Assembly: GCA_963737065.1 (NCBI GenBank)
Contig: CAVTRC010000001.1
Span: 320,001-384,000 of the forward strand
Source of the DNA: Candidatus Eremiobacteria bacterium
Lineage (GTDB): Bacteria > Vulcanimicrobiota > Vulcanimicrobiia > Vulcanimicrobiales > Vulcanimicrobiaceae
Length of the DNA: 64,000 nucleotides
Direction of reading: 5' to 3'
Shown here: piece by piece, positions 1 to 64,000 of the stretch
Layout: each line of letters begins with the position of its first letter
How positions within the stretch are numbered: the first letter of the stretch is position 1
Notes under the pieces: model-generated
Seen by the model: only the letters and a program-made list of their open reading frames with translations
Told to the model about the DNA's origin: nothing
The model's database searches: none
Made by a program: the position numbers and the translations under genes

Positions 1-7
1 CGGCAGC

Positions 8-814
8 ATGATCCTCGTAGAGGACCTCATGGAGCGCCACGGCATGAAGTGGAACGCCGACGACACGCCCGCCGATGATACGTCAGCGGAAATACTGCGC
101 CTTACGCAGACCGTGCTCGCACGTAATCCGCAGCACCTTTTCGCCAATCATCTCTGCATTCACATCTATGACAATGCGCCCGACCGGACGCCGGCGATCG
201 CGTGCGCGCAACGATTAGACGCGATAACGTTCGTCGAACCGCAAGAGCATCTCGCGCATATGCCGGCACATACGTGGATTGAACTCGGCGACGGAAAAGC
301 CGCGCTCGCATCGAGTGCTCGCGCGTGGGCGCTCCATCCAACCAAATACGCCGAACACGACGCGTACGTGGGGCTCTCCGCGGCGTTATTATGCGATGAC
401 AGTGCGGCCGCCGCAACGTGGAGCAAGCGTCTCGGTGCGATTGAAGGATCCCATCCCAACCTCTCACCACCGCCGTATATTGAACGCGCACGAGCGGACG
501 AAGCGGCCGGAAAAATCGACGACGCGATCGCGATACTGGAACAGCAAATAAAGACGCAAGCGTCGGTCACCGAGCTCGTTCCCTTCTATCCCGCCGATGA
601 AGCGTTGGGCGCACTACTGCTTCGCAGCGGACAGTACACGAAAGCGCGCGATACGTTTACTTCGATTCTCGTTGATCACCCACGGCGTCCACGCGCATTG
701 TTCGGCATGAGCGTTGCACTGGCGCATTTGGGGGATTCGACCGCCGCCCAGCACTATAGCGATGCGTTTGCACAGTACTGGGCCGGCGGTACGTTGACGA
801 TCAACGATTTCTAG
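8..814 (+). CDS. TPR-repeat protein, probably 5'-truncated by the window edge
   Basis: Helical TPR-like segments (HLFANHLCIH, HLAHMPAHTW, LGALLLRSGQY...HPRRPRALFG). The reading frame is open back to the window start. Confidence 0.75.
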   Translation: MILVEDLMERHGMKWNADDTPADDTSAEILRLTQTVLARNPQHLFANHLCIHIYDNAPDRTPAIACAQRLDAITFVEPQEHLAHMPAHTWIELGDGKAALASSARAWALHPTKYAEHDAYVGLSAALLCDDSAAAATWSKRLGAIEGSHPNLSPPPYIERARADEAAGKIDDAIAILEQQIKTQASVTELVPFYPADEALGALLLRSGQYTKARDTFTSILVDHPRRPRALFGMSVALAHLGDSTAAQHYSDAFAQYWAGGTLTINDF

Positions 815-822
815 GGCGTTCG

Positions 823-1020
823 TCACGCTCGCGAAACTCCGCGAAGTACCGCAGCGAGACGGGCGAGCACGTCGCTCGCATATTGTGCGCCGTCAGCCGC
901 GATCACGCGGACGCTCGTACTTCGTGCACTTTCGCACAGCCGCGCTCGGCGCGCGCGTTCGGCAGAAGCAAGAGCATCATCGTGACGTACACGGATTTCG
1001 GCTTCGTGCCATAAGTCCAT
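823..1020 (-). CDS. Small helical hypothetical protein (65 aa, MDLWHEAEIRVRHDDAL...)
   Basis: ATG at 1020 preceded by GAGGA. Lies downstream of a putative attenuator. Confidence 0.6.
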   Translation of the reverse strand: MDLWHEAEIRVRHDDALASAERARRARLCESARSTSVRVIAADGAQYASDVLARLAAVLRGVSRA

Positions 1021-1035
1021 GAGTGTCCTCGATTG

Positions 1036-1086
1036 CAAACAAATGATGAAATGGAAAGGCCCCCGAGCGGTACGCTGGAGGCCTTC
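1036..1086 (-). terminator. Intrinsic terminator hairpin of a putative attenuator
   Basis: Minus strand GAAGGCCTCC-AGCG-TAC-CGCT-C-GGGGGCCTTTC followed by the U-rich run CATTTCATCATTTGTTTG. Confidence 0.6.
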
Positions 1087-1109
1087 AGAATCGAACGGGG
1101 CGCGAACGT

Positions 1110-1217
1110 TTACATGTACGCGACGCTACGATTTCGACATGAAGGCACAGCGGTGATGAATCCGCCTTGCGACGGCACAAGCGGGCTGCAATTGACCATC
1201 AGTGAACGTGTGATCAT
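1110..1217 (-). CDS. Putative 35-aa leader peptide (MITRSLMVNCSPLVPSQGGFITAVPSCRNRSVAYM)
   Basis: Strong SD AAAGGAGG 8 nt before ATG 1217 and TAA at 1110-1112. Too short for the ORF track. Confidence 0.55.
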   Translation of the reverse strand: MITRSLMVNCSPLVPSQGGFITAVPSCRNRSVAYM

Positions 1218-1328
1218 TGTTCGTGCCTCCTTTCATGCGATTCAAGTAGCGAGTGACAACTCTACCACGCTTGGCTTCCCATTCGCAAGAGCGCAAGGAG
1301 GGTTAGCCGACGCCCCTCACCAATCCGT

Positions 1329-1358
1329 TTGACTCCCTCGGATCGCGTTTGATATACT
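1329..1358 (+). promoter_or_regulatory. Sigma70-type promoter of tRNA-Val
   Basis: TTGACT-N18-TATACT with an extended -10 TG, about 22 nt before the tRNA. Confidence 0.6.
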
Positions 1359-1380
1359 GCCGCGGTTGTCCGATACGCGA

Positions 1381-1455
1381 GTGCGTGTAGCTCAGTGGGA
1401 GAGCACCACCTTGACACGGTGGGGGTCGTAGGTTCAATCCCTACCACGCACACCA
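1381..1455 (+). tRNA. tRNA-Val (GAC)
   Basis: Acceptor stem GTGCGTG/CACGCAC, D-arm TAGCTCAGTGGGAGAGC, anticodon arm CCACC-TTGACAC-GGTGG, T-loop GGTTCAATCC, encoded CCA. Confidence 0.97.
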
Positions 1456-1462
1456 TTTCGTC

Positions 1463-1906
1463 TCAATGGTCTTCGTAGTCGGAGAAAACGCAATCAGAAT
1501 AGTACGATGCCCCTTTGCCGCATATTCGGCGGCCCAATTCGTATTGTCGCGTTGTCACGTGGTTCAACGTCCGCAGCATCGGAAGCACGATCGGTCGAAC
1601 TAGAAGTTCGTCGTTTGCGACGTTCGCGGAAACCATTACGTCCCGAACAGCGCGCGAGCGGCCGACAACGACTCGCACGCGCCCCGGCACGGCCGAAAGA
1701 AAGCGGAAATATCCTGCGCCCGACGTAGTCGTCCGCTGAGGCGGTTCGTGAGATGACGTTAACGTAACCGAGATCGGACACACGGGTTGGTTACTTCCGG
1801 CAATTAGTACGCGACCATAGATGCGCCCCGTGTTTCCATCGGCTGACGCGTTCACGATCAACGTCCACCAAAGAGCCAGCGCAACGCTCAGGATCCGCAT
1901 CCTCAT
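1463..1906 (-). CDS. Secreted protein with a carboxypeptidase-regulatory-like (transthyretin-like) beta domain
   Basis: Signal peptide MRMRILSVALALWWTLIVNASA, then TGRIYGRV...VTLTS...TTTSGAGYFRFLSAVPGRVRV. Confidence 0.6.
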   Translation of the reverse strand: MRMRILSVALALWWTLIVNASADGNTGRIYGRVLIAGSNQPVCPISVTLTSSHEPPQRTTTSGAGYFRFLSAVPGRVRVVVGRSRAVRDVMVSANVANDELLVRPIVLPMLRTLNHVTTRQYELGRRICGKGASYYSDCVFSDYEDH

Positions 1907-2279
1907 AAAGAGCGCGCTGGTCTGCGAGTCCGTGACTCTTAGGGCGATGCGTCGATGTGGATCGACCAAGCTAACATGGACAGTTTGCGGGGGCCAGCGT
2001 GATCGGAGTTGACCCGCTTCCGTGGAGACGTTCAATCTTACAGAGAAACGCCTCCTCATGGCAAAGCGCCCCAGGTACCGGACCGGAATTTCGGCATAGG
2101 ATCATCGAGCTGGTTGGAACGCCTGTCCGCGTTCGACGCTGTACTACAAGCCGCTACCGGGTCTCAGATCGATTTGGAGTTGATACGGCGGATCGCAGCC
2201 AGCTTTGATGGACCCGCGGCTGGTACACGGACGTGCTGTGATCTCCGCGCGCAAAACGGCAGGCGCTAAAGACGGCCGA

Positions 2280-3539
2280 CTATTCCTCTTTGCGCGCGTC
2301 GAAGAATCCGATATCCATTCCGTTTTGCCAAAACGTTCCCGAGAACAAGCCGCGATTCGCGGAAAGACCGGCGACGTGCACCTCGCCCGTCGATGAGATT
2401 CCTTGGCAATTGATTTCTTTGTAAGAAATGCGTTGTGCTGAAGCGCTTATAGGAATCGTCAAATGCAAGTTCGTTTCTTGCTCGCACGGCGTAGCCCGCT
2501 GTCCACCCACGCTCTCCTTATGCAAATCCATGACGATCGTATTGCTGTTCGAGACGGTGGCGTTTCCAGCCCACACGATCGTACCGACCACAACGTTCGA
2601 CTCGGTGATGCGCCACGTACCTTGAAGCGCGATCTTGCGACCTGCCGGAGCTGCCGCCGCCGTCGGTGGGCGGCTCGATTGCGTAGGGGACGCAGTTGGC
2701 ATTGCAGGCGCCGGCGTAGTCGATTCTGCTGTTGCTGGAGACGCCGCTACCGAAGTATGCCTCACGCTCGCCGACATCGACGGCGATGGGATCGCCGTTA
2801 CAGCGACACGCGTGCTCTGTAGTTTTGGAGGTCGAGTCGACAACGCACTAATGGTCGCACTCGACGTATTGCGCGGCGGAACGGTAGTCGGCACAGCAGT
2901 TGCGGTTGCTGTCGCGGTCGGCGTAGTCAAGCGCGTTGGCATCGCTCTTACCGCGGGAATCGGCGTTCCCGGTGCGGCGCCGAGTAGAGTCGTCGCCGTC
3001 GCGCTGGGAGTCGGCGTGATCGCTTCGGAGACGCGGCTTGGCCGCGGTGTCCAACGCGGCATGACAACGGCCAAAGCTATTCCAATTGTGAACCCGACGA
3101 GCACGACGACGACCGCCGACACGACCATCGTCAGAGGTGAACTGAGCATTCGCCGTGACAGACGGCGGGGCTGGTTCGATCGGAGTTGAAGCATTCGCTC
3201 GATGTCTGCGTCATCGAAAAAGGCGATCGCACGCGGATGCGCAAGCAGAAAGCGTTCCAGACGCGTCCTGAATTCCGAGGGCAGCGTCAGGAAGTGCGCG
3301 AGAACCGCTGTTTCACGCGGCCCGTCATCGAACATCCCAAGTAGTGAATCATCGGGCGGCGCCACCGGCACATCAAATGCTATTGCGAGCTGAGCCAAGT
3401 CAGCGGCAGGCATGCGTGGCACTGCTCGGCGCAACGCCGCATAGCTCTCGTCTATCGGGACGGTCCGTACGTAAGACGATACGCGGGCTACGACATCTGC
3501 AGGCCGTAATGTCGCGAGCGCTCGATCAACCCATGCCAC
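2280..3539 (-). CDS. Single-pass membrane protein with a Pro/Thr/Ala-rich linker and an extracytoplasmic beta domain
   Basis: Long ORF with one TM segment (LTMVVSAVVVVLVGFTIGIALAVVM) and a low-complexity stalk. The start is uncertain (GTG 3539 or upstream). Confidence 0.65.
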   Translation of the reverse strand: MAWVDRALATLRPADVVARVSSYVRTVPIDESYAALRRAVPRMPAADLAQLAIAFDVPVAPPDDSLLGMFDDGPRETAVLAHFLTLPSEFRTRLERFLLAHPRAIAFFDDADIERMLQLRSNQPRRLSRRMLSSPLTMVVSAVVVVLVGFTIGIALAVVMPRWTPRPSRVSEAITPTPSATATTLLGAAPGTPIPAVRAMPTRLTTPTATATATAVPTTVPPRNTSSATISALSTRPPKLQSTRVAVTAIPSPSMSASVRHTSVAASPATAESTTPAPAMPTASPTQSSRPPTAAAAPAGRKIALQGTWRITESNVVVGTIVWAGNATVSNSNTIVMDLHKESVGGQRATPCEQETNLHLTIPISASAQRISYKEINCQGISSTGEVHVAGLSANRGLFSGTFWQNGMDIGFFDARKEE

Positions 3540-3675
3540 GCCGTGTATCTTACCCACCTTCGTTTGAACGTGGCACAGCGGTACGACAGCGGTGCGCAAA
3601 CGGCGCAGACAACGGCCGTGCGCTTGCAGGCTCTACCGCTAAAAAATCGTCGAGCAATCAGAGGTCGATGTGCCG

Positions 3676-4293
3676 ATGCGAAATCGCGTAACACCGTACG
3701 GTGAGATCGTCGCGCTTCCCGGCCGCGGGACGATGCTTGGCAATCGAGGCGTCATCCACAATGCACGCAAGGAAATCGTGCGCTCGTGGCAAGTCAAACG
3801 CTGGATTGCGTGCGCGCTCGAGTTTCGCGGACGGCGGCGTGAAGTGATGGAGCCAAATCGATGGACGCACCTCTTCTTTCTCGACGAAGCCGCCGCGTTT
3901 AGCGCGGGGCATCGGCCGTGCGCGGAATGCCGTAACGCCGATTACAAACGTTTCCGCGCACTGTGGGAAGCGGTGCACGACACAACGGCCGGTGCAGATG
4001 CGATCGACGAAGCGCTGCACGCGAGCCGCTTACAGCATCGGCAAAAGCGAACGTATCGAGCGGCGATCCACGAACTACCCGACGGCACATACGTCGCGCT
4101 CGACGGCGAGCCATGGTTAATGTGGGGTGACTCGATCTACCGATGGTCCGACGCCGGGTACACGACGCAACGGCCTCGTCCAACGCATCGCGAGGTCGAA
4201 GTCCTTACGCCGGAAGCCGCCGTAGCAATCTTCGCGGCCGGTTACCGGCCGGGCGTTCACCCGACGGTCGATACGCCACGCATCTCTCCGTGA
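3676..4293 (+). CDS. Conserved hypothetical protein with an Ada-like metal-binding motif
   Basis: MRNRVTPYG...GNRG and FLDEAAAFSAGHRPCAECR, resembling the Ada Zn-binding GxRPCxxC motif. Confidence 0.75.
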   Translation: MRNRVTPYGEIVALPGRGTMLGNRGVIHNARKEIVRSWQVKRWIACALEFRGRRREVMEPNRWTHLFFLDEAAAFSAGHRPCAECRNADYKRFRALWEAVHDTTAGADAIDEALHASRLQHRQKRTYRAAIHELPDGTYVALDGEPWLMWGDSIYRWSDAGYTTQRPRPTHREVEVLTPEAAVAIFAAGYRPGVHPTVDTPRISP

Positions 4294-4349
4294 CGGAGCA
4301 TGTTCGACGCATCGGCACTGCGAATGGCGACGTAAAACGGGAGGTACTC

Positions 4350-6035
4350 GTGAAGCGCATTCTCGCCGCTCTTTTTTCGCTGTCGTTCTTCGCGTACGCC
4401 GCGCCGCTGCACGCACAGACGCCGGCGCCGCAAGCGCCGTCCGATGACGCGCTCGCGGCGCTGGTGCGTCAGAAAATCAAGCACGTTTTCGTTATCTATC
4501 AGGAGAACCGCTCGTTCGACTCGTACTTCGGTACGTTTCCCGGCGCTGAAAATCTGACGTCTACGCTCGCGCAGACGCAAGGGTTTCGCCAGTACGATCC
4601 GCTCGGCAATCAGTGGGTGACCCCCTTTCGAATCACGACGCCCGATACGGCAGACGCCAACCACGCGCGTCAAGCGCTCATCACGAAGGCCGACGACGGA
4701 CGAATGGATCTCTACGTCGCGACCGAGGAGTTTGGATTGCTCGCGCGCGGCTATTCGCGCGACGACGCCCAACGCGTCGGCCTGCTTACGATGGCCTTCG
4801 AAGACTGCGACATGATTCCGTACTACTGGCAGTACGCGCACAACTTTGCACTCTTCGATCATTTCTTTCAAGCGATGTACGCGCCGTCGACACCGGGCAA
4901 CATCGACCTAATCGCCGCGCAAACCGGGCAGACGCAGTGGGCGCGACATCCGAACGAGGCATTCAAGTCGAGCGGAAACGGATCGGGCGTCCCGGTCGTT
5001 GACGATCTTCCGCCCGCGTTCGGGCCGTACGGTGACGGCGAAACTCCAAAGACGACGCAAGACGATCTCACGTTTGCAACGCTTTTTCTTACGCTTTCCG
5101 GCAAGGACGCGACCAACGCCAAACGCGATGACGACGACATCAAAAATGATGTCGCTTCACTCGCGCAGCGCGGCGCACCGGCAGTTCCGTGGGGCTGGTA
5201 TCAGGAAGGCTTCGGCGCTACGCCGGAAAACGGCCGCTCGCCGTATGTGACGCATCACAATTCACTGCAATACTTCGGGTATCTGCGCAACAACGACTAC
5301 TTCTGGCGCGGCGTGCACAACGTCAGCGAACTGCTGCCCGCGATTCGAAACGGAACCCTGGGCGACCGCGGCGTCGTTTTCGTCAAGGGCGGATATCAGG
5401 ATCCCTTCGGGTTCAAGCCCGCAGACACGAGCGCGTACGTTCAAAAAACGTTTCAAGGCGACGATGATCATCCGGGATATTCCGACTCACAAATATCCGA
5501 AGCATTTGTCGCAACGTTCGTGAACGCGGTGGCGAAGAGCACGTACTGGAACGATTCCGTAATTCTGATCACGTGGGATGACTCGGAGGGCTTCTACGAT
5601 CACATGTCGCCGCCGAAGTTCGAACGCTGCCCCGACGGCTATCCCTGTGGCGACGGTCCACGCGTTCCGGCGATCCTCATCTCGCCGTACGGGAAAGATC
5701 GCACGATTGTGCGCGATCCTTCCGATCACACATCGTTTGCAAAGATGCTCGGACGCGTCTTCAATCTTCCCGCGCTTGCATCACTTCCCGACGAAGCACC
5801 GTACCTTCCCGAAGGACCGCGCGACACGAACGCGCGTCTCTCTGATTTGCTCGGGGGGTTCGACGCGGAACGACTGAGCGGAACGAAACTCCCGATTCCC
5901 GCATCACAGGCGATCGTCGCGGACATCGGCGTTCCACCAAAAGAATCGTGTTCATCGCTCGGCATCGTCCCGAACCACATCCTCGGCGAAGAAAAAGCGC
6001 CCGCCGGGTTTGCTCCGCTCACCGTCGGGCACTGA
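4350..6035 (+). CDS. Secreted phosphoesterase (phospholipase C / AcpA acid phosphatase family)
   Basis: GGAGG SD with GTG start, signal peptide, and IKHVFVIYQENRSFDSYFG, TWDDSEGFYDH and GPRVPAILISP motifs. Confidence 0.9.
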   Translation: MKRILAALFSLSFFAYAAPLHAQTPAPQAPSDDALAALVRQKIKHVFVIYQENRSFDSYFGTFPGAENLTSTLAQTQGFRQYDPLGNQWVTPFRITTPDTADANHARQALITKADDGRMDLYVATEEFGLLARGYSRDDAQRVGLLTMAFEDCDMIPYYWQYAHNFALFDHFFQAMYAPSTPGNIDLIAAQTGQTQWARHPNEAFKSSGNGSGVPVVDDLPPAFGPYGDGETPKTTQDDLTFATLFLTLSGKDATNAKRDDDDIKNDVASLAQRGAPAVPWGWYQEGFGATPENGRSPYVTHHNSLQYFGYLRNNDYFWRGVHNVSELLPAIRNGTLGDRGVVFVKGGYQDPFGFKPADTSAYVQKTFQGDDDHPGYSDSQISEAFVATFVNAVAKSTYWNDSVILITWDDSEGFYDHMSPPKFERCPDGYPCGDGPRVPAILISPYGKDRTIVRDPSDHTSFAKMLGRVFNLPALASLPDEAPYLPEGPRDTNARLSDLLGGFDAERLSGTKLPIPASQAIVADIGVPPKESCSSLGIVPNHILGEEKAPAGFAPLTVGH

Positions 6036-6050
6036 CGCGCATCGCACACG

Positions 6051-6932
6051 TTAACGCGAGGTTCGGCCGCGATTCAACCGATATTCAACGAAGCTGCGCG
6101 CGAGCAGATTCGTGAGGAAGACGAAGATCATGAGCAACGCCGCCGCCGCGTACGCGAGCTGATGTGATTCTTCGAACGGCTGACTGATGTACGTCCACAC
6201 GACATACGTCAAGTAGCCGACGGGCGAGTGCGTCGGGTGCAGCGTCGGCATGTAACTCGACCAGCCCGCGGTGTAGATGAGCGGCGCCGTTTCACCGAGC
6301 CCGATGCCCGTCGCAATCAGTAGGCCGGTGAGAATCCCCGGCAACGCATACGGAAAGTCGATCGACGCGACAACCATTGCGGGCCGGGCACCGAGTGCGA
6401 CCGCGCCCTCCCGCATCGTACGCGGCACGTTCGTCAACGCAACATCCGCCGCGCGCACGACATACGGCAGCATAAAGATCGCAAGCGCGAGCGATCCCGC
6501 GATCAGCGAGAATCCCCAGCCCACTTCTTCCACGAGCGCGACGTAGAGAAAATAGCCGACGACGATCGACGGCACGCCGGCAAGCACATCGACCATGAAC
6601 CGGATCGTGCGTTTGCCCCACCGCGGCGCAAACTCCACCGTCCACAGCGCCGTGCCAAGACCAACGATAATCACGAGAACGAGCCCGATCGCGACCAACA
6701 TGATCGTCCCCACAATCGCGTTCGCTAGACCGCCGGCGACGCCGTGCGTCGTCGTCACGAATATCGACGGTTTTAGCGCCGGAAGGCCGCGGCCGAGAAC
6801 AAATGCGAAAATGGAGAACAGCAATCCGATCACCGCAACGAGACACGCGACGCTAACCGTCCACCAGCCGCGGCTGATCCACGTGCTTCGCGCGGTGCCG
6901 TGCAGCGGTTCGAAAATGTCCGCCGTCGTCAT
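6051..6932 (-). CDS. pstA: Phosphate ABC transporter permease PstA
   Basis: LAGVPSIVVG, REGAVALGA and GETAPLIYT motifs. Third gene after pstS and pstC. Confidence 0.93.
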   Translation of the reverse strand: MTTADIFEPLHGTARSTWISRGWWTVSVACLVAVIGLLFSIFAFVLGRGLPALKPSIFVTTTHGVAGGLANAIVGTIMLVAIGLVLVIIVGLGTALWTVEFAPRWGKRTIRFMVDVLAGVPSIVVGYFLYVALVEEVGWGFSLIAGSLALAIFMLPYVVRAADVALTNVPRTMREGAVALGARPAMVVASIDFPYALPGILTGLLIATGIGLGETAPLIYTAGWSSYMPTLHPTHSPVGYLTYVVWTYISQPFEESHQLAYAAAALLMIFVFLTNLLARSFVEYRLNRGRTSR

Positions 6933-7981
6933 GCGGCACCACGCCCTTCACTGCGGTCCGCGCCGCGCATCACGCTTCGCGCAATGATGTTGATCAGCAG
7001 CGTAATGAGAAAGAGCACCACGGCAAGTTCCGCAAGCGACCGTTGCGCCATACCCGTGGCGTCCGTTAGCGCCGATTCCAACTGCGAGACGATCACGGCA
7101 GCGATCGTGTTGATCGGCGAAAAGACGTTTTGCGGAAACGTATTGACGGCCGCACCGCACACCATGAGGACCGCCATCGTCTCACCGATCGCGCGTCCGA
7201 ACGCAAGCAACACCGATGCAAGGACTCCCGCGCGAACGCTCGGCAACACCGCGCGCGTCATTGCCTGCCAACTGCTGCTGCCGAGCGCCATACTCGCTTC
7301 GAAGATCGCATTCGACTGCGCGAGGATCACGTCGCGCGTCGTAGCGACCATGATCGGAATAACCATGAGCGAGAGAATGAACACCGACGCCGCGAGCCCG
7401 TTGCCGCTTCCCGCTGAGCCTCCGACGAAGGGAACGAACCCCAGATGCGACGTGGCCCAGGGCCCGAACGCGCGCGCAATCCACGGCACGAGCACGACGA
7501 GTCCCCACAGTCCGTACACGACCGACGGGATTCCCGCCATCAATTCAACGAGCGCATTCGTCAATGGCCGCACTGGGCGAGGCACGCGATAGACGAGCGA
7601 AAGCGCAACCATAATGGAAAGCGGCACGGCGATCACCATCGTGCACACCGCGCTCAGCACCGAACCAAAGATGAAGACAAGCGCACCAAACGATGCGTTC
7701 GGCGCGCCGGCGAATCCATGACGCGTGGTGACGCCGTTCGCGTACTGATTGCCGATGTTCCAAATCGGACTTGTAAGAAATTGCAGTCCGTTGAACCGTA
7801 TCGCCGGATACGCGTACACGAGCAGAAAGAACAGCATCAAAAAGATAATCGCGAAACTGATGACCGCTGCAACCGCCGTCAGAATGCGAAGTACGAGCTG
7901 CGCGCCGATTCGCTGGAGCGCGGCCGGCGATACGGCTTTCGCGGTATCCCCCCCACTGATGGCCATCTTTGCTGTCGCCAT
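6929..7981 (-). CDS. pstC: Phosphate ABC transporter permease PstC
   Basis: ELMAGIPSVVYGLWG, EASMALG and GRAIGETMAVLMV motifs. Confidence 0.95.
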   Translation of the reverse strand: MATAKMAISGGDTAKAVSPAALQRIGAQLVLRILTAVAAVISFAIIFLMLFFLLVYAYPAIRFNGLQFLTSPIWNIGNQYANGVTTRHGFAGAPNASFGALVFIFGSVLSAVCTMVIAVPLSIMVALSLVYRVPRPVRPLTNALVELMAGIPSVVYGLWGLVVLVPWIARAFGPWATSHLGFVPFVGGSAGSGNGLAASVFILSLMVIPIMVATTRDVILAQSNAIFEASMALGSSSWQAMTRAVLPSVRAGVLASVLLAFGRAIGETMAVLMVCGAAVNTFPQNVFSPINTIAAVIVSQLESALTDATGMAQRSLAELAVVLFLITLLINIIARSVMRGADRSEGRGAA

Positions 7982-7990
7982 GCTATGTGC

Positions 7991-9040
7991 TTATTGGATC
8001 TTGTCGATCTGCGCCCGGCTCAGTTTCACGATCGACGCCGGAAGCGGCAAGAAGTGAACCGCGCCGAGATACTTTGAGTTCTGTCCGGACGTCAGCGTCC
8101 AATTGAGGAATTTTTTGAGCGCCGCGGACGTCGCGCTGTCGGGCTGCTTCGGATTGACGATCGCATACTCGTAATTGATGATCGGGTACGATTGCGCGCC
8201 GGCAGCGAACACAAGCGAGATGCGTTCGTCTTCGGGCGTCGACTTGGCCGTTGCCGCAACGGCCGCTGCGATCGTCGAACGCGTCGGAAGAACGAACGTT
8301 CCGTCTCGGTTTTGCAACGCCGCGTACCCGAGGCCGGCCTTTTGCGTTTCGTTCAGGAAGCTTACGCCGACGTACGCAACGGAGTACCTCGTGTTTTGAC
8401 ACGTCTGCACCATACCCGGGTTTCCCGTCGCACCGACGGCGTTGCCGACTGCGGGCCAGCTAATCGTCGTGCCGTAGCTCGGTCCGTTCGCCCATGACGG
8501 CGTCGATTTTGCCAAGTACTGCGTGAACGTAAACGTATCGCCCGAGCCGTCTGCACGATGGATCGGAACAATTTGTTGATGTGAAAGCTTTGACGCAAGC
8601 GCCTTGTTGATCTGTTTGATCTTCGAGTCGTCCCAGTATTTGATGTCGCCGGAGTAGATGCCGGCGAGAACGGGACCCGATAGATTCAAGTGTTGGTTCG
8701 CGTTGATTCCCGGAATATTGTAGTTGACTTGTTGCGCGGAAATCGCGAGCGGGATGTTGAGCATCGGGCTGTTCTTCATCTGCCCGTTCGGTAAATACGC
8801 GTCGGAAGCGCCGATTTGCGCAACGCCGGCGATCGTTTGCGAGATCCCCGTACCGCTCCCCGTTCCTTGCGTCGTGATTTGAACGTCGCGGTGTTCCTTT
8901 TGATAATCCGCGACCCACAGATTCATCAATGGATAGAGTAACGTCGAACCGGTCTCGAGCAGGTTCGTCGCAGCGAGAACGCGTCCGGCTGCGGACGCGA
9001 GCAGCAGCGCGGCGACTGCCAAGGCAAGGATCGTACGCAT
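7991..9040 (-). CDS. pstS: Phosphate-binding protein PstS
   Basis: Signal peptide and GSTLLYP, GTGSGTG, GASDA, HRADGSGDT and YPI motifs. Confidence 0.95.
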   Translation of the reverse strand: MRTILALAVAALLLASAAGRVLAATNLLETGSTLLYPLMNLWVADYQKEHRDVQITTQGTGSGTGISQTIAGVAQIGASDAYLPNGQMKNSPMLNIPLAISAQQVNYNIPGINANQHLNLSGPVLAGIYSGDIKYWDDSKIKQINKALASKLSHQQIVPIHRADGSGDTFTFTQYLAKSTPSWANGPSYGTTISWPAVGNAVGATGNPGMVQTCQNTRYSVAYVGVSFLNETQKAGLGYAALQNRDGTFVLPTRSTIAAAVAATAKSTPEDERISLVFAAGAQSYPIINYEYAIVNPKQPDSATSAALKKFLNWTLTSGQNSKYLGAVHFLPLPASIVKLSRAQIDKIQ

Positions 9041-9064
9041 CTGCACATATCGTGCTGCGTTTCG

Positions 9065-9103
9065 AACTAAAGTGACTTTAAAAGCGGCTTATGGTGTCCT
9101 TAA
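9065..9103 (-). promoter_or_regulatory. Pho-box-like array of four 11-bp-period direct repeats upstream of pstS
   Basis: Minus strand TTAAGG (9103), ATAAGC (9092), TTAAAG (9081), TTAGTT (9070), with an exact 11-bp period in an AT-rich patch. Confidence 0.6.
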
Positions 9104-9191
9104 TAGTGCGACGTTGCGCGCAGCGATCGGGGTGCTTGCGCTGACACGCGTTCTAAGGATCGATCCCGCCGATGCCGAATCGGCGTCCTCT

Positions 9192-10916
9192 ATGCCGGAA
9201 ACCGCCCACAAGACGAGCCTGCCAGAACTGCGGCACACCGCGGCGCACGTGCTCGCGTATGCCGTTCAGGACCTCTTCCCCGAAGCGAGGCCGACCATCG
9301 GCCCGGCAATCGAGAACGGCTTCTACTACGATTTCGACCGCGAGACGCCGTTTACGCCGGACGACCTCGAACGCCTCGAAGCGCGAATGCGCGAGATCGT
9401 GGCCGAAAACTATGAAATGACGAGCGAGGAAGTCACCCGGGACGAAGCAATCGCGCGTTTCAAGAACAATTCTTATAAGGAAGAGATTGCGCGGGCGATT
9501 CCGGAGGGCGAGCCGATCACGCTCTACACGATCGGCGAGTTTACGGATCTCTGCCGCGGCGGCCACGCGCAGTGGACCGGCGAAATCGGCGCGCTGCGGC
9601 TGCTCAACGTCGCGGGCGCCTACTGGCGCGGCCACGAGCAGAACCCGATGCTCCAACGCATCTACGGCACCGCGTGGCACGATCAGACCGAACTCGATCG
9701 GTACGTCACGCAGATCGAAGAAGCGCAAAAGCGCGATCACCGCAAGCTCGGCGTCGAGCTCGATCTTTTTTCCATTGAAGAGGACGCCGGCGCCGGGCTC
9801 GTCTTTTGGCATCCGAAAGGCGCGATCGTGCGCGGCATTATCGAGCAATTCATACGCGAAGGATTGCGCGACCGCGGATACGAGCCCGTCGTCACGCCGC
9901 ACGTCGTGAGCGAGAAACTCTACGAGATCTCCGGACATCTCGAGAACTACGCACACGGCATGTTCGGCGCTCTTGAAGTCGAGCAGCAACGCTTCCGCCT
10001 CAAACCGATGAACTGCCCCGGCCACATTCTGATCTATCGCAGCCGTCAGCATAGTTATCGCGAACTGCCGGTTCGTTATTCCGAGTTCGGTACCGTCTAC
10101 CGCTACGAACGCTCGGGCGTCATGCACGGTCTAACGCGCGTGCGCGGATTCACGCAAGACGACGCGCACTTATTCTGCATGCCCGAACAATTGCAAGGCG
10201 AATTCGAACAGACACTCGATGAAGCGTTGCGGCTCATGAAAGCATTCGGCTTTCACGACTTCGAGTACGTCATATCGACGCGCGAACCGCAGATGCGCGG
10301 CGAAACCGATGCGGTCGGCGAAGAGGCGATCCGCAAGGCGCTGGACCGTTATGAATTGCAGTATTCGGTCGATGAGGGCGGCGGGGCGTTCTACGGACCG
10401 AAGCTCGATATCAACGTCCGCGATGCAATCGGACGCAAATGGCAACTCGGCACGGTGCAAGTCGACTTCGTTTTACCAAAACGTTTCGATCTGAAATATC
10501 GCGGCGCCGACGGCGTGGACCATACGCCCGTAATGATTCATCGCGCGCTCGCCGGATCGCTCGAACGCTTCTTCGGCATCCTCATCGAGCATTATGGCGG
10601 CGCGTTCCCCGCTTGGCTTGCTCCGATTCAAGCGGTCGTCGCACCGATCTCCGAAAACCAACTCGAATACGCGAAACAAATCGGGGCGCGATTGCACGGC
10701 TTGGGCTTTCGCGCGCACGTCGATGAAACGAACGAGAAGCTAGGTTATAAGATTCGTCATTGGAAGACGCAGAAAGTGCCGTACATCCTCGTCGTTGGTA
10801 AACAAGAAGCCGCGGACGGCACGGTGAACGTAAACGAACGTTCTTCGGAGAAACGCACCGTTTCGATTGCCGGCTTTACCGAAGAACTCCGCCGAAAGGT
10901 CGACGCCCGCGAATGA
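9192..10916 (+). CDS. thrS: Threonine--tRNA ligase (form lacking the N-terminal TGS domain)
   Basis: RHTAAH, DLCRGGH, RDHRKLG, KPMNCPGH, RVRGFTQDDAH, GAFYGPK and MIHRA motifs, plus the anticodon-binding domain. Confidence 0.97.
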   Translation: MPETAHKTSLPELRHTAAHVLAYAVQDLFPEARPTIGPAIENGFYYDFDRETPFTPDDLERLEARMREIVAENYEMTSEEVTRDEAIARFKNNSYKEEIARAIPEGEPITLYTIGEFTDLCRGGHAQWTGEIGALRLLNVAGAYWRGHEQNPMLQRIYGTAWHDQTELDRYVTQIEEAQKRDHRKLGVELDLFSIEEDAGAGLVFWHPKGAIVRGIIEQFIREGLRDRGYEPVVTPHVVSEKLYEISGHLENYAHGMFGALEVEQQRFRLKPMNCPGHILIYRSRQHSYRELPVRYSEFGTVYRYERSGVMHGLTRVRGFTQDDAHLFCMPEQLQGEFEQTLDEALRLMKAFGFHDFEYVISTREPQMRGETDAVGEEAIRKALDRYELQYSVDEGGGAFYGPKLDINVRDAIGRKWQLGTVQVDFVLPKRFDLKYRGADGVDHTPVMIHRALAGSLERFFGILIEHYGGAFPAWLAPIQAVVAPISENQLEYAKQIGARLHGLGFRAHVDETNEKLGYKIRHWKTQKVPYILVVGKQEAADGTVNVNERSSEKRTVSIAGFTEELRRKVDARE

Positions 10917-11878
10917 AACCCCGTCTCACCCTGAGCCTCTCGAAGGGTCTGCTCGCACTAACGCTCGCTGCGTGTCAAGGGAGCTTTGGTTCCGGCGGAA
11001 CCGAGGCACCGGGCGGCATGGGGCCGCCGATCAATCCACAGACGGCGCAGCAAGGACCCGCGAACATGACGCCGCCGCCGATGAGTCCCTCGCCGGGCGA
11101 GGGCGGCCCGACGCCGGGCCCGAGCGGTTTCGCGTCGTTTGCATTCAGCGATGCGCCGAACGGCATCAGCTGTCCCGAAGATCAAGGATTCTCGTGCAAG
11201 CTCCGGTTCAACGTGACCGATGAAACCGCAAAGACAAAGGCCGGAGCAAAAGCATCTGCGTCGCCGTCGCCGTTACCATCGGGATCGGCCGATCCGAATG
11301 ACGTCGCCGATCTCGGCGAACTGATGCAACCGCCCGACGCATCGACCTCGCCCGGCGCGTCATCATCGCCTTCAGCGTCACCGTCGCCCGCCGCGTCCAT
11401 TCCACACATCATGATCGCGTCGTCGGCGATGCCCAAAAATGCGCCGAAGATGATCGATCCGAATCCAAAAGCGCTCGCGACGGTCGCGTTGATGCAAGTT
11501 CGATTGAAGACCGACGCAGACGAAATTTTGCATGGCAAAGCAATTGCCGAGTTCACGTTGCCGAAGGAGCAAATCGGCGGACGCGGATTCGCGCTTCAGC
11601 TCTTCCGCGAAACGGAGAAAAAGAAAAAACGCACCGACGACTTCGTCGGCAACTATTCGCAGTCAAAGCTCGATAAAGAGACGCTGCGCTTTCAGTTAAC
11701 GCTACCGAAAGTTCAAGTGAATAAAAACGAGACGTGGCTGCTCGTACTTTACGGTGACGAACTGCCGAGCGCGAGCGCCTCACCGGGAGCAAGTGCATCG
11801 CCGAGTGCGAGCGCTTCGCCGGGTGCAAGTCCGCAAGCGGGGGTAAGCGCTTCACCGGCGGCGAGCATGAATCCGTGA
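10913..11878 (+). CDS. Pro/Ser-rich lipoprotein of unknown function
   Basis: Lipobox LAAC and ASASPG repeats. ATGA overlap with thrS. Confidence 0.7.
   Translation: MKPRLTLSLSKGLLALTLAACQGSFGSGGTEAPGGMGPPINPQTAQQGPANMTPPPMSPSPGEGGPTPGPSGFASFAFSDAPNGISCPEDQGFSCKLRFNVTDETAKTKAGAKASASPSPLPSGSADPNDVADLGELMQPPDASTSPGASSSPSASPSPAASIPHIMIASSAMPKNAPKMIDPNPKALATVALMQVRLKTDADEILHGKAIAEFTLPKEQIGGRGFALQLFRETEKKKKRTDDFVGNYSQSKLDKETLRFQLTLPKVQVNKNETWLLVLYGDELPSASASPGASASPSASASPGASPQAGVSASPAASMNP
10926..10947 (+). repeat. REP-like motif, copy 1 (TCACCCTGAGCCTCTCGAAGGG), inside a signal peptide
   Basis: Near-identical to the copy at 34157 and similar to the copy at 38241. Confidence 0.55.
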
Positions 11879-13098
11879 CCTCGGCGGCGAGGAAAACGTT
11901 CGTCGCGAGCTTCCTCGGGTGGACGCTGGACGCATACGACTTTTTCCTCGTCATCGTCGTCGTGCCGCATCTCGCACACGATTTCGCCCGCTCAATTACC
12001 GACATCGCGATCGCGTCGACGCTCACGCTTGCACTGCGCCCCGTCGGCGCGTTTATTTTCGGCTGGTTCGCCGATCGTTACGGCCGGCGTACACCGCTGA
12101 TGGTCGACATCGCGTTGTACTCGTTGATCGAACTGCTGACTGCGTTCTCGCCGAACTTTACCGTCTTTCTGATTCTTCGCGCGATCTTCGGCATCGCGAT
12201 GGGCGGCGAGTGGGGACTCGGGGCTGCGCTCGCGATGGAGTCGCTACCCGCTAAACGACGCGGCTTGTACTCGGGAATTCTGCAAGAAGGCTACGCGGTT
12301 GGCAACCTGCTTGCGGGGCTGACATACGGATTGCTCTTCGAGTCGATCGGATGGCGCGGCATGTTCGTCATTGGTGCGGTTCCGGCGCTGCTGATTCTCT
12401 ACATCCGCACGCAAGTTCCCGAATCCCCCGCGTGGCAGGCAAAAGAAGCCGATCGACTTGCTCTGGGGACCGACGTTTTGCTCGACGCAGCGAAGCGCTT
12501 CTTCCCGCTGTTTCTCTACGGCGTGGTGTTCATGGCAATGTTCAACTTCATGTCGCACGCCACGCAAGATCCGTACGCAACCTTCTTGATTGCGCAGCAT
12601 CATTTCGACCCGCATCAGGTCGCAATTGTCAACACGATTGCGGCGCTCGGGGCCATCCTCGGCGGCATCGCGTTCGGCGCATTGTCGCAACGCATCGGCC
12701 GCCGGCTCGGAATTACGATCGCGGCCGTCCTCGTGGCGTTCGCGATTCCGCTTTGGGCATTTAGTTCCACAATAGCAATGCTCGCGCTCGGCGGATTCAT
12801 CATGCAATTCATGGTGCAGGGCGCATGGGGTATCATCCCGGCACACTTAAACGAAATCGCGCCGCCGCTCGCACGCGGAACGTTTCCCGGGTTCGTCTAT
12901 CAATTGGGAAACCTAATCGCATCGGGCACGCTTCCGATCATTACATCGCTCGCGGCAACGCAATTCGTCACCCCGTTCGGACCCGATTACGGCAAAGCGA
13001 TGGCGCTGTTCACGCTACTCGCAGTGATCGGCGTCGTCGTATTCACCGGCATCGGTTTCGCCGTTCGCTCCGAACACCGCGAAGAGTCATTCGTATAA
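11875..13098 (+). CDS. MFS transporter, sialate/carboxylate:H+ symporter (NanT/Jen1-like) family
   Basis: GWTLDAYDFF, ADRYGRR, GIAMGGEWG, NFMSHATQDPY and QGAWGIIPAHLNE motifs. Confidence 0.9.
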   Translation: MTSAARKTFVASFLGWTLDAYDFFLVIVVVPHLAHDFARSITDIAIASTLTLALRPVGAFIFGWFADRYGRRTPLMVDIALYSLIELLTAFSPNFTVFLILRAIFGIAMGGEWGLGAALAMESLPAKRRGLYSGILQEGYAVGNLLAGLTYGLLFESIGWRGMFVIGAVPALLILYIRTQVPESPAWQAKEADRLALGTDVLLDAAKRFFPLFLYGVVFMAMFNFMSHATQDPYATFLIAQHHFDPHQVAIVNTIAALGAILGGIAFGALSQRIGRRLGITIAAVLVAFAIPLWAFSSTIAMLALGGFIMQFMVQGAWGIIPAHLNEIAPPLARGTFPGFVYQLGNLIASGTLPIITSLAATQFVTPFGPDYGKAMALFTLLAVIGVVVFTGIGFAVRSEHREESFV

Positions 13099-13357
13099 TC
13101 GCGAGCGTATGCGGGCGCCCCGTTATCATCGGACAAACCGCTCATGGTCGTCACCGGATGGTAAAAGCTTTCTTTCAATAACGGTGATCAATGGCGTCAA
13201 AGCGATCGATACGTCTTCCATCGGTCGCTCATACCGCGCGACAACGATTTGCGGTGGCCAAGAAGCGTTCGAAATCATCCGAAAGCCTATCTTTGCCCCT
13301 CGCCGAATCAAAGCTCCGCTAAGAGGATGGCGCCAGATCGTTGCTGGGCGCCTGCCG

Positions 13358-13386
13358 TTGCAACATCGGGCGTTCTGCGGTATGAT
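13358..13386 (+). promoter_or_regulatory. Sigma70 promoter giving a probably leaderless TA transcript
   Basis: TTGCAA-N17-TATGAT, with the ATG 6 nt after the -10 element. Confidence 0.55.
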
Positions 13387-13392
13387 GGACAA

Positions 13393-13845
13393 ATGGCCAC
13401 TGAGGCTTGGACAAATGTCCCCCACCAGCCCTCCGACCGGATCATAGTTCAATTACTGAACGGCTGCGACGTCTCCGATTCAGAGGTTGTCGATGCAGTG
13501 TCACGGTCGTTCAACGTTGATGCCGTACGCGCACTCTTTGCGACCGGCCTCAGCGTCGAAGAGGTAGCGAAAGTGCTCGGCCTCAGCGACCGCACGCTTC
13601 GGCGCTACTTGAAGAACGGAAACGCCCCTCTCAGTCTCGTCGAAAGCGACCGACTTGTTCGCATTGCTCGGATCCTCGGGTTCGCCTTCGCCGCCTTCGG
13701 CGACCACGTGAAGGCGCTGGGATGGCTCCGCACACCGGTATGGGCCGTCGGGAACCGCGTTCCCCTTGATCTGATCGCGATTGAGAGCGGCGTACAGATG
13801 GTCCGTCAATCGCTTAGCGCAATTGCGTACGGAGGCGTCGCCTGA
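13393..13845 (+). CDS. Xre/MbcA/ParS-type antitoxin
   Basis: HTH (LSVEEVAKVLGLSDRTLRR), LSLVESDRLVRIARI and AFGD...WLRTP...P LDL...G motifs. Confidence 0.9.
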   Translation: MATEAWTNVPHQPSDRIIVQLLNGCDVSDSEVVDAVSRSFNVDAVRALFATGLSVEEVAKVLGLSDRTLRRYLKNGNAPLSLVESDRLVRIARILGFAFAAFGDHVKALGWLRTPVWAVGNRVPLDLIAIESGVQMVRQSLSAIAYGGVA

Positions 13846-14315
13846 TTCAAGTCGCGCGCCTGACTCGCGCCGTTCACGCGAAAACCGCGCGCGACGCGTT
13901 TTACGGCCAGGGCGCATACAACAACGGAGCGCGATGGAACAACGCTGGGACGCGAGTCGCTTACGCGGCACAATCAGCGTCGCTTGCGATTCTCGAAACG
14001 CTTGTCCACATCGAGGAACGGCGATACGCCCCGAGCGATTACGTTCTTGCGTACGCAACAATCCCGGACGAGATCATTCGTCAACTGCAACAACTGCCCG
14101 ATGGTTGGCGCGAAGCAGCAGGGAACGAGCGAACGAAGCGCGTCGGCGATAAGTTCGTACATGCGCGTGCAAGTGCAGTGCTTGCGGTGCCTTCCGTCAT
14201 CGTGCCGAATGAGTGGAACTATCTACTGAACCCGGCGCATGAGGACTTTACACGCATTACGATTGTCGAAGGGATGGAGCCGTTCACGTTCGACGAGCGA
14301 CTGTTCGCGGCATAA
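13842..14315 (+). CDS. RES-domain toxin (NAD+ phosphorylase-like) with a CTG start; absent from the ORF track
   Basis: 157-aa open frame: LIQVARL...GARWN...YAAQSASLAILETLVH...VPSVIVPNEWNYLLNPAH...FDERLF. GGAGG lies 6 nt before the CTG, and CTGA overlaps the antitoxin stop. Confidence 0.9.
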   Translation: MIQVARLTRAVHAKTARDAFYGQGAYNNGARWNNAGTRVAYAAQSASLAILETLVHIEERRYAPSDYVLAYATIPDEIIRQLQQLPDGWREAAGNERTKRVGDKFVHARASAVLAVPSVIVPNEWNYLLNPAHEDFTRITIVEGMEPFTFDERLFAA

Positions 14316-14649
14316 CGGCGTGGTGGCCGTTCCACGCATTTAGGAAGCGTGCCCTGAAGTGGCCCATTGAGCTAGGACACGCAAATTCGCTAACCAACCC
14401 GAGCGAAATCTGCGATAAGACGTGCCCTACTACTGGCATAGGGCCGGTCTACAATGTCGTGCGGCAGGGGGTGACGATCAGAAATGCATGCCGTGGACGC
14501 TTTTTTTGTGACGGTTTACCACGCAGCTGCCGCGATCAGCGCGGTGCTCGCCGTGAGCGGTAGCGTGTGGGCGCTTATGCACAGCATCCGTGCGAAAGGA
14601 CAGTGCCGCGGCGCCCGTCACAATCGCTCCACCCGCACGTTGCGCGGGC

Positions 14650-15518
14650 ATGGAAGAGCGGGAGTGGATTCGCCGCACCTATCGGCCGATCGCTTTTCAT
14701 GCACGCAAGACGAGTCGCGATCGCGGCTGGCGTGGTCTTGATGCGGTGTTGTGGGACGCGAGCGACGGTTACTCCGATGACTACTTCGTCGATCACAGCA
14801 TCAGCATGCACGTCGGCACGCCGGTAATCGTGGCGAGCCGTTGTGACGATCAACGCGTACATCGTTTGCAGGCCCCGGCGATATCAAAGTCGTGCCCGCG
14901 GGATATTCGCGCATCTGGGAGATCTCCGCGCCGACGAGCAAACTCACCGTCGGCATTACGGCACCGTTTATGCGCGAGACCGCGTCGTCACTCGGCCTCG
15001 ACGCCGACCGCATTGCCATTGCCCCGCAATTGCACGTGAAAGACGCACGCATCGAACGCATCTGTTGGGGACTTCTCGACGAACTGCAATCGGACGCACC
15101 ACTCGGCCGATTATATGCTGAAAGCCTGGGCTGCGCGCTCGCCGTGGGTCTATTGAAAAATTACGGACCAGCGCTACCGCCGCGCACTGCCGCGATTCCG
15201 AAGCGTCGCCTCACACGCGTGCTCGAGCATATTCGCGAGAACATTGCGCGCGATCTCTCGCTCGTCGAACTCGCCGATGTTGCCCGCGTGAGCCCGTCGC
15301 ACTTCAAAGTACTCTTCAAAACGGCGCTCGGCGTTCCCGTTCATCAGTACGTCATCAACGCGCGCCTCGAGCGCGCATTACATCTGCTCGTGCATAGCGA
15401 CACTCCGGTTGCGGACGTCGCATTGCAAGCCGGCTTTGCCAATCAAAGCCATCTCTCGCGCCATATGCGCCGTTTGCACGGCGTCTCTCCCGCGACGATT
15501 CGCCGCCAAGCGCGCTAA
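14650..15518 (+). pseudogene. AraC-family regulator with a single-base frameshift (pseudogene or sequencing error)
   Basis: The N-terminal part (…ISMHVGTP…RLQAP) and C-terminal part (GDIKVVPAG…GRLYAESL…double HTH, GFANQSHL) join if one C is added to the C run at 14873-14876. Colinear with the paralog at 62761. Confidence 0.8.
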
Positions 15519-15530
15519 CTTTTCTCATCT

Positions 15531-15562
15531 CGTCCGATTGTGTTCGCAAACGTCCGATTGTG
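15531..15562 (+). promoter_or_regulatory. Perfect 12-bp direct repeat CGTCCGATTGTG x2 (20-bp period), probable AraC-type site
   Basis: Copies at 15531-15542 and 15551-15562, between the AraC gene and the next gene. Confidence 0.55.
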
Positions 15563-15616
15563 AACGACGGGCGTTGCCTCGTGCTGCTACGTTTCCCAGC
15601 AGCGAGAGGAGACGTC

Positions 15617-16948
15617 ATGAACATACGAGTTTTTCTGTCCCTTGCCGGAGCGCTGTCAATTGCGGCATGCAGCGGCGGCACGACTTCGCAGAACGTCACG
15701 CCACCGTCGTCATCGTCCGCCGTATCGCAAATCGCGACAACGAACCCGCTCTATCAAGTATCGGAGCTGCCGACGTTCGGCGGCGTACTCGGCAACGGCG
15801 CAAGTATCAACCAGCGCGAGTGGGTCGCCGGCGCGGCTGATCCGGCAGGCGACGTCGTCTCGCACGCGGCGCTTTGGATTAACGGAAAAGGCCACGACCT
15901 CGGCACGCTGGGTGGTCCAAACAGCGCGGTTTCATGGCCGAATCTGAACGAGTTCGGTGTTATCTCCGGCATCTCGGAAACGGCGCAGATGAACAGATAT
16001 AAAGAGCCGTGGAGTTGCACGGGATTCTTTCTGCCCGTCACAACGCCGACGGGCCACGTCTGCGTCGGCTTCAGATGGCAGAACAATATCATGAAAGCGT
16101 TACCAACGCTCGGCGGGCAAGACGGCTATGCAGCCGGTAATAACAACGGCGGCGAAATCGTCGGATGGGCGGAGAACACGGCGCACGATCCGACATGCAC
16201 GAACGGCCAGGTGTTGCAATTCCAACCGGTGATGTGGGACGGATATAACCGCGTCCATCGCTTGCCAACGCTCGCCGGCGATCCGGATGGAGCAGCAACC
16301 GCGATCAACGATCTCGGGGAAGCGGTCGGCATTTCCGGCATCTGCGATCAAGCCGCGGGCCGTTTCACCGCGAAGCATCCGGTAATCTGGCACAACGGGT
16401 ACGTACGCGAACTATTCGATCCCGGCTCGAAATCATGGAACACGCCGCAAGCGATCAACGATCGCGGCGCAGTGACCGGTTTCATCAATATGCCGGGCGC
16501 GGGCGACGACGCGGGAGCGCTGCAACCGATCGCCTTCGTGTGGACGCCTCAACACGGGTTGACGAAGATCCCGCCGCTTTCCGGCGATGCATACAGCTTC
16601 GGCAACGGCATCAACGACGAAGGCGACGTCGTCGGGAACTCCTACGGTCCGAACTTCTCTACCGTACGCGCGTTCATATACCACAACGGAAAATCGGTCG
16701 ACGTGAACGCCCTCGTGCGCAGCGGTACACCGCACCTCGCATTCGCGAACGGCATCGATGATTTCGGAACGATCGTCGGCGAGACCGCTACATCATCTGG
16801 TTTGGGCGCGGCGTTCATCGCACGCTTGCCGATTGGCTGCAACCTCGACGCCGCGATCGCCGCCGCCGCAATGCATCCGTCAATGAGGCCGGTCGTTCTC
16901 TCCGTACAAGCGCGCGAGCAGCTATTACGCAAGTACACGATCCGTTAG
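15617..16948 (+). CDS. Lipoprotein with HAF-type extracellular beta-propeller repeats
   Basis: Lipobox IAAC and repeated DLGTLGG / A..IND.G.VVG / HA.LW units. GAGGAG SD. Confidence 0.85.
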   Translation: MNIRVFLSLAGALSIAACSGGTTSQNVTPPSSSSAVSQIATTNPLYQVSELPTFGGVLGNGASINQREWVAGAADPAGDVVSHAALWINGKGHDLGTLGGPNSAVSWPNLNEFGVISGISETAQMNRYKEPWSCTGFFLPVTTPTGHVCVGFRWQNNIMKALPTLGGQDGYAAGNNNGGEIVGWAENTAHDPTCTNGQVLQFQPVMWDGYNRVHRLPTLAGDPDGAATAINDLGEAVGISGICDQAAGRFTAKHPVIWHNGYVRELFDPGSKSWNTPQAINDRGAVTGFINMPGAGDDAGALQPIAFVWTPQHGLTKIPPLSGDAYSFGNGINDEGDVVGNSYGPNFSTVRAFIYHNGKSVDVNALVRSGTPHLAFANGIDDFGTIVGETATSSGLGAAFIARLPIGCNLDAAIAAAAMHPSMRPVVLSVQAREQLLRKYTIR

Positions 16949-17066
16949 TTCAGGTCGCCGCCCTTCGTATTATGCACTTTCGTGACGATCCACCGGACCA
17001 GAAAGAATCCCGAGATGACGATCGCAACCTGAGCGGCTACTGGCATGTGACTTCTCCCTTTTGACC

Positions 17067-17749
17067 CTATGGACCGTACGACGTATGCGGATGACGTTCC
17101 TTAAAACGCGAGCTGCTCGGAGCGTCGAAATGTGCCGGCGCGGCGCCGACCGAGGCGCCGCTCCATCTGTTGAGCAGCTCGATGATTGTCTTCCAACTGC
17201 GGGCGTCAGCCTCTGCATACGCGCTAGGCGTTCCTCCGAAGCGAAGCACACCGTACGGGGTCTGCAGACGTTCCAAATTGGCGGTTGGCGTATACGGCGC
17301 ATCGATCAGGTGTCCGGCTCCTGGAAAATTTTCAAAGACATCGGTGCGCGCCAGATGTAGATATGGGAGCGCGCGCGAGAAGAGCGCACCCGAGAACCCC
17401 AGCGTGTCGTCGCCGCCCGCAATAATCGCAACTGGACCGTTGATCTTCACGAAATCGATCAGTGCATCTCGAACCGGACGGATGTCGCCGCTATGCAACA
17501 AGGCCTCAATTTCGGGATATGTTGCAAACGGTATCGGTTTCCCATCATATGTCCATGCTGGTTCATTCACTGGACCTTTGCCATAACGCAGGCCCGGCTC
17601 AACAAGCGGACTGGGGACGATGCCGATCGCGATCTTGTTCGCCCTTACGTCACGACGTCGCGCGAGGTAACCCACCGCGTCGGCGACACGCTCTACCGGA
17701 ATGTCAACCAAATCCTTCGGCAAACCCGGTGCACCAAAGTACGCCATTG
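17067..17749 (-). pseudogene. BAAT / acyl-CoA thioesterase C-terminal hydrolase fragment lacking the nucleophile elbow
   Basis: AYFGAPGLP..LVDIPVE, IAGGDD and FPGAGHLI motifs are present. The expected G-x-S-x-G segment between KIAIG and IVPS is missing, and there is no N-terminal domain. Confidence 0.6.
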
Positions 17750-17881
17750 CCCGACGGCGGCGCTGATTCCGCGCAACAGTGACGCCGACAGAAATGCGAG
17801 TTCGGCGCCGCGTGAAACGCCGACGATTGACGTTCAAGCGGGTAGCTCAACAATGCGCCGGAAGCGAATCCGGCCTCACGG

Positions 17882-18547
17882 TCACGTCCGAGTAGCCACC
17901 ACTTCTTTCGTTTGCGACACGGCGTATTTTCCGTACAGCATGTCGGTGTGGATTTTGTAGCCGTGCCCGGCGATATCGAGCGCCGCATGCTTCGGAAGCA
18001 TGTAGCTGCGTTCGCGTTGCTCCTGGATAGCCGCTTTGACGGACCATCCGCCACGCACCGTCCACGTCGCGAGGATCGGCGACGACGGCCCGGCAGCGTC
18101 GATCACGAGGCGCTGGACTTGTGAAGAGCGCGCGCGCGGAACGCCCGCAATAACGTACTGGTGATGTATCGGATCCGCGCTCACGACGTGAAGGTTGTAC
18201 GTCTTGCACCACGTCAGCGGCGTACCGAGTTCGCCGAACAACGACTTGAAGCGCTTCGGGACGCCCTTTCCGTCAAACGCGACGTTCGCCGGCGCTGTAT
18301 AGTGCACGCGCCCGTTCATTCCCATATGAAACGAGAAAATGAATTTGTGGACCGATACCTTCAGCGTCAGCGGCACCTTGTATGCCGCGATCCCGCGGTC
18401 GTTCCCCATCTGCGAAAACAGCGGTACCGCGCTTAAGCCGTCCGAAGGACGCGCTGAACTTGCCGCCCCGGCAAGCGAATTCATCGAAAGTACTGCAGCA
18501 AATGCTGCAGCGACCGGAACCAGATTCTTACGAGGAAGACGACGCAC
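17882..18547 (-). CDS. Secreted hypothetical protein (beta-rich)
   Basis: Signal peptide VRRLPRKNLVPVAAAFAAVLSMNSLAGA. TATAAT lies just upstream of the GTG, suggesting a leaderless mRNA. Confidence 0.6.
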   Translation of the reverse strand: MRRLPRKNLVPVAAAFAAVLSMNSLAGAASSARPSDGLSAVPLFSQMGNDRGIAAYKVPLTLKVSVHKFIFSFHMGMNGRVHYTAPANVAFDGKGVPKRFKSLFGELGTPLTWCKTYNLHVVSADPIHHQYVIAGVPRARSSQVQRLVIDAAGPSSPILATWTVRGGWSVKAAIQEQRERSYMLPKHAALDIAGHGYKIHTDMLYGKYAVSQTKEVVATRT

Positions 18548-18609
18548 GTTTATTATATTCCCACCGCATATACCGCGACCGCGCTGCCCGCGCGGACGTG
18601 CGCGGAAGC

Positions 18610-18625
18610 GGTGACACGTGTCATA
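18610..18625. promoter_or_regulatory. CRP/FNR-like operator GGTGA-N6-TCATA
   Basis: Contains the perfect palindrome TGACACGTGTCA and sits between divergent genes, next to a Crp/Fnr gene. Confidence 0.5.
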
Positions 18626-18687
18626 TGCGCGGCCGGCCGGCGCTGCTAAACGGGTATAAATAATCCAGCAACGTACGGAGGCACACC

Positions 18688-19422
18688 ATGCGGACGGTTG
18701 AACGCGGCGAGACGCTCGCGATGCTGGCGAGATCGTCCATTTTCGGCTCGTGCGACGAGAACATACTGTCGTTGCTTGTCGAACACGCATCCGTCCACTT
18801 CGCGGAGCGAGGCACGGTGATCGCGGGCGCCGGCAAGCCGTTTCCCTATGTCGGCCTCGTCTCCAAAGGCATTGTCAGCGTTACCGTAAACGCGAATACA
18901 CCGGCACGTTCCGTCCGGCGCGTCGAGCTCTACGAGGCGCGCGACGGCGGTGTCTTCGGCGCCGCCGGTTTCTTCGGATCCGCGCCGCCCTTGGGCGACA
19001 TCGTCGCGATCGCCCGGCGCACGACGTACGTGCTCATTCCCGCAAGCACGCTAAAACGCGCGCTCTCGATGGACCGCCGGCTTTTTTGGCGCATGACGTC
19101 TGCGCTCGCTACGCGCGTCCGCGCGATGGCACAACAACTTACTGCGACCAAAGGTCTTCCCGCGACCGCACGTGTCGCTTCGGTTCTCCTCCGGTTCACG
19201 TCCGACCAAGACGGGCTGCAGCCCGCGCATGCCGCGCTCGCAACGATTACGCACCGCGACATCGCAGCGGCAGCGGCATGCGTGAAGGAATCCGCAGCAC
19301 GCGCAATCTCGAAGCTCGAGTCAGCCGGTGCGCTGCGTCGTGAAAAGGGACACATCACATATCTCGATCGCGGCGTCTTATCGCACTGCGCGGAGATGAC
19401 CGGGACCGGCTCGGCGCTTTAG
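18688..19422 (+). CDS. Crp/Fnr-family transcriptional regulator
   Basis: cNMP-binding-like N-terminal domain and C-terminal HTH (THRDIAAAAACVKESAARAISKLESAGAL). GGAGG SD. Confidence 0.85.
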   Translation: MRTVERGETLAMLARSSIFGSCDENILSLLVEHASVHFAERGTVIAGAGKPFPYVGLVSKGIVSVTVNANTPARSVRRVELYEARDGGVFGAAGFFGSAPPLGDIVAIARRTTYVLIPASTLKRALSMDRRLFWRMTSALATRVRAMAQQLTATKGLPATARVASVLLRFTSDQDGLQPAHAALATITHRDIAAAAACVKESAARAISKLESAGALRREKGHITYLDRGVLSHCAEMTGTGSAL

Positions 19423-19423
19423 C

Positions 19424-19696
19424 ATGGTTCGCATCGTTCTCGATGGAGAGTTGGATCTGAGCGCAAAAGACGCTCTAACCGAGCGACTCCATGAGGCGAC
19501 CGATGCGGACGTCGCTGTCATCGACCTCTCTCGCGTAACGTATCTCGATAGCACGGCGATCCATTGCTTCATTGAGCTGAAAAACCGCATGATCGGCCGC
19601 GGGCACGCCGGAGTCGTCAAACTGCTCTCTCCGCACGATCGCATCCGGAAAATTTTTGAGCTATGCGATCTCAACCGCTTGTTCCCAATCGTGTAA
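19424..19696 (+). CDS. STAS-domain anti-sigma factor antagonist
   Basis: LDGELDL, VIDLSRVTYLDSTAI (with the phosphorylatable Ser) and RKIFELCDL motifs. Confidence 0.88.
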   Translation: MVRIVLDGELDLSAKDALTERLHEATDADVAVIDLSRVTYLDSTAIHCFIELKNRMIGRGHAGVVKLLSPHDRIRKIFELCDLNRLFPIV

Positions 19697-19804
19697 AGCG
19701 CTCCAGGGCATTATGCCTGCACGTAGCGCGCCCGCTTTCGCACGCTGCCGCACGAACTGCACACGTTTCGACGGCGCGGCGGAAGGGCAAGCAACTGAAG
19801 GCCA

Positions 19805-20338
19805 ATGACGAAGAACGCCGAGCAACTCATGACGCGAGTGCGTGCACGCGATACGGATGCGTTCGAAGCGCTGTACGACGCGCATCATCGGCTCGTGTAC
19901 GGACTAGCTGCTCGCATGCTAGGCGACGTTTCCGGCGCTGAAGACGTAACACAAGCGGTGTTTTTGAAGGTATGGCTGGCGCCAGACCGATTTCACGGCG
20001 GGAATTTTCCGGCATGGATCGCGCGCATAACGCGCAATCGCGCGCTCGACGTGTTGCGCACACGAAGCACTCGCGAGTGTGAGCTTCCGTTCGCTATGTC
20101 CGAAGACGTCCCACTGGAAGAAACGGCGTTTGCGAATCTTGATGCCGACATCGTGCGCCGTGCGGTTGCAGCGCTGCCGCAAGAGCAGCGTGAGCCGATC
20201 GAACTCGGCTTCTTCAGCGGCATAACGTACGAAGAAATTTCGCGGCGAAGCGGCGTTCCGCTCGGAACCGTTAAAACGCGTATCCGCATGGGATTGAGAA
20301 AGCTGCGCTCCTTACTCGAAGGAGCGGTAACGGTATGA
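19805..20338 (+). CDS. ECF sigma factor, SigK-like
   Basis: AFEALYD, AEDVTQAVFLKVW, WIARITRNRALD and region 4 TYEEIS..GVPLGTVKTRIR motifs. Confidence 0.93.
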   Translation: MTKNAEQLMTRVRARDTDAFEALYDAHHRLVYGLAARMLGDVSGAEDVTQAVFLKVWLAPDRFHGGNFPAWIARITRNRALDVLRTRSTRECELPFAMSEDVPLEETAFANLDADIVRRAVAALPQEQREPIELGFFSGITYEEISRRSGVPLGTVKTRIRMGLRKLRSLLEGAVTV

Positions 20339-21066
20339 ACGGCGCACACGCGGACATGCTCGATGAAGTCGCCGTGTACGTGCTCGGAACGCTGCCCGAG
20401 GATGAGAGCGAACGCGTGCGCCGGCACATCGAATCATGCAGCGATTGCCGGGCGGAATACGAGGCGCTTCTCCCCGTCGTCGGTGCACTGGCCCGGGTTG
20501 CTGAAGCGCCCGCCGGCGCCGCGATCGGCTCAACTGATGCGTCGTCCTTACTGAAGGCGCGCATCATGCGTGAGGTTCGTCCGAGTAAGCGTAACACCGC
20601 GTTGCCGGCGTATCTCGTGGCCGCGGCCTGCGCGGTGATCGCACTCGGCTTCGGCTGGGAGACTTTGACGCTCGGAAAACAGCTTCACAACGTACAAGAG
20701 TCGTATTCCTCGATTGCGCGAGCGCATACGAACGACGAGAGCGCATTGGCTGACTTAGTGAGCGCACGGGCGAAGCGGTATATCGTTCCGGGCGGTGAAA
20801 TCGTGAAGTCAAACAATCGCATATACATTGCGATGAGCCATATGCCGAAGCCACCGGCTGGGAAAGTCTATCAAGCGTGGACCCAGCCGCACGGGTCGAA
20901 GACGATGGTTCCCGGACTGACGTTTGTGCCGAACGATCGCGGTGTAGCAATCGTACGAGTCTCGTCCGATGCAAGCGCGTTGCACGCGGTCGCGGTCAGC
21001 ATCGAGCCACCGGGCGGAAGTAAAGCTCCCACAACGTCCCCGGTGGTCGTCGAAGTCCTCGACTGA
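20335..21066 (+). CDS. RskA-family anti-sigma factor with an N-terminal ZAS zinc site
   Basis: H…HIESCSDC (HxxxCxxC), one TM segment, and C-terminal PAGKVYQAW / AVSIEPPGGSKAPT motifs. Confidence 0.92.
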   Translation: MNGAHADMLDEVAVYVLGTLPEDESERVRRHIESCSDCRAEYEALLPVVGALARVAEAPAGAAIGSTDASSLLKARIMREVRPSKRNTALPAYLVAAACAVIALGFGWETLTLGKQLHNVQESYSSIARAHTNDESALADLVSARAKRYIVPGGEIVKSNNRIYIAMSHMPKPPAGKVYQAWTQPHGSKTMVPGLTFVPNDRGVAIVRVSSDASALHAVAVSIEPPGGSKAPTTSPVVVEVLD

Positions 21067-21103
21067 TGATTTGAACGAACCGTCCGGTTCGGTCTACATG
21101 AAC

Positions 21104-22427
21104 CTATAAATGTTGGTCGAGCGACGCCAACTCTGTACGAGCCTGCTGTGCGTACGTTGGATCGAATTGCGGGTTCTCCGCGAGTGCCGAACTGGAGAAG
21201 CGACCGCGCTCTTATCGTCTGCCCGTCGTGCAGCGCGATCATTGCTGCATGATACCGTATGCGGGGATCTTGCGTGTTATATCTGGTCGCGAGGCGTATA
21301 GCGTTCCGCGCCATCGTCCATTGTCCGGCCGCAGCCGCACACCAGGCGAGCGTATCTTGCGCATAGATTTCGTCACCGCGATGCGCCACCTCGCGTTGCG
21401 CGATGTGTAAGCCGTCCGCAACCCGTACACCGTGTTCGCAATAGTAGACCGCAAGAAGACGATCGTTGATGTGATAGGCATTTCCAAGCCGCTCGACCGC
21501 GTAGATCAAGTCGCGCGTTCGTTGAGCGGCCGCCGCGTCGCCGAGTGCGTTTTGCGCGTCGCTCTCGTATCCTAGGATCTCCGGCTCCGGAACGATATTC
21601 GCGCCGGTTTGCGCAGATTTGAGCGCGCATTCCCAGTCGCGGCTTGCCCAACAAAAGCGCGCGAGGGCACGGTATGCCATTTCAAAATTACCGAACTGCG
21701 ATATCGCAACACGCTCCTCGCGCTCGGCGGAAGCAACGTCGCCCGCCGAAAATGCGAGTTCACCCGCGCGAAAATGATACCAGGCACGTGCTTGTGCCGA
21801 ATTGTCGGCTACAGCGTCGGATTGCGCGGTAGCGCGCGCTAGCGCTGTGCGCGCGCGTTCGAGATTGCCCGTGAGCTCGTCATATCGAGCTTGAACCGCT
21901 AGGACGGTTGGCGTCACATGGATTGCGGACGCGATTCGAAGATCGCGCGCTGCGGCCCGGTAATCGCCAAGCTCCATCTGCAGCGACGCCATCTGCGAGG
22001 GCGCATTTGAGTCATTGGGTTGATCCGCGTGCGCGGCTGTCTCGTACGCCAACGCCGTCGGAAAAAGGTGCAGCGCCGTATATGCCGATGCTGCGATTTC
22101 GTCCGCTGCAGCATTGTTTTGCGGTTGTAGCTTAAGGGACCGCTTCGCGTCGCGTATCGCGCGCAGAATGTCGGCTACATCCTGTTCTTCGCGGTAACGT
22201 TGCATGTACTGCGCCGCCAGAAGTTTCGCGCTGATTTGATCCTGCGGATATGCCCGCACACGCTGCTCGTAAAATGCGATCGTCGCGTTTCGAAACGTGT
22301 AATCGGGCAGCACCGGCGCAACGTACGCCTGAGCCGACGCCGGCCGGTGCGACGCGAATACCGGCCATGCGGCGACTGCTATAATTGCAGCCGCCGCTAT
22401 GATCGTCGTCGAGATGCGAAGCTTCAG
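21104..22427 (-). CDS. TPR protein, paralog of 24082-25386; CTG start and a one-base frameshift near the 3' end
   Basis: Colinear with the paralog. Removing one base at about 21190 restores …LLQSALAENPQFDPTYAQQARTELASLDQHL*. GGAG-N7-CTG overlaps the upstream TGA. Confidence 0.8.
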
Positions 22428-23143
22428 TGAGGTGCTCCTAAGTAGGGGAACGCCGTCGTGAAATGCTTCGGTGCGGTTTGCCACGATACGTGATCCGACG
22501 TGAGGTCGGGGCGGTGCCCCGACGGGTACGTCGCGTCAGCTCGTCCATCGGACTCTTTCATATCGTCGGGGGCGAGTCCAAGGCTCGGAATCGTTTTTCC
22601 GAAAATCGTTCCAAGCGAGAGATCAACCACGTCGTCCGTGAGCGCGCGACCGCCGAATGGCTTTAACGCCGCCGGCGCTTGCGTGGCGCCTTTCGTTTCA
22701 ATGCCAAGGTAGTTGTTGCACGTGCCCGGAGCAGTGCCGATACACGATTGGCTTGTTCCGGAGAGATCGACGATTTGCACGTCCGGCGTCAGCACGCTTC
22801 GCTCGACGGTCGCGATCGCGGTGCTACGGCCGGCAACGTTCGTCATGAACGCCATGATTTGAGGACCAAGGACGGCCGCATCTTGATTAGGAGTATCGAT
22901 ATTGTTCCCTTGATGCTCGGCGAACGTCGCGAACACTTCGTTAACGGCCGGCCGATTCAAACGGTCGAGTTGCTTGTACGGGCCGGCGCCCAATGATGTT
23001 AGTTCCGGATTGCCGCCCGGGGGATTCGATGGTGCAACGGGTGCTCCACCGTTTGGCGATGTGGTGCTGCCTCCACCCGAACAGGATATGAGCAGAAGCG
23101 ATGCGGCAAGAGAGACGGTAGCTGAAAATAGTATACGTCGCAT
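22424..23143 (-). CDS. Lipoprotein equivalent to the C-terminal half of DUF4331
   Basis: Lipobox LISC and QLDRLNRPAVNE, GGRALTDDVVDLSL and FPYLGAPH motifs. Confidence 0.85.
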   Translation of the reverse strand: MRRILFSATVSLAASLLLISCSGGGSTTSPNGGAPVAPSNPPGGNPELTSLGAGPYKQLDRLNRPAVNEVFATFAEHQGNNIDTPNQDAAVLGPQIMAFMTNVAGRSTAIATVERSVLTPDVQIVDLSGTSQSCIGTAPGTCNNYLGIETKGATQAPAALKPFGGRALTDDVVDLSLGTIFGKTIPSLGLAPDDMKESDGRADATYPSGHRPDLTSDHVSWQTAPKHFTTAFPYLGAPH

Positions 23144-23150
23144 CGTTCAC

Positions 23151-23909
23151 CTAGCTCCCACTCGACGTGTATGTCGTGACCCAGTATGCGATCTTCGGTC
23201 CGTTGCAGCCGGCGATCAAATCGGCACGCGGCATCTCAATGACGATCGAGAGCACGTTGTAACCCGTGAAAAAGTCTTGTCCCGGATCGTTGAATCCCTG
23301 AGGACACGTTCCGTTTCCGAGTTTCGGAAGGCAGCTTGGCGCCATGCTTCCTCTGTTGCGATCGGGAAGTATTTTAAGGAACTGCGCCAGATCGAAGAAG
23401 AACGGCTCTTCGCGGGCGCCCGCGAAAACCTGCATATCGCCGACCTTGAAGGGCTGGCCGATCGTTCCTTGCCCGGTCATCGGCACGAGCGATGCTTGAT
23501 TTCCAAGCGATACGGGGTGCGCGGGCCCGTTGACGTAGATCGGTTGATTTGCACCCGGTTGACCCGCTACGACCTGGATCACGAACGATTGGTAAATGCT
23601 TTGCGATGGCGTCATCGTGTTCTCGTCTTCGCCATCGAAGTTCATTTGGTAGATTACGCCGGGATCGAAGAACGTGGAGGAGCCCTGGCCGCTCGGGATG
23701 AGCGGATGGACGTTCATCACCATGACGACGTTCTTGGCGTTGTCCGGCGCCGGGAAAATGTATGGATCGGTAATGTCGGCGCCCGGTCTACCGATAGTGA
23801 CGGGGGAGTCTTGATGATCGGAAGCTCTCGCGGCAAACGTCATATACAGTCCGAAAGCAAGCACGAGAGTTGCGAGCATCGCGACGCCGCCGAGCAGTCG
23901 CGATTTCAT
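23151..23909 (-). CDS. Secreted protein equivalent to the N-terminal half of DUF4331
   Basis: Signal peptide ARA|SDHQDSP, and ADITDPYIF, FAGAREEPFFFDL and GYNVLSIVIEMP motifs. Confidence 0.85.
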   Translation of the reverse strand: MKSRLLGGVAMLATLVLAFGLYMTFAARASDHQDSPVTIGRPGADITDPYIFPAPDNAKNVVMVMNVHPLIPSGQGSSTFFDPGVIYQMNFDGEDENTMTPSQSIYQSFVIQVVAGQPGANQPIYVNGPAHPVSLGNQASLVPMTGQGTIGQPFKVGDMQVFAGAREEPFFFDLAQFLKILPDRNRGSMAPSCLPKLGNGTCPQGFNDPGQDFFTGYNVLSIVIEMPRADLIAGCNGPKIAYWVTTYTSSGS

Positions 23910-23955
23910 AGATTGGTAATCGCTCCGTTGAAGGAAATTCCGAGTAATGGGGACA

Positions 23956-23982
23956 CAACGGCCGGGATCGATAGGCGGATGT
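23956..23982 (-). promoter_or_regulatory. ECF-type promoter ACATCC-N16-CGTTG
   Basis: Upstream of the split DUF4331 operon, with the same spacing as three other copies. Confidence 0.55.
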
Positions 23983-24047
23983 AACGACGCGCGATTTAGG
24001 GTCGGAAGCCCTAAGCAAACCCGGTAAAGGGCCTATACCAAAAAAGG

Positions 24048-24074
24048 CAATCCATACCGCGCGTCTGCACGTTG
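24048..24074 (+). promoter_or_regulatory. ECF-type promoter CAATCC-N16-CGTTG
   Basis: Ends 7 nt before GTG 24082, consistent with a leaderless mRNA. Confidence 0.65.
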
Positions 24075-24081
24075 ATACCTC

Positions 24082-25386
24082 GTGCGCGCGTTTCGTGTAA
24101 TCGCCGTTATTGCGGCGGTGGCAATCATACTCTGGCCATTTTTCGGGAACCGGCATGGAGACGCGGCTGCATTCCAAGCCCCGATAACACGCGACTATCT
24201 CGTGCGCGATCGTGTCATCTCGTTTTACGAGCGGCGCATGCGTGAAGATCCGGCTGATGGTTTGAGTGCGCGTTTGCTTGCGAGCCAGTATCTGCAGCGC
24301 TACCGCGAAACACTCGACGTTGGGGATGTCACGCGTGGCATCGGCGAAGCCGCATATTCGCTTCGCCGGCAACCCGCGCACAACGCAGCCGCAGACGAAC
24401 TCGCTGCATCGGGATACTACGCGCTCCACGATTTCACGCGCGCATTGTATTTTGAAAATCTAGCGCACGGTACCGATTCGGCCGATGCAAACGCTCCCTC
24501 GCAGATGGCCCTGCTCGCGATGGAGTTGGGGCACTACGCGCAGGCACAATCGTTCATCCGGGAGGCGGCGCGCGCGGGCGCAGGGCCGGCGGAATGGTCG
24601 GCGGAGGCGCGCTATGACGAATTGACGGGATCGATCGACTCCGCCAAAGCCCTAATGGAGCGCGCCGCGCAACGAAGCGATGCGGTGATCGACACGCCGG
24701 CGTCCTCTCGAGCTTGGTACCACGTTCGTCTTGGCGAGATGGCTTTCGCGACCGGCGACGTTAACCGTGCAGAAGCCGAGGAGCATATCGCGCTCGTCGA
24801 CTTTCCTCGATACGAACTCGCATATCGAGCGCTAGCGCGATTCTGTTGGGCGGACCGTGACTGGCGTTGCGCGCTCGATACGGCGCGAACCGGCGCGCAG
24901 ATTCTTCCCGAACCCGAAATTCTCGGTTACGAGAGTGATGCGCAACGTGCGCTCGGCGACGTTCAAGGCGCGCGTCGAACACGAGACCTTATCTTCGCCG
25001 TTGAACGCATCGGCAACGCCTACCACATCAACGATCGCCTTCTGGCGACATATTATTCGGAACATGGTGTCCGGCTCGAAGACGCGTTTGCGATCGCACA
25101 GCGAGAAGTAACGCTCCGCGGAACCGAGATCTTCGCACAAGACACTTTTGCTTGGGCCGCGGCAATGGCCGGTCGTTGGGCGATCGCCGACCGCGCAAGC
25201 GCGAACGCCATGCGGTTTAACACCCAAGACTCACGGATTCTTTTCCACGCGGGCGCTATCGCGTATCACTTCGGTCGAACGGCGCGCGCTCGCGCGCTGC
25301 TGCGGCGCGCCCTCGCGCTAAACGCGCATTTCGATCCTTTCTACACCGTGCAAGCGCAAAGCATGCTTGCTACACTCTCGCAGTAA
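24082..25386 (+). CDS. Membrane-anchored or secreted TPR protein
   Basis: N-terminal hydrophobic segment, TPR helices, and AWYHVRLGE and AQDTFAWA motifs. Confidence 0.88.
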   Translation: MRAFRVIAVIAAVAIILWPFFGNRHGDAAAFQAPITRDYLVRDRVISFYERRMREDPADGLSARLLASQYLQRYRETLDVGDVTRGIGEAAYSLRRQPAHNAAADELAASGYYALHDFTRALYFENLAHGTDSADANAPSQMALLAMELGHYAQAQSFIREAARAGAGPAEWSAEARYDELTGSIDSAKALMERAAQRSDAVIDTPASSRAWYHVRLGEMAFATGDVNRAEAEEHIALVDFPRYELAYRALARFCWADRDWRCALDTARTGAQILPEPEILGYESDAQRALGDVQGARRTRDLIFAVERIGNAYHINDRLLATYYSEHGVRLEDAFAIAQREVTLRGTEIFAQDTFAWAAAMAGRWAIADRASANAMRFNTQDSRILFHAGAIAYHFGRTARARALLRRALALNAHFDPFYTVQAQSMLATLSQ

Positions 25387-25407
25387 CATCGGAGCAACCA
25401 CACAACA

Positions 25408-26688
25408 ATGAGATCGTCGTCTCGCCTCGCTTTCCCGATCTTTGCCGTGTTCCTCGCCGTTGTCGCACTCACGCTGTATCTACCGCGGACGGCGCGCACT
25501 TCCGACCATCAAGACTCGCCGCTGATGGTGGGGCGTCCCGGCGCGGACATCACCGACGTGTTCGTCTTTCCCGCAGCGAACCCCAATGATGTCGTCCTCG
25601 CAATGAACGTTCATCCCTTGATCGCCGCTGGAACGTACAGTACGGTATCGTTCGATCCTGGGGTTATGTATCAGTTCAAAATCGCGACGAACGGCGGCTA
25701 TCGTGAAAATAAAGTCATCCAGTTCCGTGCAATCGGATCGGGCCCGTCGCAACGCATTGAGATGTATGGGCCCGCGGCACCGGCAACACCGGGAACGGTC
25801 TCGCAGTGGGCCGGCTCACCGCAAACGTTCACCGTTAATCGCAAGGCGCAACTCTCCGGCGGGATCATCGCGATGGCCGGTCCAAGGCAAGACCCTTTCT
25901 ATTTCGATCTGGCCCAGTTCCTCAAGATCGTTCCTGACCGCAGCTATAAGTACCACCCGCCGGCGGGGAACGGCGTGCCGGCGCCCTCGGCGCGGTGTTT
26001 CCGCAAGCCGGGTGTCGATACGCTGCGCGGTTACGATGTTCTATCGTTCGTCGTAGAACTGCCGCGCCGGATGCTCGCCAACTCCAACGGAAAACTCGGC
26101 GTTATTCGTGTCTACGCGACCACGTCAACCGAACAGAACGGCCGATGGATTCAGGTGGAGCGGCTCGGGCGTCCTGCGGTGAAGGAAGCGTTTCAAATGT
26201 ATGAGCGTCACGACGCGACGAATCGGAGTGCTCCGTGGAACGATCCGCTGCTGCCGCACGATATCATTTCGTTTATGACGTCGCCGCGCGCCGCGCACCG
26301 TTCGATGCAACTCGCGAAAGCCGTAGAAGCCGTACTGATTCCTGATGAAATGGAAGCAGATCTCTCCGCCGACGGACCCGCGCGTTATCTTGCTGTCGAG
26401 ACGAAAGGCAAGAGCGGACTGCCTACCGGCATCGTGCGAGTTGTCCCGGACTTTCCGCTCGGCGGCGTGAAGAAAGCGTTGAAGAACCCCTACCGTGATT
26501 TCGGCGGCCGCGATCCATCGAGCCCGGTCATCGATCTTTCACTCGGCATCATTTTCGGAACGCTCGGTGAAAAGGTCGGACTAGCGCCGCCCGACGGGCA
26601 ACAGACCGATTGTCTCACGAGCGACAACGTTCAACCACCGGATCGAGGCGTAACAAAAACGTTCCCATATCTCGGCGTGCCACTCTAA
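25408..26688 (+). CDS. Full-length secreted DUF4331-family protein
   Basis: ART|SDHQDSP, ADITDVFVF, AGPRQDPFYFDL, QVERLGRPAVKE and FPYLG motifs. Confidence 0.88.
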   Translation: MRSSSRLAFPIFAVFLAVVALTLYLPRTARTSDHQDSPLMVGRPGADITDVFVFPAANPNDVVLAMNVHPLIAAGTYSTVSFDPGVMYQFKIATNGGYRENKVIQFRAIGSGPSQRIEMYGPAAPATPGTVSQWAGSPQTFTVNRKAQLSGGIIAMAGPRQDPFYFDLAQFLKIVPDRSYKYHPPAGNGVPAPSARCFRKPGVDTLRGYDVLSFVVELPRRMLANSNGKLGVIRVYATTSTEQNGRWIQVERLGRPAVKEAFQMYERHDATNRSAPWNDPLLPHDIISFMTSPRAAHRSMQLAKAVEAVLIPDEMEADLSADGPARYLAVETKGKSGLPTGIVRVVPDFPLGGVKKALKNPYRDFGGRDPSSPVIDLSLGIIFGTLGEKVGLAPPDGQQTDCLTSDNVQPPDRGVTKTFPYLGVPL

Positions 26689-26711
26689 GAGTGCGCGCGC
26701 GATCGTCTGCA

Positions 26712-27206
26712 TCACGAGTGGGGCAGCGCGTCGAGTTCGTCGACGTTGACGTATCCGCGGTGTCGCGGTGGCGGCGGTGAAGTGACGACGATTCCCGCCG
26801 TCTGAATTTTGCCCGGAAGCGTGCCGCTGTCGTATACAAGCACGTGCGTTTGTTTCCGTGGCGCATAGAAATCGACGCTTTGCGGACGCCGGCCGGGGAT
26901 GACGACGCTTCCGGTGCCGCCGTTCTTCCCTCGGATACCAAAGATCCGCAAACGGCTTCCCGAAAAAACGATGGTAATGGAATCGCCGCCGTCGAAAGAG
27001 CGCGCGCTCTCGCCATGAAACCGTCCGTCGTCGCGATGGATGATCTGCCAACGGCCCGAGTACCGAACGTCCAAGATAGATTTTTCGTGTTCCGCGGCTA
27101 CCGACTGTACAACGGCCGACGCCGCGGCGGCCTGCGCCGCCCGTGGATCGGCCGCGTGACAGTCGACCAGCAGCGTTACGGCAACCGTCGCGGCCAAAAC
27201 CTTCAT
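26712..27206 (-). CDS. Secreted protein or lipoprotein with a galactose-binding-like beta-sandwich
   Basis: Signal peptide with Cys (LLVDC), then YSGRW…ITIVFSGSRLRIFG…G…V…VDFYA…VYDSG. Confidence 0.65.
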   Translation of the reverse strand: MKVLAATVAVTLLVDCHAADPRAAQAAAASAVVQSVAAEHEKSILDVRYSGRWQIIHRDDGRFHGESARSFDGGDSITIVFSGSRLRIFGIRGKNGGTGSVVIPGRRPQSVDFYAPRKQTHVLVYDSGTLPGKIQTAGIVVTSPPPPRHRGYVNVDELDALPHS

Positions 27207-27757
27207 TGAGTCGGATACGCTCGGTGCAAATCCATTATCGCTGCGGAAAGGATCACGTGAAATTCGGCATTGTTTCGAGGGCCGACGGCGGTATCGGCAT
27301 CCGCCTCGTGCATCAACGTAATGTGCATAGGCCGCGAAAGCATGTGTTCGAGCATATACCCGACGTCATATCGGCCATCCGGCATGACACCCGCATTGTA
27401 CAGTGAACGTGCCAGCGTAGGCGCCGGCGGAACGGATGCGTCGGGAAGGGAGATATGCTGACGTTCTACTTGGATAACGGCAAGGTGCACGAATGCGTCA
27501 AACGTTTTGAAAAACTGAGCGACGTTTGCCGCGCCGAATCGATGTTGAAGCGACGCGCTTTCCTTCGCCATATCCGGTCCCGCCAGATACGCAACGAGCT
27601 TCTCCGACGAAAACGATTTGGCGCCGCCACCGGCGGCGATCATTTGCGCGGTCAACGTCAGATCGGGCTTACCATAGTATCGCCCGTGCGATGCATTCAT
27701 CGCCGCTGACGAAGCACCATGAGTCAACGCCGCTGCCATCAAAAGCCCGAAAACCAT
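27203..27757 (-). CDS. Secreted all-alpha hypothetical protein with clustered His/Met residues
   Basis: Signal-like N-terminus and GKPDLTLTAQMIAAGGG, MLEHMLSRPMHITLMHEAD and EFHVIL segments. Confidence 0.7.
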   Translation of the reverse strand: MVFGLLMAAALTHGASSAAMNASHGRYYGKPDLTLTAQMIAAGGGAKSFSSEKLVAYLAGPDMAKESASLQHRFGAANVAQFFKTFDAFVHLAVIQVERQHISLPDASVPPAPTLARSLYNAGVMPDGRYDVGYMLEHMLSRPMHITLMHEADADTAVGPRNNAEFHVILSAAIMDLHRAYPTQ

Positions 27758-27842
27758 TATCACCGCCTCTCGTAGTCGCCGGTTGCTATTTTGCGTTTTC
27801 CCTCCAACCGGTGAATCGTTCCTTCCCTCGATGGATGGAGCA

Positions 27843-27869
27843 CAATCCGTCGCGCCGGCATCAACGTTG
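27843..27869 (+). promoter_or_regulatory. ECF-type promoter CAATCC-N16-CGTTG
   Basis: Ends 7 nt before ATG 27877, consistent with a leaderless mRNA. Confidence 0.65.
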
Positions 27870-27876
27870 ATTGCGT

Positions 27877-28071
27877 ATGGATCACGACGAGCGACACCAC
27901 TCGCATGTGCATGCGCATCTTGACGGCACGGTTCATTTTCACCGGCACGAACATGGCGGTTTCGATCACGAACACGAGCACGAGCACGAGCACGGAAACA
28001 ATCGGCAGGCGTTCGTCGGCGTGTCGAAAGCAAACAAAGAACGCGCGGACCCCGGCGCTCGGACATCGTAA
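27877..28071 (+). CDS. His-rich mini-protein (Hpn-like metal storage or chaperone)
   Basis: MDHDERHHSHVHAHLDGTVHFHRHEHGGFDHEHEHEHEHG…, with the promoter motif directly upstream. Confidence 0.65.
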   Translation: MDHDERHHSHVHAHLDGTVHFHRHEHGGFDHEHEHEHEHGNNRQAFVGVSKANKERADPGARTS

Positions 28072-28403
28072 TGCCGCGCAGAAAAGGCTCTGGCCGACTG
28101 GGACCTGTACGGTCGCTTCGACTACCGCTCGCCTTGGAACGCTGGTTCGGAGCGACTCTTTGCCTGCGGCCCGATCACTCGGCGAGCAGTCTGTTACTTG
28201 AGCTCGTACATGGAGGTCTGCGCCTCGCCCCGGGGTACATGCGGCGACACGCGGCAGCACTGCTCGCGCTTGAACGTGACGGTGCAGCGATCGCACGCGA
28301 AAACTACGCGCGCGCGCTCGGCGATACGTTCGGCGAACGGTATGTTGCACATGTCGAGGCGTGGATTCAAAGCGAGCGCGGCACTATCACCGCGTCGAGG
28401 TAA
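28071..28403 (+). CDS. Hypothetical protein, possibly with a ribbon-helix-helix-like N-terminus
   Basis: TAATG coupling to the His-rich ORF. Basic N-terminus followed by VRSLRLPLALERWF. Confidence 0.55.
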   Translation: MPRRKGSGRLGPVRSLRLPLALERWFGATLCLRPDHSASSLLLELVHGGLRLAPGYMRRHAAALLALERDGAAIARENYARALGDTFGERYVAHVEAWIQSERGTITASR

Positions 28404-28417
28404 ACAACACGCCAAAA

Positions 28418-30703
28418 TTATGGGGTGAAGGAATATTGCACCCGAACCGTACGAGCTTCCGACGGATGGAAATGATAGTCGTTTATACCGGCGCCGCCGA
28501 GTGCGGGATTCACGCCGGCGTTGTGGACGTTCGCGAGGCTGGCGTCTTGCGGCAACCAGGAGGCGTAATAGTACGTAACGTCGTCCGGGTGCGCGTTTAA
28601 GACATTAAAGAGTCCGATCGTCAACCGCCGGCGTCCAGAGAGTTTCGCCGTGTATTCCGCGTTCAGCAGCGTAGACGGGCTGGAGTACGCGTCGCCTTGC
28701 GTATCCAGTGGACGGGGGCCAAAATAGCGCATGCGAACACTGGCCGCATAGTGCGGCTTGTCGACCGTAACGCCGAGCGACGCGACCGCGCTCAGTGATT
28801 CGGGAACAAACGTTCCTCGACCGTCCGGATTCGTGAGGAACCGCGCAGCCGAATCGGCAATGTCCGCGTCGATCACAAGCCATTTCGTCGGGCGATAGTT
28901 GTTGGCAAATTCGATGCCTTTGCGCCGGCTCGGACCGCCCAGAGACGTCGTACCGTGATCGCCATCGAAGATCAGTTCATTCGCCTGAAACAGCTGCCAC
29001 AACGACACCGTGCTGACCAGTTTATCGTTTGTGAAGCGATAGCCGACCTCATCTCCAACCGACCGATTCAGCAGACCGTTCTGAGCGACAGCCGTGCCCG
29101 TATAGTCGAACCGTTCGTGCGTCTGCGGATCGTCGATGTATGTCACGCCGCGCACGTCGTTTGAGTGAAAGCTTTCTCCGAAGTCGAGATACAACTCGTT
29201 TCTTGAGTTGATTGTATAAGCAACGTTCATCTTTGGACTAATGAGACCGGCTGATCCACGACCGCTATTTTTCGGGTCGTACGCGGCATCGCTGTAACCG
29301 TACACGTCGGCTCGGATCCCCGGATCGATTCTCCATTTACTGGAGAGCCGGAGTTTCGACTGGATATAGATATAGGCGGGCCGCTCAACCACGTGATCGT
29401 CACTAAGGGTTCCATCACGAAATCGCTCGCGATCCCTTACAAGAAACAAGCCGACGGTCGGGATGTTGAAGTTTGTGAATCCTGCTCCGAAGGTCGTCGT
29501 GCTACCGGGAGTATCGACGGTCCGGGTAACGTTTAACCCCTCGAAGAAGCGATTGTCGAGCTGTTCCCGCTGGTCGCCGCACTGAAAGTTGTAGGAGACG
29601 GGCGTAAGCGATCCGGGCGCCGCACCCGCCGGCGCCGTATACGCGGGGCAGTACGAAGCGTAGTTCGGTGCTCGTAGTCTGCTTGTCCCATTCGCGACGC
29701 ATGTGGTATATGCGGTGTTACACGTGATGGGGTTGGCGGTTTCGTTGAAGTAATTCGTCGCATCGTAGAAATCGTAGGTGAAGTTCGAGAAAAGGTCGAG
29801 CCGGTACGCGACTGCATAGGCGTCGACCGCAAACGATCCATTGTGTACGTTGCGCGTCCATTGCGTCGAAAGCGTGAAGTAGCTCGTCGTGCCACCGTCG
29901 CTCGCATCGATGTAGCCGAATCGGCTAAGTTCGTCATCGTCGACGAGGCGCTGCGGAATTTGGTCGCTCGAGTCAAACGTGCCGCTATAGGCGCTCGCAG
30001 TGGCCGTGAAGCTGCCACTCGGACGCACCACGCTGTAGCGAAAGACGCCGTCGTATTTATTGTATTCGTCGGGCTTAACGAATGAGCCGTTATCGTGATA
30101 GACCTCGATCGCGTACAGCAGATTGCCCGCACCGCTCGGATGCGACGCCGCGGTGAAAAACCGGTCATATCCGAAGTCGCCGATTCCAACCGACGTCGTG
30201 GCCGCGATCGTGTCGCGATAGTAGACGTTGTAAGAACCAGCCGTAGAGAAGTCGCCTTGATCGGCGTAATACGTTCCTTTTTTGTATTCGACATTGTTTA
30301 CCAGCTCGGGCATCAGCCAATTGATATCCGAGTAGCCCTGGCCGTGAGCGTGCGTCGGCAGGTTGACGGGAATCCCGTTCACCGTGGAGTCGAGATCCGT
30401 TCCGTGATCGAGCTGAAAGCCGCGTAGATAGTATTGATTCGCCTTGCCTTCGCCGCTGTGTTGGCTGACGACGAGTCCCGGGATTTGCTCTAGTATTTCG
30501 CCCGGACGCAAGATCGGACGCGTCGCGATGTCTTGTTGACTGATGAAACCTTCCGAGGCCGCCGTCGCCGTGCCGATCAGGTTCGTGCTGCGGCCGGTCG
30601 TTTTGACGTTGCCGATCAGCTTGAGCGGAGGCGGAGATGGCGAGGGCGTGGGCGACGGTGTGACGATCGCGAGCGTTGCGCTGAAAAGCACGACAAGCAG
30701 CAT
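28418..30703 (-). CDS. TonB-dependent receptor of the type often found in Ni/Co loci
   Basis: Plug motifs RPGEILEQIPG, QHSGEGKANQYYLRGFQLDHGTD and HAHGQGYSD. Beta-barrel ending in FNVLN…HFHPSEARTVRVQYSF. Confidence 0.9.
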   Translation of the reverse strand: MLLVVLFSATLAIVTPSPTPSPSPPPLKLIGNVKTTGRSTNLIGTATAASEGFISQQDIATRPILRPGEILEQIPGLVVSQHSGEGKANQYYLRGFQLDHGTDLDSTVNGIPVNLPTHAHGQGYSDINWLMPELVNNVEYKKGTYYADQGDFSTAGSYNVYYRDTIAATTSVGIGDFGYDRFFTAASHPSGAGNLLYAIEVYHDNGSFVKPDEYNKYDGVFRYSVVRPSGSFTATASAYSGTFDSSDQIPQRLVDDDELSRFGYIDASDGGTTSYFTLSTQWTRNVHNGSFAVDAYAVAYRLDLFSNFTYDFYDATNYFNETANPITCNTAYTTCVANGTSRLRAPNYASYCPAYTAPAGAAPGSLTPVSYNFQCGDQREQLDNRFFEGLNVTRTVDTPGSTTTFGAGFTNFNIPTVGLFLVRDRERFRDGTLSDDHVVERPAYIYIQSKLRLSSKWRIDPGIRADVYGYSDAAYDPKNSGRGSAGLISPKMNVAYTINSRNELYLDFGESFHSNDVRGVTYIDDPQTHERFDYTGTAVAQNGLLNRSVGDEVGYRFTNDKLVSTVSLWQLFQANELIFDGDHGTTSLGGPSRRKGIEFANNYRPTKWLVIDADIADSAARFLTNPDGRGTFVPESLSAVASLGVTVDKPHYAASVRMRYFGPRPLDTQGDAYSSPSTLLNAEYTAKLSGRRRLTIGLFNVLNAHPDDVTYYYASWLPQDASLANVHNAGVNPALGGAGINDYHFHPSEARTVRVQYSFTP

Positions 30704-30831
30704 GGTTGTGCCGACAACGTTCTTCCGCGCGCATTCAGATTGAATTTGCCGTTATTGTCTACGAAATTGCACTGGCAAGCGCCCTGTCGTTGATTTTCGT
30801 CAGCTCGTTACGACGAATTTCGCTGACGTGG

Positions 30832-30858
30832 CAATCCAACCGGCGTCTTTGCTCGTTG
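30832..30858 (+). promoter_or_regulatory. ECF-type promoter CAATCC-N16-CGTTG
   Basis: 33 nt upstream of the GTG of the Ni/Co transporter operon. Confidence 0.65.
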
Positions 30859-30891
30859 ATAGCGCATATCGTGACCGGTCGGGGAGGCAGA

Positions 30892-32415
30892 GTGCGTTCG
30901 GGTCTTTGGAGCGGAGTAGTTGCCTGTCTCGTTTTGCTTTTCGCCGCCGGTCAACCGGTCGAGGCGCATCCGCTTGGGAATTTCACGATCAATCGCCTGG
31001 TTGAAGTCCGCGCAACGTCCGGAATGCTGCACGTTCGATACGTGGTCGATCGGGCGGAAATCCCGACCTTTCAGCTCATGCGCGCTTCATCGACCGACGC
31101 AAGCTGGACGCCCGCCCAGCTTCGTGCATGGGCAGATGAACAGCCCGCGCTCATCACCGAAGGGTTGAATGTTCTCGTCGACGGACGGCGCGCGCCGTTG
31201 CGGCCCGCCGGCGATTTTGCGAAACTGCGACCCGGGGCGGGTGGCCTGCCGATCCTCTACTGGTCAGGCGCCTTTACTACGCCGCTCTCCGACGGTCGCC
31301 ATCACATCGTCGTAGAAGATCGCGTGTTCGACGCGAATCGCATTGGGTGGAAAGACGTCGTCATCGCGCCCCAGACTGAGCCGACGCACGAACTGCTTTC
31401 GTATCCACCGGCGCTCATTTCTTCACCGCGCGCCGTGGAATCGGCGTCGTTTGATCTGTCGGCAACCGCCGGCGTCTCGCACATTGTCGATAATGTCGAT
31501 GACAACGGCGAAGGCGCGTCATCGGGTGTCTCAATTGTCAGGTCGAATGCGCTTTCCGACATGTTCGCGAACCCCAACCGCGCGCCGCTCTTTCTGTTAT
31601 TGACGGCGCTTGTCGCGTTTGGGCTCGGCGCACTGCACGCAATTGAACCCGGTCATGGCAAGGCGCTGCTGGCGTTCACGTTGGTTGGATCGCGCGCAAC
31701 CGTTAAACAAGCAGCAATTCTCGCGGCGTCTCTTACGTTCGCTCATACGATCGGCGTGCTCGTGCTCGGCGTCGTGCTCTTCTTCGCCGCCGGGTTCGCA
31801 ACCGAGTCGATCTATTCGTGGATAACGTTGATCTCCGGTATAGCGGTCGCTGTCATCGGCGCGAGAAATCTTTCGCGATATCTTCATGCGCGCGGGATAC
31901 ACGCCCACGGCGACGGCCACGTTCACGCGCATGATGCGCACGATCATCACCATGGTGATGCCGCGCACGCGCATTCGCACGCGATTCCGGGAACGCGGCC
32001 CATCGACTTTCGCGCGGCCGTCGTCGCGGCGATGAGCGGCGGCGTCGCGCCATGTCCCGCGGCAATCGTCGTCATGCTTGCGGCGCTGCGATTGCATCAA
32101 ATCGGCTACGGCATCGTTCTCATCGTCATCTTCAGCCTCGGTCTTGCATGCGTCCTCACCGGAATCGGTATTGCGGTCGTTCATGGATCGGCGTGGATTG
32201 GACGAAGCGGGCGGTTCGATCGGATGATCGCATACGGTCCGCTCGCTTCGGCCGTGCTCATTTCGCTCGTCGGTGCGGTGATGGTCGGTCAAGGATTCGT
32301 CGCGGAGGGAATCCGAGCTCCCCTCGCGCTCCTCGTTGGAATTACCGTGCTGGCAATTGCCGGATACGCGCTCGCACCGCAACACACTCACGCGCACGCA
32401 ATAGGTGAATCATGA
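30892..32415 (+). CDS. RcnA/NicO-type Ni/Co transporter fused to an N-terminal periplasmic domain
   Basis: GGGGAGG SD, VEA|HPLGNF, HAIEPGHGK, a His-rich loop (HAHGDGHVHAHDAHDHHHGD…) and PCP motif. Confidence 0.9.
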   Translation: MRSGLWSGVVACLVLLFAAGQPVEAHPLGNFTINRLVEVRATSGMLHVRYVVDRAEIPTFQLMRASSTDASWTPAQLRAWADEQPALITEGLNVLVDGRRAPLRPAGDFAKLRPGAGGLPILYWSGAFTTPLSDGRHHIVVEDRVFDANRIGWKDVVIAPQTEPTHELLSYPPALISSPRAVESASFDLSATAGVSHIVDNVDDNGEGASSGVSIVRSNALSDMFANPNRAPLFLLLTALVAFGLGALHAIEPGHGKALLAFTLVGSRATVKQAAILAASLTFAHTIGVLVLGVVLFFAAGFATESIYSWITLISGIAVAVIGARNLSRYLHARGIHAHGDGHVHAHDAHDHHHGDAAHAHSHAIPGTRPIDFRAAVVAAMSGGVAPCPAAIVVMLAALRLHQIGYGIVLIVIFSLGLACVLTGIGIAVVHGSAWIGRSGRFDRMIAYGPLASAVLISLVGAVMVGQGFVAEGIRAPLALLVGITVLAIAGYALAPQHTHAHAIGES

Positions 32416-33209
32416 TCGGTACCACGGCATTTACCGTCTTCACGTTGGGCCTGCGACACGGCGCCGACCCCGACCATCTTGCCGCGATCGATAACATGAC
32501 GAGAAACTCGATCGTACGCGCGCCGCGTCTTTCGCGTTTCATCGGTGCGCTTTTCGCGGGCGGCCATACGATTATGGTTCTCGCGATCGCAATGCTCGTC
32601 GGCTTCTTAGGAACGCGTTTCGCCGCACATGGCGCAGCGATCGAAACAGCCGGAACGTGGATCTCAATCATCGTGCTTCTCGCCATCGCGGGCCTTAATC
32701 TGCGGCAACTTCAACTCGGGCAGAACGATCGGGTTGCCGGACTGAAATCGCGACTGCTTCCGGCGAGTCTGCGTAATGCGACGTCGCCTCTCGTCGCGAT
32801 TCCGGTCGGCTTGCTCTTCGGGTTCGGCTTTGAGACTTCGAGCCAAATCGCAACGTACGCGCTTGCGTTCGGTATTGACGCCGGCATGGCGGGCGCGCTG
32901 GCCGTCGGTTCGACATTCTGTGCCGGCATGATCTGCACCGATACGCTCGATTCGCTCTTTGTCCACCGAATCGTCTCCTACCGCGCCGGTCAGTTACCTC
33001 GCGTAATGCGCGTGTGGATATGGTCGGTTACGATCTTTGCAATCGTCGTTGCGGCGTACGAGCTCGCGCAACTGCTCGGGTGGAAGCCGCCCTTCCCCGA
33101 CATTTCGGTGAGTGCGGTCCTCGTCACAGCGCTCGCGGCAGTCTTCGCATGGATCTTTTTCGCGACGCGCGCGGTCCGGCGCGTCGATCCGGTCCTGCAA
33201 CAGTATTAA
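32412..33209 (+). CDS. HoxN/HupN/NixA-family (NiCoT) high-affinity Ni/Co permease
   Basis: LGLRHGADPDHLAAIDNMTR, FAGGH and GLLFGFGFETSSQ motifs. ATGA coupling. Confidence 0.92.
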   Translation: MIGTTAFTVFTLGLRHGADPDHLAAIDNMTRNSIVRAPRLSRFIGALFAGGHTIMVLAIAMLVGFLGTRFAAHGAAIETAGTWISIIVLLAIAGLNLRQLQLGQNDRVAGLKSRLLPASLRNATSPLVAIPVGLLFGFGFETSSQIATYALAFGIDAGMAGALAVGSTFCAGMICTDTLDSLFVHRIVSYRAGQLPRVMRVWIWSVTIFAIVVAAYELAQLLGWKPPFPDISVSAVLVTALAAVFAWIFFATRAVRRVDPVLQQY

Positions 33210-33339
33210 TTGTCTTCCTGCGCTAGTAATGGATGTCGTTGTCAGGTACGCGCGCCGTTAAACCGCCGATAGATGCGTGGAGGGACTGCGTGACGAAAGT
33301 GCGCACAACGTGTTTCACGTAGAAGCGTTGGAGAGCAAC

Positions 33340-33447
33340 ATGAACGACGACAACAAGAAACCGGCACCGCCGCAGCCCCCGCAACCAGACACGTGGTCTT
33401 CCGTCCCCCTGAAGCCGCAGACACAAAAACCGCAAAACGGCGATTAA
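33340..33447 (+). CDS. Putative 35-aa small protein (MNDDNKKPAPPQPPQPDTWSSVPLKPQTQKPQNGD)
   Basis: GGAGAG SD 4 nt before the ATG. Fills an intergenic gap. Confidence 0.35.
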   Translation: MNDDNKKPAPPQPPQPDTWSSVPLKPQTQKPQNGD

Positions 33448-33452
33448 TCTCG

Positions 33453-34124
33453 CTACTCGAACTCCCATAGCGCCGCGCGAGTCCACGCCCCACTGCAATC
33501 GCGCAATTTGATCGGCGCGCACACGAACAAGCGTCGCTTGCCGTCCATCACATCGTCGGGGAAATACAGCTCCTCGACGATGAATTTCCCGTTCCCGAGC
33601 ATAGCGCGATGCGAGGGGCCGGCTTTTGCCGGATCGTTGTATCCGCCGAAGCTGACCGCATCGATGCCGGCGCCCTTCGCGCCGGCTTTCACGATCGCTT
33701 CGGCCGCATCACCGCCGCAATAGACGTACTCCGTGAGAAACTCTTTCGTATTTGCGCGCTTGTGGCCCCAGCCGGTATTCAATAGCACGATGTCGTCGCG
33801 TTCGATGCGATCGAGATACGGCTCAACATCATCGGCCGTAATCGCAGAACCCGGCGACTTTCCACGCACGTCGACGATCGTTGCCCAGCCAACGTAGGCG
33901 TCCAACGCAACGCGGTCGATTGGTGTCCCATCTGAAAAAAAGTGAAACGGCGCATCGCAGTGCGTTCCGGTATGCGTGCTGATCTCGACGATCTCTTTAT
34001 TGACCGGCTCGACGCCCTGAATGTACATCCACCGCACTTCCGCCGGCCGCGGCGTCGTATCGGGATATTGCGGACAATTGCTGAAAACCGGCTGGCTAAT
34101 ATCGATAATTCGCGTGGGAATCAT
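33453..34124 (-). CDS. Cyclase family metal hydrolase (KynB-like)
   Basis: HTGTHCDAPFH motif, GIDAVS and IVEEL. Confidence 0.9.
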   Translation of the reverse strand: MIPTRIIDISQPVFSNCPQYPDTTPRPAEVRWMYIQGVEPVNKEIVEISTHTGTHCDAPFHFFSDGTPIDRVALDAYVGWATIVDVRGKSPGSAITADDVEPYLDRIERDDIVLLNTGWGHKRANTKEFLTEYVYCGGDAAEAIVKAGAKGAGIDAVSFGGYNDPAKAGPSHRAMLGNGKFIVEELYFPDDVMDGKRRLFVCAPIKLRDCSGAWTRAALWEFE

Positions 34125-35038
34125 GCTTGAACGGTGCCGCGATGGATCTCGACAGTGTCACCCTGAGCCTGTCGAAGGGCCGCCTCGTCCCACATGCGCT
34201 CGAACGCCATGATATTGCGATCGATGACTTCGTCGAGATCGGCTCGCCACAGCGAGTCGGGCAGCGATTCCGACGAAAAGATTTCGACGACGTACGGCCG
34301 GTCGTAACCCGTTGCGCGAATCGCGCTGAGGAGCTCGACCGTCGGAATCGTCCCGTCGCCGAGGCATCGCCGGTCGGCGTTGCTGCGCGGCCGCCGCCAA
34401 TCACTCACTTGCACGAGAAAGATGCGCTTGCCGCACTCCCGGATGACGGCGCTCACGTTCGGCGTTTGAAAAATATTCCACGTGTCGCACGTCAGGCCCA
34501 GCGCCGGATGGTCGATGCGCTCGATCAGTTCGAGCCCGTCATCGAGTCCCCAAAGTGAGGTATCCGAATTGAACAAGATCGGATTGAGCGGCTCGAACGC
34601 AATGCGCATCCCGTGCGAGGCCGCCAGATCCGCCAGCCGCGCGAGCGCTTCCACTGCAAATCGATACACACGCTGGCAATTGCCGCCGGGCGCTGCGCCC
34701 GTAATGATGTTGAACGGCGTTCCTTCCGGAACGTGCGGCGCAATCCGTTCGATCGACGCCATGATGTGCGCGAGACGGTCACCGGGCTCCGTCGGTGCGG
34801 GGACGAGCGAATCGACGAAGAGCGAGTGCACCGTCGTCTGCACGGAGCTGACGCCGAGCCCTACTTCGCGGATGCGTTGTAACTGCGGCGCATAGTCGTC
34901 CCGATTGAGCTTGAACTCGCATACTTCGATATCGTCCACGCCGTGCGCCGCGTACCGCTCGATGTCGCGTTCGAACGACCAGGGCGTCGTCGTGAACTCA
35001 CTGATGCCGAAGCGATACGACGATGAGGAGTTTTTCAT
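34121..35038 (-). CDS. Sugar phosphate isomerase/epimerase (xylose-isomerase-like TIM barrel)
   Basis: FEPLN, DTWN, VQVSDW, R..GDG.IP and VEIFS motifs. Confidence 0.88.
   Translation of the reverse strand: MKNSSSSYRFGISEFTTTPWSFERDIERYAAHGVDDIEVCEFKLNRDDYAPQLQRIREVGLGVSSVQTTVHSLFVDSLVPAPTEPGDRLAHIMASIERIAPHVPEGTPFNIITGAAPGGNCQRVYRFAVEALARLADLAASHGMRIAFEPLNPILFNSDTSLWGLDDGLELIERIDHPALGLTCDTWNIFQTPNVSAVIRECGKRIFLVQVSDWRRPRSNADRRCLGDGTIPTVELLSAIRATGYDRPYVVEIFSSESLPDSLWRADLDEVIDRNIMAFERMWDEAALRQAQGDTVEIHRGTVQA
34157..34179 (+). repeat. REP-like motif, copy 2 (GTCACCCTGAGCCTGTCGAAGGG), in the isomerase C-terminal tail
   Basis: Shared with the copies at 10926 and 38241. Confidence 0.6.
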
Positions 35039-37470
35039 CAGATAGTGCGCCTCCGTAGTTCGACCACCGAAAAGCCACGCCGGTCGATCTGGACGGCGAA
35101 TCCTTTGTAGATTTCTTTGCTCGTGCGCGTCTCCTCGAGCCACTCGCCACGCATGCTCGTATACGTTCTCACGTCAAATGTCGCTTCCAAGTCTTTCGTA
35201 AATTTGATCGATGTCGAAACCGTGCGATCCGCGGTATTGCCGACGAAGAGTACCAGCTCGCCGTCGCGCTGCAGCAGGATCGCCGTAACGTCGTCGTTGA
35301 GCGCCTCGAGCAGTTCATCGGTCACGTCATCGTCGTACTGGTGATATTCGAGATCGCTGCGCACGCGAAACGTCGCGTACATCACTTCAGCCGGCGTACG
35401 GGCGATGAACCACGTCACGAACCCGCCGCGGAAACGCAACTTGCGCACGCCGAGCCAGCGCCAATCGGGTGCGAGCCGCGGATTACAACTCGGCTCCTCA
35501 ACGGAAAGATCCAGTCCCGCCGCGCCTTCGATGGCAGCCCACACGTATCGCGGCGGAAACCATGGCGAGAGCATCATGCCGCGATTCACCAGCGTCTCGC
35601 CATGGAGCCATTCGCTGAACTGACCCGGAACGGTGTTGTTTGCGCGCGGATCGCGCGAATAGTGCCGAAAACTCTCGCTCAATGCCGACGCCATAAAATC
35701 CGGATTGAATCGTGCGGCGGCAAACGCATACCAGAATGTAACGCCGACCCAGACGCCGCCGCGCAATCCGTATCCGCCGGACGGCGTGTACGTGATATCG
35801 TCACGCGGAACGGTCCGGATGCCGGCCTCGGTCCAGAACGGCTCGACGCTCAAACGCGTGATGATCTGCGCGGCGCGATCGCGGTCGGCAACGCCGAACA
35901 TCACGGGGAAAACCAAATCGCACGTCACGTCGGTGCGTTTTGTCCCATCGACGTCGATCGTCAGGTAGTACAATCCGGTTTCCGGATTGACAAGATGCTC
36001 GTTGATCGCCTTACGCAACGCCTGCGACTCACGCTTGAAGCGGTCGCTCTCTTCCGCCTTGCCGACTTCCCGCGCCATCTTCGCGACGGCGCCGAGCGCC
36101 GCGTAACATTCCGAATTCAGTTCGGTCACCGCGCCGCTGATGCGATAATTCTCGATGACATTCCGCCAGCCGGCGATGCCCCAATCGGCCGTTCCACGGG
36201 CCGTACAAAATACCAATCCTTCCTCGTTACGCTGTGTCAAAATGTATTCGGCAGCGCGTTTGCACGGCCGGTATGCGCGCTTCAAGAACTCGCGATCGCC
36301 CGTCGCGTTGAAGTGATGCCAAGCCGCAAGAATAATGAGCGGCGTGTCGTCGTTGATATTTAAATCGTAATCGGCCGTTTTGCCGTTGCGGATGTCGTAG
36401 TACTCGACCGCCATCCCTTTGCGCTCCATGTGATCGAGATACCAGAGCAGTGATTGGCGCGCGAAGTCGGGCGTAACGTAATCCGAGCCGAAGGCGAACC
36501 ACGCGGTGTCGCGCGCGACGCTGTTGTTCGAACGCGTCGGATCGTTGACGAAACACCAGCCGGTAGGCGAGAGCAGCTGCGTGCGCAGCATGTTGGCCTT
36601 CGCCCAGAGCACGCCGCGATTGACGTCGGCGTCGGGCGTCATCACGACCGCGCGGCTCAAGATCGAATGATAGCGTGCCCGCGTGCGGCGGCCGGCGTCG
36701 GTATGCGACGGCGCGCGGTCCAAGATGCGCCGAAGCCCCGCCGTACCGTTCGCCGATGCCGCGAGCGTAAACGTAATGGAAAATCGTTCGTCGGCTTGGA
36801 GCCGAAAACGGTGCTCCAAGAGCGCGATGTGTTCGTGTCCCGAACGATTTACTTTGCCGCTTAGCGGCCCCGGATAATCGACGCGGCTGCACTTGCCGTG
36901 GTCGTTCGTGACCTCCCAATGTCCCGGCCGAACGGAAGAAACGAACGCCCGCGCACAGTCTGGTTCGCTCGCATTGGTCGCCATAACCGCATGCCGGCGC
37001 TCGTCGTAACGTGCGCGCACGTCGTTCCCGAGCGATCCTCGCAGGTCGGCCGCCGCGATGGACGCCATGTCGATCGCTCGCCCGGACGAGTTTTCGAGCT
37101 GCACGTGGTAATACGCGATCGCCGGATCGGCGCTCTCGAGTTCCGGCAGCGTATTGAGCATGAAGACTCGCTCGCGCACCATTACGCCGTTGGTAAGTTC
37201 GTAGACATGCTCTTGCCGGTCGGGATGGATGATGTACTGACCGGGCAGTTTTCCGAGTGACACGTTCGTGACGGGATTCCAATAGTAGATCTGCATCCCG
37301 CCGATGACGATGTGTCCCGTATCTATCGAGAAAAACCGGTCGATGGAGCCGTCGGCTTTGAGAATGATCGCGCCCTTCGGTGCGCCGAGCGTGCTCCCGG
37401 CCGCCATCTGCGTATCCTCGACTTCGTACGTCGAAATGCGTTCGCCCGAACCGGTGACTTTTGCGATCAC
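35038..37470 (-). CDS. Amylo-alpha-1,6-glucosidase-like (alpha/alpha)6 glycoside hydrolase
   Basis: ARDTAW, DDTPL, VTELNSECYAAL and GGVW motifs. GTGA coupling. Confidence 0.8.
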   Translation of the reverse strand: MIAKVTGSGERISTYEVEDTQMAAGSTLGAPKGAIILKADGSIDRFFSIDTGHIVIGGMQIYYWNPVTNVSLGKLPGQYIIHPDRQEHVYELTNGVMVRERVFMLNTLPELESADPAIAYYHVQLENSSGRAIDMASIAAADLRGSLGNDVRARYDERRHAVMATNASEPDCARAFVSSVRPGHWEVTNDHGKCSRVDYPGPLSGKVNRSGHEHIALLEHRFRLQADERFSITFTLAASANGTAGLRRILDRAPSHTDAGRRTRARYHSILSRAVVMTPDADVNRGVLWAKANMLRTQLLSPTGWCFVNDPTRSNNSVARDTAWFAFGSDYVTPDFARQSLLWYLDHMERKGMAVEYYDIRNGKTADYDLNINDDTPLIILAAWHHFNATGDREFLKRAYRPCKRAAEYILTQRNEEGLVFCTARGTADWGIAGWRNVIENYRISGAVTELNSECYAALGAVAKMAREVGKAEESDRFKRESQALRKAINEHLVNPETGLYYLTIDVDGTKRTDVTCDLVFPVMFGVADRDRAAQIITRLSVEPFWTEAGIRTVPRDDITYTPSGGYGLRGGVWVGVTFWYAFAAARFNPDFMASALSESFRHYSRDPRANNTVPGQFSEWLHGETLVNRGMMLSPWFPPRYVWAAIEGAAGLDLSVEEPSCNPRLAPDWRWLGVRKLRFRGGFVTWFIARTPAEVMYATFRVRSDLEYHQYDDDVTDELLEALNDDVTAILLQRDGELVLFVGNTADRTVSTSIKFTKDLEATFDVRTYTSMRGEWLEETRTSKEIYKGFAVQIDRRGFSVVELRRRTI

Positions 37471-38234
37471 AGGCTGCCCGACTTCTTCGTCATGCCGCCG
37501 TCGATGATGAACGATGCACCCGTCACGTAGGACGCTTCTTCCGACGCCAGATACACGCACATCCCCGCAATTTCGTCGGGCTTTGCCATACGATGTAACG
37601 GAATCTCGTTCAACAGCGCATCATACTTCTTTTCATTGGTCTTCAGTTTCGCGTCCATCGGCGTATCGACGGCGCCCGGACAAACGTTGTTCACCGTAAT
37701 CCCGTACTGCGCGAGTTCGACGGCGATCGTCCGCATCAACATGCGCAGCCCGCCTTTCGCGGCACAGTACGGCGCGTTGGTGGGCATCGTCAGTTCTTCG
37801 TGCACCGAGCTGATGTTGATGATCCGCCCGCCCGACTGCTGGCGCACCATCTGCTTCGCTGCGGACTGCGAACAGAGCCACGGGCCGGTCAAGTCGACGT
37901 CGATGACCTTACGATACGTGTCGAACGGCATCTCGAGGAACGGATGCTTTTGCTCGATTCCGGCATTGTTCACGAGGATGTCGAGCTGCCCGAAGTGCTT
38001 CGCCGCTTCCTTGACGATCTTCTCGACGTCATCCGGTTGCGTGACATTCGCCTCAACGGCGTGCGCGCGACCGCCGAAATTCTCGATTTCGTCGATCAAC
38101 GCATCAGCCGTCGTGCGATCGCCGAGATAGTCGACGACGACGCGCGCGCCTTCCCGCGCCATCATGGTGGAAATCGCTTTCCCAATCCCCGTATCGCCGC
38201 CGGTAACGATAGCTACCTTATCGTGCAGTCGCAT
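37467..38234 (-). CDS. SDR oxidoreductase, glucose 1-dehydrogenase-like
   Basis: TGGDTGIG, NNAG, SSVHE, YCAAK and PGAVDTP motifs. Confidence 0.92.
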   Translation of the reverse strand: MRLHDKVAIVTGGDTGIGKAISTMMAREGARVVVDYLGDRTTADALIDEIENFGGRAHAVEANVTQPDDVEKIVKEAAKHFGQLDILVNNAGIEQKHPFLEMPFDTYRKVIDVDLTGPWLCSQSAAKQMVRQQSGGRIINISSVHEELTMPTNAPYCAAKGGLRMLMRTIAVELAQYGITVNNVCPGAVDTPMDAKLKTNEKKYDALLNEIPLHRMAKPDEIAGMCVYLASEEASYVTGASFIIDGGMTKKSGSL

Positions 38235-39511
38235 CACTGTGTCATCCTGACCGGGTCGAAGGAACGCAACGCGTCATCTGCGCGTCCGAATGCGACCGCG
38301 AGCGTCCAATCCAACGCAACGCGCGTCTTCCGAGAGAACCCCGGTAACCGTCCCAAGTAATACGTCCGCCACAGCACCCACGCGGGTAATCCGGTCAGCG
38401 TCACGCCGCCCGGCAAGTCCGCGAGTGCACGCCGATTTCCAAGCGACGCCATCTGCCCCTTCGTTTTGTATCGAAACGGTTTCGTCTGTTTTCCCTGCAA
38501 TCGCCGAAGCACATTACGCGCGAGCAACGGTCCTTCACGCGTCGCATTCTGCGCAAGCGGCGCGTACGTTCCGCCGCTCTTCTTCGGAATCGCGGCGCAA
38601 TCGCCGATCGCCCAAAGATGCGCATGTCCCTCGACGGAAAAATCGCGCGACGTCTCGACCGCCCCGTGTCGCGAGACCTTGAGCCCCAACCGCTCCACGA
38701 TCGGTGCCGGCTTCGTCCCGGCAGCCCACACGATGGTGCGACTCTCATATCTGTCGCCGTTTTTCAACGTCACGCCGGCCGGATCGACCGCGGAGACATC
38801 CGTGCCGACGCGAATCTCCACGCCACGGTCGTGCAGCACGCGCGCCGCGTACTTTCCGAAGCGTTCCGGCAGATGCGGGAGCAAACGCTTTTCGCCTTGC
38901 ACGACAACGACGCTCGGCACGTGTTGCCGCAACGAAGCATAGTAACGCAAGAGCGACCGCAAGAACGCGCTCAACTCGCCTGCCGCTTCGACCCCGGTGA
39001 ACCCGCCGCCGACGATGACGAAGCGCAGCAATCGGTCGCGCTCCGACAGATCGTTGCTTTGCGACGCGACCTCAACCGCCGCAATGACGCTGCTGCGCAA
39101 CCGTTCGGCATCGCGAAGGGTACGCAACGGCAACGTACACCGGTCGACACCATCGATTCCCATCGTTGATCGAGTCGATCCGAGCGCGAGCACGAGTTCA
39201 TCGTATTCGAGCGTCTTCGACTCATTCGTCAACGGATGGCGCAGCGTAACCAACCGTCGTTCCTCGTCGACGCTCAACACCTCGCCGAGTTCGAATCGTA
39301 CGTGACGGAGCTGCTCGCGAAAGGGCTGCGTGATGTGCTGCGCCTCAACGCTTCCCGTGGCCGCTTCCGGCAACATCGGCGTGAACAACATATAGTTGTT
39401 GCGATCCACAAGCACGATCTCGAGACCGCGCACGCGCTTACACCGGCGCTCGAATTCCCGCGCCGCGGAAAACCCGGCAAATCCGCCGCCAAGAATTACG
39501 ATCCGCGGCAT
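38234..39511 (-). CDS. NDH-2-family NAD(P)/FAD-dependent oxidoreductase
   Basis: GGGFAG, FTPML, GGGFTGVE, WAAG and AIGDCA motifs. Confidence 0.9.
   Translation of the reverse strand: MPRIVILGGGFAGFSAAREFERRCKRVRGLEIVLVDRNNYMLFTPMLPEAATGSVEAQHITQPFREQLRHVRFELGEVLSVDEERRLVTLRHPLTNESKTLEYDELVLALGSTRSTMGIDGVDRCTLPLRTLRDAERLRSSVIAAVEVASQSNDLSERDRLLRFVIVGGGFTGVEAAGELSAFLRSLLRYYASLRQHVPSVVVVQGEKRLLPHLPERFGKYAARVLHDRGVEIRVGTDVSAVDPAGVTLKNGDRYESRTIVWAAGTKPAPIVERLGLKVSRHGAVETSRDFSVEGHAHLWAIGDCAAIPKKSGGTYAPLAQNATREGPLLARNVLRRLQGKQTKPFRYKTKGQMASLGNRRALADLPGGVTLTGLPAWVLWRTYYLGRLPGFSRKTRVALDWTLAVAFGRADDALRSFDPVRMTQ
38241..38263 (+). repeat. REP-like motif, copy 3 (GTCATCCTGACCGGGTCGAAGGA), in the NDH-2 C-terminal tail
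   Basis: Shared GTCAYCCTGA…TCGAAGG core. Confidence 0.5.
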
Positions 39512-42500
39512 CAGCGTCGCCTCCGTAACACGGCAGCACTTGCAATCGCCGCTACGCAAACGGCCGCAACGCCGAGTGCACCGAACAACCGATACTGCTT
39601 CGCTTGCGCACGCGGGTCCGCCATATACGCGCGCTCGGGATACGCCGGCGCGTCGTGCGCGGAGCCGTTCGTAGGAGAATCGCGGCGATCGATTGCCATT
39701 TTCAGGAGTTGCGCGGGATGCAACGCCAACCGGTCCGTCATCTGCGCGATTTGCTCGCGGCAGCTAAACCCGTCGGCCACGATGATCGTCTCGGCGTCCG
39801 CACCGCGCACCGCCGGCAGCAGGCGGCGTTCGCCGACCGCGACCGAGACGTCGTAGTGCCCTTCTTCAAAACCGAAGGCGCCGGCCATTCCACAGCATCC
39901 GTCATCGGGCGCCGTGTAGTTAACGCCGGTCTTATCAAAGAGCGCCCGTTCGGCAGCGGAATTCAAGATCGCCTTATGGTGACAGTGCTGGTGCACGATC
40001 GCGACGCCGTCAAGCTTCGGCGGCTTATACTCCGGCGCGTGTTTCGTCAAGAAGTCCGAGAACAAAAACGTCTGCGCCGCAAGCCGTCCCGCATCGATAT
40101 CGTCGCCGAGCAAGTCGCACATTTCGTCGCGGAACACCGACACGCAACTCGGTTCTAAGCCAACGACCATCGTGCCCGCACGAATCTCGTCGCGCAATTC
40201 GTCGAGAATGTCGTGCAGCATCGCCTTCGCACGATCGAGCATCCCGTAATCGTAGAACGGCCGCCCGCAACAGAGAACCTTTTGCGGTATCGTCACGTGG
40301 AATCCGGCATCTTCCAGCACTTCGACCGCCGCAATCGCCGTCGACGGATGGAAGTGATCGTTCCAGGTATCCGGCCACAGAATAACGCGCGTCTTTCCAA
40401 CGTTCCGCGGCTGATGCGACGCGAACCACGCGCGAAACGTTTGCGTCGCAAAGGGCGGAATGCGGCGCCGCGCATCCATTCGCGCGGCCCACTTCGCGAT
40501 TCGATTGAGCCCCGGAGCCTGCGCAAGCGCATTCGCAATCCATGGGATAAGCGCCGCAATGCGAGCCCAGTACATCATCAACCCGAACGCATACGCATTG
40601 CGCGGCCGCGGCGTGCCTTCGTAATAGTGCGAAAGAAACTCCGCCTTATATGTCGCCATGTCGACGTTGACCGGACACTCTTCCTTGCACCCTTTACAGG
40701 CGAGACACAGATCGAGCGCCTCTTTAACGGCGTCGTTCTTCCACGTGCGCTTCAGCGGATCGCCGCGGAGCATTTCAAAGAGCAGCCGCGCTCGCCCGCG
40801 CGTCGCATATTTCTCGTCGAGCGTCGCCATGTAGCTCGGGCACATCGTGCCGCTATCGTGCTTGCGGCACTTTCCGGTGCCGACGCAACGATTCGCCGCA
40901 TACGCGAAGCTGCCGTTATCACGCTTCAGATGAAAGTGCGTCGACGGATTCCACGGCTCGTACGACGTGCCCCAGCGCAGATCGGCGTCGAGCTTGTTCG
41001 GATGGACGACCTTTCCGGGATTCATCTTGTCCTGCGGATCCCAGATCATCTTGAATTCCCAAAACGCCTGGCACAACGCATCGCCGTACATGATCGGCAG
41101 CAACTCGCCGCGCGCCTGACCGTCGCCATGCTCGCCGGAGAGCGAACCGTTGTATTTCACGCACAAGTGCGCGGCGCGGGTAACGAACTCGCGATAGCGC
41201 CGGATACCCTCCGCGGTGAAGAGATCGAAGTTGATGCTGCAGTGCAAGCATCCTTGCCCGAAGTGGCCGTAGAGCGACGCCTTGTAGCCGAACTCATTCA
41301 TCAGCGGCTGGAAATCGCGCAAGTAGTCGCCGAGATCTTTGGGGTCGACGGCAGAGTCTTCCCACCCGGGATAAAAGTCCGGCTCGTTCGGAATCTTCGA
41401 CGTCGAGCCCAAGCCCGCGTCGCGTAACGACCACAACTCCGCTTGTTGTCCGCGGTCTTTGATCAACCGGTACGTCGGCGCATCTTGGCGCGACTCGAAG
41501 TCTTTGGCAAGCGCGTTCGCCTTCGCATCCGCGTCGTCGGCATTTTCGGCGCCGAACTCGACGATCAGCCACGCGTTTCCGTCCGGAAACATACTGCGTT
41601 GCTTCGTCGACATGCCCTTGTCTTGCATGTACATGAACATGCTCTCATCGAGTCCTTCGAGCGCAATCGGCCCGTGTTCATTGCAGAACGGAACGTGATC
41701 CGCGGCCGTAGCAATGTCTTTGAACCCGAAGAGCGCAAGCGAACGATGCGGGGGACTATGCACCAGGCGCACCGTCGCCTCGGTGATCGTCACGCACGTC
41801 CCTTCGGACCCGACGAGCGCGCGCGCAACGTTGAATCCGTTCTCCGGCAAGAGCTGATCGATCGCGAAGCCGGACACGCGCCGTGGAATCTTCGGAAATT
41901 TCTCCCGGATGAGATCGGCATACCGGTCGCGCAAGTCACGCAACTTCGAGTAAATTTCACCCTTGCGGCCGCCTTCGGAAATGATGCGCTCGAGTTCTTC
42001 ATCGCTCGTCGGCCCGACGCGCATGCGAAGCCCGTCGTACGTGATGATCTCAAGCTCCTCGGTGTTCTCTTCCGATTTGCCGGCCATTTGCGCGTGCATG
42101 CCGCACGAATTGTTGCCGAGCATACCACCGAACGTGTTGCGGTCGTGCGTCGCGGGATCCGGTCCCCACGTTAAATGACGCTCTTCGGCGGCATGGCGCA
42201 AGTCGTCGTTCACGAGGCCGGGCTGCACGCGTGCGCGCTTACGATCCCATTCGATCTCCAAAATGCTGTTCATGTACTTGCTGAAGTCGATGACGACCGC
42301 AACGTTGCACGTCTCGCCGGCGAGGCTCGTACCGCCGCCGCGCGCGACGATCGGCGCGCCGAATTCGCGGCATACGCGCAGCGTCGCCTCGACATCTTGC
42401 GTATCGCGCGGAATGACCACGCCGAGCGGTACTTGCCGGTAGTTGGATGCGTCGGTCGAATACATCGCCCGCGATCCACGATCGAATCGGACGTCGCCGT

Positions 42501-42594
42501 GCACCGCGTCGAGCAGTGCCTTTTCGAGCGCGTCCAAATCGACCTCGACACTCGACCGCTCAACGGTCTCTTTCGTGCCGAGAACTTTGATCAT
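39511..42594 (-). CDS. FAD-linked oxidase + 4Fe-4S + CCG-domain protein (YdiJ / GlcD-GlcF fusion type)
   Basis: RGGGTSLAG, GEHGDG, CVGTGKC…MCPS, CLACKGCKEECP and two CCG motifs. Confidence 0.92.
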   Translation of the reverse strand: MIKVLGTKETVERSSVEVDLDALEKALLDAVHGDVRFDRGSRAMYSTDASNYRQVPLGVVIPRDTQDVEATLRVCREFGAPIVARGGGTSLAGETCNVAVVIDFSKYMNSILEIEWDRKRARVQPGLVNDDLRHAAEERHLTWGPDPATHDRNTFGGMLGNNSCGMHAQMAGKSEENTEELEIITYDGLRMRVGPTSDEELERIISEGGRKGEIYSKLRDLRDRYADLIREKFPKIPRRVSGFAIDQLLPENGFNVARALVGSEGTCVTITEATVRLVHSPPHRSLALFGFKDIATAADHVPFCNEHGPIALEGLDESMFMYMQDKGMSTKQRSMFPDGNAWLIVEFGAENADDADAKANALAKDFESRQDAPTYRLIKDRGQQAELWSLRDAGLGSTSKIPNEPDFYPGWEDSAVDPKDLGDYLRDFQPLMNEFGYKASLYGHFGQGCLHCSINFDLFTAEGIRRYREFVTRAAHLCVKYNGSLSGEHGDGQARGELLPIMYGDALCQAFWEFKMIWDPQDKMNPGKVVHPNKLDADLRWGTSYEPWNPSTHFHLKRDNGSFAYAANRCVGTGKCRKHDSGTMCPSYMATLDEKYATRGRARLLFEMLRGDPLKRTWKNDAVKEALDLCLACKGCKEECPVNVDMATYKAEFLSHYYEGTPRPRNAYAFGLMMYWARIAALIPWIANALAQAPGLNRIAKWAARMDARRRIPPFATQTFRAWFASHQPRNVGKTRVILWPDTWNDHFHPSTAIAAVEVLEDAGFHVTIPQKVLCCGRPFYDYGMLDRAKAMLHDILDELRDEIRAGTMVVGLEPSCVSVFRDEMCDLLGDDIDAGRLAAQTFLFSDFLTKHAPEYKPPKLDGVAIVHQHCHHKAILNSAAERALFDKTGVNYTAPDDGCCGMAGAFGFEEGHYDVSVAVGERRLLPAVRGADAETIIVADGFSCREQIAQMTDRLALHPAQLLKMAIDRRDSPTNGSAHDAPAYPERAYMADPRAQAKQYRLFGALGVAAVCVAAIASAAVLRRRR

Positions 42595-42607
42595 TGCTAG
42601 CCTTTCT

Positions 42608-43720
42608 TCAAACTTGATAACGCCGCGCGTCTGCGCGCTTCAACGTTAAACCGATTCCGGGCCGAGTCAAATCCGGCTCCAGTTTCCCATCGATGGGATC
42701 GCTTATGCCCTCGAACAACATGCGCTCGATGCGCGCGTGATCGTAGAAATACTCCATGTGGCGCAGCATTTTGCACGCGAGGGCCGCATGCAGTTGCAGG
42801 TGCGGCGCGCAATGTGTCGAGAGCGGCATCATCGCCGTCTGAGCGAGACCGTCGACGGCAAGCAATCCGCTGAAGCCGCCGCAGCGCGTCGCATCCGCTT
42901 GTAAACAATCAACGGTCTTCGCTTCGAGCATGCGCCAAAAATGATACAAGCCGTATCCATACTCGCCCGATGCAACGTCCATGCACGCCGGCGCCCGTTC
43001 GCGAATCTGCGAGAGCCCTTCAAAGTCCTGATGGTAGACCGGCTCTTCGAACCAGCTTACGCGCAGATCCGCAAATTTCTCGGCAAACTGCATCGCCTGC
43101 TTGCGCGAATAGGCGCCGTTCGCGTCGACGAACAACTCGGCGTCGTTGCCAATCGCACGCCGCGCTTCGGTAACGCGCTCCACGTCGCGCGAAGGCTCTC
43201 GTCCGATCTTCATCTTGACGCGCGGAATGCCCGACGCGACCCAGCCGCTTAGCTGATCGCGCAGCCGCTCGAGCGTATACGAAGTAAATCCACCACTCCC
43301 GTAGACCGGCGCCGCGCTGCGCGCATTTCCGAGCAACACGCAGACCGGCGCATCGAGCAATTTGCCTTTCAAATCCCAGAGCGCGACGTCGACAGCCGAG
43401 ATCGCCATCGACGTAATCCCATCGCGACCGAGATTGCGGATCTTCCCCTGCATGTCGGCAAATCGTTTGCCGGTTGCGAGTGCGTCCGCGCCCTTGAGCA
43501 GCTCGCGAAACTCAGAATGAATGACGCTCGCCGTCGCTTCGTCCGCGTACGTGAAGCCGATGCCGGTTTCACCGCCGGCCGTGACCTCGACGAAGACCAT
43601 CGTCGTCGCATCCCACACGGCGGTGCCGTCGGATTCCGGACCGCCGTCGGTTGGGATTCGAAAGACCGATACGTCGACCGCGTCGATTGCTGCTTCCGTG
43701 CGCGGCGTCGTCGCCGTCAC
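42608..43720 (-). CDS. Mandelate racemase / muconate lactonizing enolase-superfamily protein
   Basis: DVALWDLKGK, KMKIG, metal ligands in VDAN / FEEP / GEY, and THC. Confidence 0.9.
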   Translation of the reverse strand: MTATTPRTEAAIDAVDVSVFRIPTDGGPESDGTAVWDATTMVFVEVTAGGETGIGFTYADEATASVIHSEFRELLKGADALATGKRFADMQGKIRNLGRDGITSMAISAVDVALWDLKGKLLDAPVCVLLGNARSAAPVYGSGGFTSYTLERLRDQLSGWVASGIPRVKMKIGREPSRDVERVTEARRAIGNDAELFVDANGAYSRKQAMQFAEKFADLRVSWFEEPVYHQDFEGLSQIRERAPACMDVASGEYGYGLYHFWRMLEAKTVDCLQADATRCGGFSGLLAVDGLAQTAMMPLSTHCAPHLQLHAALACKMLRHMEYFYDHARIERMLFEGISDPIDGKLEPDLTRPGIGLTLKRADARRYQV

Positions 43721-45501
43721 GAACGATCCCCGGTCGGTACGACGGTTGCCATCACGCTCTTGATCGATTCCTTGATGATGTTGCCTTCGTCGGGATCGCC
43801 TTTGACGAGCGCCTCGAAGTACTTGTGCGCTTCTTCGAACGTGATGTGCGGTGGCAGTTGCGCGATATTTGCTGAAACGTGCGCATCGACGATCACCGGG
43901 CGATCGGAGGCAAACGCGCGCTCCCACCCACTGTCGACGTCGTCGGGGCTCTCCATCCGAATCCCGAGGAATCCGAGCTGCTGCGCGTACGCCGCGTAAT
44001 CAAACGGCGGCAAGTCCTGCGATGCATCGAACTTGGGATCGCCGCTCATAATTCGCATCTCCCACGTCACCTGATTGAGATCCGAGTTGTTGAGCACGAG
44101 GAAAATGACACGCGGATCGGTCCACTCTTTCCAGTATTTCGCGACCGTCAGCATCTCGGCATTCCCGTTCATCTGCATCGCGCCGTCGCCGGTGCACGCG
44201 ATTGCGACGCGACCCGGATACGCGAACTTCGCAGCGATAGCGTACGGGACGGCTGCACCCATCGTCGCGAGTCCGCCGGAGAGCGAACCCTTCATGCCGC
44301 GGCGCATCATAATGTTGCGCGCGTACCAATTCGTGGCCGTGCCTGCATCGCCGCTGAGGATCGCGTCATCGGGCAAATGATCGTTGAGCGACGTGAATAC
44401 CAATTGCGGGTTGATCGGATCCGCGGTCACGTGCGAGCGCGCCGTTTCGTCCTCGTGCCACTTCTTCTTTGTCTTTTCGAGCCGGTTGCGCCACGAGTGG
44501 TGCGTCTTCGTTTCAAGCAGCGGCAGTAGTGCGCGCAGCGTTGCGGCTGCATCGCCGACCAAGTTCAATTCCGTCGGATAGCGTAAGCCCAGGTTCTTCG
44601 GCTCGATGTCAATCTGGATACCGCGTGCATGACCTTCCTTCGGCAAGAATTCCGCATACGGAAACGACGTGCCGACCATTAGGAGCGTGTCGCAATGTTC
44701 CATCATGTCAAAACTCGTCAACGTGCCAAGCAGTCCGATGGTGCCGGTTACGAACGGTAGATCATCCGGCACCGCAGCTTTTCCAAGTAGTGCCTTCGCA
44801 ACGCCGGCGCCGAGTCGTTCTGCAACGGCGATTACCTCATCGGTCGCATTCAAACATCCCGCGCCGACCAGCATCGCGACGCGCTCGCCCGCGTTGAGAA
44901 TATCCGCTGCAGCGCGCAACGCCTCGGGCGGCGGAACGGTCACTCCGAGCGTGATGCCGGGGCTCGAATGAATCGTGTTGTGTTTGTGCGGCGGATTGGA
45001 ATACTTCTCTTCTTGGATGTCTTTCGGCAGCACGATTGCCGCCACGCCGCGATGTCCGATCGCCGTACGAAATGCGCGATCGGTGATGTGCCGAACCGCA
45101 ATGGGACTCGAAGCGGTGTAAACGTAGTCGCACACATCTTCGAAGAGTTGTTGAAGGTCGACTTCCTGCTGGTACGAACCGCCGAGCGCCGTCGTTGCCG
45201 CTTGCCCGACGACTGCTACCACGGGAACGTGGTCCATCTTCGCGTCGTACAGTCCGTTCATGAGGTGGATGGCGCCCGGACCCGACGTCGCCATGCATAC
45301 GCCTACTTCGCCGGTGTACTTGGCGTGCGCACACGCCATGAACGCCGCCATTTCTTCGTGCCGAACTTGGATAAACTGAATTTTTCCGTCGATGCGCTGC
45401 AAGGCGCCAAGCACGCCGTTGATTCCATCGCCGGGATAACCATAAATACGTGTGACGCCCCAGTCCATCAGACGGCGCATCAAAAAGTCGCTCGCGTTCA
45501 T
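43717..45501 (-). CDS. Thiamine pyrophosphate-dependent enzyme (pyruvate oxidase/PoxB-like family)
   Basis: GYPGDG, RHEE, TSGPG and the GDGAMQM…NN TPP motif. Confidence 0.93.
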   Translation of the reverse strand: MNASDFLMRRLMDWGVTRIYGYPGDGINGVLGALQRIDGKIQFIQVRHEEMAAFMACAHAKYTGEVGVCMATSGPGAIHLMNGLYDAKMDHVPVVAVVGQAATTALGGSYQQEVDLQQLFEDVCDYVYTASSPIAVRHITDRAFRTAIGHRGVAAIVLPKDIQEEKYSNPPHKHNTIHSSPGITLGVTVPPPEALRAAADILNAGERVAMLVGAGCLNATDEVIAVAERLGAGVAKALLGKAAVPDDLPFVTGTIGLLGTLTSFDMMEHCDTLLMVGTSFPYAEFLPKEGHARGIQIDIEPKNLGLRYPTELNLVGDAAATLRALLPLLETKTHHSWRNRLEKTKKKWHEDETARSHVTADPINPQLVFTSLNDHLPDDAILSGDAGTATNWYARNIMMRRGMKGSLSGGLATMGAAVPYAIAAKFAYPGRVAIACTGDGAMQMNGNAEMLTVAKYWKEWTDPRVIFLVLNNSDLNQVTWEMRIMSGDPKFDASQDLPPFDYAAYAQQLGFLGIRMESPDDVDSGWERAFASDRPVIVDAHVSANIAQLPPHITFEEAHKYFEALVKGDPDEGNIIKESIKSVMATVVPTGDRS

Positions 45502-45510
45502 GTTTCTGTT

Positions 45511-45537
45511 CTACCCGCCGCGACTTTAAGAAGAAAC
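45511..45537 (-). promoter_or_regulatory. SigB/SigF-like promoter GTTT-N17-GGGTAG
   Basis: 9 nt before the ATG of the TPP operon. Confidence 0.5.
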
Positions 45538-45713
45538 AGATGACGCGCATCACTACGTGCACGCTTGCACGTTAGACCAGCGCGCGAACCTTGCAAGCGG
45601 TACGCTACGCAACGAGCATGCGCGCGTCAGCCGTTCACTGACACATCGTTCATCGTGATTTGCGCCCATTCGAGCGGCGTTGGCGCGTGATGAATATCGC
45701 GCACATCGCTCGG

Positions 45714-47084
45714 TTAGCTGCAGCCGTTTGCGGTCGTAAACAGCACGTATGCTTTTGCTCCGCCGACCGGCAGCAAACTCGTGATCGGCGCACCCATGAG
45801 ATCGGTATACGTGTGGCTCGGGAGCGTGATACGTTGCGTTCCGGCACCTCCATCGTTTGCAATGACGAACCCGTGCGTATACCGGCGATAGAACAGGTGT
45901 CCACTCGTTGCGTAGGCCGCACACGCGCTGCCGATGCGCGAATTGACCGTCGCGTACTGCGAGAAATACGACGGCAATCCGTACGGACCGCTCGTCACGA
46001 AAAACGCAGCGCGCCCGTCCGTGCCGAGCAGATCGGTTGCGATCGCCCACGCGAGTTGCGCGCTTGTGATGCCGGCCGTCGGCGTTCCGCTCCGGCTCGC
46101 CCCAAATTTGTCGATCGCCAAGAACGCCGGACCATGCGACTGCACGAACGTCATGTACCGCAACGTCGCGCCGAGCAGCGTCGGGTTTGTTGTATATTTC
46201 CCGTAGTCCGTGAAACCATCCTCATCGAGCTCCATATCGGCGTTGCTCATCAGCACGGCTTCATTTGCGGACGATGGATTGCCCAACGGATGATTGATCG
46301 CGAGCTTCACGTGGTGCGGTGCGAGAACCGGATCCGTCGTGAGAATGTGCTTCGCAACCTTCACCCAATTGGCGACATCGGTCGCCCACTTCGGATCGTA
46401 GTTCGGAAAGCCGGTCGTCGACGAACCCCATCTGCGCTCGAACTTCGTAAAATTCGGCCCCGCGTAGACGCCGCAACCGAACCATCCGGGTTCTTGATTC
46501 CCATCGTAGTCGAAGAACACCGTTTGATCGCTGCCGATCGCGTTGTTCTTGCGGCTGATCGCAGCGTTTGCTGCAAGATGAATTTGGTAGCTGATTACAT
46601 CAGGATTGCTGATATCGAGCGGAACGCCGGTCAGCCCCGGCTGAAACGCCACGGTTTTCGTGGGACGATTGCTCGTGTCGCAATCGTACACGACCCAACT
46701 CGGATGGTTGGCGGTAAACCAGCTGATGTTTTTGCCTGACAGCGACGGATCATCGACACCCTGATAAAAATAGAGGATGTTGGTCAAACTCGGGTTCGCC
46801 GCTTGCCATTGCGCCGCCGTTGGACCATGGACTCCGCTTCCACCGCCCCAAAGATACGTGATTTGCTTTGCCGCCGTTGGAACTTGCGAGGGCGTCATTG
46901 AGAAGTCGAACACCTGAAGTAAGCGCAGTGCCGGTACCGGCGCCGGCGTTGCTTCGCTTACGAACTCCGCACTCGGTGCGCGGGGCTCGTGCGCGGACGG
47001 CACCGGGGCCGGGCCACCGGAACACGCGGCAAACGCAAGCAAAATGACGCAAAGCCAGAACGGTTGCAACACAATACGCTTCAT
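45714..47084 (-). CDS. Lipoprotein, putative TIM-barrel glycoside hydrolase with a C-terminal beta domain
   Basis: Lipobox FAAC, HPSWVVY…LDISNP, IGSDQ, ELDEDGF and C-terminal YRRYTHGFVIAN motifs. Confidence 0.65.
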   Translation of the reverse strand: MKRIVLQPFWLCVILLAFAACSGGPAPVPSAHEPRAPSAEFVSEATPAPVPALRLLQVFDFSMTPSQVPTAAKQITYLWGGGSGVHGPTAAQWQAANPSLTNILYFYQGVDDPSLSGKNISWFTANHPSWVVYDCDTSNRPTKTVAFQPGLTGVPLDISNPDVISYQIHLAANAAISRKNNAIGSDQTVFFDYDGNQEPGWFGCGVYAGPNFTKFERRWGSSTTGFPNYDPKWATDVANWVKVAKHILTTDPVLAPHHVKLAINHPLGNPSSANEAVLMSNADMELDEDGFTDYGKYTTNPTLLGATLRYMTFVQSHGPAFLAIDKFGASRSGTPTAGITSAQLAWAIATDLLGTDGRAAFFVTSGPYGLPSYFSQYATVNSRIGSACAAYATSGHLFYRRYTHGFVIANDGGAGTQRITLPSHTYTDLMGAPITSLLPVGGAKAYVLFTTANGCS

Positions 47085-47222
47085 TGCAGCACCTCCGCAA
47101 CGAGGCTACCTCGCCGTAGGCTGCAGTTCCATTTACCTCCGGTAATGTTTCGCACCGTTCTTTTACGAAGTCTTTTGCGAAAACGGCGTTCGTTACCAAC
47201 GGTGCCGAGGCCGTGCAAGCGT

Positions 47223-47246
47223 GTTTGACTGTTCCGGCGGCGGTAA
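47223..47246 (+). promoter_or_regulatory. SigB-like promoter GTTT-N14-CGGTAA
   Basis: Upstream of a YsnF/AvaK-domain gene. Confidence 0.45.
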
Positions 47247-47278
47247 TAACTGCAGTCTCTACCGTTCCTGGAGGCATC

Positions 47279-48034
47279 ATGCAAGACCGTTCCACCACCA
47301 TCTACTTTTCCAACGACGACGATGCACGCGACGCGATGCGGGAATTGGAAACGAGCGGATACTCGAACGCGAGCATGCGTCTTGAACGCGCCGACGGCGA
47401 GCACGAGTCGGGCACGTTCATGGATAAGGTCAAAGAATTTTTTGGCGCGGCACCGCCAACCGATAGTTCGGTGAACGGCGTCTTCCTCGTTATCGACCGG
47501 CTGGACGCGGAGGCGGTCAACGTCTTACGCCGTTACGGCGGCCAATTCAACGAACCTCCGACCGGCGCTACGGACATCGCGAGCCCGACGTCAAGAATTG
47601 CTACGGACGCGACTACCGGCGACACCGATGAACAACGGTTGCGGCTGCATGAAGAGCGTCTGCAGATCGAAAAAGAGGCGCAGCAGCAGGGCGAATTCCG
47701 CGTACGCAAAGAGGTCGTCACCGAGACGCAACAGGTCGATGTCCCGGTCAGCCACGACGAGATTTATGTCGAGCGGCGCCCCGTTACCGGAAGCGATACC
47801 GGCACCGATGCGGCGACGATCAACGAAGAAGGCGAGATTCGCATACCGCTGACACGCGAGGAAGTGCATGTCGAGAAGAGACCCGTGACAACGGAAGAAA
47901 TCGTCGTCGGCAAGCAGCGCGTCACCGAAACACAAACCGTCGGAGCCGACGTTCGAAAAGAACGTGCGCGGATCGAGAGCGACGTCGACGTGGATTCCGC
48001 GAACGTGCGCGACAAGCTCAACGATAATCCGTAA
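47279..48034 (+). CDS. YsnF/AvaK (DUF2382) general stress protein
   Basis: LRLHEERLQIEK…VRKEVVTE…VPV…EEVHVEKRPV motifs. GGAGG SD. Confidence 0.9.
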   Translation: MQDRSTTIYFSNDDDARDAMRELETSGYSNASMRLERADGEHESGTFMDKVKEFFGAAPPTDSSVNGVFLVIDRLDAEAVNVLRRYGGQFNEPPTGATDIASPTSRIATDATTGDTDEQRLRLHEERLQIEKEAQQQGEFRVRKEVVTETQQVDVPVSHDEIYVERRPVTGSDTGTDAATINEEGEIRIPLTREEVHVEKRPVTTEEIVVGKQRVTETQTVGADVRKERARIESDVDVDSANVRDKLNDNP

Positions 48035-48458
48035 ACGAGTGGCAGTAGCGGAGTAAGTCAGGATCACAGTGATTGTCTGCGAACCAGCGTTGCAGAAATG
48101 CGATGCTGGTGTCGTAGGCTTTCACTTCGTCGTCTCCGCGGCTCTTTGGCGTGTCGGGTTTCTTACCTACGGGCTCGGGGCGATGCTCGCACGTCGCTCG
48201 GTGCACTGCCTCGTGCGTCTCAATGCCGTCCCGTATGACGCCGTGAGGGCGCATGGCTTCCCAGTACAAGGTTGTGTCGCACATTTGCACGTCGGTGAAG
48301 GCGAGTTTCATTACATCGTTCTTTCCGTTTGAAGCAGCCTTCCCAGCGGATTTCGGCGATTTAACGCGGTTTGAACCATCGCTAGAGAAGCCGGGGATAC
48401 CGGAAAGGGACTGGATCTGCGCAAGAACCGCAAGCGTCAGCGTGGACGATGCCACCAT
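48018..48458 (-). CDS. Hypothetical protein with a zincin-like HExxH…E motif (possibly a fragment)
   Basis: THEAVHRATC…DEVKAY. GGAG SD. Confidence 0.45.
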   Translation of the reverse strand: MVASSTLTLAVLAQIQSLSGIPGFSSDGSNRVKSPKSAGKAASNGKNDVMKLAFTDVQMCDTTLYWEAMRPHGVIRDGIETHEAVHRATCEHRPEPVGKKPDTPKSRGDDEVKAYDTSIAFLQRWFADNHCDPDLLRYCHSFTDYR

Positions 48459-48617
48459 ACCATCCACTCCTCTAGTACACAGCGTAGCAACGCGGCGTCC
48501 GGAAGGCGTGCGTTCTCGCAATGTGGGCGGCCGCACGGCAGCACGATTGAACGATGCGCCCTGCGCCCGAGATGGCTCAATCGCGTGCTGACGAACAGCT
48601 AAGGCATTACCGCACCC

Positions 48618-48935
48618 GTGCTCCGACGTCGTATGGTCAGAGAGCTTTACATCCACGAGATCAACGTCCCAGACGCTTCGGCGCGCGTCGAAATCGATGC
48701 GAACGTACCGGTGTTTCTTCTGACGTTTACTGCGTGCGCGACGTATCTTTTCGGCGGCCCGCTGGTCGCAATCAGAGGACCCTACGAGCAACGCCATATC
48801 GTCCTCGAACCGAAACAAAGCGGCTCATGGTATCTCGCCGGCTCGAGCCCTGGGAACGGAAAGTACCGATTGGTACTGAGTGAGCGCACAACCGATTGGG
48901 ATGAGTTCTATTTGAAAGTCTGCGGTTTCGGATAG
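48618..48935 (+). CDS. Small hypothetical beta-rich protein
   Basis: 105-aa ORF filling the gap. Weak resemblance to DUF1883-like proteins, unverified. Confidence 0.35.
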   Translation: MLRRRMVRELYIHEINVPDASARVEIDANVPVFLLTFTACATYLFGGPLVAIRGPYEQRHIVLEPKQSGSWYLAGSSPGNGKYRLVLSERTTDWDEFYLKVCGFG

Positions 48936-48984
48936 GGCGACGTAATGGGTAGAATCTTGAGGTCCATCCGCGGAGGTCTTTTGC

Positions 48985-49512
48985 ATGAACGAGAGTGGCA
49001 ATCGCAGCAGTGAGCGTGGAAGCGTCGAACCGCGACGAAGCGGCATGCTCGGCCTGGGAAACCTTTTCGATATCGATCCGTTCCGCGCGTTTTTTCCCGG
49101 TAACTGGAATCAAACGCTCGGGATGAACGTGACGCGTCGAGAGAACGGATATGAGATCGAGATGCCGGTCCCCGGTTTCCGCCCGGAAGATCTTGACGTG
49201 AGTTACCAAGACGGCGTCATCACGGTAAGCGGACGCAACGATCGGCGAACGTTTACCCGATCGCTCACCGTTCCCGACGACATCGACGAGGAAAACATTC
49301 AAGCAACGGTCGAGCACGGAATGTTGGTATTGACGCTGAGTGAAACACCGCAGAAACAGGCTCGCCGGATTCCCGTTTCAACAGGCGCCGCAGGGACGCA
49401 GCCGAGCGGCGGTTCACAAACGTCGCAAACGACGACGGGAACAGCCGGGACCGACAGCGGCGCAACGACGACGAGCAGCTCGGGAACGTCGCGCTCGAGC
49501 GGTACCAGCTAA
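48985..49512 (+). CDS. Hsp20/alpha-crystallin small heat-shock protein with a Ser/Thr/Gly-rich tail
   Basis: VPGFRPEDLDV, FTRSLTVP and ATVEHGMLVLTL…RRIPV motifs. GGAGG SD. Confidence 0.92.
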   Translation: MNESGNRSSERGSVEPRRSGMLGLGNLFDIDPFRAFFPGNWNQTLGMNVTRRENGYEIEMPVPGFRPEDLDVSYQDGVITVSGRNDRRTFTRSLTVPDDIDEENIQATVEHGMLVLTLSETPQKQARRIPVSTGAAGTQPSGGSQTSQTTTGTAGTDSGATTTSSSGTSRSSGTS

Positions 49513-49520
49513 CACGTGAG

Positions 49521-49545
49521 AAGGCCCGATACATCGGGCCTTTTT
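49521..49545 (+). terminator. Intrinsic terminator
   Basis: AAGGCCCGAT-AC-ATCGGGCCTT inverted repeat followed by a T run, between convergent genes. Confidence 0.8.
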
Positions 49546-50266
49546 ACGAACGTCTGGCCTTGTCGTCCGTGGTCGAGGTGCCAATGCTGCGAACGAATAG
49601 CACGAGCAATCCGATACCGAATAGCCATGCCACCAAACCTTCGGCGACCGGTCCGATGTGCGCGAGCGGTACGCCGCCGGCATCGATACTATACGGTTGA
49701 TCGGATTGCGTCTGCACGTAGTTGATGTAGCGCGCGATGTCGCTGACATCTTGGTCGCTCAACACGTCAGGCCCAAAGCGCGGCATGATCTCGGGTCCCG
49801 AGCGAATCGCTTCGGCAACTTGAAATACCGTCGCATTCATCAACGACGGCGCAACGTTGTCGTACCCGACCGATGCTCCATTGCCGACGGCGCCGTGACA
49901 ATGCGCACAGTTCTCGTTGAAGAGCGCGCGCCCGTGCGCAATATTTCCCGGCAGAATCGTTGGAAGTCTCGAATCGGACGAGCCGTGCGTGAAGGACTGC
50001 ACGTACCTGACGATCGCGGTCATTTGCGGGAACGTAAACCGCGGTGCTTTATGGATCTCGTTGATATACGGCACCGCGGCCGGCATGCGCCCCGTATCGA
50101 GCATCAAATGGATGTCTGCCGCGGACTTGCCGATAAGCGGCGGCGCGACGGCGGACCCTTGACCGCGCTCACCGTGACACGACGAACAATGCGTCATGTA
50201 TAACGTCTGTCCGTCATTCGGCAAGCCTTGCACTGCCAGTACGAGCGCGATCGCGGCCAAGATCAT
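49544..50266 (-). CDS. Diheme c-type cytochrome, QcrC-like
   Basis: CSSCH and CAHCH, TGRMP, and GPVAEGLVAW before a C-terminal TM segment. Confidence 0.88.
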   Translation of the reverse strand: MILAAIALVLAVQGLPNDGQTLYMTHCSSCHGERGQGSAVAPPLIGKSAADIHLMLDTGRMPAAVPYINEIHKAPRFTFPQMTAIVRYVQSFTHGSSDSRLPTILPGNIAHGRALFNENCAHCHGAVGNGASVGYDNVAPSLMNATVFQVAEAIRSGPEIMPRFGPDVLSDQDVSDIARYINYVQTQSDQPYSIDAGGVPLAHIGPVAEGLVAWLFGIGLLVLFVRSIGTSTTDDKARRS

Positions 50267-50318
50267 CGTAAAAACAGCGTTCCCCAATTGTGGGTAAAAC
50301 GCACGTGCAGGAGGAGCC

Positions 50319-50669
50319 ATGCCACGTCGTCTCTGCGCGGGCCTTGCATTGATCGCCATCGCATTGTGCGGATGCGCGCCGGCGGTCGCCGAAAAAACCG
50401 ACACGAGCATCGGAACGTCGACGACGCTCGGCGGTGATGCAAAGATCGGCGCACAACTCTACAAAAGCAATTGCGCTACGTGCCATGGCCCAACCGGCGT
50501 GGAAGGCGGCGTCATCGGCCCCTCACTACGCAACGAAAGATCGCGCATGGACTTCGCGACAACGGACTCGTGGATCAAAGACCCCGAACCGCCCATGCCG
50601 AAACTCTATCCGCAATCACTAACCGACACCCAAGTCCGCGACCTAACCGCGTACGTTCAGACGCTCTAA
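50319..50669 (+). CDS. Monoheme class I cytochrome c lipoprotein
   Basis: Lipobox LCGC, CATCH, GPSL and PMP axial Met. AGGAGG SD. Confidence 0.9.
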   Translation: MPRRLCAGLALIAIALCGCAPAVAEKTDTSIGTSTTLGGDAKIGAQLYKSNCATCHGPTGVEGGVIGPSLRNERSRMDFATTDSWIKDPEPPMPKLYPQSLTDTQVRDLTAYVQTL

Positions 50670-50672
50670 CGT

Positions 50673-51236
50673 TCACACGCGCGTTAATCGGATGTCAACC
50701 TCACGGTCGACATAGCGCCACTCCGTGCTCTCGCGCAGGCGCCGAACAAGCACTTCGAACGCATCACTCTGTTCCGGCGCATATTGAAACCAAGTAAGGA
50801 AATCGAACGGCTCGCGAACATCGCGGCTGTGGTATAGGCGACGCGCGATGGCCGGCAGATATTCCGAACCGATTTCTATGTGGTGCGATCGCTCTTCGAA
50901 AATCGCGCGCCGCTCATCCTGAGCGAGCTTCCACCATGCCTCGTTCTTTCGAATCGGAATCAGAGCAGCTCGCGTCGCTTCGGCGTGTGGCAAGGCGTGC
51001 GTACGTTGCGCAAGCGAAGTGGCTTCCGCGCGCGTCGTATAACGAACGTTGCTCGTAACGCCTCGCAAGCTCCAGCGCGAGTCCCGGCCGGTAGGACACG
51101 GTAGGTCTTCCACTACGTCAAGCCGGTCAGCGAGTGGAAGGCCCTCACCGACAACTGCACTGATTCGTTCGATGCACCACGTGCCGTGATTACCGGCGAT
51201 GAAGCTAACCGCGAAAACCGACGCCGGCTCTTGCAT
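50673..51236 (-). CDS. cld: Chlorite dismutase, short (clade/lineage II) type
   Basis: IPIRKNEAWW…ERR…SHH…IARRLYH…EPFDFLTWF…EWRYVDREVDIRL. The proximal His and an Arg 13 residues later are conserved. Confidence 0.85.
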   Translation of the reverse strand: MQEPASVFAVSFIAGNHGTWCIERISAVVGEGLPLADRLDVVEDLPCPTGRDSRWSLRGVTSNVRYTTRAEATSLAQRTHALPHAEATRAALIPIRKNEAWWKLAQDERRAIFEERSHHIEIGSEYLPAIARRLYHSRDVREPFDFLTWFQYAPEQSDAFEVLVRRLRESTEWRYVDREVDIRLTRV

Positions 51237-51354
51237 ACTGCTATACGTTGGTTCAGGTTAGAGTGAACCCTTCGAGTCGCCGACACTTCCAGCGAGCGTG
51301 AGCGAGAACCAAGCCGCTCGATGAGCGTAACGCGAGGTTAAGGAGAAGTGTCGC

Positions 51355-51846
51355 ATGTCACAGCGACGTGTATCTCACGTTCTACGGAGCATGCATACGC
51401 CGCCGCCCGCCTATGTGTCGCGCGCTTGCGCAGCACCGCATCACCGCGAATTCGATTATTTTCTCGGAAACTTCATCGTGTTCAATAGAGCGGGAAAGCA
51501 AATCGGAACCGACGAGGTGACATCCGAGATGGATGGTTGTGCGCTGCTCGAACACTGGCACGGCCATACCGTTCAAGGCGTCGGCTATTCCGGCTACGAC
51601 GACACGCGCAAACAATGGCTGCAAACGTTCTTCCAGAACGACGGAACCGTATTGATCTTCCGCGGAAATATGACGAGCGACGGCATGCTGATCTCAGGCG
51701 TCGACTATCCGAAACGCGGCGTAACCGAGCAGAATCGCGTCTTATTCCGGCGCCTTTCGAACGGCTTCGAAGAATACTGGACGGCATCGACCGACAATGG
51801 TCGAACCTGGCACGTCGTCTTTGACGGCTTCTTTCGTCGCCGCTGA
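51355..51846 (+). CDS. Hypothetical beta-barrel protein (DUF1579-like)
   Basis: HREFDYFLG, GCALLEHW and STDNGRTW motifs. AAGGAG SD. Confidence 0.7.
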   Translation: MSQRRVSHVLRSMHTPPPAYVSRACAAPHHREFDYFLGNFIVFNRAGKQIGTDEVTSEMDGCALLEHWHGHTVQGVGYSGYDDTRKQWLQTFFQNDGTVLIFRGNMTSDGMLISGVDYPKRGVTEQNRVLFRRLSNGFEEYWTASTDNGRTWHVVFDGFFRRR

Positions 51847-51894
51847 GCTCTTCGTTCTCCTCACGTTCCGCAGTTGTCCAGGACAAACCACGAC

Positions 51895-51919
51895 GTGTTA
51901 TTCCGCAAGCGGCGGGTAT
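51895..51919 (+). promoter_or_regulatory. SigB-like promoter GTGTTA-N13-GGGTAT
   Basis: Upstream of a ferritin-like stress gene. Confidence 0.45.
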
Positions 51920-51982
51920 ACCGAGCATGCCGGCGTTCCGGCAGTTTCACACTCCGCGCACTGGATAAGGATTTTGGAAACT

Positions 51983-52600
51983 ATGCAAGATGAAAAGCAC
52001 AGCCTTCAGACGTACGTGAGCGATATGCTCGCGTTGGAGCGGCACGTGCGCATTCCGTTCGAAACGCAGACGAAGGACGACGACTTTTCGAAGTACGGCT
52101 CGGCCGACCGGTTGGTCTCGCAGATTCTTTCAACGTCACAACAGCATATCGACGCGCTGGAAACGTGTCTCGAACGGCTTGGCGGGCACGCAGCGGCACC
52201 CGTTAAAGACACGGTCTCTCAAGTCGAGGGCTTCTTCGCCGGCGCGATCGACAAGATGCGCAAAACGAAGGTGTCGAAAGCACTTCGCGACGACTATACG
52301 GCCCTGGCGTTGTGCACGGCTGGATACACGATGTTGCAGGCGACGGCAACCGCAATGCATGACACGACGGTCGCGCAGCTCGCACAGCTGCACTTAGAAG
52401 ACTACGCAAGCCTCGTGATGCGAATCGGACGCGAACTTCCCACGGTCGTTATCGCGGAACTTGCCGATACGGGCCTCGCAGTTGATCCGACGATGGCCAC
52501 GCCCGCGACGCAAGCGACAGAACAAGCATGGAGAAACGGCGCGCAACGTACGTCAACCCAAACGGGCGACATCGGGTCAAACGCTTCCGCCACCGTGTAA
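51983..52600 (+). CDS. Ferritin-like (DUF892-type) stress protein
   Basis: YVSDMLALERH, QHIDALE…LGG and LRDDY…YTML four-helix pattern. Confidence 0.8.
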   Translation: MQDEKHSLQTYVSDMLALERHVRIPFETQTKDDDFSKYGSADRLVSQILSTSQQHIDALETCLERLGGHAAAPVKDTVSQVEGFFAGAIDKMRKTKVSKALRDDYTALALCTAGYTMLQATATAMHDTTVAQLAQLHLEDYASLVMRIGRELPTVVIAELADTGLAVDPTMATPATQATEQAWRNGAQRTSTQTGDIGSNASATV

Positions 52601-54052
52601 CGTAGCAGCGCGAAACACTCCAATGGCGCGATCGCGCGCTTCACGGTGATCCACAATGGGCGCCGGATAATTGCGCCCGATCACAACGTCAATACTAGCC
52701 TGAAGCAGCGGAGGCATCGTCCACGGCGCGTGAACGAATTCGCTTGGCACATTGCGAAGCTCTGAAACGAACTGCTTGATGTAGAGGCCGTCGGGATCAA
52801 ACCGGCGGCCTTGTGCAATGGGGTTGAAGATTCGAAAATACGGGGCCGCGTCCGTCCCCGTTGAAGCGGCCCACTGCCAACCGCCGTTATTTTGTGCACG
52901 ATCCGCGTCGATGAGACGACGTTCGAAATACCGTTCACCGCGGCGCCAATCGATGAGCAGATGCTTGGTAAGAAACGACGCCGTAATCATGCGCAGGCGG
53001 TTATGCATCCAGCCCGTGGAGTTGAGTTGCCGCATGCCGGCGTCCACAATCGGATACCCGGTCTGTCCATCGCACCAGGCGTCGAACGCTCCATTCGCCG
53101 ATTCCCAAGCGATGGGTCGAAGCTTCAAAAAGTTCGATGTTGTTACGGCGGGAAAGTTCTTCAAGATCATTTGATAAAAGTCGCGCCAGATCAATTCGTC
53201 GACCCACGCCTGCACGCCGGCGCTCGCCCCACCATCCGCGGCCTCGCAGAAACGATACGCCGACTCGACACACGTGCGAATTCCGATCGTTCCGGCTCGG
53301 AGATGAACCGACAATCGCGACGTGCCTTCCTTCGAAGGAACGTTGCGGCGATCAGCGTACCGCGCAACCGTTTCGCTCAAGAACTCCGCCAGACGCGCGT
53401 GCGCGATCGCTTCACTAACGCGCGTAGCGACGCCGAAGCTCTCGAACCCGTAGTCGTGCGGTTTCGGCAGCGCGCCCGTTATATCGAGCGAATCGCAGCG
53501 CATGAGACGGTTTCTCAGTGCAGCGCGCGACGGTACCGGATGACGCGGGCTAACGGCTCGCTGTTCGCGCCACCGCCGTCTATACGGCGAAAAGATTCGG
53601 TACGGCGATCCGTCCGCGCTCAGCACTTCGTCTGCTCCGAAATAGACGTGATCGACGAACGTCTGAACGGCAACGCCCTCACGTTCGAGCGCCGCGCGCA
53701 CAACCGTATCGCGGTCAATCGCGTCCGGCTCATAGTCGACGTTATAGAAGAGCGCTTGCGCGCGCACGCGCTTGATGAGCGTAAGTAACTCTGCTTCGAA
53801 GTCGCCCGTGAGTACAACCAGGTCGCTGCCATAGCTTCGAATGTCACGCCGCAGGCCTTCTAACGCGTCGAAGAACGCCGTAACGAGCGGCGCTCCCATT
53901 CGATCGTCGCGAAGCAGCGGCGGATTTACGACAAACGCGATGCAGACGCGACGGCTGGAGCGACAGGCTTCGAAGAGCGCGACGTTATCAGTAAGCCGAA
54001 GATCGCGACGCAGCCAGACGACACTCGTCTCGTAACGATGCGCCTCAGTCAC
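52577..54052 (-). CDS. phrB: Class I CPD DNA photolyase
   Basis: VWLRRDLRLTDN, TSRLS, ELIWRDFY, TGYPIVDAGMRQL, GWMHNRLRM and NNGGWQW motifs. Confidence 0.95.
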   Translation of the reverse strand: MTEAHRYETSVVWLRRDLRLTDNVALFEACRSSRRVCIAFVVNPPLLRDDRMGAPLVTAFFDALEGLRRDIRSYGSDLVVLTGDFEAELLTLIKRVRAQALFYNVDYEPDAIDRDTVVRAALEREGVAVQTFVDHVYFGADEVLSADGSPYRIFSPYRRRWREQRAVSPRHPVPSRAALRNRLMRCDSLDITGALPKPHDYGFESFGVATRVSEAIAHARLAEFLSETVARYADRRNVPSKEGTSRLSVHLRAGTIGIRTCVESAYRFCEAADGGASAGVQAWVDELIWRDFYQMILKNFPAVTTSNFLKLRPIAWESANGAFDAWCDGQTGYPIVDAGMRQLNSTGWMHNRLRMITASFLTKHLLIDWRRGERYFERRLIDADRAQNNGGWQWAASTGTDAAPYFRIFNPIAQGRRFDPDGLYIKQFVSELRNVPSEFVHAPWTMPPLLQASIDVVIGRNYPAPIVDHREARDRAIGVFRAATLHGGGSV

Positions 54053-54053
54053 G

Positions 54054-54938
54054 TTAGCGCTCGTCCAAGTTTTCGCAGAACGATGCGAGCGTTTCCAATC
54101 GCAACACGTCGCCGTGCCACCGGTCGACACTCGAGACGCCGGCGCCCCCGACCCACACCTGCATTCGGCTCGGAGCTCGCGCGCGAAGCGACGCCACGAA
54201 GTCTGTAGCCGAACCGGCGAGATCGCGCAGCGTGACACCGATCACGATGGTCGAGGGCGCAATGTATCGAGCCGCACGCAGCACCTCGGCAACCGGAACT
54301 TGTGGCCCGAGCACGCACGGTTTCACACCGCGCATCGACGCCAAGAATGCCGCGAGCGCAATGCCGAATTCGTGCGGTTCACCCGGCGGTGTCGCAAAGA
54401 GCATCGTCGTGCCGTTCTCGATCGGACGCAGCCGCATCATGCTGCCGAGCAAGTTACGAACCAACACGGATATCAAATGTTCTTGCGCAATGCTGAAGTA
54501 ACCACGCTCCCAAAGGCGCCCGACGCGATTCATAAGCGGCGTTAAAACGTTGACAACGAGACTTTCGGGCGACTGCAGCAGTGCCGCCGCGCTGAGCAAC
54601 TCTTCCGCGTGCCGCACATCGTAACGCCGGATGCTTTGGAGGATCTTGCCGACAACCCGGTTTCCGCCGGAACCGCGTTCCTCGTCCTTTTCGCGCACGA
54701 TAACGAGCGATCGAAGTTCTTCGTCAGAAAGTGAAGCCAGCGTACGGATAGGATGGCCGAGCGCCGTCGCAGAGCGCGCGAGCTCCAAGCGTTCGATGTC
54801 GGTCTCTCCGTAACGCCGGTTGCCGCTCGGATCGCGGCGCGGCGTTACGATCCGGTAGCGGCGCTCCCATGCACGCAAAGTCTCAACCGAAAGACCGGTA
54901 CGCTTGGCAGCGGCCGCAATCGAATACGTGGCTATCAT
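54054..54938 (-). CDS. MerR-family cobalamin-binding photoreceptor/repressor (CarH/LitR-like)
   Basis: MerR HTH (TLRAWERRY), W-x9-EH (WERGYFSIAQEH) and ExHxxG (EPHEFG). Confidence 0.9.
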   Translation of the reverse strand: MIATYSIAAAAKRTGLSVETLRAWERRYRIVTPRRDPSGNRRYGETDIERLELARSATALGHPIRTLASLSDEELRSLVIVREKDEERGSGGNRVVGKILQSIRRYDVRHAEELLSAAALLQSPESLVVNVLTPLMNRVGRLWERGYFSIAQEHLISVLVRNLLGSMMRLRPIENGTTMLFATPPGEPHEFGIALAAFLASMRGVKPCVLGPQVPVAEVLRAARYIAPSTIVIGVTLRDLAGSATDFVASLRARAPSRMQVWVGGAGVSSVDRWHGDVLRLETLASFCENLDER

Positions 54939-54948
54939 GACACGCCGA

Positions 54949-54995
54949 AGCGTACCGTAACGCGCACACTGTTGTCTAGCCTTTGTTCAGGACAA
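54949..54995 (-). promoter_or_regulatory. Promoter TAGACA-N18-TACGCT overlapped by CarH-type TnnACA repeats
   Basis: TGAACA (54989-54984) and TAGACA (54978-54973) at an 11-bp period, plus the palindrome TTGT-TCAGG-ACAA. Confidence 0.5.
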
Positions 54996-55121
54996 GCAGC
55001 GAACGAAAACGGCTACCGTGCGGCTCCCTGGTTCAGTACATAGCATCTTGTGCCGTGGAGGAACGGAGGTTACGCTCAACACTGAGCCGAGGCATCCGTT
55101 TGATGCATGCGGGGTGCAGTT

Positions 55122-56798
55122 ATGTTGCGACACGTCGTTTTCGTATTTGCTTTCATCGCGCTTGATGTTCTATCGATCGGATCTCGTACGAGCGCGCAAA
55201 CGACCTCTGCGGCGGAACGCACGATCCGCCACGTCCTCGGACGGAACGCAACCGAAGATCAAATCAAACAAGCCGTAAACGGTTTCGAAGATCAAAAGCG
55301 GCGAGAGAGCCAGCCGCGCCTCGTTCCCGTAGAAGCAGTTCCCGGCGGCGCAACGCCAACTCCGCCGAAACTCGCGATAACGCCGATCGCGACCAGTCAG
55401 CCGATTCCGCCGAAGCAAACAAGTTCCGGCGGGAAAAGCGTCTTCAAGCAAATCGGTAGGCTGATTGCAATTTGCGCGCGGCAATGGCGCTCGGGAAAGT
55501 GCATAATAGACGTACGCGATCCGAACAATCCCGTCGACGGATCGAACGACAAACAGATCACCGACATGCTCGCAAGTCCCGGCGAAGCGTTTACTGACGT
55601 TTCGATCCCAACCGCATTTCCGACCGATCCACCAAGTCCAACGCCCGCGGAGCAACGCGTGCAAGCGCTAAAATCCGCGATCGACGATGCGTTCGTCGGG
55701 AATGCGAATCCGCCGGAAAACTATGTGCCGAATCCCGAGCTCGAAACGGCGCTACACGACGCGACGGCTGTCCACGTTACCGCGCCTGCCGATCGGAGTC
55801 TTATCCCGAATGCAACTCCTACACCGTCAGTCATCGTACGCCTTGCCGATGGCCCGTACGGATCGGCTGAACTAGACTTCGAAACGTCAGTGACCGCGCC
55901 GGCGTTTTTCCCCTCGGACCCAACCGCTGTGCAATTCGGCGCCGGCATATGCAGCACAGCAGTACTTAAACTCAATCTCATTCTAAGCGGTCATCTCTAT
56001 CAACCGGATCCAATAACGGTTTCAGCGCTCGACGTCGAAGGTGCGCTTGCAGACGGTTCAAAGCCGTCTCTGACCGTGACACCGACGATTTTCGGCAAAA
56101 CGGGCTCCGCCCTCGTCAAACTGTCGAGTAACGCGACGCTCGAATATAACAATGCATCCGTCGCGAGCTTCTCGCAGGATCTGTGTGGCATCACGGAGCC
56201 GTTTCAGCTCCTTACCGGTATCAACATCACCGCTCAGTTGCAGTGCGAAATATCAGCGGGGTATGGAGCCTACGTCGACGCGAATGTCGGCGTGCAAAGG
56301 CTGCTCGTCACGCCTGTTATTCGCGCGTACCTTATCGGCTCGATCGATACGTCATTTTTCGGCAACCTCATCGAGGCGAAAGCCGCCGGACGATACAACG
56401 TCATCGATGCGTACGGCAATGCGGGACTGTACGCTCGTCCGGTTCACGACTTTGCCGCAGGAGCAAACCGGCGCGCAGTTTTCCTCGCAATGGCGCCCTA
56501 CACGTACGCGTCCGCTAATACCGGCGAGAGCCTCATAACATTCACCGTGTCGGCATTGTCTAAAAGTATCGTTTTTGTCGTCGGCCTCACCCCGGCACGG
56601 ACGATTGCGGAGTTCCCAGCAGCGAGCAACGCGAACGGTGCCGGTTATTTCTACGCGATCTCAACGCCGCTCCACGCATCCGGTACGACGCCCGGTAACT
56701 GCACCGACTACTCACTGACGCGTCGACTACCGAGGATAGATAGGCTCGCCGCCGCTCGCGGCCGTTGGAGCTGTAGCGACCTACGAGCCGCCCGGTAG
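55122..56798 (+). CDS. Large secreted hypothetical protein
   Basis: Signal-like N-terminus, Pro-rich linker and beta-rich C-terminal region. No recognised motif. Confidence 0.65.
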   Translation: MLRHVVFVFAFIALDVLSIGSRTSAQTTSAAERTIRHVLGRNATEDQIKQAVNGFEDQKRRESQPRLVPVEAVPGGATPTPPKLAITPIATSQPIPPKQTSSGGKSVFKQIGRLIAICARQWRSGKCIIDVRDPNNPVDGSNDKQITDMLASPGEAFTDVSIPTAFPTDPPSPTPAEQRVQALKSAIDDAFVGNANPPENYVPNPELETALHDATAVHVTAPADRSLIPNATPTPSVIVRLADGPYGSAELDFETSVTAPAFFPSDPTAVQFGAGICSTAVLKLNLILSGHLYQPDPITVSALDVEGALADGSKPSLTVTPTIFGKTGSALVKLSSNATLEYNNASVASFSQDLCGITEPFQLLTGINITAQLQCEISAGYGAYVDANVGVQRLLVTPVIRAYLIGSIDTSFFGNLIEAKAAGRYNVIDAYGNAGLYARPVHDFAAGANRRAVFLAMAPYTYASANTGESLITFTVSALSKSIVFVVGLTPARTIAEFPAASNANGAGYFYAISTPLHASGTTPGNCTDYSLTRRLPRIDRLAAARGRWSCSDLRAAR

Positions 56799-56921
56799 CC
56801 GATCCGGGCCGACTACTCAGTTTTAGGTATTCTCGCAAGCGCTCCCACAGCCATACGCTCGTGGAGGTGGTTCACTTCGCAGCCCGTGCCTCGGGCGTTC
56901 CGCGCTATTGGAGATGCCGCG

Positions 56922-58865
56922 ATGAAGAAACTGTTTCTCTCGTTGTTCGCAGCGGGAATTGGCATTGTGCCGGTGTCCTGCTCGCACACCACGACGTCCA
57001 CGATGCCGCCGATGGCGCCCGAATCCGGTGCCGGCGGATTTTCACAAAGGTTTGCTGCTACAGCAAACGTCCCGTCGGGCTGGGCCGCGACCGCGACGCG
57101 AGCGGTATCGATCGGGACTTCGTCGGCTGGCAAGACGTCAGCGGCAGCGGTCCTATCTGAATCGGTTCCGCTTCGCATTGTCGTCGGCCTCAGCATGCGA
57201 GATGCCGCGGGCGCGCAGGCGTTCGTCCAGCGCGCGTACACGCCTGGGAGTGCTTCGTTTCACGCCTGGATGACTCCGGATCAGTTCACAGCAACGTTCA
57301 ATCCGACGCTCGCGCAAGCGAACGCCGTCGCGTCGTACTTGCGCGGACAGGGCCTCACCGATGTTTCGATCGAGCCGAATCGATTGATGGTGACGGCCAC
57401 CGGCACGCCTGCGCGCATTGGAGCCGCGTTTCACACGTCGATTCGCACGTCAACGGCAAATGGCCAACGCGTGTACGGCAACGTTACACCGGCACTCGTG
57501 CCGGCGCAGTTCCGCGGTGTCGTGGTTGCGGTTCTGGGACTGAACAATACCTACCAGATGAAAACGCACTTCATGCTGAGCCAGCATTCGCGCATATTGA
57601 CCGCGCCCGCGTTTGGAACCGCAGAGCCCAACGTTGCCGGCACGCCATCGCCGTGTCTTCAGGTCGTCAACGGCATCTGCATCGGTGGCGAATACGGGCC
57701 ACCGCAATATCAAGTCGCGTACGACGCGGATGCAAAACAGTGCCCCGCGACCTGCCAGGGCGGCAATACGTCGATTGCCGTGATGGCGGAAGGGAAAGTC
57801 AGCCAAGTTTTAACGGACCTGCGCACCGCCGAAACATTTTGGGCGCTTCCGAAGGTTGCGTACTCGGTGCGGCAGGTGGGCATCTCGAGCGTCGATACAT
57901 CGGGCATCGATGAGTGGGATTTAGACACGCAAATTTCGAGCGGAATCGCGCAAAGCGTGAAACACCTCTATCTGTATGACACGACCTCGCTCACGGATTC
58001 CGACACGGCACTGGAGTTCAGTCACTGGGTCAACGACAATCTCACGCAGGCCGGCAATGCATCGTTCGGTGAGCCCGAAAGTTTGGCATACGCGGACGGA
58101 TCGATGTTGGTCGACGATGAGGAATTCAATCAGGCCGCGGCTCAAGGAATGACGATGTTCGCTTCAACCGGCGACAACGGCGAAGGCTGTCCGGTCGTGG
58201 CGGCAACCGGCGTACCGAACACCGGCGTGCCCGAAGTATGCTATCCCGCAGCATCGCCGTACGTCGTCGCCGTGGGCGGCACGACGCTCGACACGAACGC
58301 CAGCGGCACGCAGCCCGGCACCTATTATGGTGAGCACGTATGGGTTGGAACCGGCGGCGGCGTCAGTAAATACGAAACCGCTCCGTATTGGCAGACGAAC
58401 GGCATCTGCGCTGCATGCACGGCCGGACGCAGCATCGCGGACGTCGCCATGTGCGCGGACAATAATGGGTGCCCGATGGACGTGTTCGTCAACGGCGCGC
58501 AAACCGGCGTTGGCGGCACGAGTCTCTCGTCGCCGATGTCGATGGGAATCTGGGCGCGCTTGGAGACGCATTTCGGCAACAAGTTGGGCTTCGCGGCTCC
58601 GGTCTATTACGGCGTCTATGCGCACTACGAACCGTGTCCGTTGGGATCGACGGCGTGCGTGCCATCAGGCGAACCGGCCGACAATACATCAGCGCTACCG
58701 CCGGACACGACCGCTCCAATCGGAGGCTTCCACGACATTCTCTTTGGAACCAACGGCATTCCAAGCTCCGCAGCGCCGGGTTGGGACACGCCGACGGGAC
58801 TCGGCTCCGTGAACTACTGCGTCATGCAAAAGGATCTTTCAAACTCGGCGTTCTCCGGTCACTAA
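56922..58865 (+). CDS. S53 sedolisin/kumamolisin serine-carboxyl peptidase with prodomain
   Basis: Prodomain (MTPDQF), EWDLD (ExxxD), STGDNG, GGTSLSSP and C-terminal GWDTPTGLGS. Confidence 0.93.
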   Translation: MKKLFLSLFAAGIGIVPVSCSHTTTSTMPPMAPESGAGGFSQRFAATANVPSGWAATATRAVSIGTSSAGKTSAAAVLSESVPLRIVVGLSMRDAAGAQAFVQRAYTPGSASFHAWMTPDQFTATFNPTLAQANAVASYLRGQGLTDVSIEPNRLMVTATGTPARIGAAFHTSIRTSTANGQRVYGNVTPALVPAQFRGVVVAVLGLNNTYQMKTHFMLSQHSRILTAPAFGTAEPNVAGTPSPCLQVVNGICIGGEYGPPQYQVAYDADAKQCPATCQGGNTSIAVMAEGKVSQVLTDLRTAETFWALPKVAYSVRQVGISSVDTSGIDEWDLDTQISSGIAQSVKHLYLYDTTSLTDSDTALEFSHWVNDNLTQAGNASFGEPESLAYADGSMLVDDEEFNQAAAQGMTMFASTGDNGEGCPVVAATGVPNTGVPEVCYPAASPYVVAVGGTTLDTNASGTQPGTYYGEHVWVGTGGGVSKYETAPYWQTNGICAACTAGRSIADVAMCADNNGCPMDVFVNGAQTGVGGTSLSSPMSMGIWARLETHFGNKLGFAAPVYYGVYAHYEPCPLGSTACVPSGEPADNTSALPPDTTAPIGGFHDILFGTNGIPSSAAPGWDTPTGLGSVNYCVMQKDLSNSAFSGH

Positions 58866-58869
58866 GTCG

Positions 58870-59380
58870 AATTTGTGCAGCGGCAAAAGAGGCGCAGCTA
58901 AAAAGCTGCGCTTCTTGCCGCATAGGTCGGCGCGCTGCAGCGGAAGTCCACAGCAGCACATTGGTCCAGTCTGCGAGATACGCTGACCACCACTCGAGTC
59001 CGTCACTTGCGCATTGTTCGAAAATACGCGCAGCGAGCGGTTGCGTTACGGCGCGATCGCGAGTAACGATTTCGATTACGCGCGCGACGCGTTGTGCGCA
59101 AAGCGTTGTGACATCACCAAGATCGGTAAGTTGTAAGTGGCCGGCCTCCATGATGGCAGGCGCGTATGGTCCTCGGGGGCTGCGAAATGTCTTTGGCCGC
59201 CAAGCGCGAAGCTGCGCGAATCGTTCGCCGATCGCGCCCTCGGGCGACGTCAAGCAGTACAGCCCGTGGTGCAGGTCAGTTGTCAAAGCGACCCACTGAC
59301 GATGTTGGACGAAAGAAAACGCCGCCGGGCGCATCGACGGCGGCGTTGTGGTCCCAAGAAAAGACGCGGTAGAGCCTCAG
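58870..59380 (-). pseudogene. Frameshifted RES-domain toxin
   Basis: CTG-RLYRVFSWD…GRFDN, a frameshift at about 59278, then DLHHGLYC…AIGERF…TRDRAVTQ…GLEWWS…WTNVLLW. Confidence 0.75.
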
Positions 59381-59769
59381 GCAAAGCCCCGGCTTCGATT
59401 CGATCCAGCACTTCCAGCACCGGCGCCGCGCCGCGAGCAGCGAGCATGGCGACGGGTTGGCAGAATCCGAACGTCGGCTCTGAGCCTTCGAGCCAATCGA
59501 TCACGACGTTGGCATCGCCGAAGACTTGGACGGCTCGCGCGAGAGTAGACGCATGAGCTGGACAATTAACGCGAGCCGCATCCCGGTTGCCAAACTGCAC
59601 GAATTAGGCGCAATGCAGCTGCGGCTTGCCCGCTTTGCCTCGATCATCGGCACGAGGGCGTTGGCCGATCTCCTAGGCGTGGACAACGGAAACTTGTCCC
59701 GTATGATTGCCGGCAGCCGTTCTGTCCCTGAACAAATTGGAAAGCGGCTCCTCGATCTGGATCACGTCT
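59377..59769. pseudogene. Xre/MbcA-type antitoxin broken by an internal inversion
   Basis: The HTH half (MSWTIN…ALADLLGVDNGNLSR…RLLDLDHV) reads on + at 59553-59769. The C-terminal half (ARAVQVFG…DWLEGSEP…IEAGA) reads on - at 59545-59377. Confidence 0.65.
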
Positions 59770-59782
59770 TACCCCGCGCGTT

Positions 59783-59803
59783 TGACAGCGTAAAGCGCTG
59801 TCA
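59783..59803. promoter_or_regulatory. Palindrome TGACAGCG-N5-CGCTGTCA, probable TA operator overlapping TTGACA
   Basis: Perfect 8-bp inverted repeat between two TA-like loci. Confidence 0.5.
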
Positions 59804-59853
59804 GCGCATTCCCATGATTCGAACCGTTTCCGACGCTGCCGCGCGAAGCTACT

Positions 59854-60222
59854 ATGTCGTTAGATATACCATTTTACGAAGATGACGCGTGGAAGTTGCC
59901 CGCTCCAGCCCTATTCGGCACCCGAATGCGGACCGCGCTTTTAATGCTTATCGCCGTGCTGGAGCAAACCTACCCAGCGGAAATCAGTCGCTACCTTGGT
60001 TCCACCATTCCGGCAATTCAAAAAACGCTCGACAAGCTGGAGGACGAGGGCCTACTCGCCACGCGGCAAGTTGCGGTGAGGACGGTATCTCTAAACCCAC
60101 AATATCCCGCATTTCGAGAACTGCGCGCTTTCCTACTGAGGCTTGCGGAGGGATACGAGCAATATCGTCTCGTCAAGGAGTCGCGTCGAACGCGGCCGCG
60201 CAGGCGACGTAAGCCACTTTGA
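59854..60222 (+). CDS. Winged-helix DNA-binding protein (putative antitoxin or regulator)
   Basis: LFG…YPAEIS…IQKTLDKLEDEGLL…LNPQYP and a basic tail RPRRRRKPL. Confidence 0.75.
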   Translation: MSLDIPFYEDDAWKLPAPALFGTRMRTALLMLIAVLEQTYPAEISRYLGSTIPAIQKTLDKLEDEGLLATRQVAVRTVSLNPQYPAFRELRAFLLRLAEGYEQYRLVKESRRTRPRRRRKPL

Positions 60223-60770
60223 TTTCGCGGCAAAGTAGCCTCGCTGATATCTGCTTTGCCGTGTCGCAAGCGCTTGAGGTACACGGCATTAGCGCCGTCC
60301 TCACCGGAGGCAGCGCAGCGGCTGTGCATGCCCGTGGCGCCTATACATCATACGATGTGGACTTCATTCTCGAACGGGATGAGCCACTTACGGAAATCGT
60401 CAACGCGCTCGGCTCGATTCGGTTCATACGTAACGGAAAATCGCGCATGTTCGTCCATCCGGATACAAGTTATACGATTGACTTCCCACGCGGCCCGCTG
60501 GCCGTCGGTGGCGATTACGTACATGAAACTGCAACACTGACGAATGGGGACATGACGTTGCGTATTCTTTCACCGACGGATTGTGTGCGCGATCGCTTAG
60601 CCCATTTCTATCGTTGGGGCGACTACACGGCGCTCAATGCGGCCGTCGCTGTTGCAGCCGCCAACCGTGAGAACATCAATTTCGATCTCCTACGCTCGTG
60701 GTCGACTCGCGAGGAAGGTCTAGAGGAATTCGCCGAGTTCGAGCGTCGACTCGCGAAGGCCAAGGGATAG
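60219..60770 (+). CDS. Pol-beta-like nucleotidyltransferase (AbiEii/MenT-like) partner
   Basis: VLTGGSA…TSYDVDFI (GG/S…DxD) and LSPTDCVRDRL motifs. TTGA coupling. Confidence 0.75.
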   Translation: MISRQSSLADICFAVSQALEVHGISAVLTGGSAAAVHARGAYTSYDVDFILERDEPLTEIVNALGSIRFIRNGKSRMFVHPDTSYTIDFPRGPLAVGGDYVHETATLTNGDMTLRILSPTDCVRDRLAHFYRWGDYTALNAAVAVAAANRENINFDLLRSWSTREEGLEEFAEFERRLAKAKG

Positions 60771-60858
60771 ACACATAACGTTTCGCGCAGGCGAAAGCAG
60801 CAGTTGTCGACGCTGCCTCATTCTCTAACTTTGATAACTTCATGTGATGGTATCCCCG

Positions 60859-61225
60859 TGAGTGCGCCGCTGGTATGTCGAATGTGAGGCCTAAGCCTCT
60901 AAGGACGCCACACGTGGAAATCTCGATGCAGCGAAACTCAATCGTCGGGATCCTCAGGAGCTCAAAGGCGGCTCGGCGCGCTGTGCCGCAAGTACGGGAT
61001 CAGCAAAGCAACGTTCTACAACTAGCGATCGAAGTACGCCGGCCTGGAAGTGAGCTACTTGATGCGGCTCAAGCAGCTCAGACGAAAACGGGGATTGAAA
61101 AAGATCGTCGCTGAGCGTCAACCGCAAACTGTTGCGTGATCGGTCGCTACGGAATGACGATTCGTTGCGGTTACGTCTGATTGCGCGTGCGGCGGAAAAC
61201 CGGCGATACGGTCTTCCACGCCGCG
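60859..61225 (+). mobile_element. Degraded IS3-family (IS407-like) transposase remnant
   Basis: KYGISKATFYN*RSKYAGLEVS…RLKQL (Trp codon replaced by TAG at 61023), and orfB start LIARAAENRRYG. Boundaries are approximate. Confidence 0.75.
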
Positions 61226-61324
61226 ATTCTCGCCGATGTCGCGATAGCGGCAGACGAGCTGCGCGCGCTGTTGTAATGATTTCACTGCATGGCAATCGGG
61301 CGCAGCGGTTCCGTTAACCGTTCG

Positions 61325-61890
61325 CGTCGCTCGCGCGCCCATGAACCGATATTCGGTGTGCAGATGATCGATCCGCCGCATCATCTCCAGATCGGTGTGC
61401 GAAACCGGTACCGGCGTGTAATACAAAGAACTGCGCGAAAGATCGAGCAGATCGGCTTGATGCGTAAGCGGAAGACCGTGCTCGCGATCGATCATCGCTT
61501 TCCGCTAGGGCCGCCGACGCGCCCGGCGCTTTTCCTAGAAATTGTTTTCCAACGTGAGCCGGCCGATTTTCGCGTGGAGCTTTTCGACATCGACTTCCTC
61601 GGTCTTCACGCTGCTGCCGTGGAACGCCGAGACTGCGTTCTCGAGCAGTTGGCTCTTCCACTGCGCGATGAGGTGTGGATGGATATCGAACTTCGTCGCG
61701 ATTTCGGCGACGTCGGTTCGCCGCGAACGGCGAGGAGCGACACCTTTGCCTTGAAAACCGGAGAGTGATTCCGGCGGGAACGCCTGCCGCGAAAATGAAC
61801 TTGTGACGCCTTTTCGCTTCGGATGGAGCGAAGTCATCAATTACGCGGCTGTCCGATTATTCGAGGCGATCTCTAGGTGGAGCGGCTTAG
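61325..61890 (-). mobile_element. Truncated IS3-family element (orfA plus the start of orfB)
   Basis: VAEIATKFDIHPHLIAQWK…LHAKIGRLTLENNF and MIDREH…LLDLSRSSLYY…MRRIDHLH…FMGAR. No DDE core. Boundaries are approximate. Confidence 0.8.
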
Positions 61891-62760
61891 TCAGCTCTGT
61901 TACGCGGCGACTTCAATACTATTGCGACGATGCGCGCAAGTCGTTCTTGCATCGCGCTTACGCGCATAATAGAGGTCGCCCTGACGATTCCGCGTGCGGT
62001 TTTGGACCAACGCAATAACATGGAAGGATCTTTTGAGCTGACGATCACCACCAGTGTTGACACGGACGCTCGCGTTGCGACCGCTCGAACACGGAACGGG
62101 CGCCGCCCCGGCGCGCATCGCGAAGCTCGCGGCGTTACACTAGATGCGAAGATTGCCGGCATGCCCAATGATCCCGGCGGCAACGACAATCGAAACGCCT
62201 CGAAGCTCGAACAATGCGGGCGCAAGGCGTTTAACGAAAGGGCGCAGTTGGCGTTTCAGCTCATTCACTGCAGCACTGCGTCGGCGGATTCCGAGATGGC
62301 CTCGTCGATCTCATCAACAAGCGCATCACCAGTGTTGCTTTTACCGCGATGACCCGTTAGAAGATCTGCTGCATTCTGCAATGCAATTTCGGTCGTCATG
62401 TTTGAGGCGCAGCGGTCCAATCGCGAGCCGCAATGCAGCATCCCGCAGCCGATTTACAGCTTCCGTCCGCTGTCGCACGAGTCGATCGCGGAATGGCGCC
62501 CACGCTCGTGGAGGCGCTGATGGGCCGCTTTGCCGCAACGAAGGCCAGAAAAAACGACGTCGTCCTCGATGGGGTCGCCGAAGCGATCGGGCAAGAGCCG
62601 GCAAGCCTCAAAGACTGGCGAGTCGAAATGCCGCAGCGTTCACGTGATGCGTCCGGCGCATCGATATTTCATCAAAGTCTGAAACTATCGTTGGACAGCG
62701 TTACGCGACTGAGCCACTCCCGCCGCGACACAACGCGGGCGCGTCACGCGTTATGGCAGC

Positions 62761-63612
62761 ATGTTGAAACGACTGACTGATCCGGCGGACTGCGAGCGCC
62801 GGAGCGTTGTTCAAGTAACGAGCAAAAATCGAAATTGGGCCGGACTCGAAGCATTCGTTTGCGATGTGTCGGAAGGGTTTTCGTTGCCGGCACCATCCGA
62901 AAATTACAAAATCTGCATGCACATCGGCGAGCCGATCCATTCGACTTGCCGTTGCGATGGTGCAGTGCATGCCAGGCTTCAGGTTCATGGCGACCTCGAC
63001 ATCATGCCACCGGGATCATTTGCCGCGTGGCACGATGAAGCGCCATCAAGGCTGCTTTGCATCCGGCTTTATCCATCACTACTTAGTGAAGTGAGTCGAA
63101 CAATGGGAGGCGCGTTCGCCGGAAGTCCTCGGCTTCAGATACGCGACCCACGCATCGAACACATCGCTTGGGCAATCAACAGCGAGCTGCAGGCAGAGGA
63201 ACCCTTTGGCCGGCTGTACGCCGAGAGTCTCGGCGTAGCGCTGTGCACGCACGTGTTGCGCCAATACGCCTACATGGCGCCGATCGCCCAGCCTCGGGCC
63301 TTGCCGAAACGGCGGGTGCAGCGCGCCGTTCATCATATCCACGAGCGAATCGATGCGGAGCTTTCGCTGCAGGAACTGGCTGCTGTAGCGGATCTAAGCG
63401 TCTCGCATTTCAAAGCAGTGTTTAAAGAAGTCGTCGGCATGCCGGTGCATCGGTACGTAATGAAAGCGCGCGTAGAATATGCCGTTAACCTTATTACGCT
63501 CGGGCGCCTCCCGCTATGCGACGTTGCTGCGCGATCCGGGTTCGCAAATCAAAGCCACATGGCGCGCTGCATTCGGCGCATGACTGGTTCATCGCCGAGC
63601 GGTTTGCGCTAG
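62761..63612 (+). CDS. AraC-family transcriptional regulator (intact paralog of 14650-15518)
   Basis: GRLYAESLG, ELSLQELA…SHFK…GMPVHRYV and GFANQSHM motifs. Confidence 0.9.
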   Translation: MLKRLTDPADCERRSVVQVTSKNRNWAGLEAFVCDVSEGFSLPAPSENYKICMHIGEPIHSTCRCDGAVHARLQVHGDLDIMPPGSFAAWHDEAPSRLLCIRLYPSLLSEVSRTMGGAFAGSPRLQIRDPRIEHIAWAINSELQAEEPFGRLYAESLGVALCTHVLRQYAYMAPIAQPRALPKRRVQRAVHHIHERIDAELSLQELAAVADLSVSHFKAVFKEVVGMPVHRYVMKARVEYAVNLITLGRLPLCDVAARSGFANQSHMARCIRRMTGSSPSGLR

Positions 63613-64000
63613 TGCGTTTCTCGCGCAGTTTGCACAAGTCGCGCTGGAAGCCTCCGGCGATAACACAAAGCGATGAGGTATGCGGCACATTACAACCGCG
63701 CGATCGTGGAGTACGCGTCGGACCGCTCGCGTGACGTGTTCGCTCGGGGCGTCAACCTCAGCCTCTAGCTTTTCCGGAACCTGACGCAGAAAGCACATGA
63801 TAGGACGCGGCCGAAACGTGTGCAATCGTGAACATTCCGGCGCCTCGGCGCAGTATTCCCGCCGCCCGCCGTTCCTCTGGTATACCTTTACGAAGCGTTT
63901 CGATCCAAACAAAGGCATTGTGTGATTGGCTTTTTCGTGTCGTTCCACACAGCGGTCCGCGCGGATGCCGCGCAGTGAAGGCTTGCCATCGATGCTGTAA

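Follow-up and report, generated by a model that had tools for sequence, protein, structure and literature searches.

Two separately regulated gene sets, likely handling nickel or a similar metal, at a DUF4331 locus of a Candidatus Eremiobacteria bacterium

The DNA analysed here, referred to as the window, comprises 64,000 nt of a Candidatus Eremiobacteria genome (GCA_963737065.1, CAVTRC010000001.1:320,001-384,000); the locus occupies window positions 19,805-33,209 (Table 1), and the relatives of the host are Eremiobacterota. ORF and Pfam/NCBIfam profile checks found all genes named in a preliminary description of the locus where it had placed them, and added two ORFs that it had missed: one for a conserved 110-aa protein (28071-28403; orf110 below) and one for a 164-aa protein (26712-27206), the latter having no counterpart in the relatives' loci. 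The locus likely consists of two sets of genes under separate regulation, both concerned with nickel or a similar metal. Module A includes DUF4331, TPR, the RcnA-type permease and the short NiCoT-like permease, with a promoter of the ECF18/19 type; it is kept across Eremiobacterota, and Nostoc and Streptomyces also have the first three of these genes. Module B includes the TonB-dependent receptor, the His-rich mini-protein and the RHH-like gene orf110, and accompanies canonical NiCoT and hydrogenase genes in relatives.

Table 1. Features of the locus (window positions)
Feature	Position	Strand	Remarks
ECF sigma, SigK-like, ECF18/19-type by partner and promoter	19805..20338	+	Pfam Sigma70_r2/r4
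RskA-type anti-sigma with N-terminal HxxxCxxC zinc finger	20335..21066	+	Pfam RskA_C, zf-HC2
TPR1, exported TPR-like	21104..22427	-	58% identical to TPR2
DUF4331 C-half, separate predicted lipoprotein (LLISC)	22424..23143	-	Pfam PF14224 positions 249-421
DUF4331 N-half, predicted secreted	23151..23909	-	mature start likely S-D-H after A-R-A
ECF-type promoter TACATCC-N16-CGTTGT	23956..23983	-	for DUF4331-N / DUF4331-C / TPR1 unit
ECF-type promoter GCAATCC-N16-CGTTGATA	24047..24077	+	TPR2 GTG 7 nt after -10 hexamer
TPR2, exported TPR-like, N-terminal hydrophobic anchor	24082..25386	+	
Full-length DUF4331	25408..26688	+	mature start likely S-D-H
164-aa predicted exported protein	26712..27206	-	no family
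Secreted His/Met protein, unnamed family	27203..27760	-	48 homologues; H145 and H167 invariant
ECF-type promoter ACAATCC-N16-CGTTGATT	27842..27872	+	mini-protein ATG 7 nt after -10 hexamer
His-rich mini-protein, 64 aa, 15 His	27877..28071	+	stop overlaps start of orf110
orf110, conserved 110-aa protein	28071..28403	+	RHH-like N-terminus (inferred); candidate metal-responsive repressor
TonB-dependent receptor	28418..30703	-	family adjoining NikR, HoxN/HupN, NiFe-hydrogenase genes
Near-palindrome TTGTCTACGA, candidate orf110 operator	30755..30764	.	52 nt upstream of receptor start
ECF-type promoter GCAATCC-N16-CGTTGATA	30831..30861	+	precedes two permease genes
RcnA-type permease with N-terminal anglerase-like domain	30892..32415	+	HAIEPGHGK, His-rich loop, GGVAPCP
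Short NiCoT-like permease, 265 aa, RHGADPDH	32412..33209	+	TIGR00802 76.7 bits vs cut-off 333.05

The sigma factor reaches 127 bits with the NCBIfam SigK model (cut-off 226), and the RskA-type anti-sigma at position +1 to it reaches 121.9 bits with NF052375 (cut-off 100). According to the accessible parts of PMC7826278 and PMC7509140, the consensus is GCATCC/CGTAT for ECF18 and 'ATC/CG' for ECF19, and the locus resembles the SigK-RskA/ECF18/ECF19 systems in the RskA-type anti-sigma with a zinc finger at +1 and in the ATCC-N16-CGT promoter. It differs from them in that its motif precedes metal permeases and its sigma, with the single cysteine C92, has no sigma-4 cysteine pair; since this pair is absent, the window sigma is not assigned to ECF18, for which the pair is typical (it is not defining for ECF19). 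DUF4331 appears as a neighbour of ECF18s13 and ECF214s1 in the survey lists available from the supplement to PMC7826278. The signals of characterised ECF18/19 factors, as given in the available parts of the sources, are redox, light or solvent, and lend no support to the metal sensing by RskA proposed earlier.

The promoters fit the ATCC...CGT pattern of the ECF18/19 type and would be read by the window sigma or its paralog. This paralog, 72% identical, is located at C1:1150194, and the second sigma/RskA pair could serve the locus promoters. Four copies of MATCC-N16-CGTTG were found in the 64-kb window (at 23956-23981 on the minus strand and at 24049, 27844 and 30833 on the plus strand) vs 0.45 +/- 0.63 expected, and none of 100 shuffled sequences had as many; three of the four genome-wide matches to the strict form AATCC-N16-CGTTGA fall in the locus. 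With a matrix trained on relatives, the promoter at 30831..30861 has the best score genome-wide. The motif also lies upstream of 19/23 RcnA-type genes in relatives, which supports assigning the DUF4331/TPR/permease genes a promoter of the ECF type. The shared motif of the preliminary description stands for the four copies; it does not extend to the sigma/anti-sigma genes, the His/Met protein or the TonB receptor, which have no ECF motif upstream in the window, the receptor gene being preceded by a different, palindromic element instead. Autoregulatory motifs, absent before the window genome's sigma, were found before 4 of 11 sigma genes in relatives. Judging by the promoter positions, the transcripts of TPR2 and of the His-rich mini-protein are both likely leaderless.

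An ATCUN motif consists of a free N-terminus with His at position 3. The mature N-terminus of DUF4331 is likely S-D-H and thereby of the ATCUN type, as predicted from sequence: 90% of a non-redundant set of 78 full-length proteins keep D33/H34, and S/A-D-H (S-S-H in Streptomyces) follows AxA-like sites, with cleavage deduced from the pattern. Tethering takes different forms, namely the predicted lipoprotein C-half in the window (a lipobox-like Cys is present in 31/33 C-halves by a loose regular expression) and an adjoining sortase gene in Streptomyces. The structure model (pLDDT 94.3) combines a beta-sandwich and a helical part, with a weak DOMON/CBM9/CBM74 likeness (best Z 7.8, partly to carbohydrate-binding folds) in a wide fold search that barely covered the C-terminal 100 residues; Foldseek gave nothing at E <= 0.001, and the DUF4331 profile had no sequence match in the PDB. 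DUF4331 is present in 41 of the 61 genomes sampled, plus Nostoc and Streptomyces; the genome scan comprised 47 loci, almost all from Eremiobacterota, and the evidence across phyla comes from four plasmid records, none of which has an ATCC-N15-17-CGT motif before DUF4331. In the main texts searched we found no mention of DUF4331/PF14224, and in the literature searched no paper on the HupE+UreJ+TPR+anti-sigma combination.

The RcnA-type permease begins with a leader after which His1 of the mature protein would be encoded at 30967 (VEA|HPLGNFT, cleavage deduced from the pattern); A-x-A followed by the HPLGNFT His1 motif occurs in 23/23 RcnA-type proteins and also in Nostoc and Streptomyces. The model of its periplasmic head (pLDDT 92.6) has the Ang-1 structure 9GCE as the top match both in Foldseek (E 3.7e-5) and in a second fold search (Z 8.9, rmsd 3.5, 137 aligned), followed by the zinc-type proteins ZrgA and PA4063. 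As described in the accessible part of PMC12537917 (PDB 9GCE), Ang-1/Ang-2 on HupE/UreJ-2 share with the window protein the signal-peptide-like leader followed by His1, the beta-sandwich with a helical insert and a Ni/Co-type membrane domain; the window head, however, is 12-14% identical to them, the membrane part matches only Pfam NicO PF03824 (NicO/RcnA-type) and not HupE/UreJ-2 PF13795, and the window permease has a tight linkage with DUF4331 and TPR, neither of them named in that text. From sequence and model, this head may work like an anglerase that is neither Ang-1 nor Ang-2 by class. The same source, so far as available, proposes that anglerases deliver metal inward to permeases and gives Cu(II) as the best-bound metal, and this, together with the ZrgA/PA4063 matches, argues against fixing the metal or the direction of module A.

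The membrane parts resemble E. coli RcnA (HAxEPGH, GxxPCP, His-rich loop) and NiCoT/HoxN (RHxxDxDH), but lie far below the curated cut-offs: 90.1 vs 195 bits with NF007454 for the RcnA-type protein, which has the extra periplasmic head, and 77 vs 333 with TIGR00802 for the NiCoT-like protein; also, the window genes are under the ECF motif and not under RcnR or NikR. RcnA is described in the literature as a Ni/Co exporter, and since the characterised RcnA-type proteins are exporters, import by the window protein is not a given. Seventeen DUF4331 loci have a canonical NiCoT gene behind that for TPR, and 5/5 scored proteins from such operons pass TIGR00802 with 390-394 bits.

In 4 of the 6 records inspected, a homologue of the TonB receptor lies no more than 6 kb from NikR, HoxN/HupN or hydrogenase genes, and by these neighbours the receptor is predicted to be of the nickel type; together with the 17 NiCoT loci, they support the proposed link to a Ni/Co-type metal. 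The best records, from C. necator pHG1 (near hoxN) and Bradyrhizobium (hupN-receptor-cybH), show 33-40% identity over about 90% or more, but the window genome has no detected hydrogenase or NikR. The receptor has strong matches in only 10/60 relatives, and this, with the palindrome in place of an ECF motif, leaves the suggested single complete import route under the window sigma without support. ExbD is present in the window genome. The His/Met protein has no usable Atlas match, and four of its homologues gave nothing above Pfam cut-offs; a search of the locus against Rfam returned two sub-threshold chance matches and no riboswitch.

A His-rich ORF precedes the orf110 homologue in 36 of 40 loci, so that the mini-protein, formerly considered a stand-alone cytoplasmic store, belongs instead with this 110-aa putative regulator; canonical-type NiCoT is present in 24/40 of these loci, the receptor in 11/40 and hyp/hydrogenase genes in 6. 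H47 and H94 of orf110 are invariant. The nearest named Atlas clusters are RHH_1/CopG at 0.85, and no Pfam or PDB match was obtained for 44 members; from this Atlas lead and the sequence pattern we infer an RHH-like N-terminus. Neither the protein nor the window genome matches NikR_C (PF08753); a search of the plasmid collection with orf110 gave no match, and the titles and abstract starts of the literature searched do not describe it.

The palindrome TTGT-NN-ACAA precedes 20 of the 22 NiCoT genes adjoining orf110 and none of the 25 from loci that lack orf110 (background 2.8%), with about half of the 25 control genes seemingly operon-internal and many of the 22 coming from one genus. The box is found at 1/17 NiCoT genes behind TPR, a comparison confounded by their operon-internal position, and the 25-gene set is the better control. 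A syntenic locus with the His-rich gene (L172) has neither orf110 nor the box; at L167, orf110 is present and the box is absent. In the window, TTGTCTACGA carries one mismatch. That the palindrome tracks orf110 suggests an undescribed, NikR-independent regulator acting at this conserved site. As a candidate repressor with a palindromic site beside Ni importers and hydrogenase genes, orf110 resembles NikR, which a review calls the sole metal-regulated RHH protein (PMC7055735), but differs in its 110-aa length without NikR_C and in the 10-bp palindrome vs GTATGA-N16-TCATAC. Two small adjacent genes as a possible working pair recall SrnR/SrnQ of Streptomyces griseus, although SrnR belongs to the ArsR family and controls sodF (PMC7055735). 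An inverted repeat at ~30790-30820 (GTCAGC-N17-GCTGAC) was dropped as an operator, being present only in the window genome.

The preliminary description considered the locus suited to a hydrogenase or urease user; the genome, 95% complete, yielded neither, nor LarA, HypA, CbiC or NikR, and a search for NiSOD, run without a positive control, gave no match. It does encode a Co-type nitrile hydratase motif (CTLCSCY) in a gene that looks frameshifted. The permease with the anglerase-like head (Ang-permease) occurs together with DUF4331 in 34 of 35 genomes. Among its carriers, 60/100 at the family level have no hydrogenase match, and 15/35 have no hydrogenase, urease or nitrile hydratase match. We rejected a mere association of the cassette with nitrile hydratase (8/27/8/17, p 0.56). 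Since searches of the genome turned up no hydrogenase, urease, HypA or NikR and the permease tracks DUF4331 far better than hydrogenase, DUF4331 itself is the likelier destination of the metal.

We presume, with confidence just short of even, that module A loads a nickel-like metal onto DUF4331 in the envelope, while uptake by module B is repressed by the RHH-like protein and its His-rich partner. An envelope signal would release sigma and fire the module A promoters; the NiCoT-type permease would import the metal, and the RcnA-type domain would move it outward onto the His1 head of the same protein. From this head the metal may go to the ATCUN-type tip of DUF4331, which the TPR protein would hold in place. 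Because of this proposed hand-over DUF4331 would be a client and more than a funnel, most probably an envelope protein or enzyme that depends on metal. In place of NikR, orf110 would bind the palindrome and shut uptake once the His-rich partner or its own H47/H94 senses metal, and the ECF promoter before the His/orf110 pair in the window genome would couple the two modules. We consider it rather unlikely that Eremiobacterota have in this way a second, NikR-independent metal-responsive RHH repressor of nickel uptake with a separate His-rich sensor peptide, and that DUF4331 is a widespread class of envelope metalloenzymes whose N-terminal ATCUN site is loaded by a dedicated anglerase-exporter and a TPR scaffold.

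The metal may instead be scavenged for the cytoplasm, as the preliminary description had it but without a single control. Ni/Co would be captured in the periplasm by DUF4331, TPR and the anglerase head and brought in by both permeases, to serve hydrogenase, nitrile hydratase or some enzyme not yet recognised. The canonical NiCoT genes of DUF4331 loci, the Co-type nitrile hydratase gene and the proposal, in the available text of PMC12537917, that anglerases feed permeases favour this reading, as does the enrichment of both modules with hydrogenase (odds ratios 4.0 and 4.5; for the Ang-permease 40/60/11/66, odds ratio 4, with kin not independent). We nonetheless hold it to be somewhat unlikely: none of the hydrogenase, urease, HypA or LarA genes sought was found in the window genome, one family (f3) has the Ang-permease in 15/19 genomes, hydrogenase in 3 and nitrile hydratase in 0, the receptor does not share the ECF motif in the window, and a conserved 400-aa DUF4331 fold is large for a single terminal metal site.

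Detoxification would have the RcnA-type protein export Ni/Co/Cu under metal or envelope stress, with His1 and the ATCUN-type tips sequestering metal in the periplasm. The RcnA-family motif and His-rich loop agree with it, and the accessible literature ties the ECF18 member RpoP to Ni/Co resistance via envelope repair, but many loci have an importer-type NiCoT in the same transcription unit, and no RND efflux or copper-resistance family recurs among the clustered neighbours (clusters judged without Pfam), so that we regard it as distinctly improbable. We give even less credence to DUF4331/TPR as a surface complex that binds glycans or ligands within a stress regulon of the SigK type and is served only indirectly by the permeases. 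The best DUF4331 fold matches do include CBM74 of Sas6, the glucodextranase C-terminal domain and CBM9, and fasciclin and DUF4394 are neighbours in Streptomyces and, in the sources as available, in ECF18 contexts; all fold Z-scores are below 8, however, and the conserved N-terminal X-X-His and the 34/35 link to the His1 permease speak against this reading.

DUF4331 is directly testable, now that it has a confident structure model, a set of partners and a candidate site for the metal. The anglerases are extended to a third permease type, which raises the question of import vs loading of periplasmic clients. For the orf110/His-peptide pair an operator is predicted; should orf110 respond to metal, it would join NikR as the second RHH protein under metal regulation and would account for the control of nickel uptake in many hydrogenase-bearing soil Eremiobacterota. 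As to the TPR proteins, H84 and H357 are invariant in a 49-row alignment of the family. TPR1 probably starts at a CTG overlapping the stop of the DUF4331 C-half, and relative to TPR2 it has a frame shift near 21,190, its family-like end stopping near 21,104.

We believe that the locus is nickel-type and consists of two modules: module A (DUF4331, TPR, an RcnA-type permease with an anglerase-like head and a short NiCoT-like permease) and module B (the TonB receptor, the His-rich mini-gene and a 110-aa ORF, orf110). Every gene named in the preliminary description was found at its place. Its interpretation, a single sigma-controlled scavenging route, is supported in part: the locus is Ni-type and an ECF motif stands at four units, but the TonB receptor has no motif and the modules are two. 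The genome (3.08 Mb, two contigs) is 95% complete, and the named homologues belong to Eremiobacterota/Vulcanimicrobiota. The presence/absence counts reported here take in the unpublished genomes G025, G027, G034, G035 and G048.

The shared promoter motif was confirmed: the window has four copies of MATCC-N16-CGTTG where 0.45 are expected, a count reached in 0 of 100 shuffles, and three of the four genome-wide matches to its strict form fall in this locus. The sites stand upstream of DUF4331-N/C/TPR1, TPR2/DUF4331, the His-rich mini-gene and the two permeases; no such motif was found in the window upstream of the TonB receptor, the His/Met protein or the sigma gene. It agrees with the ECF18 consensus (GCATCC, CGTAT) in an excerpt of PMC13492112 and with the ECF19 consensus in supplement part 8 of PMC7826278; an excerpt of the supplement of the latter paper names DUF4331 among the genes neighbouring ECF18s13 and ECF214s1. 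Since the window sigma lacks the sigma-4 cysteine pair, and a second SigK-like sigma/RskA pair (72% and 66% identical to the window pair) is encoded elsewhere, the window sigma is only a candidate reader of the motif. No DUF4331 cassette adjoins the second pair; a TPR1 match there was considered as a TPR remnant and rejected, being rskA antisense that matches the frameshifted TPR1 tail. Directly 5' of the window sigma gene, on the same strand, are genes for a CRP/FNR-type regulator and a STAS anti-anti-sigma, which seldom recur in the DUF4331 loci of relatives. The His/Met protein may be a further regulon member: its family is unnamed and has two invariant His, one of its two paralogs in the genome (C1:1069779) carries the ECF motif immediately 5' of its ribosome site, and homologues adjoin DUF4331 in two relatives (loci L065 and L066), with the motif in one.

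Among 60 relatives, 40 have DUF4331 and 35 the permease head domain; DUF4331 is present in 34 of the 35. Forty fetched loci and the window together hold TPR in 27 cases and the RcnA-type gene in 23, with an ATCC-N16-CG(T/A)(T/A) site upstream of 19 of the 23; across the phylum, the full permease profile has matches, some of them weak, in 135 of 251 genomes. The DUF4331-TPR-permease order is also seen on four plasmids, two from Nostoc and two from Streptomycetaceae, the latter with a class F sortase. A canonical NiCoT, not the short one, lies behind the TPR gene in 17 loci (five were scored against TIGR00802 and all pass); this is the best evidence that the metal of module A would be Ni or Co.

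Some details of these loci may be added. A PEP-CTERM-type gene lies 3' of the Nostoc triad, and the Streptomyces triad is followed by a second DUF4331, the class F sortase, a molybdopterin oxidoreductase, fasciclin and DUF4394. In one relative the short NiCoT-like permease and DUF4331 share a 692-aa frame, which is a fusion or a read-through of adjacent genes. TPR1 changes reading frame once, by either assembly error or decay.

The permease N-terminus reads A-x-A and then HPLGNFT in all 23 copies, as in Nostoc and Streptomyces. The top structural match of the head model (pLDDT 92.6) is the Cu-bound anglerase Ang-1 (Z 8.9), with the zinc-type proteins ZrgA and PA4063 next in rank. According to an excerpt of PMC12537917, Ang-1 binds Cu at 74 nM and Ni at 220 nM and is proposed, as a proposal only, to feed its permease. 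Module A appears to vary this anglerase-permease theme in a new way, with the unstudied DUF4331 as its putative client; a full-text literature search found no paper on DUF4331. In a set of 78 non-redundant full-length DUF4331 proteins, D33 and H34 are conserved in 90%, and a His-selecting regex matches 149 of 269 proteins, 147 of them reading SDH or ADH behind small residues. An ATCUN-type site has His at residue 3, which the DUF4331 His would be if cleavage falls there. The DUF4331 model (pLDDT 94.3) weakly matches DOMON/CBM-type sandwiches (Sas6, Z 7.8; glucodextranase, 5.3; ethylbenzene dehydrogenase chain C, 4.7). In split DUF4331, 31 of 33 C-halves have a lipobox-like Cys by a loose regex, suggesting that the protein is tethered.

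The expectation of a NiFe hydrogenase or urease user fails in this genome: searches with positive controls found neither of these, nor LarA, HypA, CbiC or NikR. A nitrile hydratase alpha gene with CTLCSCY is present and appears frameshifted by one frame change, again by either assembly error or decay. Of the 177 family genomes, 40 carry both permease and hydrogenase; 60 carry just the permease, 11 just hydrogenase, and 66 lack both (three weak permease matches dropped, the same genome draw assumed across searches, kin not independent); in the 60-genome set, 15 of 35 permease carriers have no hydrogenase, urease or nitrile hydratase match once six weak hydrogenase matches and one weak urease match are dropped. 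So the cassette is associated with nickel economy, yet is tied much more tightly to DUF4331 than to any known client. Scavenging for the cytoplasm would fit the former; we favour, by a modest margin, metal delivery to DUF4331, because the cassette tracks DUF4331, RcnA is an exporter according to an excerpt of PMC7055735, and the characterised ECF18/19 signals are, in excerpts of published accounts, redox, light, solvents or envelope repair.

Coordinates of features (C1, contig of the genome G000 under study; L, fetched loci of relatives or plasmids)
Feature	Location	Strand	Remark
CRP/FNR-type and STAS genes	window 18688-19696	+	
TPR1 frame change	window ~21,190		
His/Met protein	window 27203-27760	-	
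His/Met paralog	C1:1069162-1069779	-	
His/Met paralog	C1:105335-105820	+	
Candidate orf110 box	window 30755-30764		one mismatch; 52 nt 5' of receptor
Perfect palindrome	window 42899-42908		
Second sigma/RskA pair	C1:1150194-1151505		
Nitrile hydratase alpha frame change	C1:~1918900		
NiCoT-like/DUF4331 frame	L007:9332-11410		genome G049
Genes beyond Nostoc/Streptomyces triads	L093 10444-11184; L095 10452-11111; L094 13043-18936		
orf110 loci of Nramp/MntH-type and MalT-like genes	L134, L129, L131, L141, L157, L160, L161		
NiCoT group behind different His-rich ORF	L162, L164-L166, L168-L170, L189		

In module B, the stop of the His-rich gene overlaps the start of orf110, a gene absent from the preliminary description. 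Homologues of orf110 occur in 55 of 177 family genomes and in 0 of 73 others sampled. Among 40 orf110 loci fetched, a His-rich ORF lies just 5' in 36, a NiCoT of non-window type is present in 24 and the receptor in 11, and six adjoin hypA/hypB/hydrogenase genes; for homologues of the receptor elsewhere, NikR, HoxN/HupN or hydrogenase genes are adjacent in four of six records inspected (54 were found). Most relatives lack an ECF motif at the His/orf110 pair (it was seen in L050, and many have TATAAT-like sites), which suggests that the sigma coupling in the window is local. R14, R17, L18, P19, H47 and H94 are invariant in orf110; no match was found in Pfam or PDB and no description by sequence or word look-ups, and the nearest Atlas clusters, RHH/CopG at 0.85, are a lead only. 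An Nramp/MntH-type transporter recurs in seven of the 40 loci, and a MalT-like regulator lies between NiCoT and hyp genes in five.

We regard orf110 as a candidate metalloregulator of a new kind, whose predicted operator is the palindrome TTGT-NN-ACAA found from upstream regions. With one terminal mismatch allowed, this box stands upstream of 20 of 22 canonical NiCoT genes adjoining orf110; a looser form stands ahead of 12 of 18 receptor genes versus a 10% background, and the strict form ahead of only 1 of 52 module-A permeases. The control set was 26 NiCoT loci whose genomes gave no clear orf110 match; one proved to contain orf110, without the box, and the box is in 0 of the remaining 25 (background 2.8%); among these are three close orthologues, and one syntenic locus that has the His-rich gene and no orf110. 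Where a genome is positive for orf110, two of six distant NiCoT genes carry the box. The association seen in these sequences is overstated, since about half of the control genes appear operon-internal and many test loci come from one genus, but it is clear. Of four perfect TTGTAAACAA palindromes in the whole genome, one is in the window, 12 kb away from the receptor. Another canonical NiCoT group, without orf110 or the box, stands directly 3' of a different His-rich ORF, several of its members near hydrogenase genes.

Follow-up and report, generated by a model that had tools for sequence, protein, structure and literature searches.

A predicted x-x-His amino terminus in DUF4331 proteins encoded near NicO-family permeases: a putative metal site

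Results

DUF4331 and permease genes in the window

The window, a stretch of 64,000 nucleotides from a Candidatus Eremiobacteria genome, contains a full-length and a split DUF4331 copy, each with a TPR-like partner gene, and two NicO-family permease genes. The features are listed by position:

19805..21066, plus strand: an ECF sigma factor with an RskA/zf-HC2 anti-sigma factor, a pair at the flank of the cluster (Pfam)
20871..22484, minus strand: TPR_a, paralogous TPR-like partner that accompanies the split copy; its 3' end is frameshifted (58% identity to TPR_b through residue 431)
22424..23143, minus strand: DUF4331 C-half, a separate lipoprotein with lipobox LLISC (Pfam, 50.6 bits, profile positions 249-421)
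23151..23822, minus strand: mature N-half of DUF4331 in the split copy (Pfam, 90.8 bits; profile covered up to position 236 of 421)
23814..23822, minus strand: Ser-Asp-His codons, predicted mature residues 1-3 of the N-half protein (PF14224 position 1 falls on 23822)
23823..23909, minus strand: signal peptide of the N-half protein, 29 aa, ending A-R-A (translation and motif position)
24082..25386, plus strand: TPR_b, membrane-anchored TPR-like partner directly upstream of the full-length DUF4331 gene (weak TPR matches, all under the Pfam cut-offs)
25408..25500, plus strand: signal peptide of the full-length DUF4331 protein, 31 aa, ending A-R-T (ORF and translation; -3/-1 rule obeyed in 108/113 close homologues)
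25501..25509, plus strand: Ser-Asp-His codons, predicted mature residues 1-3 of the full-length protein (motif position; PF14224 position 1 falls on 25501)
25501..26688, plus strand: mature full-length DUF4331, beta-sandwich N-domain and helical C-domain (Pfam, 134.2 bits; AlphaFold2 model)
30892..30966, plus strand: probable signal peptide of an RcnA/NicO-like permease, ending V-E-A (GTG start after GGAGG; A-x-A followed by HPLGNFT in 43 related loci)
30967..32415, plus strand: mature permease with a His1 beta-sandwich domain, a NicO/RcnA-like membrane domain and a His-rich loop (Pfam NicO, 28.2 bits)
32412..33209, plus strand: short NiCoT/NicO-family permease, overlapping the preceding gene by 4 bases (Pfam NicO, 69.1 bits; in 35/79 related loci)

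Three ORFs, encoding the 426-aa protein, the N-half and the C-half, score above the Pfam gathering cut-off of 27 bits for DUF4331 (PF14224). A preliminary description had spoken of two N-terminal domains, which is correct for the 252-aa protein, the N-half, but not for the 426-aa protein, which is full length; the C-half absent from the split copy is the lipoprotein gene at 22424-23143. Its reading of both genes as small-x-small followed by SDHQDSP after a signal peptide agrees with the ORF translations. The full-length precursor (ORF 25408-26688, plus strand) starts with MRSSSRLAFPIFAVFLAVVALTLYLPRTART, followed by SDHQDSP encoded at 25501-25521, and the N-half precursor (ORF 23151-23909, minus strand) with MKSRLLGGVAMLATLVLAFGLYMTFAARA, followed by SDHQDSP encoded at 23822-23802. 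Both carry a Sec-type signal peptide: the n-region is charged, the hydrophobic core spans about 20 residues, and positions -3 and -1 hold small residues. In TPR_a the conserved C-terminus was found in another frame.

The larger permease (569 aa) lies barely over the NicO (PF03824) cut-off of 27.7 bits, whereas the 265-aa protein exceeds it clearly. The NCBIfam matches of both permeases stay under their curated cut-offs; the larger one, which is of the type named efflux transporter there, reaches 90.1 bits against the nickel/cobalt efflux family, under the curated cut-off of 195. HPLGNF is encoded at 30967-30984 (plus strand), and the proposed VEA/HPLGNF junction was recovered as His1 after A-x-A in the 43 related loci, with His1 invariant in 39 aligned sequences. 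A PDB sequence search with the N-domain of this permease gave nothing significant (best E 0.094). In the PDB, the model of this domain matches best the Cu-bound Ang-1 structure 9gce (Foldseek E 7.1e-05, probability 1.00), though with a TM of just 0.45/0.55, an rmsd of 11.6 and 13% identity. A complex prediction of mature DUF4331 with the His1 domain, run without controls, scored 0.00 (mark 0.32) and speaks neither for nor against binding.

The AlphaFold2 model of the mature full-length DUF4331 protein has a pLDDT of 93.2 and a pTM of 0.92, and the first ten residues have an ambiguous mean pLDDT of 77. The PDB sequence search with DUF4331 gave 0 matches, and Foldseek of the model against the PDB gave none at E <= 0.001 (best 1.1e-03, TM 0.17), so that no solved DUF4331 structure was found by sequence or fold. 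In a wide VIA-align search the best hit was 7uwu_A (Z 7.4, rmsd 5.5, 215 aligned), followed by generic Ig/CBM-like sandwiches, and the ESM Atlas returned no usable match. The fold searches give no functional lead, and novelty of the modelled fold does not follow from them. DUF4331 is a large family, for which one exhaustive search at E <= 0.001 found 1333 representative clusters. A full-text literature search on the name DUF4331 found no paper, and among the literature found on ATCUN motifs, signal peptides and periplasmic proteins none treats the family.

The predicted mature chain starts two residues before a conserved histidine

To locate the cleavage site, the registers around [S/A]-D-H were compared by the -3/-1 rule in three homologue sets. 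A cut directly before the motif (register 0) obeys the rule in 108/113, 98/105 and 107/113 sequences, that is in 313/331 overall, while the next-best registers reach at most 62, 40 and 73. Small residues (A, G, S or T) occupy position -1 in 226/229 aligned DUF4331 sequences (A 107, G 54, S 48, T 17, 3 others), and position -3 is A in 119, V in 54, L in 18, G in 14, S in 11, T in 7 and I in 3. Position 1 of the PF14224 model coincides with predicted mature residue 1 in the window proteins and in three other subfamilies, and sequence conservation starts exactly there. The register that would expose Ser-Asp-His, as the preliminary description had supposed, is thus by far the best in this comparative test. 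From this predicted cut directly before Ser-Asp-His we infer that signal peptidase cleaves there in vivo. If the N-terminus stayed uncut as an anchor or were cut one residue later, the histidine would not be residue 3. The long h-region of about 19-21 residues would allow for this, and register +1, which makes His residue 2, is also permitted in 45, 26 and 58 sequences of sets of about 110 each. The compliance of register 0, the onset of family conservation at exactly the predicted residue 1 and the leaderless members, which begin at the same residue, make this highly improbable.

In these leaderless members the chain starts with Met-Ser-x-His. MSNHF is the called start in 97/120, two Rhizobium records start with MSHHLDSP and MSHHYS, and in 5/5 cases the start is preceded at 6-11 nt by a purine-rich motif resembling a Shine-Dalgarno sequence. 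Methionine aminopeptidase removes the initiator Met when Ser follows at P1'. Judged by this rule, Met removal would give NH2-S-x-H. Since signal peptide cleavage and Met removal would both yield this end, two unrelated maturation routes keep the amine two residues before His.

Two paralogues with a common motif prove nothing alone, and the weight therefore rests on family-wide conservation. Conservation of His at mature position 3 had been proposed as a check, and it is indeed kept across subfamilies: in 113/113, 93/105 and 113/113 sequences of the three homologue sets, in 214/230 DUF4331 sequences at the aligned column and in 119/120 members of the A-D-H-R-E-A-P subfamily. The x-x-His start also occurs as S-S-H in a Streptomycetaceae record, as S-H-H on a Pseudomonas plasmid and as S-D-H in Nostoc and Aliiroseovarius. 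At residue 2, Asp is found in 225/229 DUF4331 sequences and Ser, His or Asn in other subfamilies; it is thus a residue other than proline, whose amide could be deprotonated. Asp2, and Asp/Glu5 (222/231), are as conserved in the DUF4331 alignment as His3, and the x-x-His is followed on the folded beta-sandwich by this acidic residue and a conserved Pro7. In precursor numbering H34 is the sole invariant His of the alignment, and D33, D36, D47, D50, D83, D162, D167 and D177 are invariant or nearly so. The 16/230 sequences without His3 carry V, I, L, G, Q or Y instead; 12/15 of such variants keep Asp2, and in the 16 the core Phe164, part of the DPFFFDL motif, falls from 0.99 to 0.29. Because Phe164 falls away where His3 is lost, the alignment suggests that His3 packs against the DUF4331 fold rather than lying on a free tail.

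Gene neighbourhood and nickel enzymes

Related loci were searched with a 32-row DUF4331 alignment as query, and neighbours were counted in 79 loci, 38 of them with full flanks. An RcnA-like permease gene lies within 10 kb of DUF4331 in 44/79 loci and in 26/38 fully flanked ones, and is absent in the other 12/38. A homologue of the TPR partner adjoins DUF4331 in 55/79 and 33/38 loci, respectively. A TonB-dependent receptor and two unnamed ORFs between the clusters were rejected as conserved parts, being found in just 4, 0 and 2 of 79 loci. A link of the sigma/anti-sigma pair to the cluster is uncertain, as the sigma homologue was detected in just 9/79. In different phyla DUF4331 adjoins NicO/RcnA-like, HoxN/NixA or HupE/UreJ permeases: a Streptomycetaceae record has a neighbour annotated as 'nickel transporter', R. 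leguminosarum has HupE/UreJ and R. bangladeshense HoxN/NixA, and a P. aeruginosa plasmid has DUF4198, two genes away, and HupE/UreJ near DUF4331. In the incomplete PLSDB gene tables, 4/9 plasmid records have no metal permease beside it.

The locus had been described as one for nickel transport, which the NicO-family permeases here and in the 26/38 loci support but the enzyme content of the genome does not. In the host genome (95% complete) 0 matches were found for NiFe hydrogenase, urease alpha, LarA, HypA and the corrin markers CbiC and CobN, and ARD was the sole marker found in the search for Ni enzymes. Among 151 genomes of the phylum, including the unpublished G116, 76 contain DUF4331: 31/53 of those with any PF00374 match and 45/98 of those without. 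With a strict hydrogenase set defined post hoc (PF00374 match reaching the C-terminus, E <= 1e-30) the counts are 24/27 versus 52/124, a contrast that tracks family boundaries and thus speaks neither for nor against hydrogenase as the nickel consumer. Of the candidate metals Ni, Cu and Co, Ni(II) would be the likeliest and Cu(II) the next.

Discussion

A putative metal site at the amino terminus

We read the DUF4331 tip as a putative amino-terminal amine/His3 metal site. On balance we lean towards an exported, here periplasmic, metal-handling protein whose working end is its own N-terminus. His3 is likely a metal ligand, and participation of the terminal amine is somewhat probable, while a classical 4N ATCUN plane is possible but doubtful. 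Signal peptidase I would cleave ahead of Ser-Asp-His, and the free alpha-amine and the His3 imidazole would then chelate a divalent transition metal. Were the geometry truly ATCUN, the two intervening backbone amides would join as ligands, and Asp2 and Asp/Glu5 may assist as axial or second-shell groups. DUF4331 would act with the membrane-anchored TPR-like partner and the NicO-family permeases, and the metal could be handed to or from the permease bearing its own His1 'angler' domain, the direction of transfer being conjectural.

The proposal that the tip is an ATCUN motif thus stands in part: the predicted cut, the non-proline residue 2 and the conserved His3 agree with it, but Asp2, Asp/Glu5 and the co-varying Phe point to a more built-in site. 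Evidence against a plain ATCUN site is that a bare one needs neither Asp2 nor Asp/Glu5, that His3 is missing from 16/230 sequences together with the core Phe, and that hydrogenase, urease, LarA, HypA and corrin genes were not found in the host genome. Ni(II)-ATCUN complexes exchange slowly, and such a complex would therefore fit a hand-off role poorly. The co-variation of His3 with Phe164, the eight invariant or near-invariant acidic residues from D33 to D177 and H34 as sole invariant His would suit a carboxylate-rich site, in which the N-terminal strand docks on the beta-sandwich and His3 binds the metal together with invariant Asp. In the numbering of the mature protein, the partners of His3 would be Asp2, Asp5, Asp16 and Asp19, joined by the DPFFFD loop, in an octahedral Ni/Co/Fe/Mn site or one for Ca/Zn, the amides not deprotonated and the amine perhaps a ligand. 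Six-coordinate amine/His/carboxylate Ni sites are described in RcnR, NmtR and HypA (PMC7055735). However, an acidic residue 2 is not universal (SSHREAP has S there, SHH has H and SNH has N), and a chain start exactly two residues before His, in exported and leaderless proteins alike, would be needless for a site of this internal type, which we regard as somewhat unlikely.

The retention of the rest of the segment in variants without His, the adjoining TPR-like partner in 33/38 fully flanked loci and a function unconstrained by any solved relative would also allow a tip that binds no metal, where His3 packs or forms hydrogen bonds within a structural plug or a peptide docking to the TPR-like partner or to a small ligand, e.g., a metallophore. 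This is quite improbable, given that leaderless and Rhizobium/Pseudomonas-type members retain x-x-His without a TPR neighbour, that DUF4331 repeatedly adjoins three unrelated metal permease families and that packing leaves the exact chain start unexplained. A reading of S-D-H as an Ntn hydrolase or Ser-His-Asp catalytic motif was rejected, since whole subfamilies have Ala as their first residue (107/113 in one, and 24/105 representatives).

Comparison with known systems

Well-known ATCUN proteins are serum albumin, histatin-5 and hepcidin. Like the amino-terminal Cu(II)/Ni(II)-binding motif NH2-X-X-His (PMC12509749), the predicted mature DUF4331 chain unites a free amine with His3 and a residue 2 other than proline, and does so family-wide. 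The DUF4331 motif differs in that a folded beta-sandwich protein from bacteria carries it, that conserved Asp/Glu5 and Pro7 come after it, that Asp2 equals His in conservation within the DUF4331 clade and that some members have no His. RcnR, NmtR, HypA and HypB bind Ni via the N-terminal amine, and at the HypA tip a one-residue insertion alters the Ni site (PMC7055735). These bacterial nickel proteins combine the alpha-amine with a nearby His and often carboxylates, as predicted for DUF4331, but are cytoplasmic regulators or chaperones with His as mature residue 2, and neither sequence nor fold linked them to DUF4331.

In the anglerases Ang-1 and Ang-2, a beta-sandwich domain with His1 is joined to a HupE/UreJ-2 permease (Franco Cairo et al., 2025; PMC12537917; PDB 9gce); the main text of that paper does not mention DUF4331, ATCUN, NicO or RcnA. 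The neighbouring permease resembles them in its probable signal peptide, His1 and predicted beta-sandwich domain, whose model best matches Cu-bound RbAng-1a, and the notion of metal capture at a protein tip beside a permease is shared. It differs in its NicO/RcnA-like instead of HupE/UreJ-2 membrane part and in a domain without detectable sequence match to a solved chain, and DUF4331, for its part, is a protein of its own with His3 in place of His1. Judged by gene neighbourhood, DUF4331 resembles DUF4198 as an exported accessory protein beside nickel-type permeases, but it is another family with His3 versus His1. RcnB is a small periplasmic partner of the E. coli Ni/Co efflux pump RcnA, encoded beside it and needed for Ni/Co balance. 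Compared by description, both are accessory proteins encoded beside an RcnA-type permease; however, RcnB is not a DUF4331 protein and its system has no TPR partner.

Implications

The chain start two residues before His gives the little-studied DUF4331 family a concrete and cheaply testable feature. Two unrelated maturation routes preserve this start, and the gene recurs next to nickel-type permeases of three unrelated families. It is a speculative and unlikely extension that DUF4331 proteins are a new and very widespread family of metallochaperones with an x-x-His tip, whose exported forms catch Ni(II) or Cu(II) there and, held by the TPR-like partner, relay it tip-to-tip to the His1 domain of the NicO permease, with the leaderless forms doing the same inside the cell; if true, this would be a three-part extracytoplasmic metal relay without a described counterpart. 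The metal-handling reading itself, if true, would bring a new component into the uptake or efflux of trace metals by bacteria and help to account for the accessory genes that accompany NicO, HoxN and HupE permeases in cyanobacteria, actinobacteria and soil bacteria.

DUF4331 genes of the window

Pfam matches and translations showed that the window contains one full-length and one split copy of DUF4331 (PF14224, Pfam cut-off 27 bits), and no other DUF4331 gene was found in the 3.08-Mb source genome. Close homologues carry names that put the source organism in Eremiobacterota. The split copy consists of a soluble, secreted N-half and a lipid-anchored C-half exported on its own, the latter encoded by the adjacent downstream gene of the minus strand. 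Forms with only the N-half and lipoprotein forms with only the C-half are common among the DUF4331 representatives at 50% identity.

Features of the DUF4331 locus
22424-23143, minus: DUF4331 C-half; profile positions 249-421, 50.6 bits; lipobox LLISC at the N-terminus
23151-23909, minus: ORF for the DUF4331 N-half, 252 aa; first half of the Pfam model, 90.8 bits
24082-25386, plus: TPR-like protein with membrane anchor, 434 aa; weak TPR matches, none reaching the Pfam cut-offs
25408-26688, plus: full-length DUF4331, 426 aa; PF14224, 134.2 bits
28418-30703, minus: TonB-dependent receptor, further downstream of the cluster
30706-32415: 569-aa ORF with NicO/RcnA-like membrane part and His-rich loop, downstream of the cluster
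32412-33209: NicO/NiCoT-type permease, 265 aa, downstream of the cluster
Other side of the cluster: ECF sigma and anti-sigma pair (Pfam)

Each DUF4331 copy is adjoined by a paralogous TPR-like gene, and the two paralogues are 58% identical. The partner of the split copy (20871-22484, minus) matches the other up to residue 431 and then continues with 106 unrelated residues, which overlap the convergent anti-sigma gene at its 3' end. The conserved C-terminus can be read in another frame directly after the break near 21190; the break is one frameshift, genuine or introduced by the assembly. Two further ORFs of 164 and 287 aa (26712-28066, minus) separate the DUF4331 cluster from the TonB-dependent receptor; neither has a Pfam or NCBIfam match, and homologues were found in 0 and 2, respectively, of 79 related loci.

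Predicted cleavage site and conservation of His3

The preliminary description had placed SDHQDSP right after a signal peptide in both DUF4331 N-termini, which was confirmed by the motif positions (25501-25521, plus; 23822-23802, minus) and the translations. The preceding residues resemble Sec signal peptides, ending in A-R-T and A-R-A. To judge the cut site three homologue sets were compared: 120 close DUF4331 homologues (set 1), 149 representatives at ≤50% identity (set 2; the exhaustive search gave 1333 clusters at E ≤ 0.001) and 120 sequences of another subfamily around a distant representative (set 3). When sets 1 and 2 were aligned together, small residues prevailed at position -1 (A107, G54, S48, T17 and 3 others, n=229) and position -3 was occupied by A119, V54, L18, G14, S11, T7 and I3, with bulky or charged residues in between (R87 at -2). 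Strong conservation starts at +1 (S192, A28).

All registers from -6 to +4 were scored against the -3/-1 rule. A cut directly before [S/A]-D-H obeys it in 108/113, 98/105 and 107/113 sequences of sets 1, 2 and 3, the best alternative registers in 62, 40 and 73, and register +1, which would leave Asp-His, in 45, 26 and 58. Moreover, position 1 of the Pfam model falls exactly on the S-D-H Ser of both genes in the window and coincides with predicted mature residue 1 in the Streptomycetaceae, Pseudomonas plasmid and Rhizobium records. Cleavage directly before Ser-Asp-His is thus well predicted from the register test and the start of the Pfam model, and a different cleavage site appears very improbable.

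The preliminary description had made conservation of the His at mature position 3 a check of its proposal that both N-termini form an ATCUN motif, the amino-terminal Cu(II)/Ni(II)-binding NH2-X-X-His. This His is kept in 113/113, 93/105 and 113/113 sequences of the three sets, and in 119 of 120 of the aligned A-D-H-[RK]-[ED]-A-P subfamily. Every true DUF4331 start reads S-D-H in the 79 related loci, which come from Eremiobacterota, Armatimonadota, Planctomycetota, Cyanobacteria, Chloroflexota and one Rhodospirillales bin. Starts from Streptomycetaceae (GYA/S-S-H-R-E-A-P), a P. aeruginosa plasmid (AHA/S-H-H-F-E) and Aliiroseovarius (VWA/S-D-H-R-D-A-P; slash, predicted cut) show that position 2 varies (D, S, H, N), with His3 and an acidic residue 5 mostly kept.

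DUF4331 members without signal peptide

Some members lack a signal peptide and start with Met-Ser-x-His. MSNHFTG occurs in records from Mycobacterium, Methylocystis and Streptomyces. Of 120 close homologues, 97 have it as their called start, and in the remaining 23 the call is longer, the sequence a fragment or the alignment divergent; this group consists of close relatives (at least 78% identity). The R. bangladeshense start, MSHHLDSPLARQDIRLDITDLYVF, aligns residue for residue with S-D-H-Q-D-S-P, and in R. leguminosarum MSHHYS occurs at an internal ATG. These starts are annotation calls, with a second ATG one codon upstream in R. bangladeshense; in 5 of 5 records the ATG has a purine-rich, Shine-Dalgarno-like motif 6-11 nt upstream.

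By its established rule methionine aminopeptidase removes Met before Ser, so the leaderless members would be left with NH2-Ser-x-His. Judged from the sequences, signal peptidase and methionine excision would both place the free amine two residues before His. An amino-terminal metal site requires such a chain start, and that exported and leaderless forms are predicted to share it is the strongest argument for one.

Gene neighbourhood

Homologues of the window genes were sought by tblastn around the 79 related loci, 38 of which have full 10-kb flanks.

Genes found near DUF4331 (first value, all 79 loci; second value, the 38 with complete 10-kb flanks)
TPR-like partner: 55/79; 33/38
RcnA-like permease with its N-domain: 44/79; 26/38
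Short NicO permease: 35/79; 23/38
Sigma factor: 9/79; 6/38
TonB-dependent receptor: 4/79; 3/38

Nine annotated plasmid records provided further neighbourhoods. DUF4331 lies with a TPR gene and a permease starting HPLGNF in Nostoc punctiforme, with HupE/UreJ in R. leguminosarum, with HoxN/HupN/NixA in R. bangladeshense, and with sortase F, TPR and a 'nickel transporter' in a Streptomycetaceae record. In the last of these the class F sortase gene (7881-8624) separates DUF4331 from the TPR gene, and the 549-aa DUF4331 may be wall-anchored. In the P. aeruginosa record DUF4331, with S-H-H as its mature start, lies in a row with a c-type cytochrome, DUF4198 and HupE/UreJ (4968-7911); this row adjoins an IS30-family transposase, and here a nickel-type permease is accompanied by another set of accessory genes. 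No metal permease adjoins DUF4331 in 4 of the 9 records, whose gene tables are incomplete. The occurrence of three unrelated nickel-type permease families beside DUF4331 is a good guilt-by-association argument that a transition metal is involved, without fixing which one.

The permease and its His1

The preliminary reading of the neighbouring permease as VEA/HPLGNF also held: in the DNA its most likely start is GTG 30892, behind a GGAGG motif, leaving a 25-residue signal peptide that ends V-E-A before the His (HPLGNF encoded at 30967, plus). A-x-A/HPLGNFT was found in 43 loci, and H1 shows no variation among 39 aligned N-domains. Residue 10 is Arg in the window permease (30994-30996, plus) and His in at least 90% of these 39 relatives (HPLGNFTINH), so that a second ligand may have been lost. 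The AlphaFold2 model of the N-domain (pLDDT 86.3) had as top PDB match 9gce (E 7.1e-05, probability 1.00, TM 0.45/0.55, 13% identity), according to Franco Cairo et al. (2025; PMC12537917) the Ang-1 domain, with Cu bound, in a HupE/UreJ-2 'anglerase'. DUF4331, ATCUN, NicO and RcnA do not occur in the main text of that paper.

Nature of the proposed amino-terminal site

Several observations argue against a plain ATCUN site. Asp2 (225/229) and Asp/Glu5 (222/231) are conserved as much as His3 in aligned sets 1 and 2, mature Asp16 (234/239) and Asp19 (237/239) are nearly invariant, and the N-domain has many invariant Asp, H34 of the precursor (His3) being the only invariant His. In addition, the +3 residue is V, I, L, G, Q or Y in 16 of 230 aligned sequences, with Asp2 kept in 12 of 15 of those. 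We also counted against it that the first ten residues of the DUF4331 model (pLDDT 93.2, pTM 0.92) average 77, an ambiguous value, and that the larger permease resembles the NCBIfam nickel/cobalt efflux transporter family, with a score below the cut-off. The same holds for the source genome (95% complete), where searches for NiFe hydrogenase, urease alpha, LarA, HypA, CbiC and CobN gave nothing; ARD is present, and there is no NicO-family gene besides the window's two. Across 151 genomes of the phylum, including one unpublished, a possible link of DUF4331 to hydrogenase follows phylogeny. The classical 4N ATCUN plane is a doubtful though possible version of the amino-terminal metal site. The main rival, a site formed by amine, His and carboxylate, seems rather unlikely; N-terminal-amine sites of this kind are described for RcnR, NmtR and HypA in PMC7055735.

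In the 16 sequences without His3 (precursor residue 34; window 25507-25509), Phe164 of DPFFFDL (window 25897-25899) drops from 0.99 to 0.29, another point against a plain ATCUN site. Ser1, Gln89 and Pro84 are kept less often as well, a hint that these residues, Phe164 and His3 are linked spatially or functionally. A packing of His3 against the fold is suggested, but only as a hint, since the 16 sequences come from a few clades. A docking or structural role of the N-terminus without metal is considered improbable. Since entire subfamilies have Ala as residue 1, an Ntn-hydrolase or triad reading of S-D-H was excluded.

The x-x-His N-terminus itself is of a known kind, comprising ATCUN and N-terminal-amine Ni sites. 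PDB sequence and fold searches found no solved relative of the DUF4331 fold, a literature search on the name DUF4331 found no paper, and one on ATCUN with signal peptide and periplasm found nothing relevant; the literature searched describes neither the family and its fold nor the DUF4331-TPR-permease module. The DUF4331 finding is real and conserved, and its metal function is putative. We slightly favour an amino-terminal metal site formed by the alpha-amine and His3 on an exported beta-sandwich protein, which would work with the TPR-like partner and NicO-type permeases.
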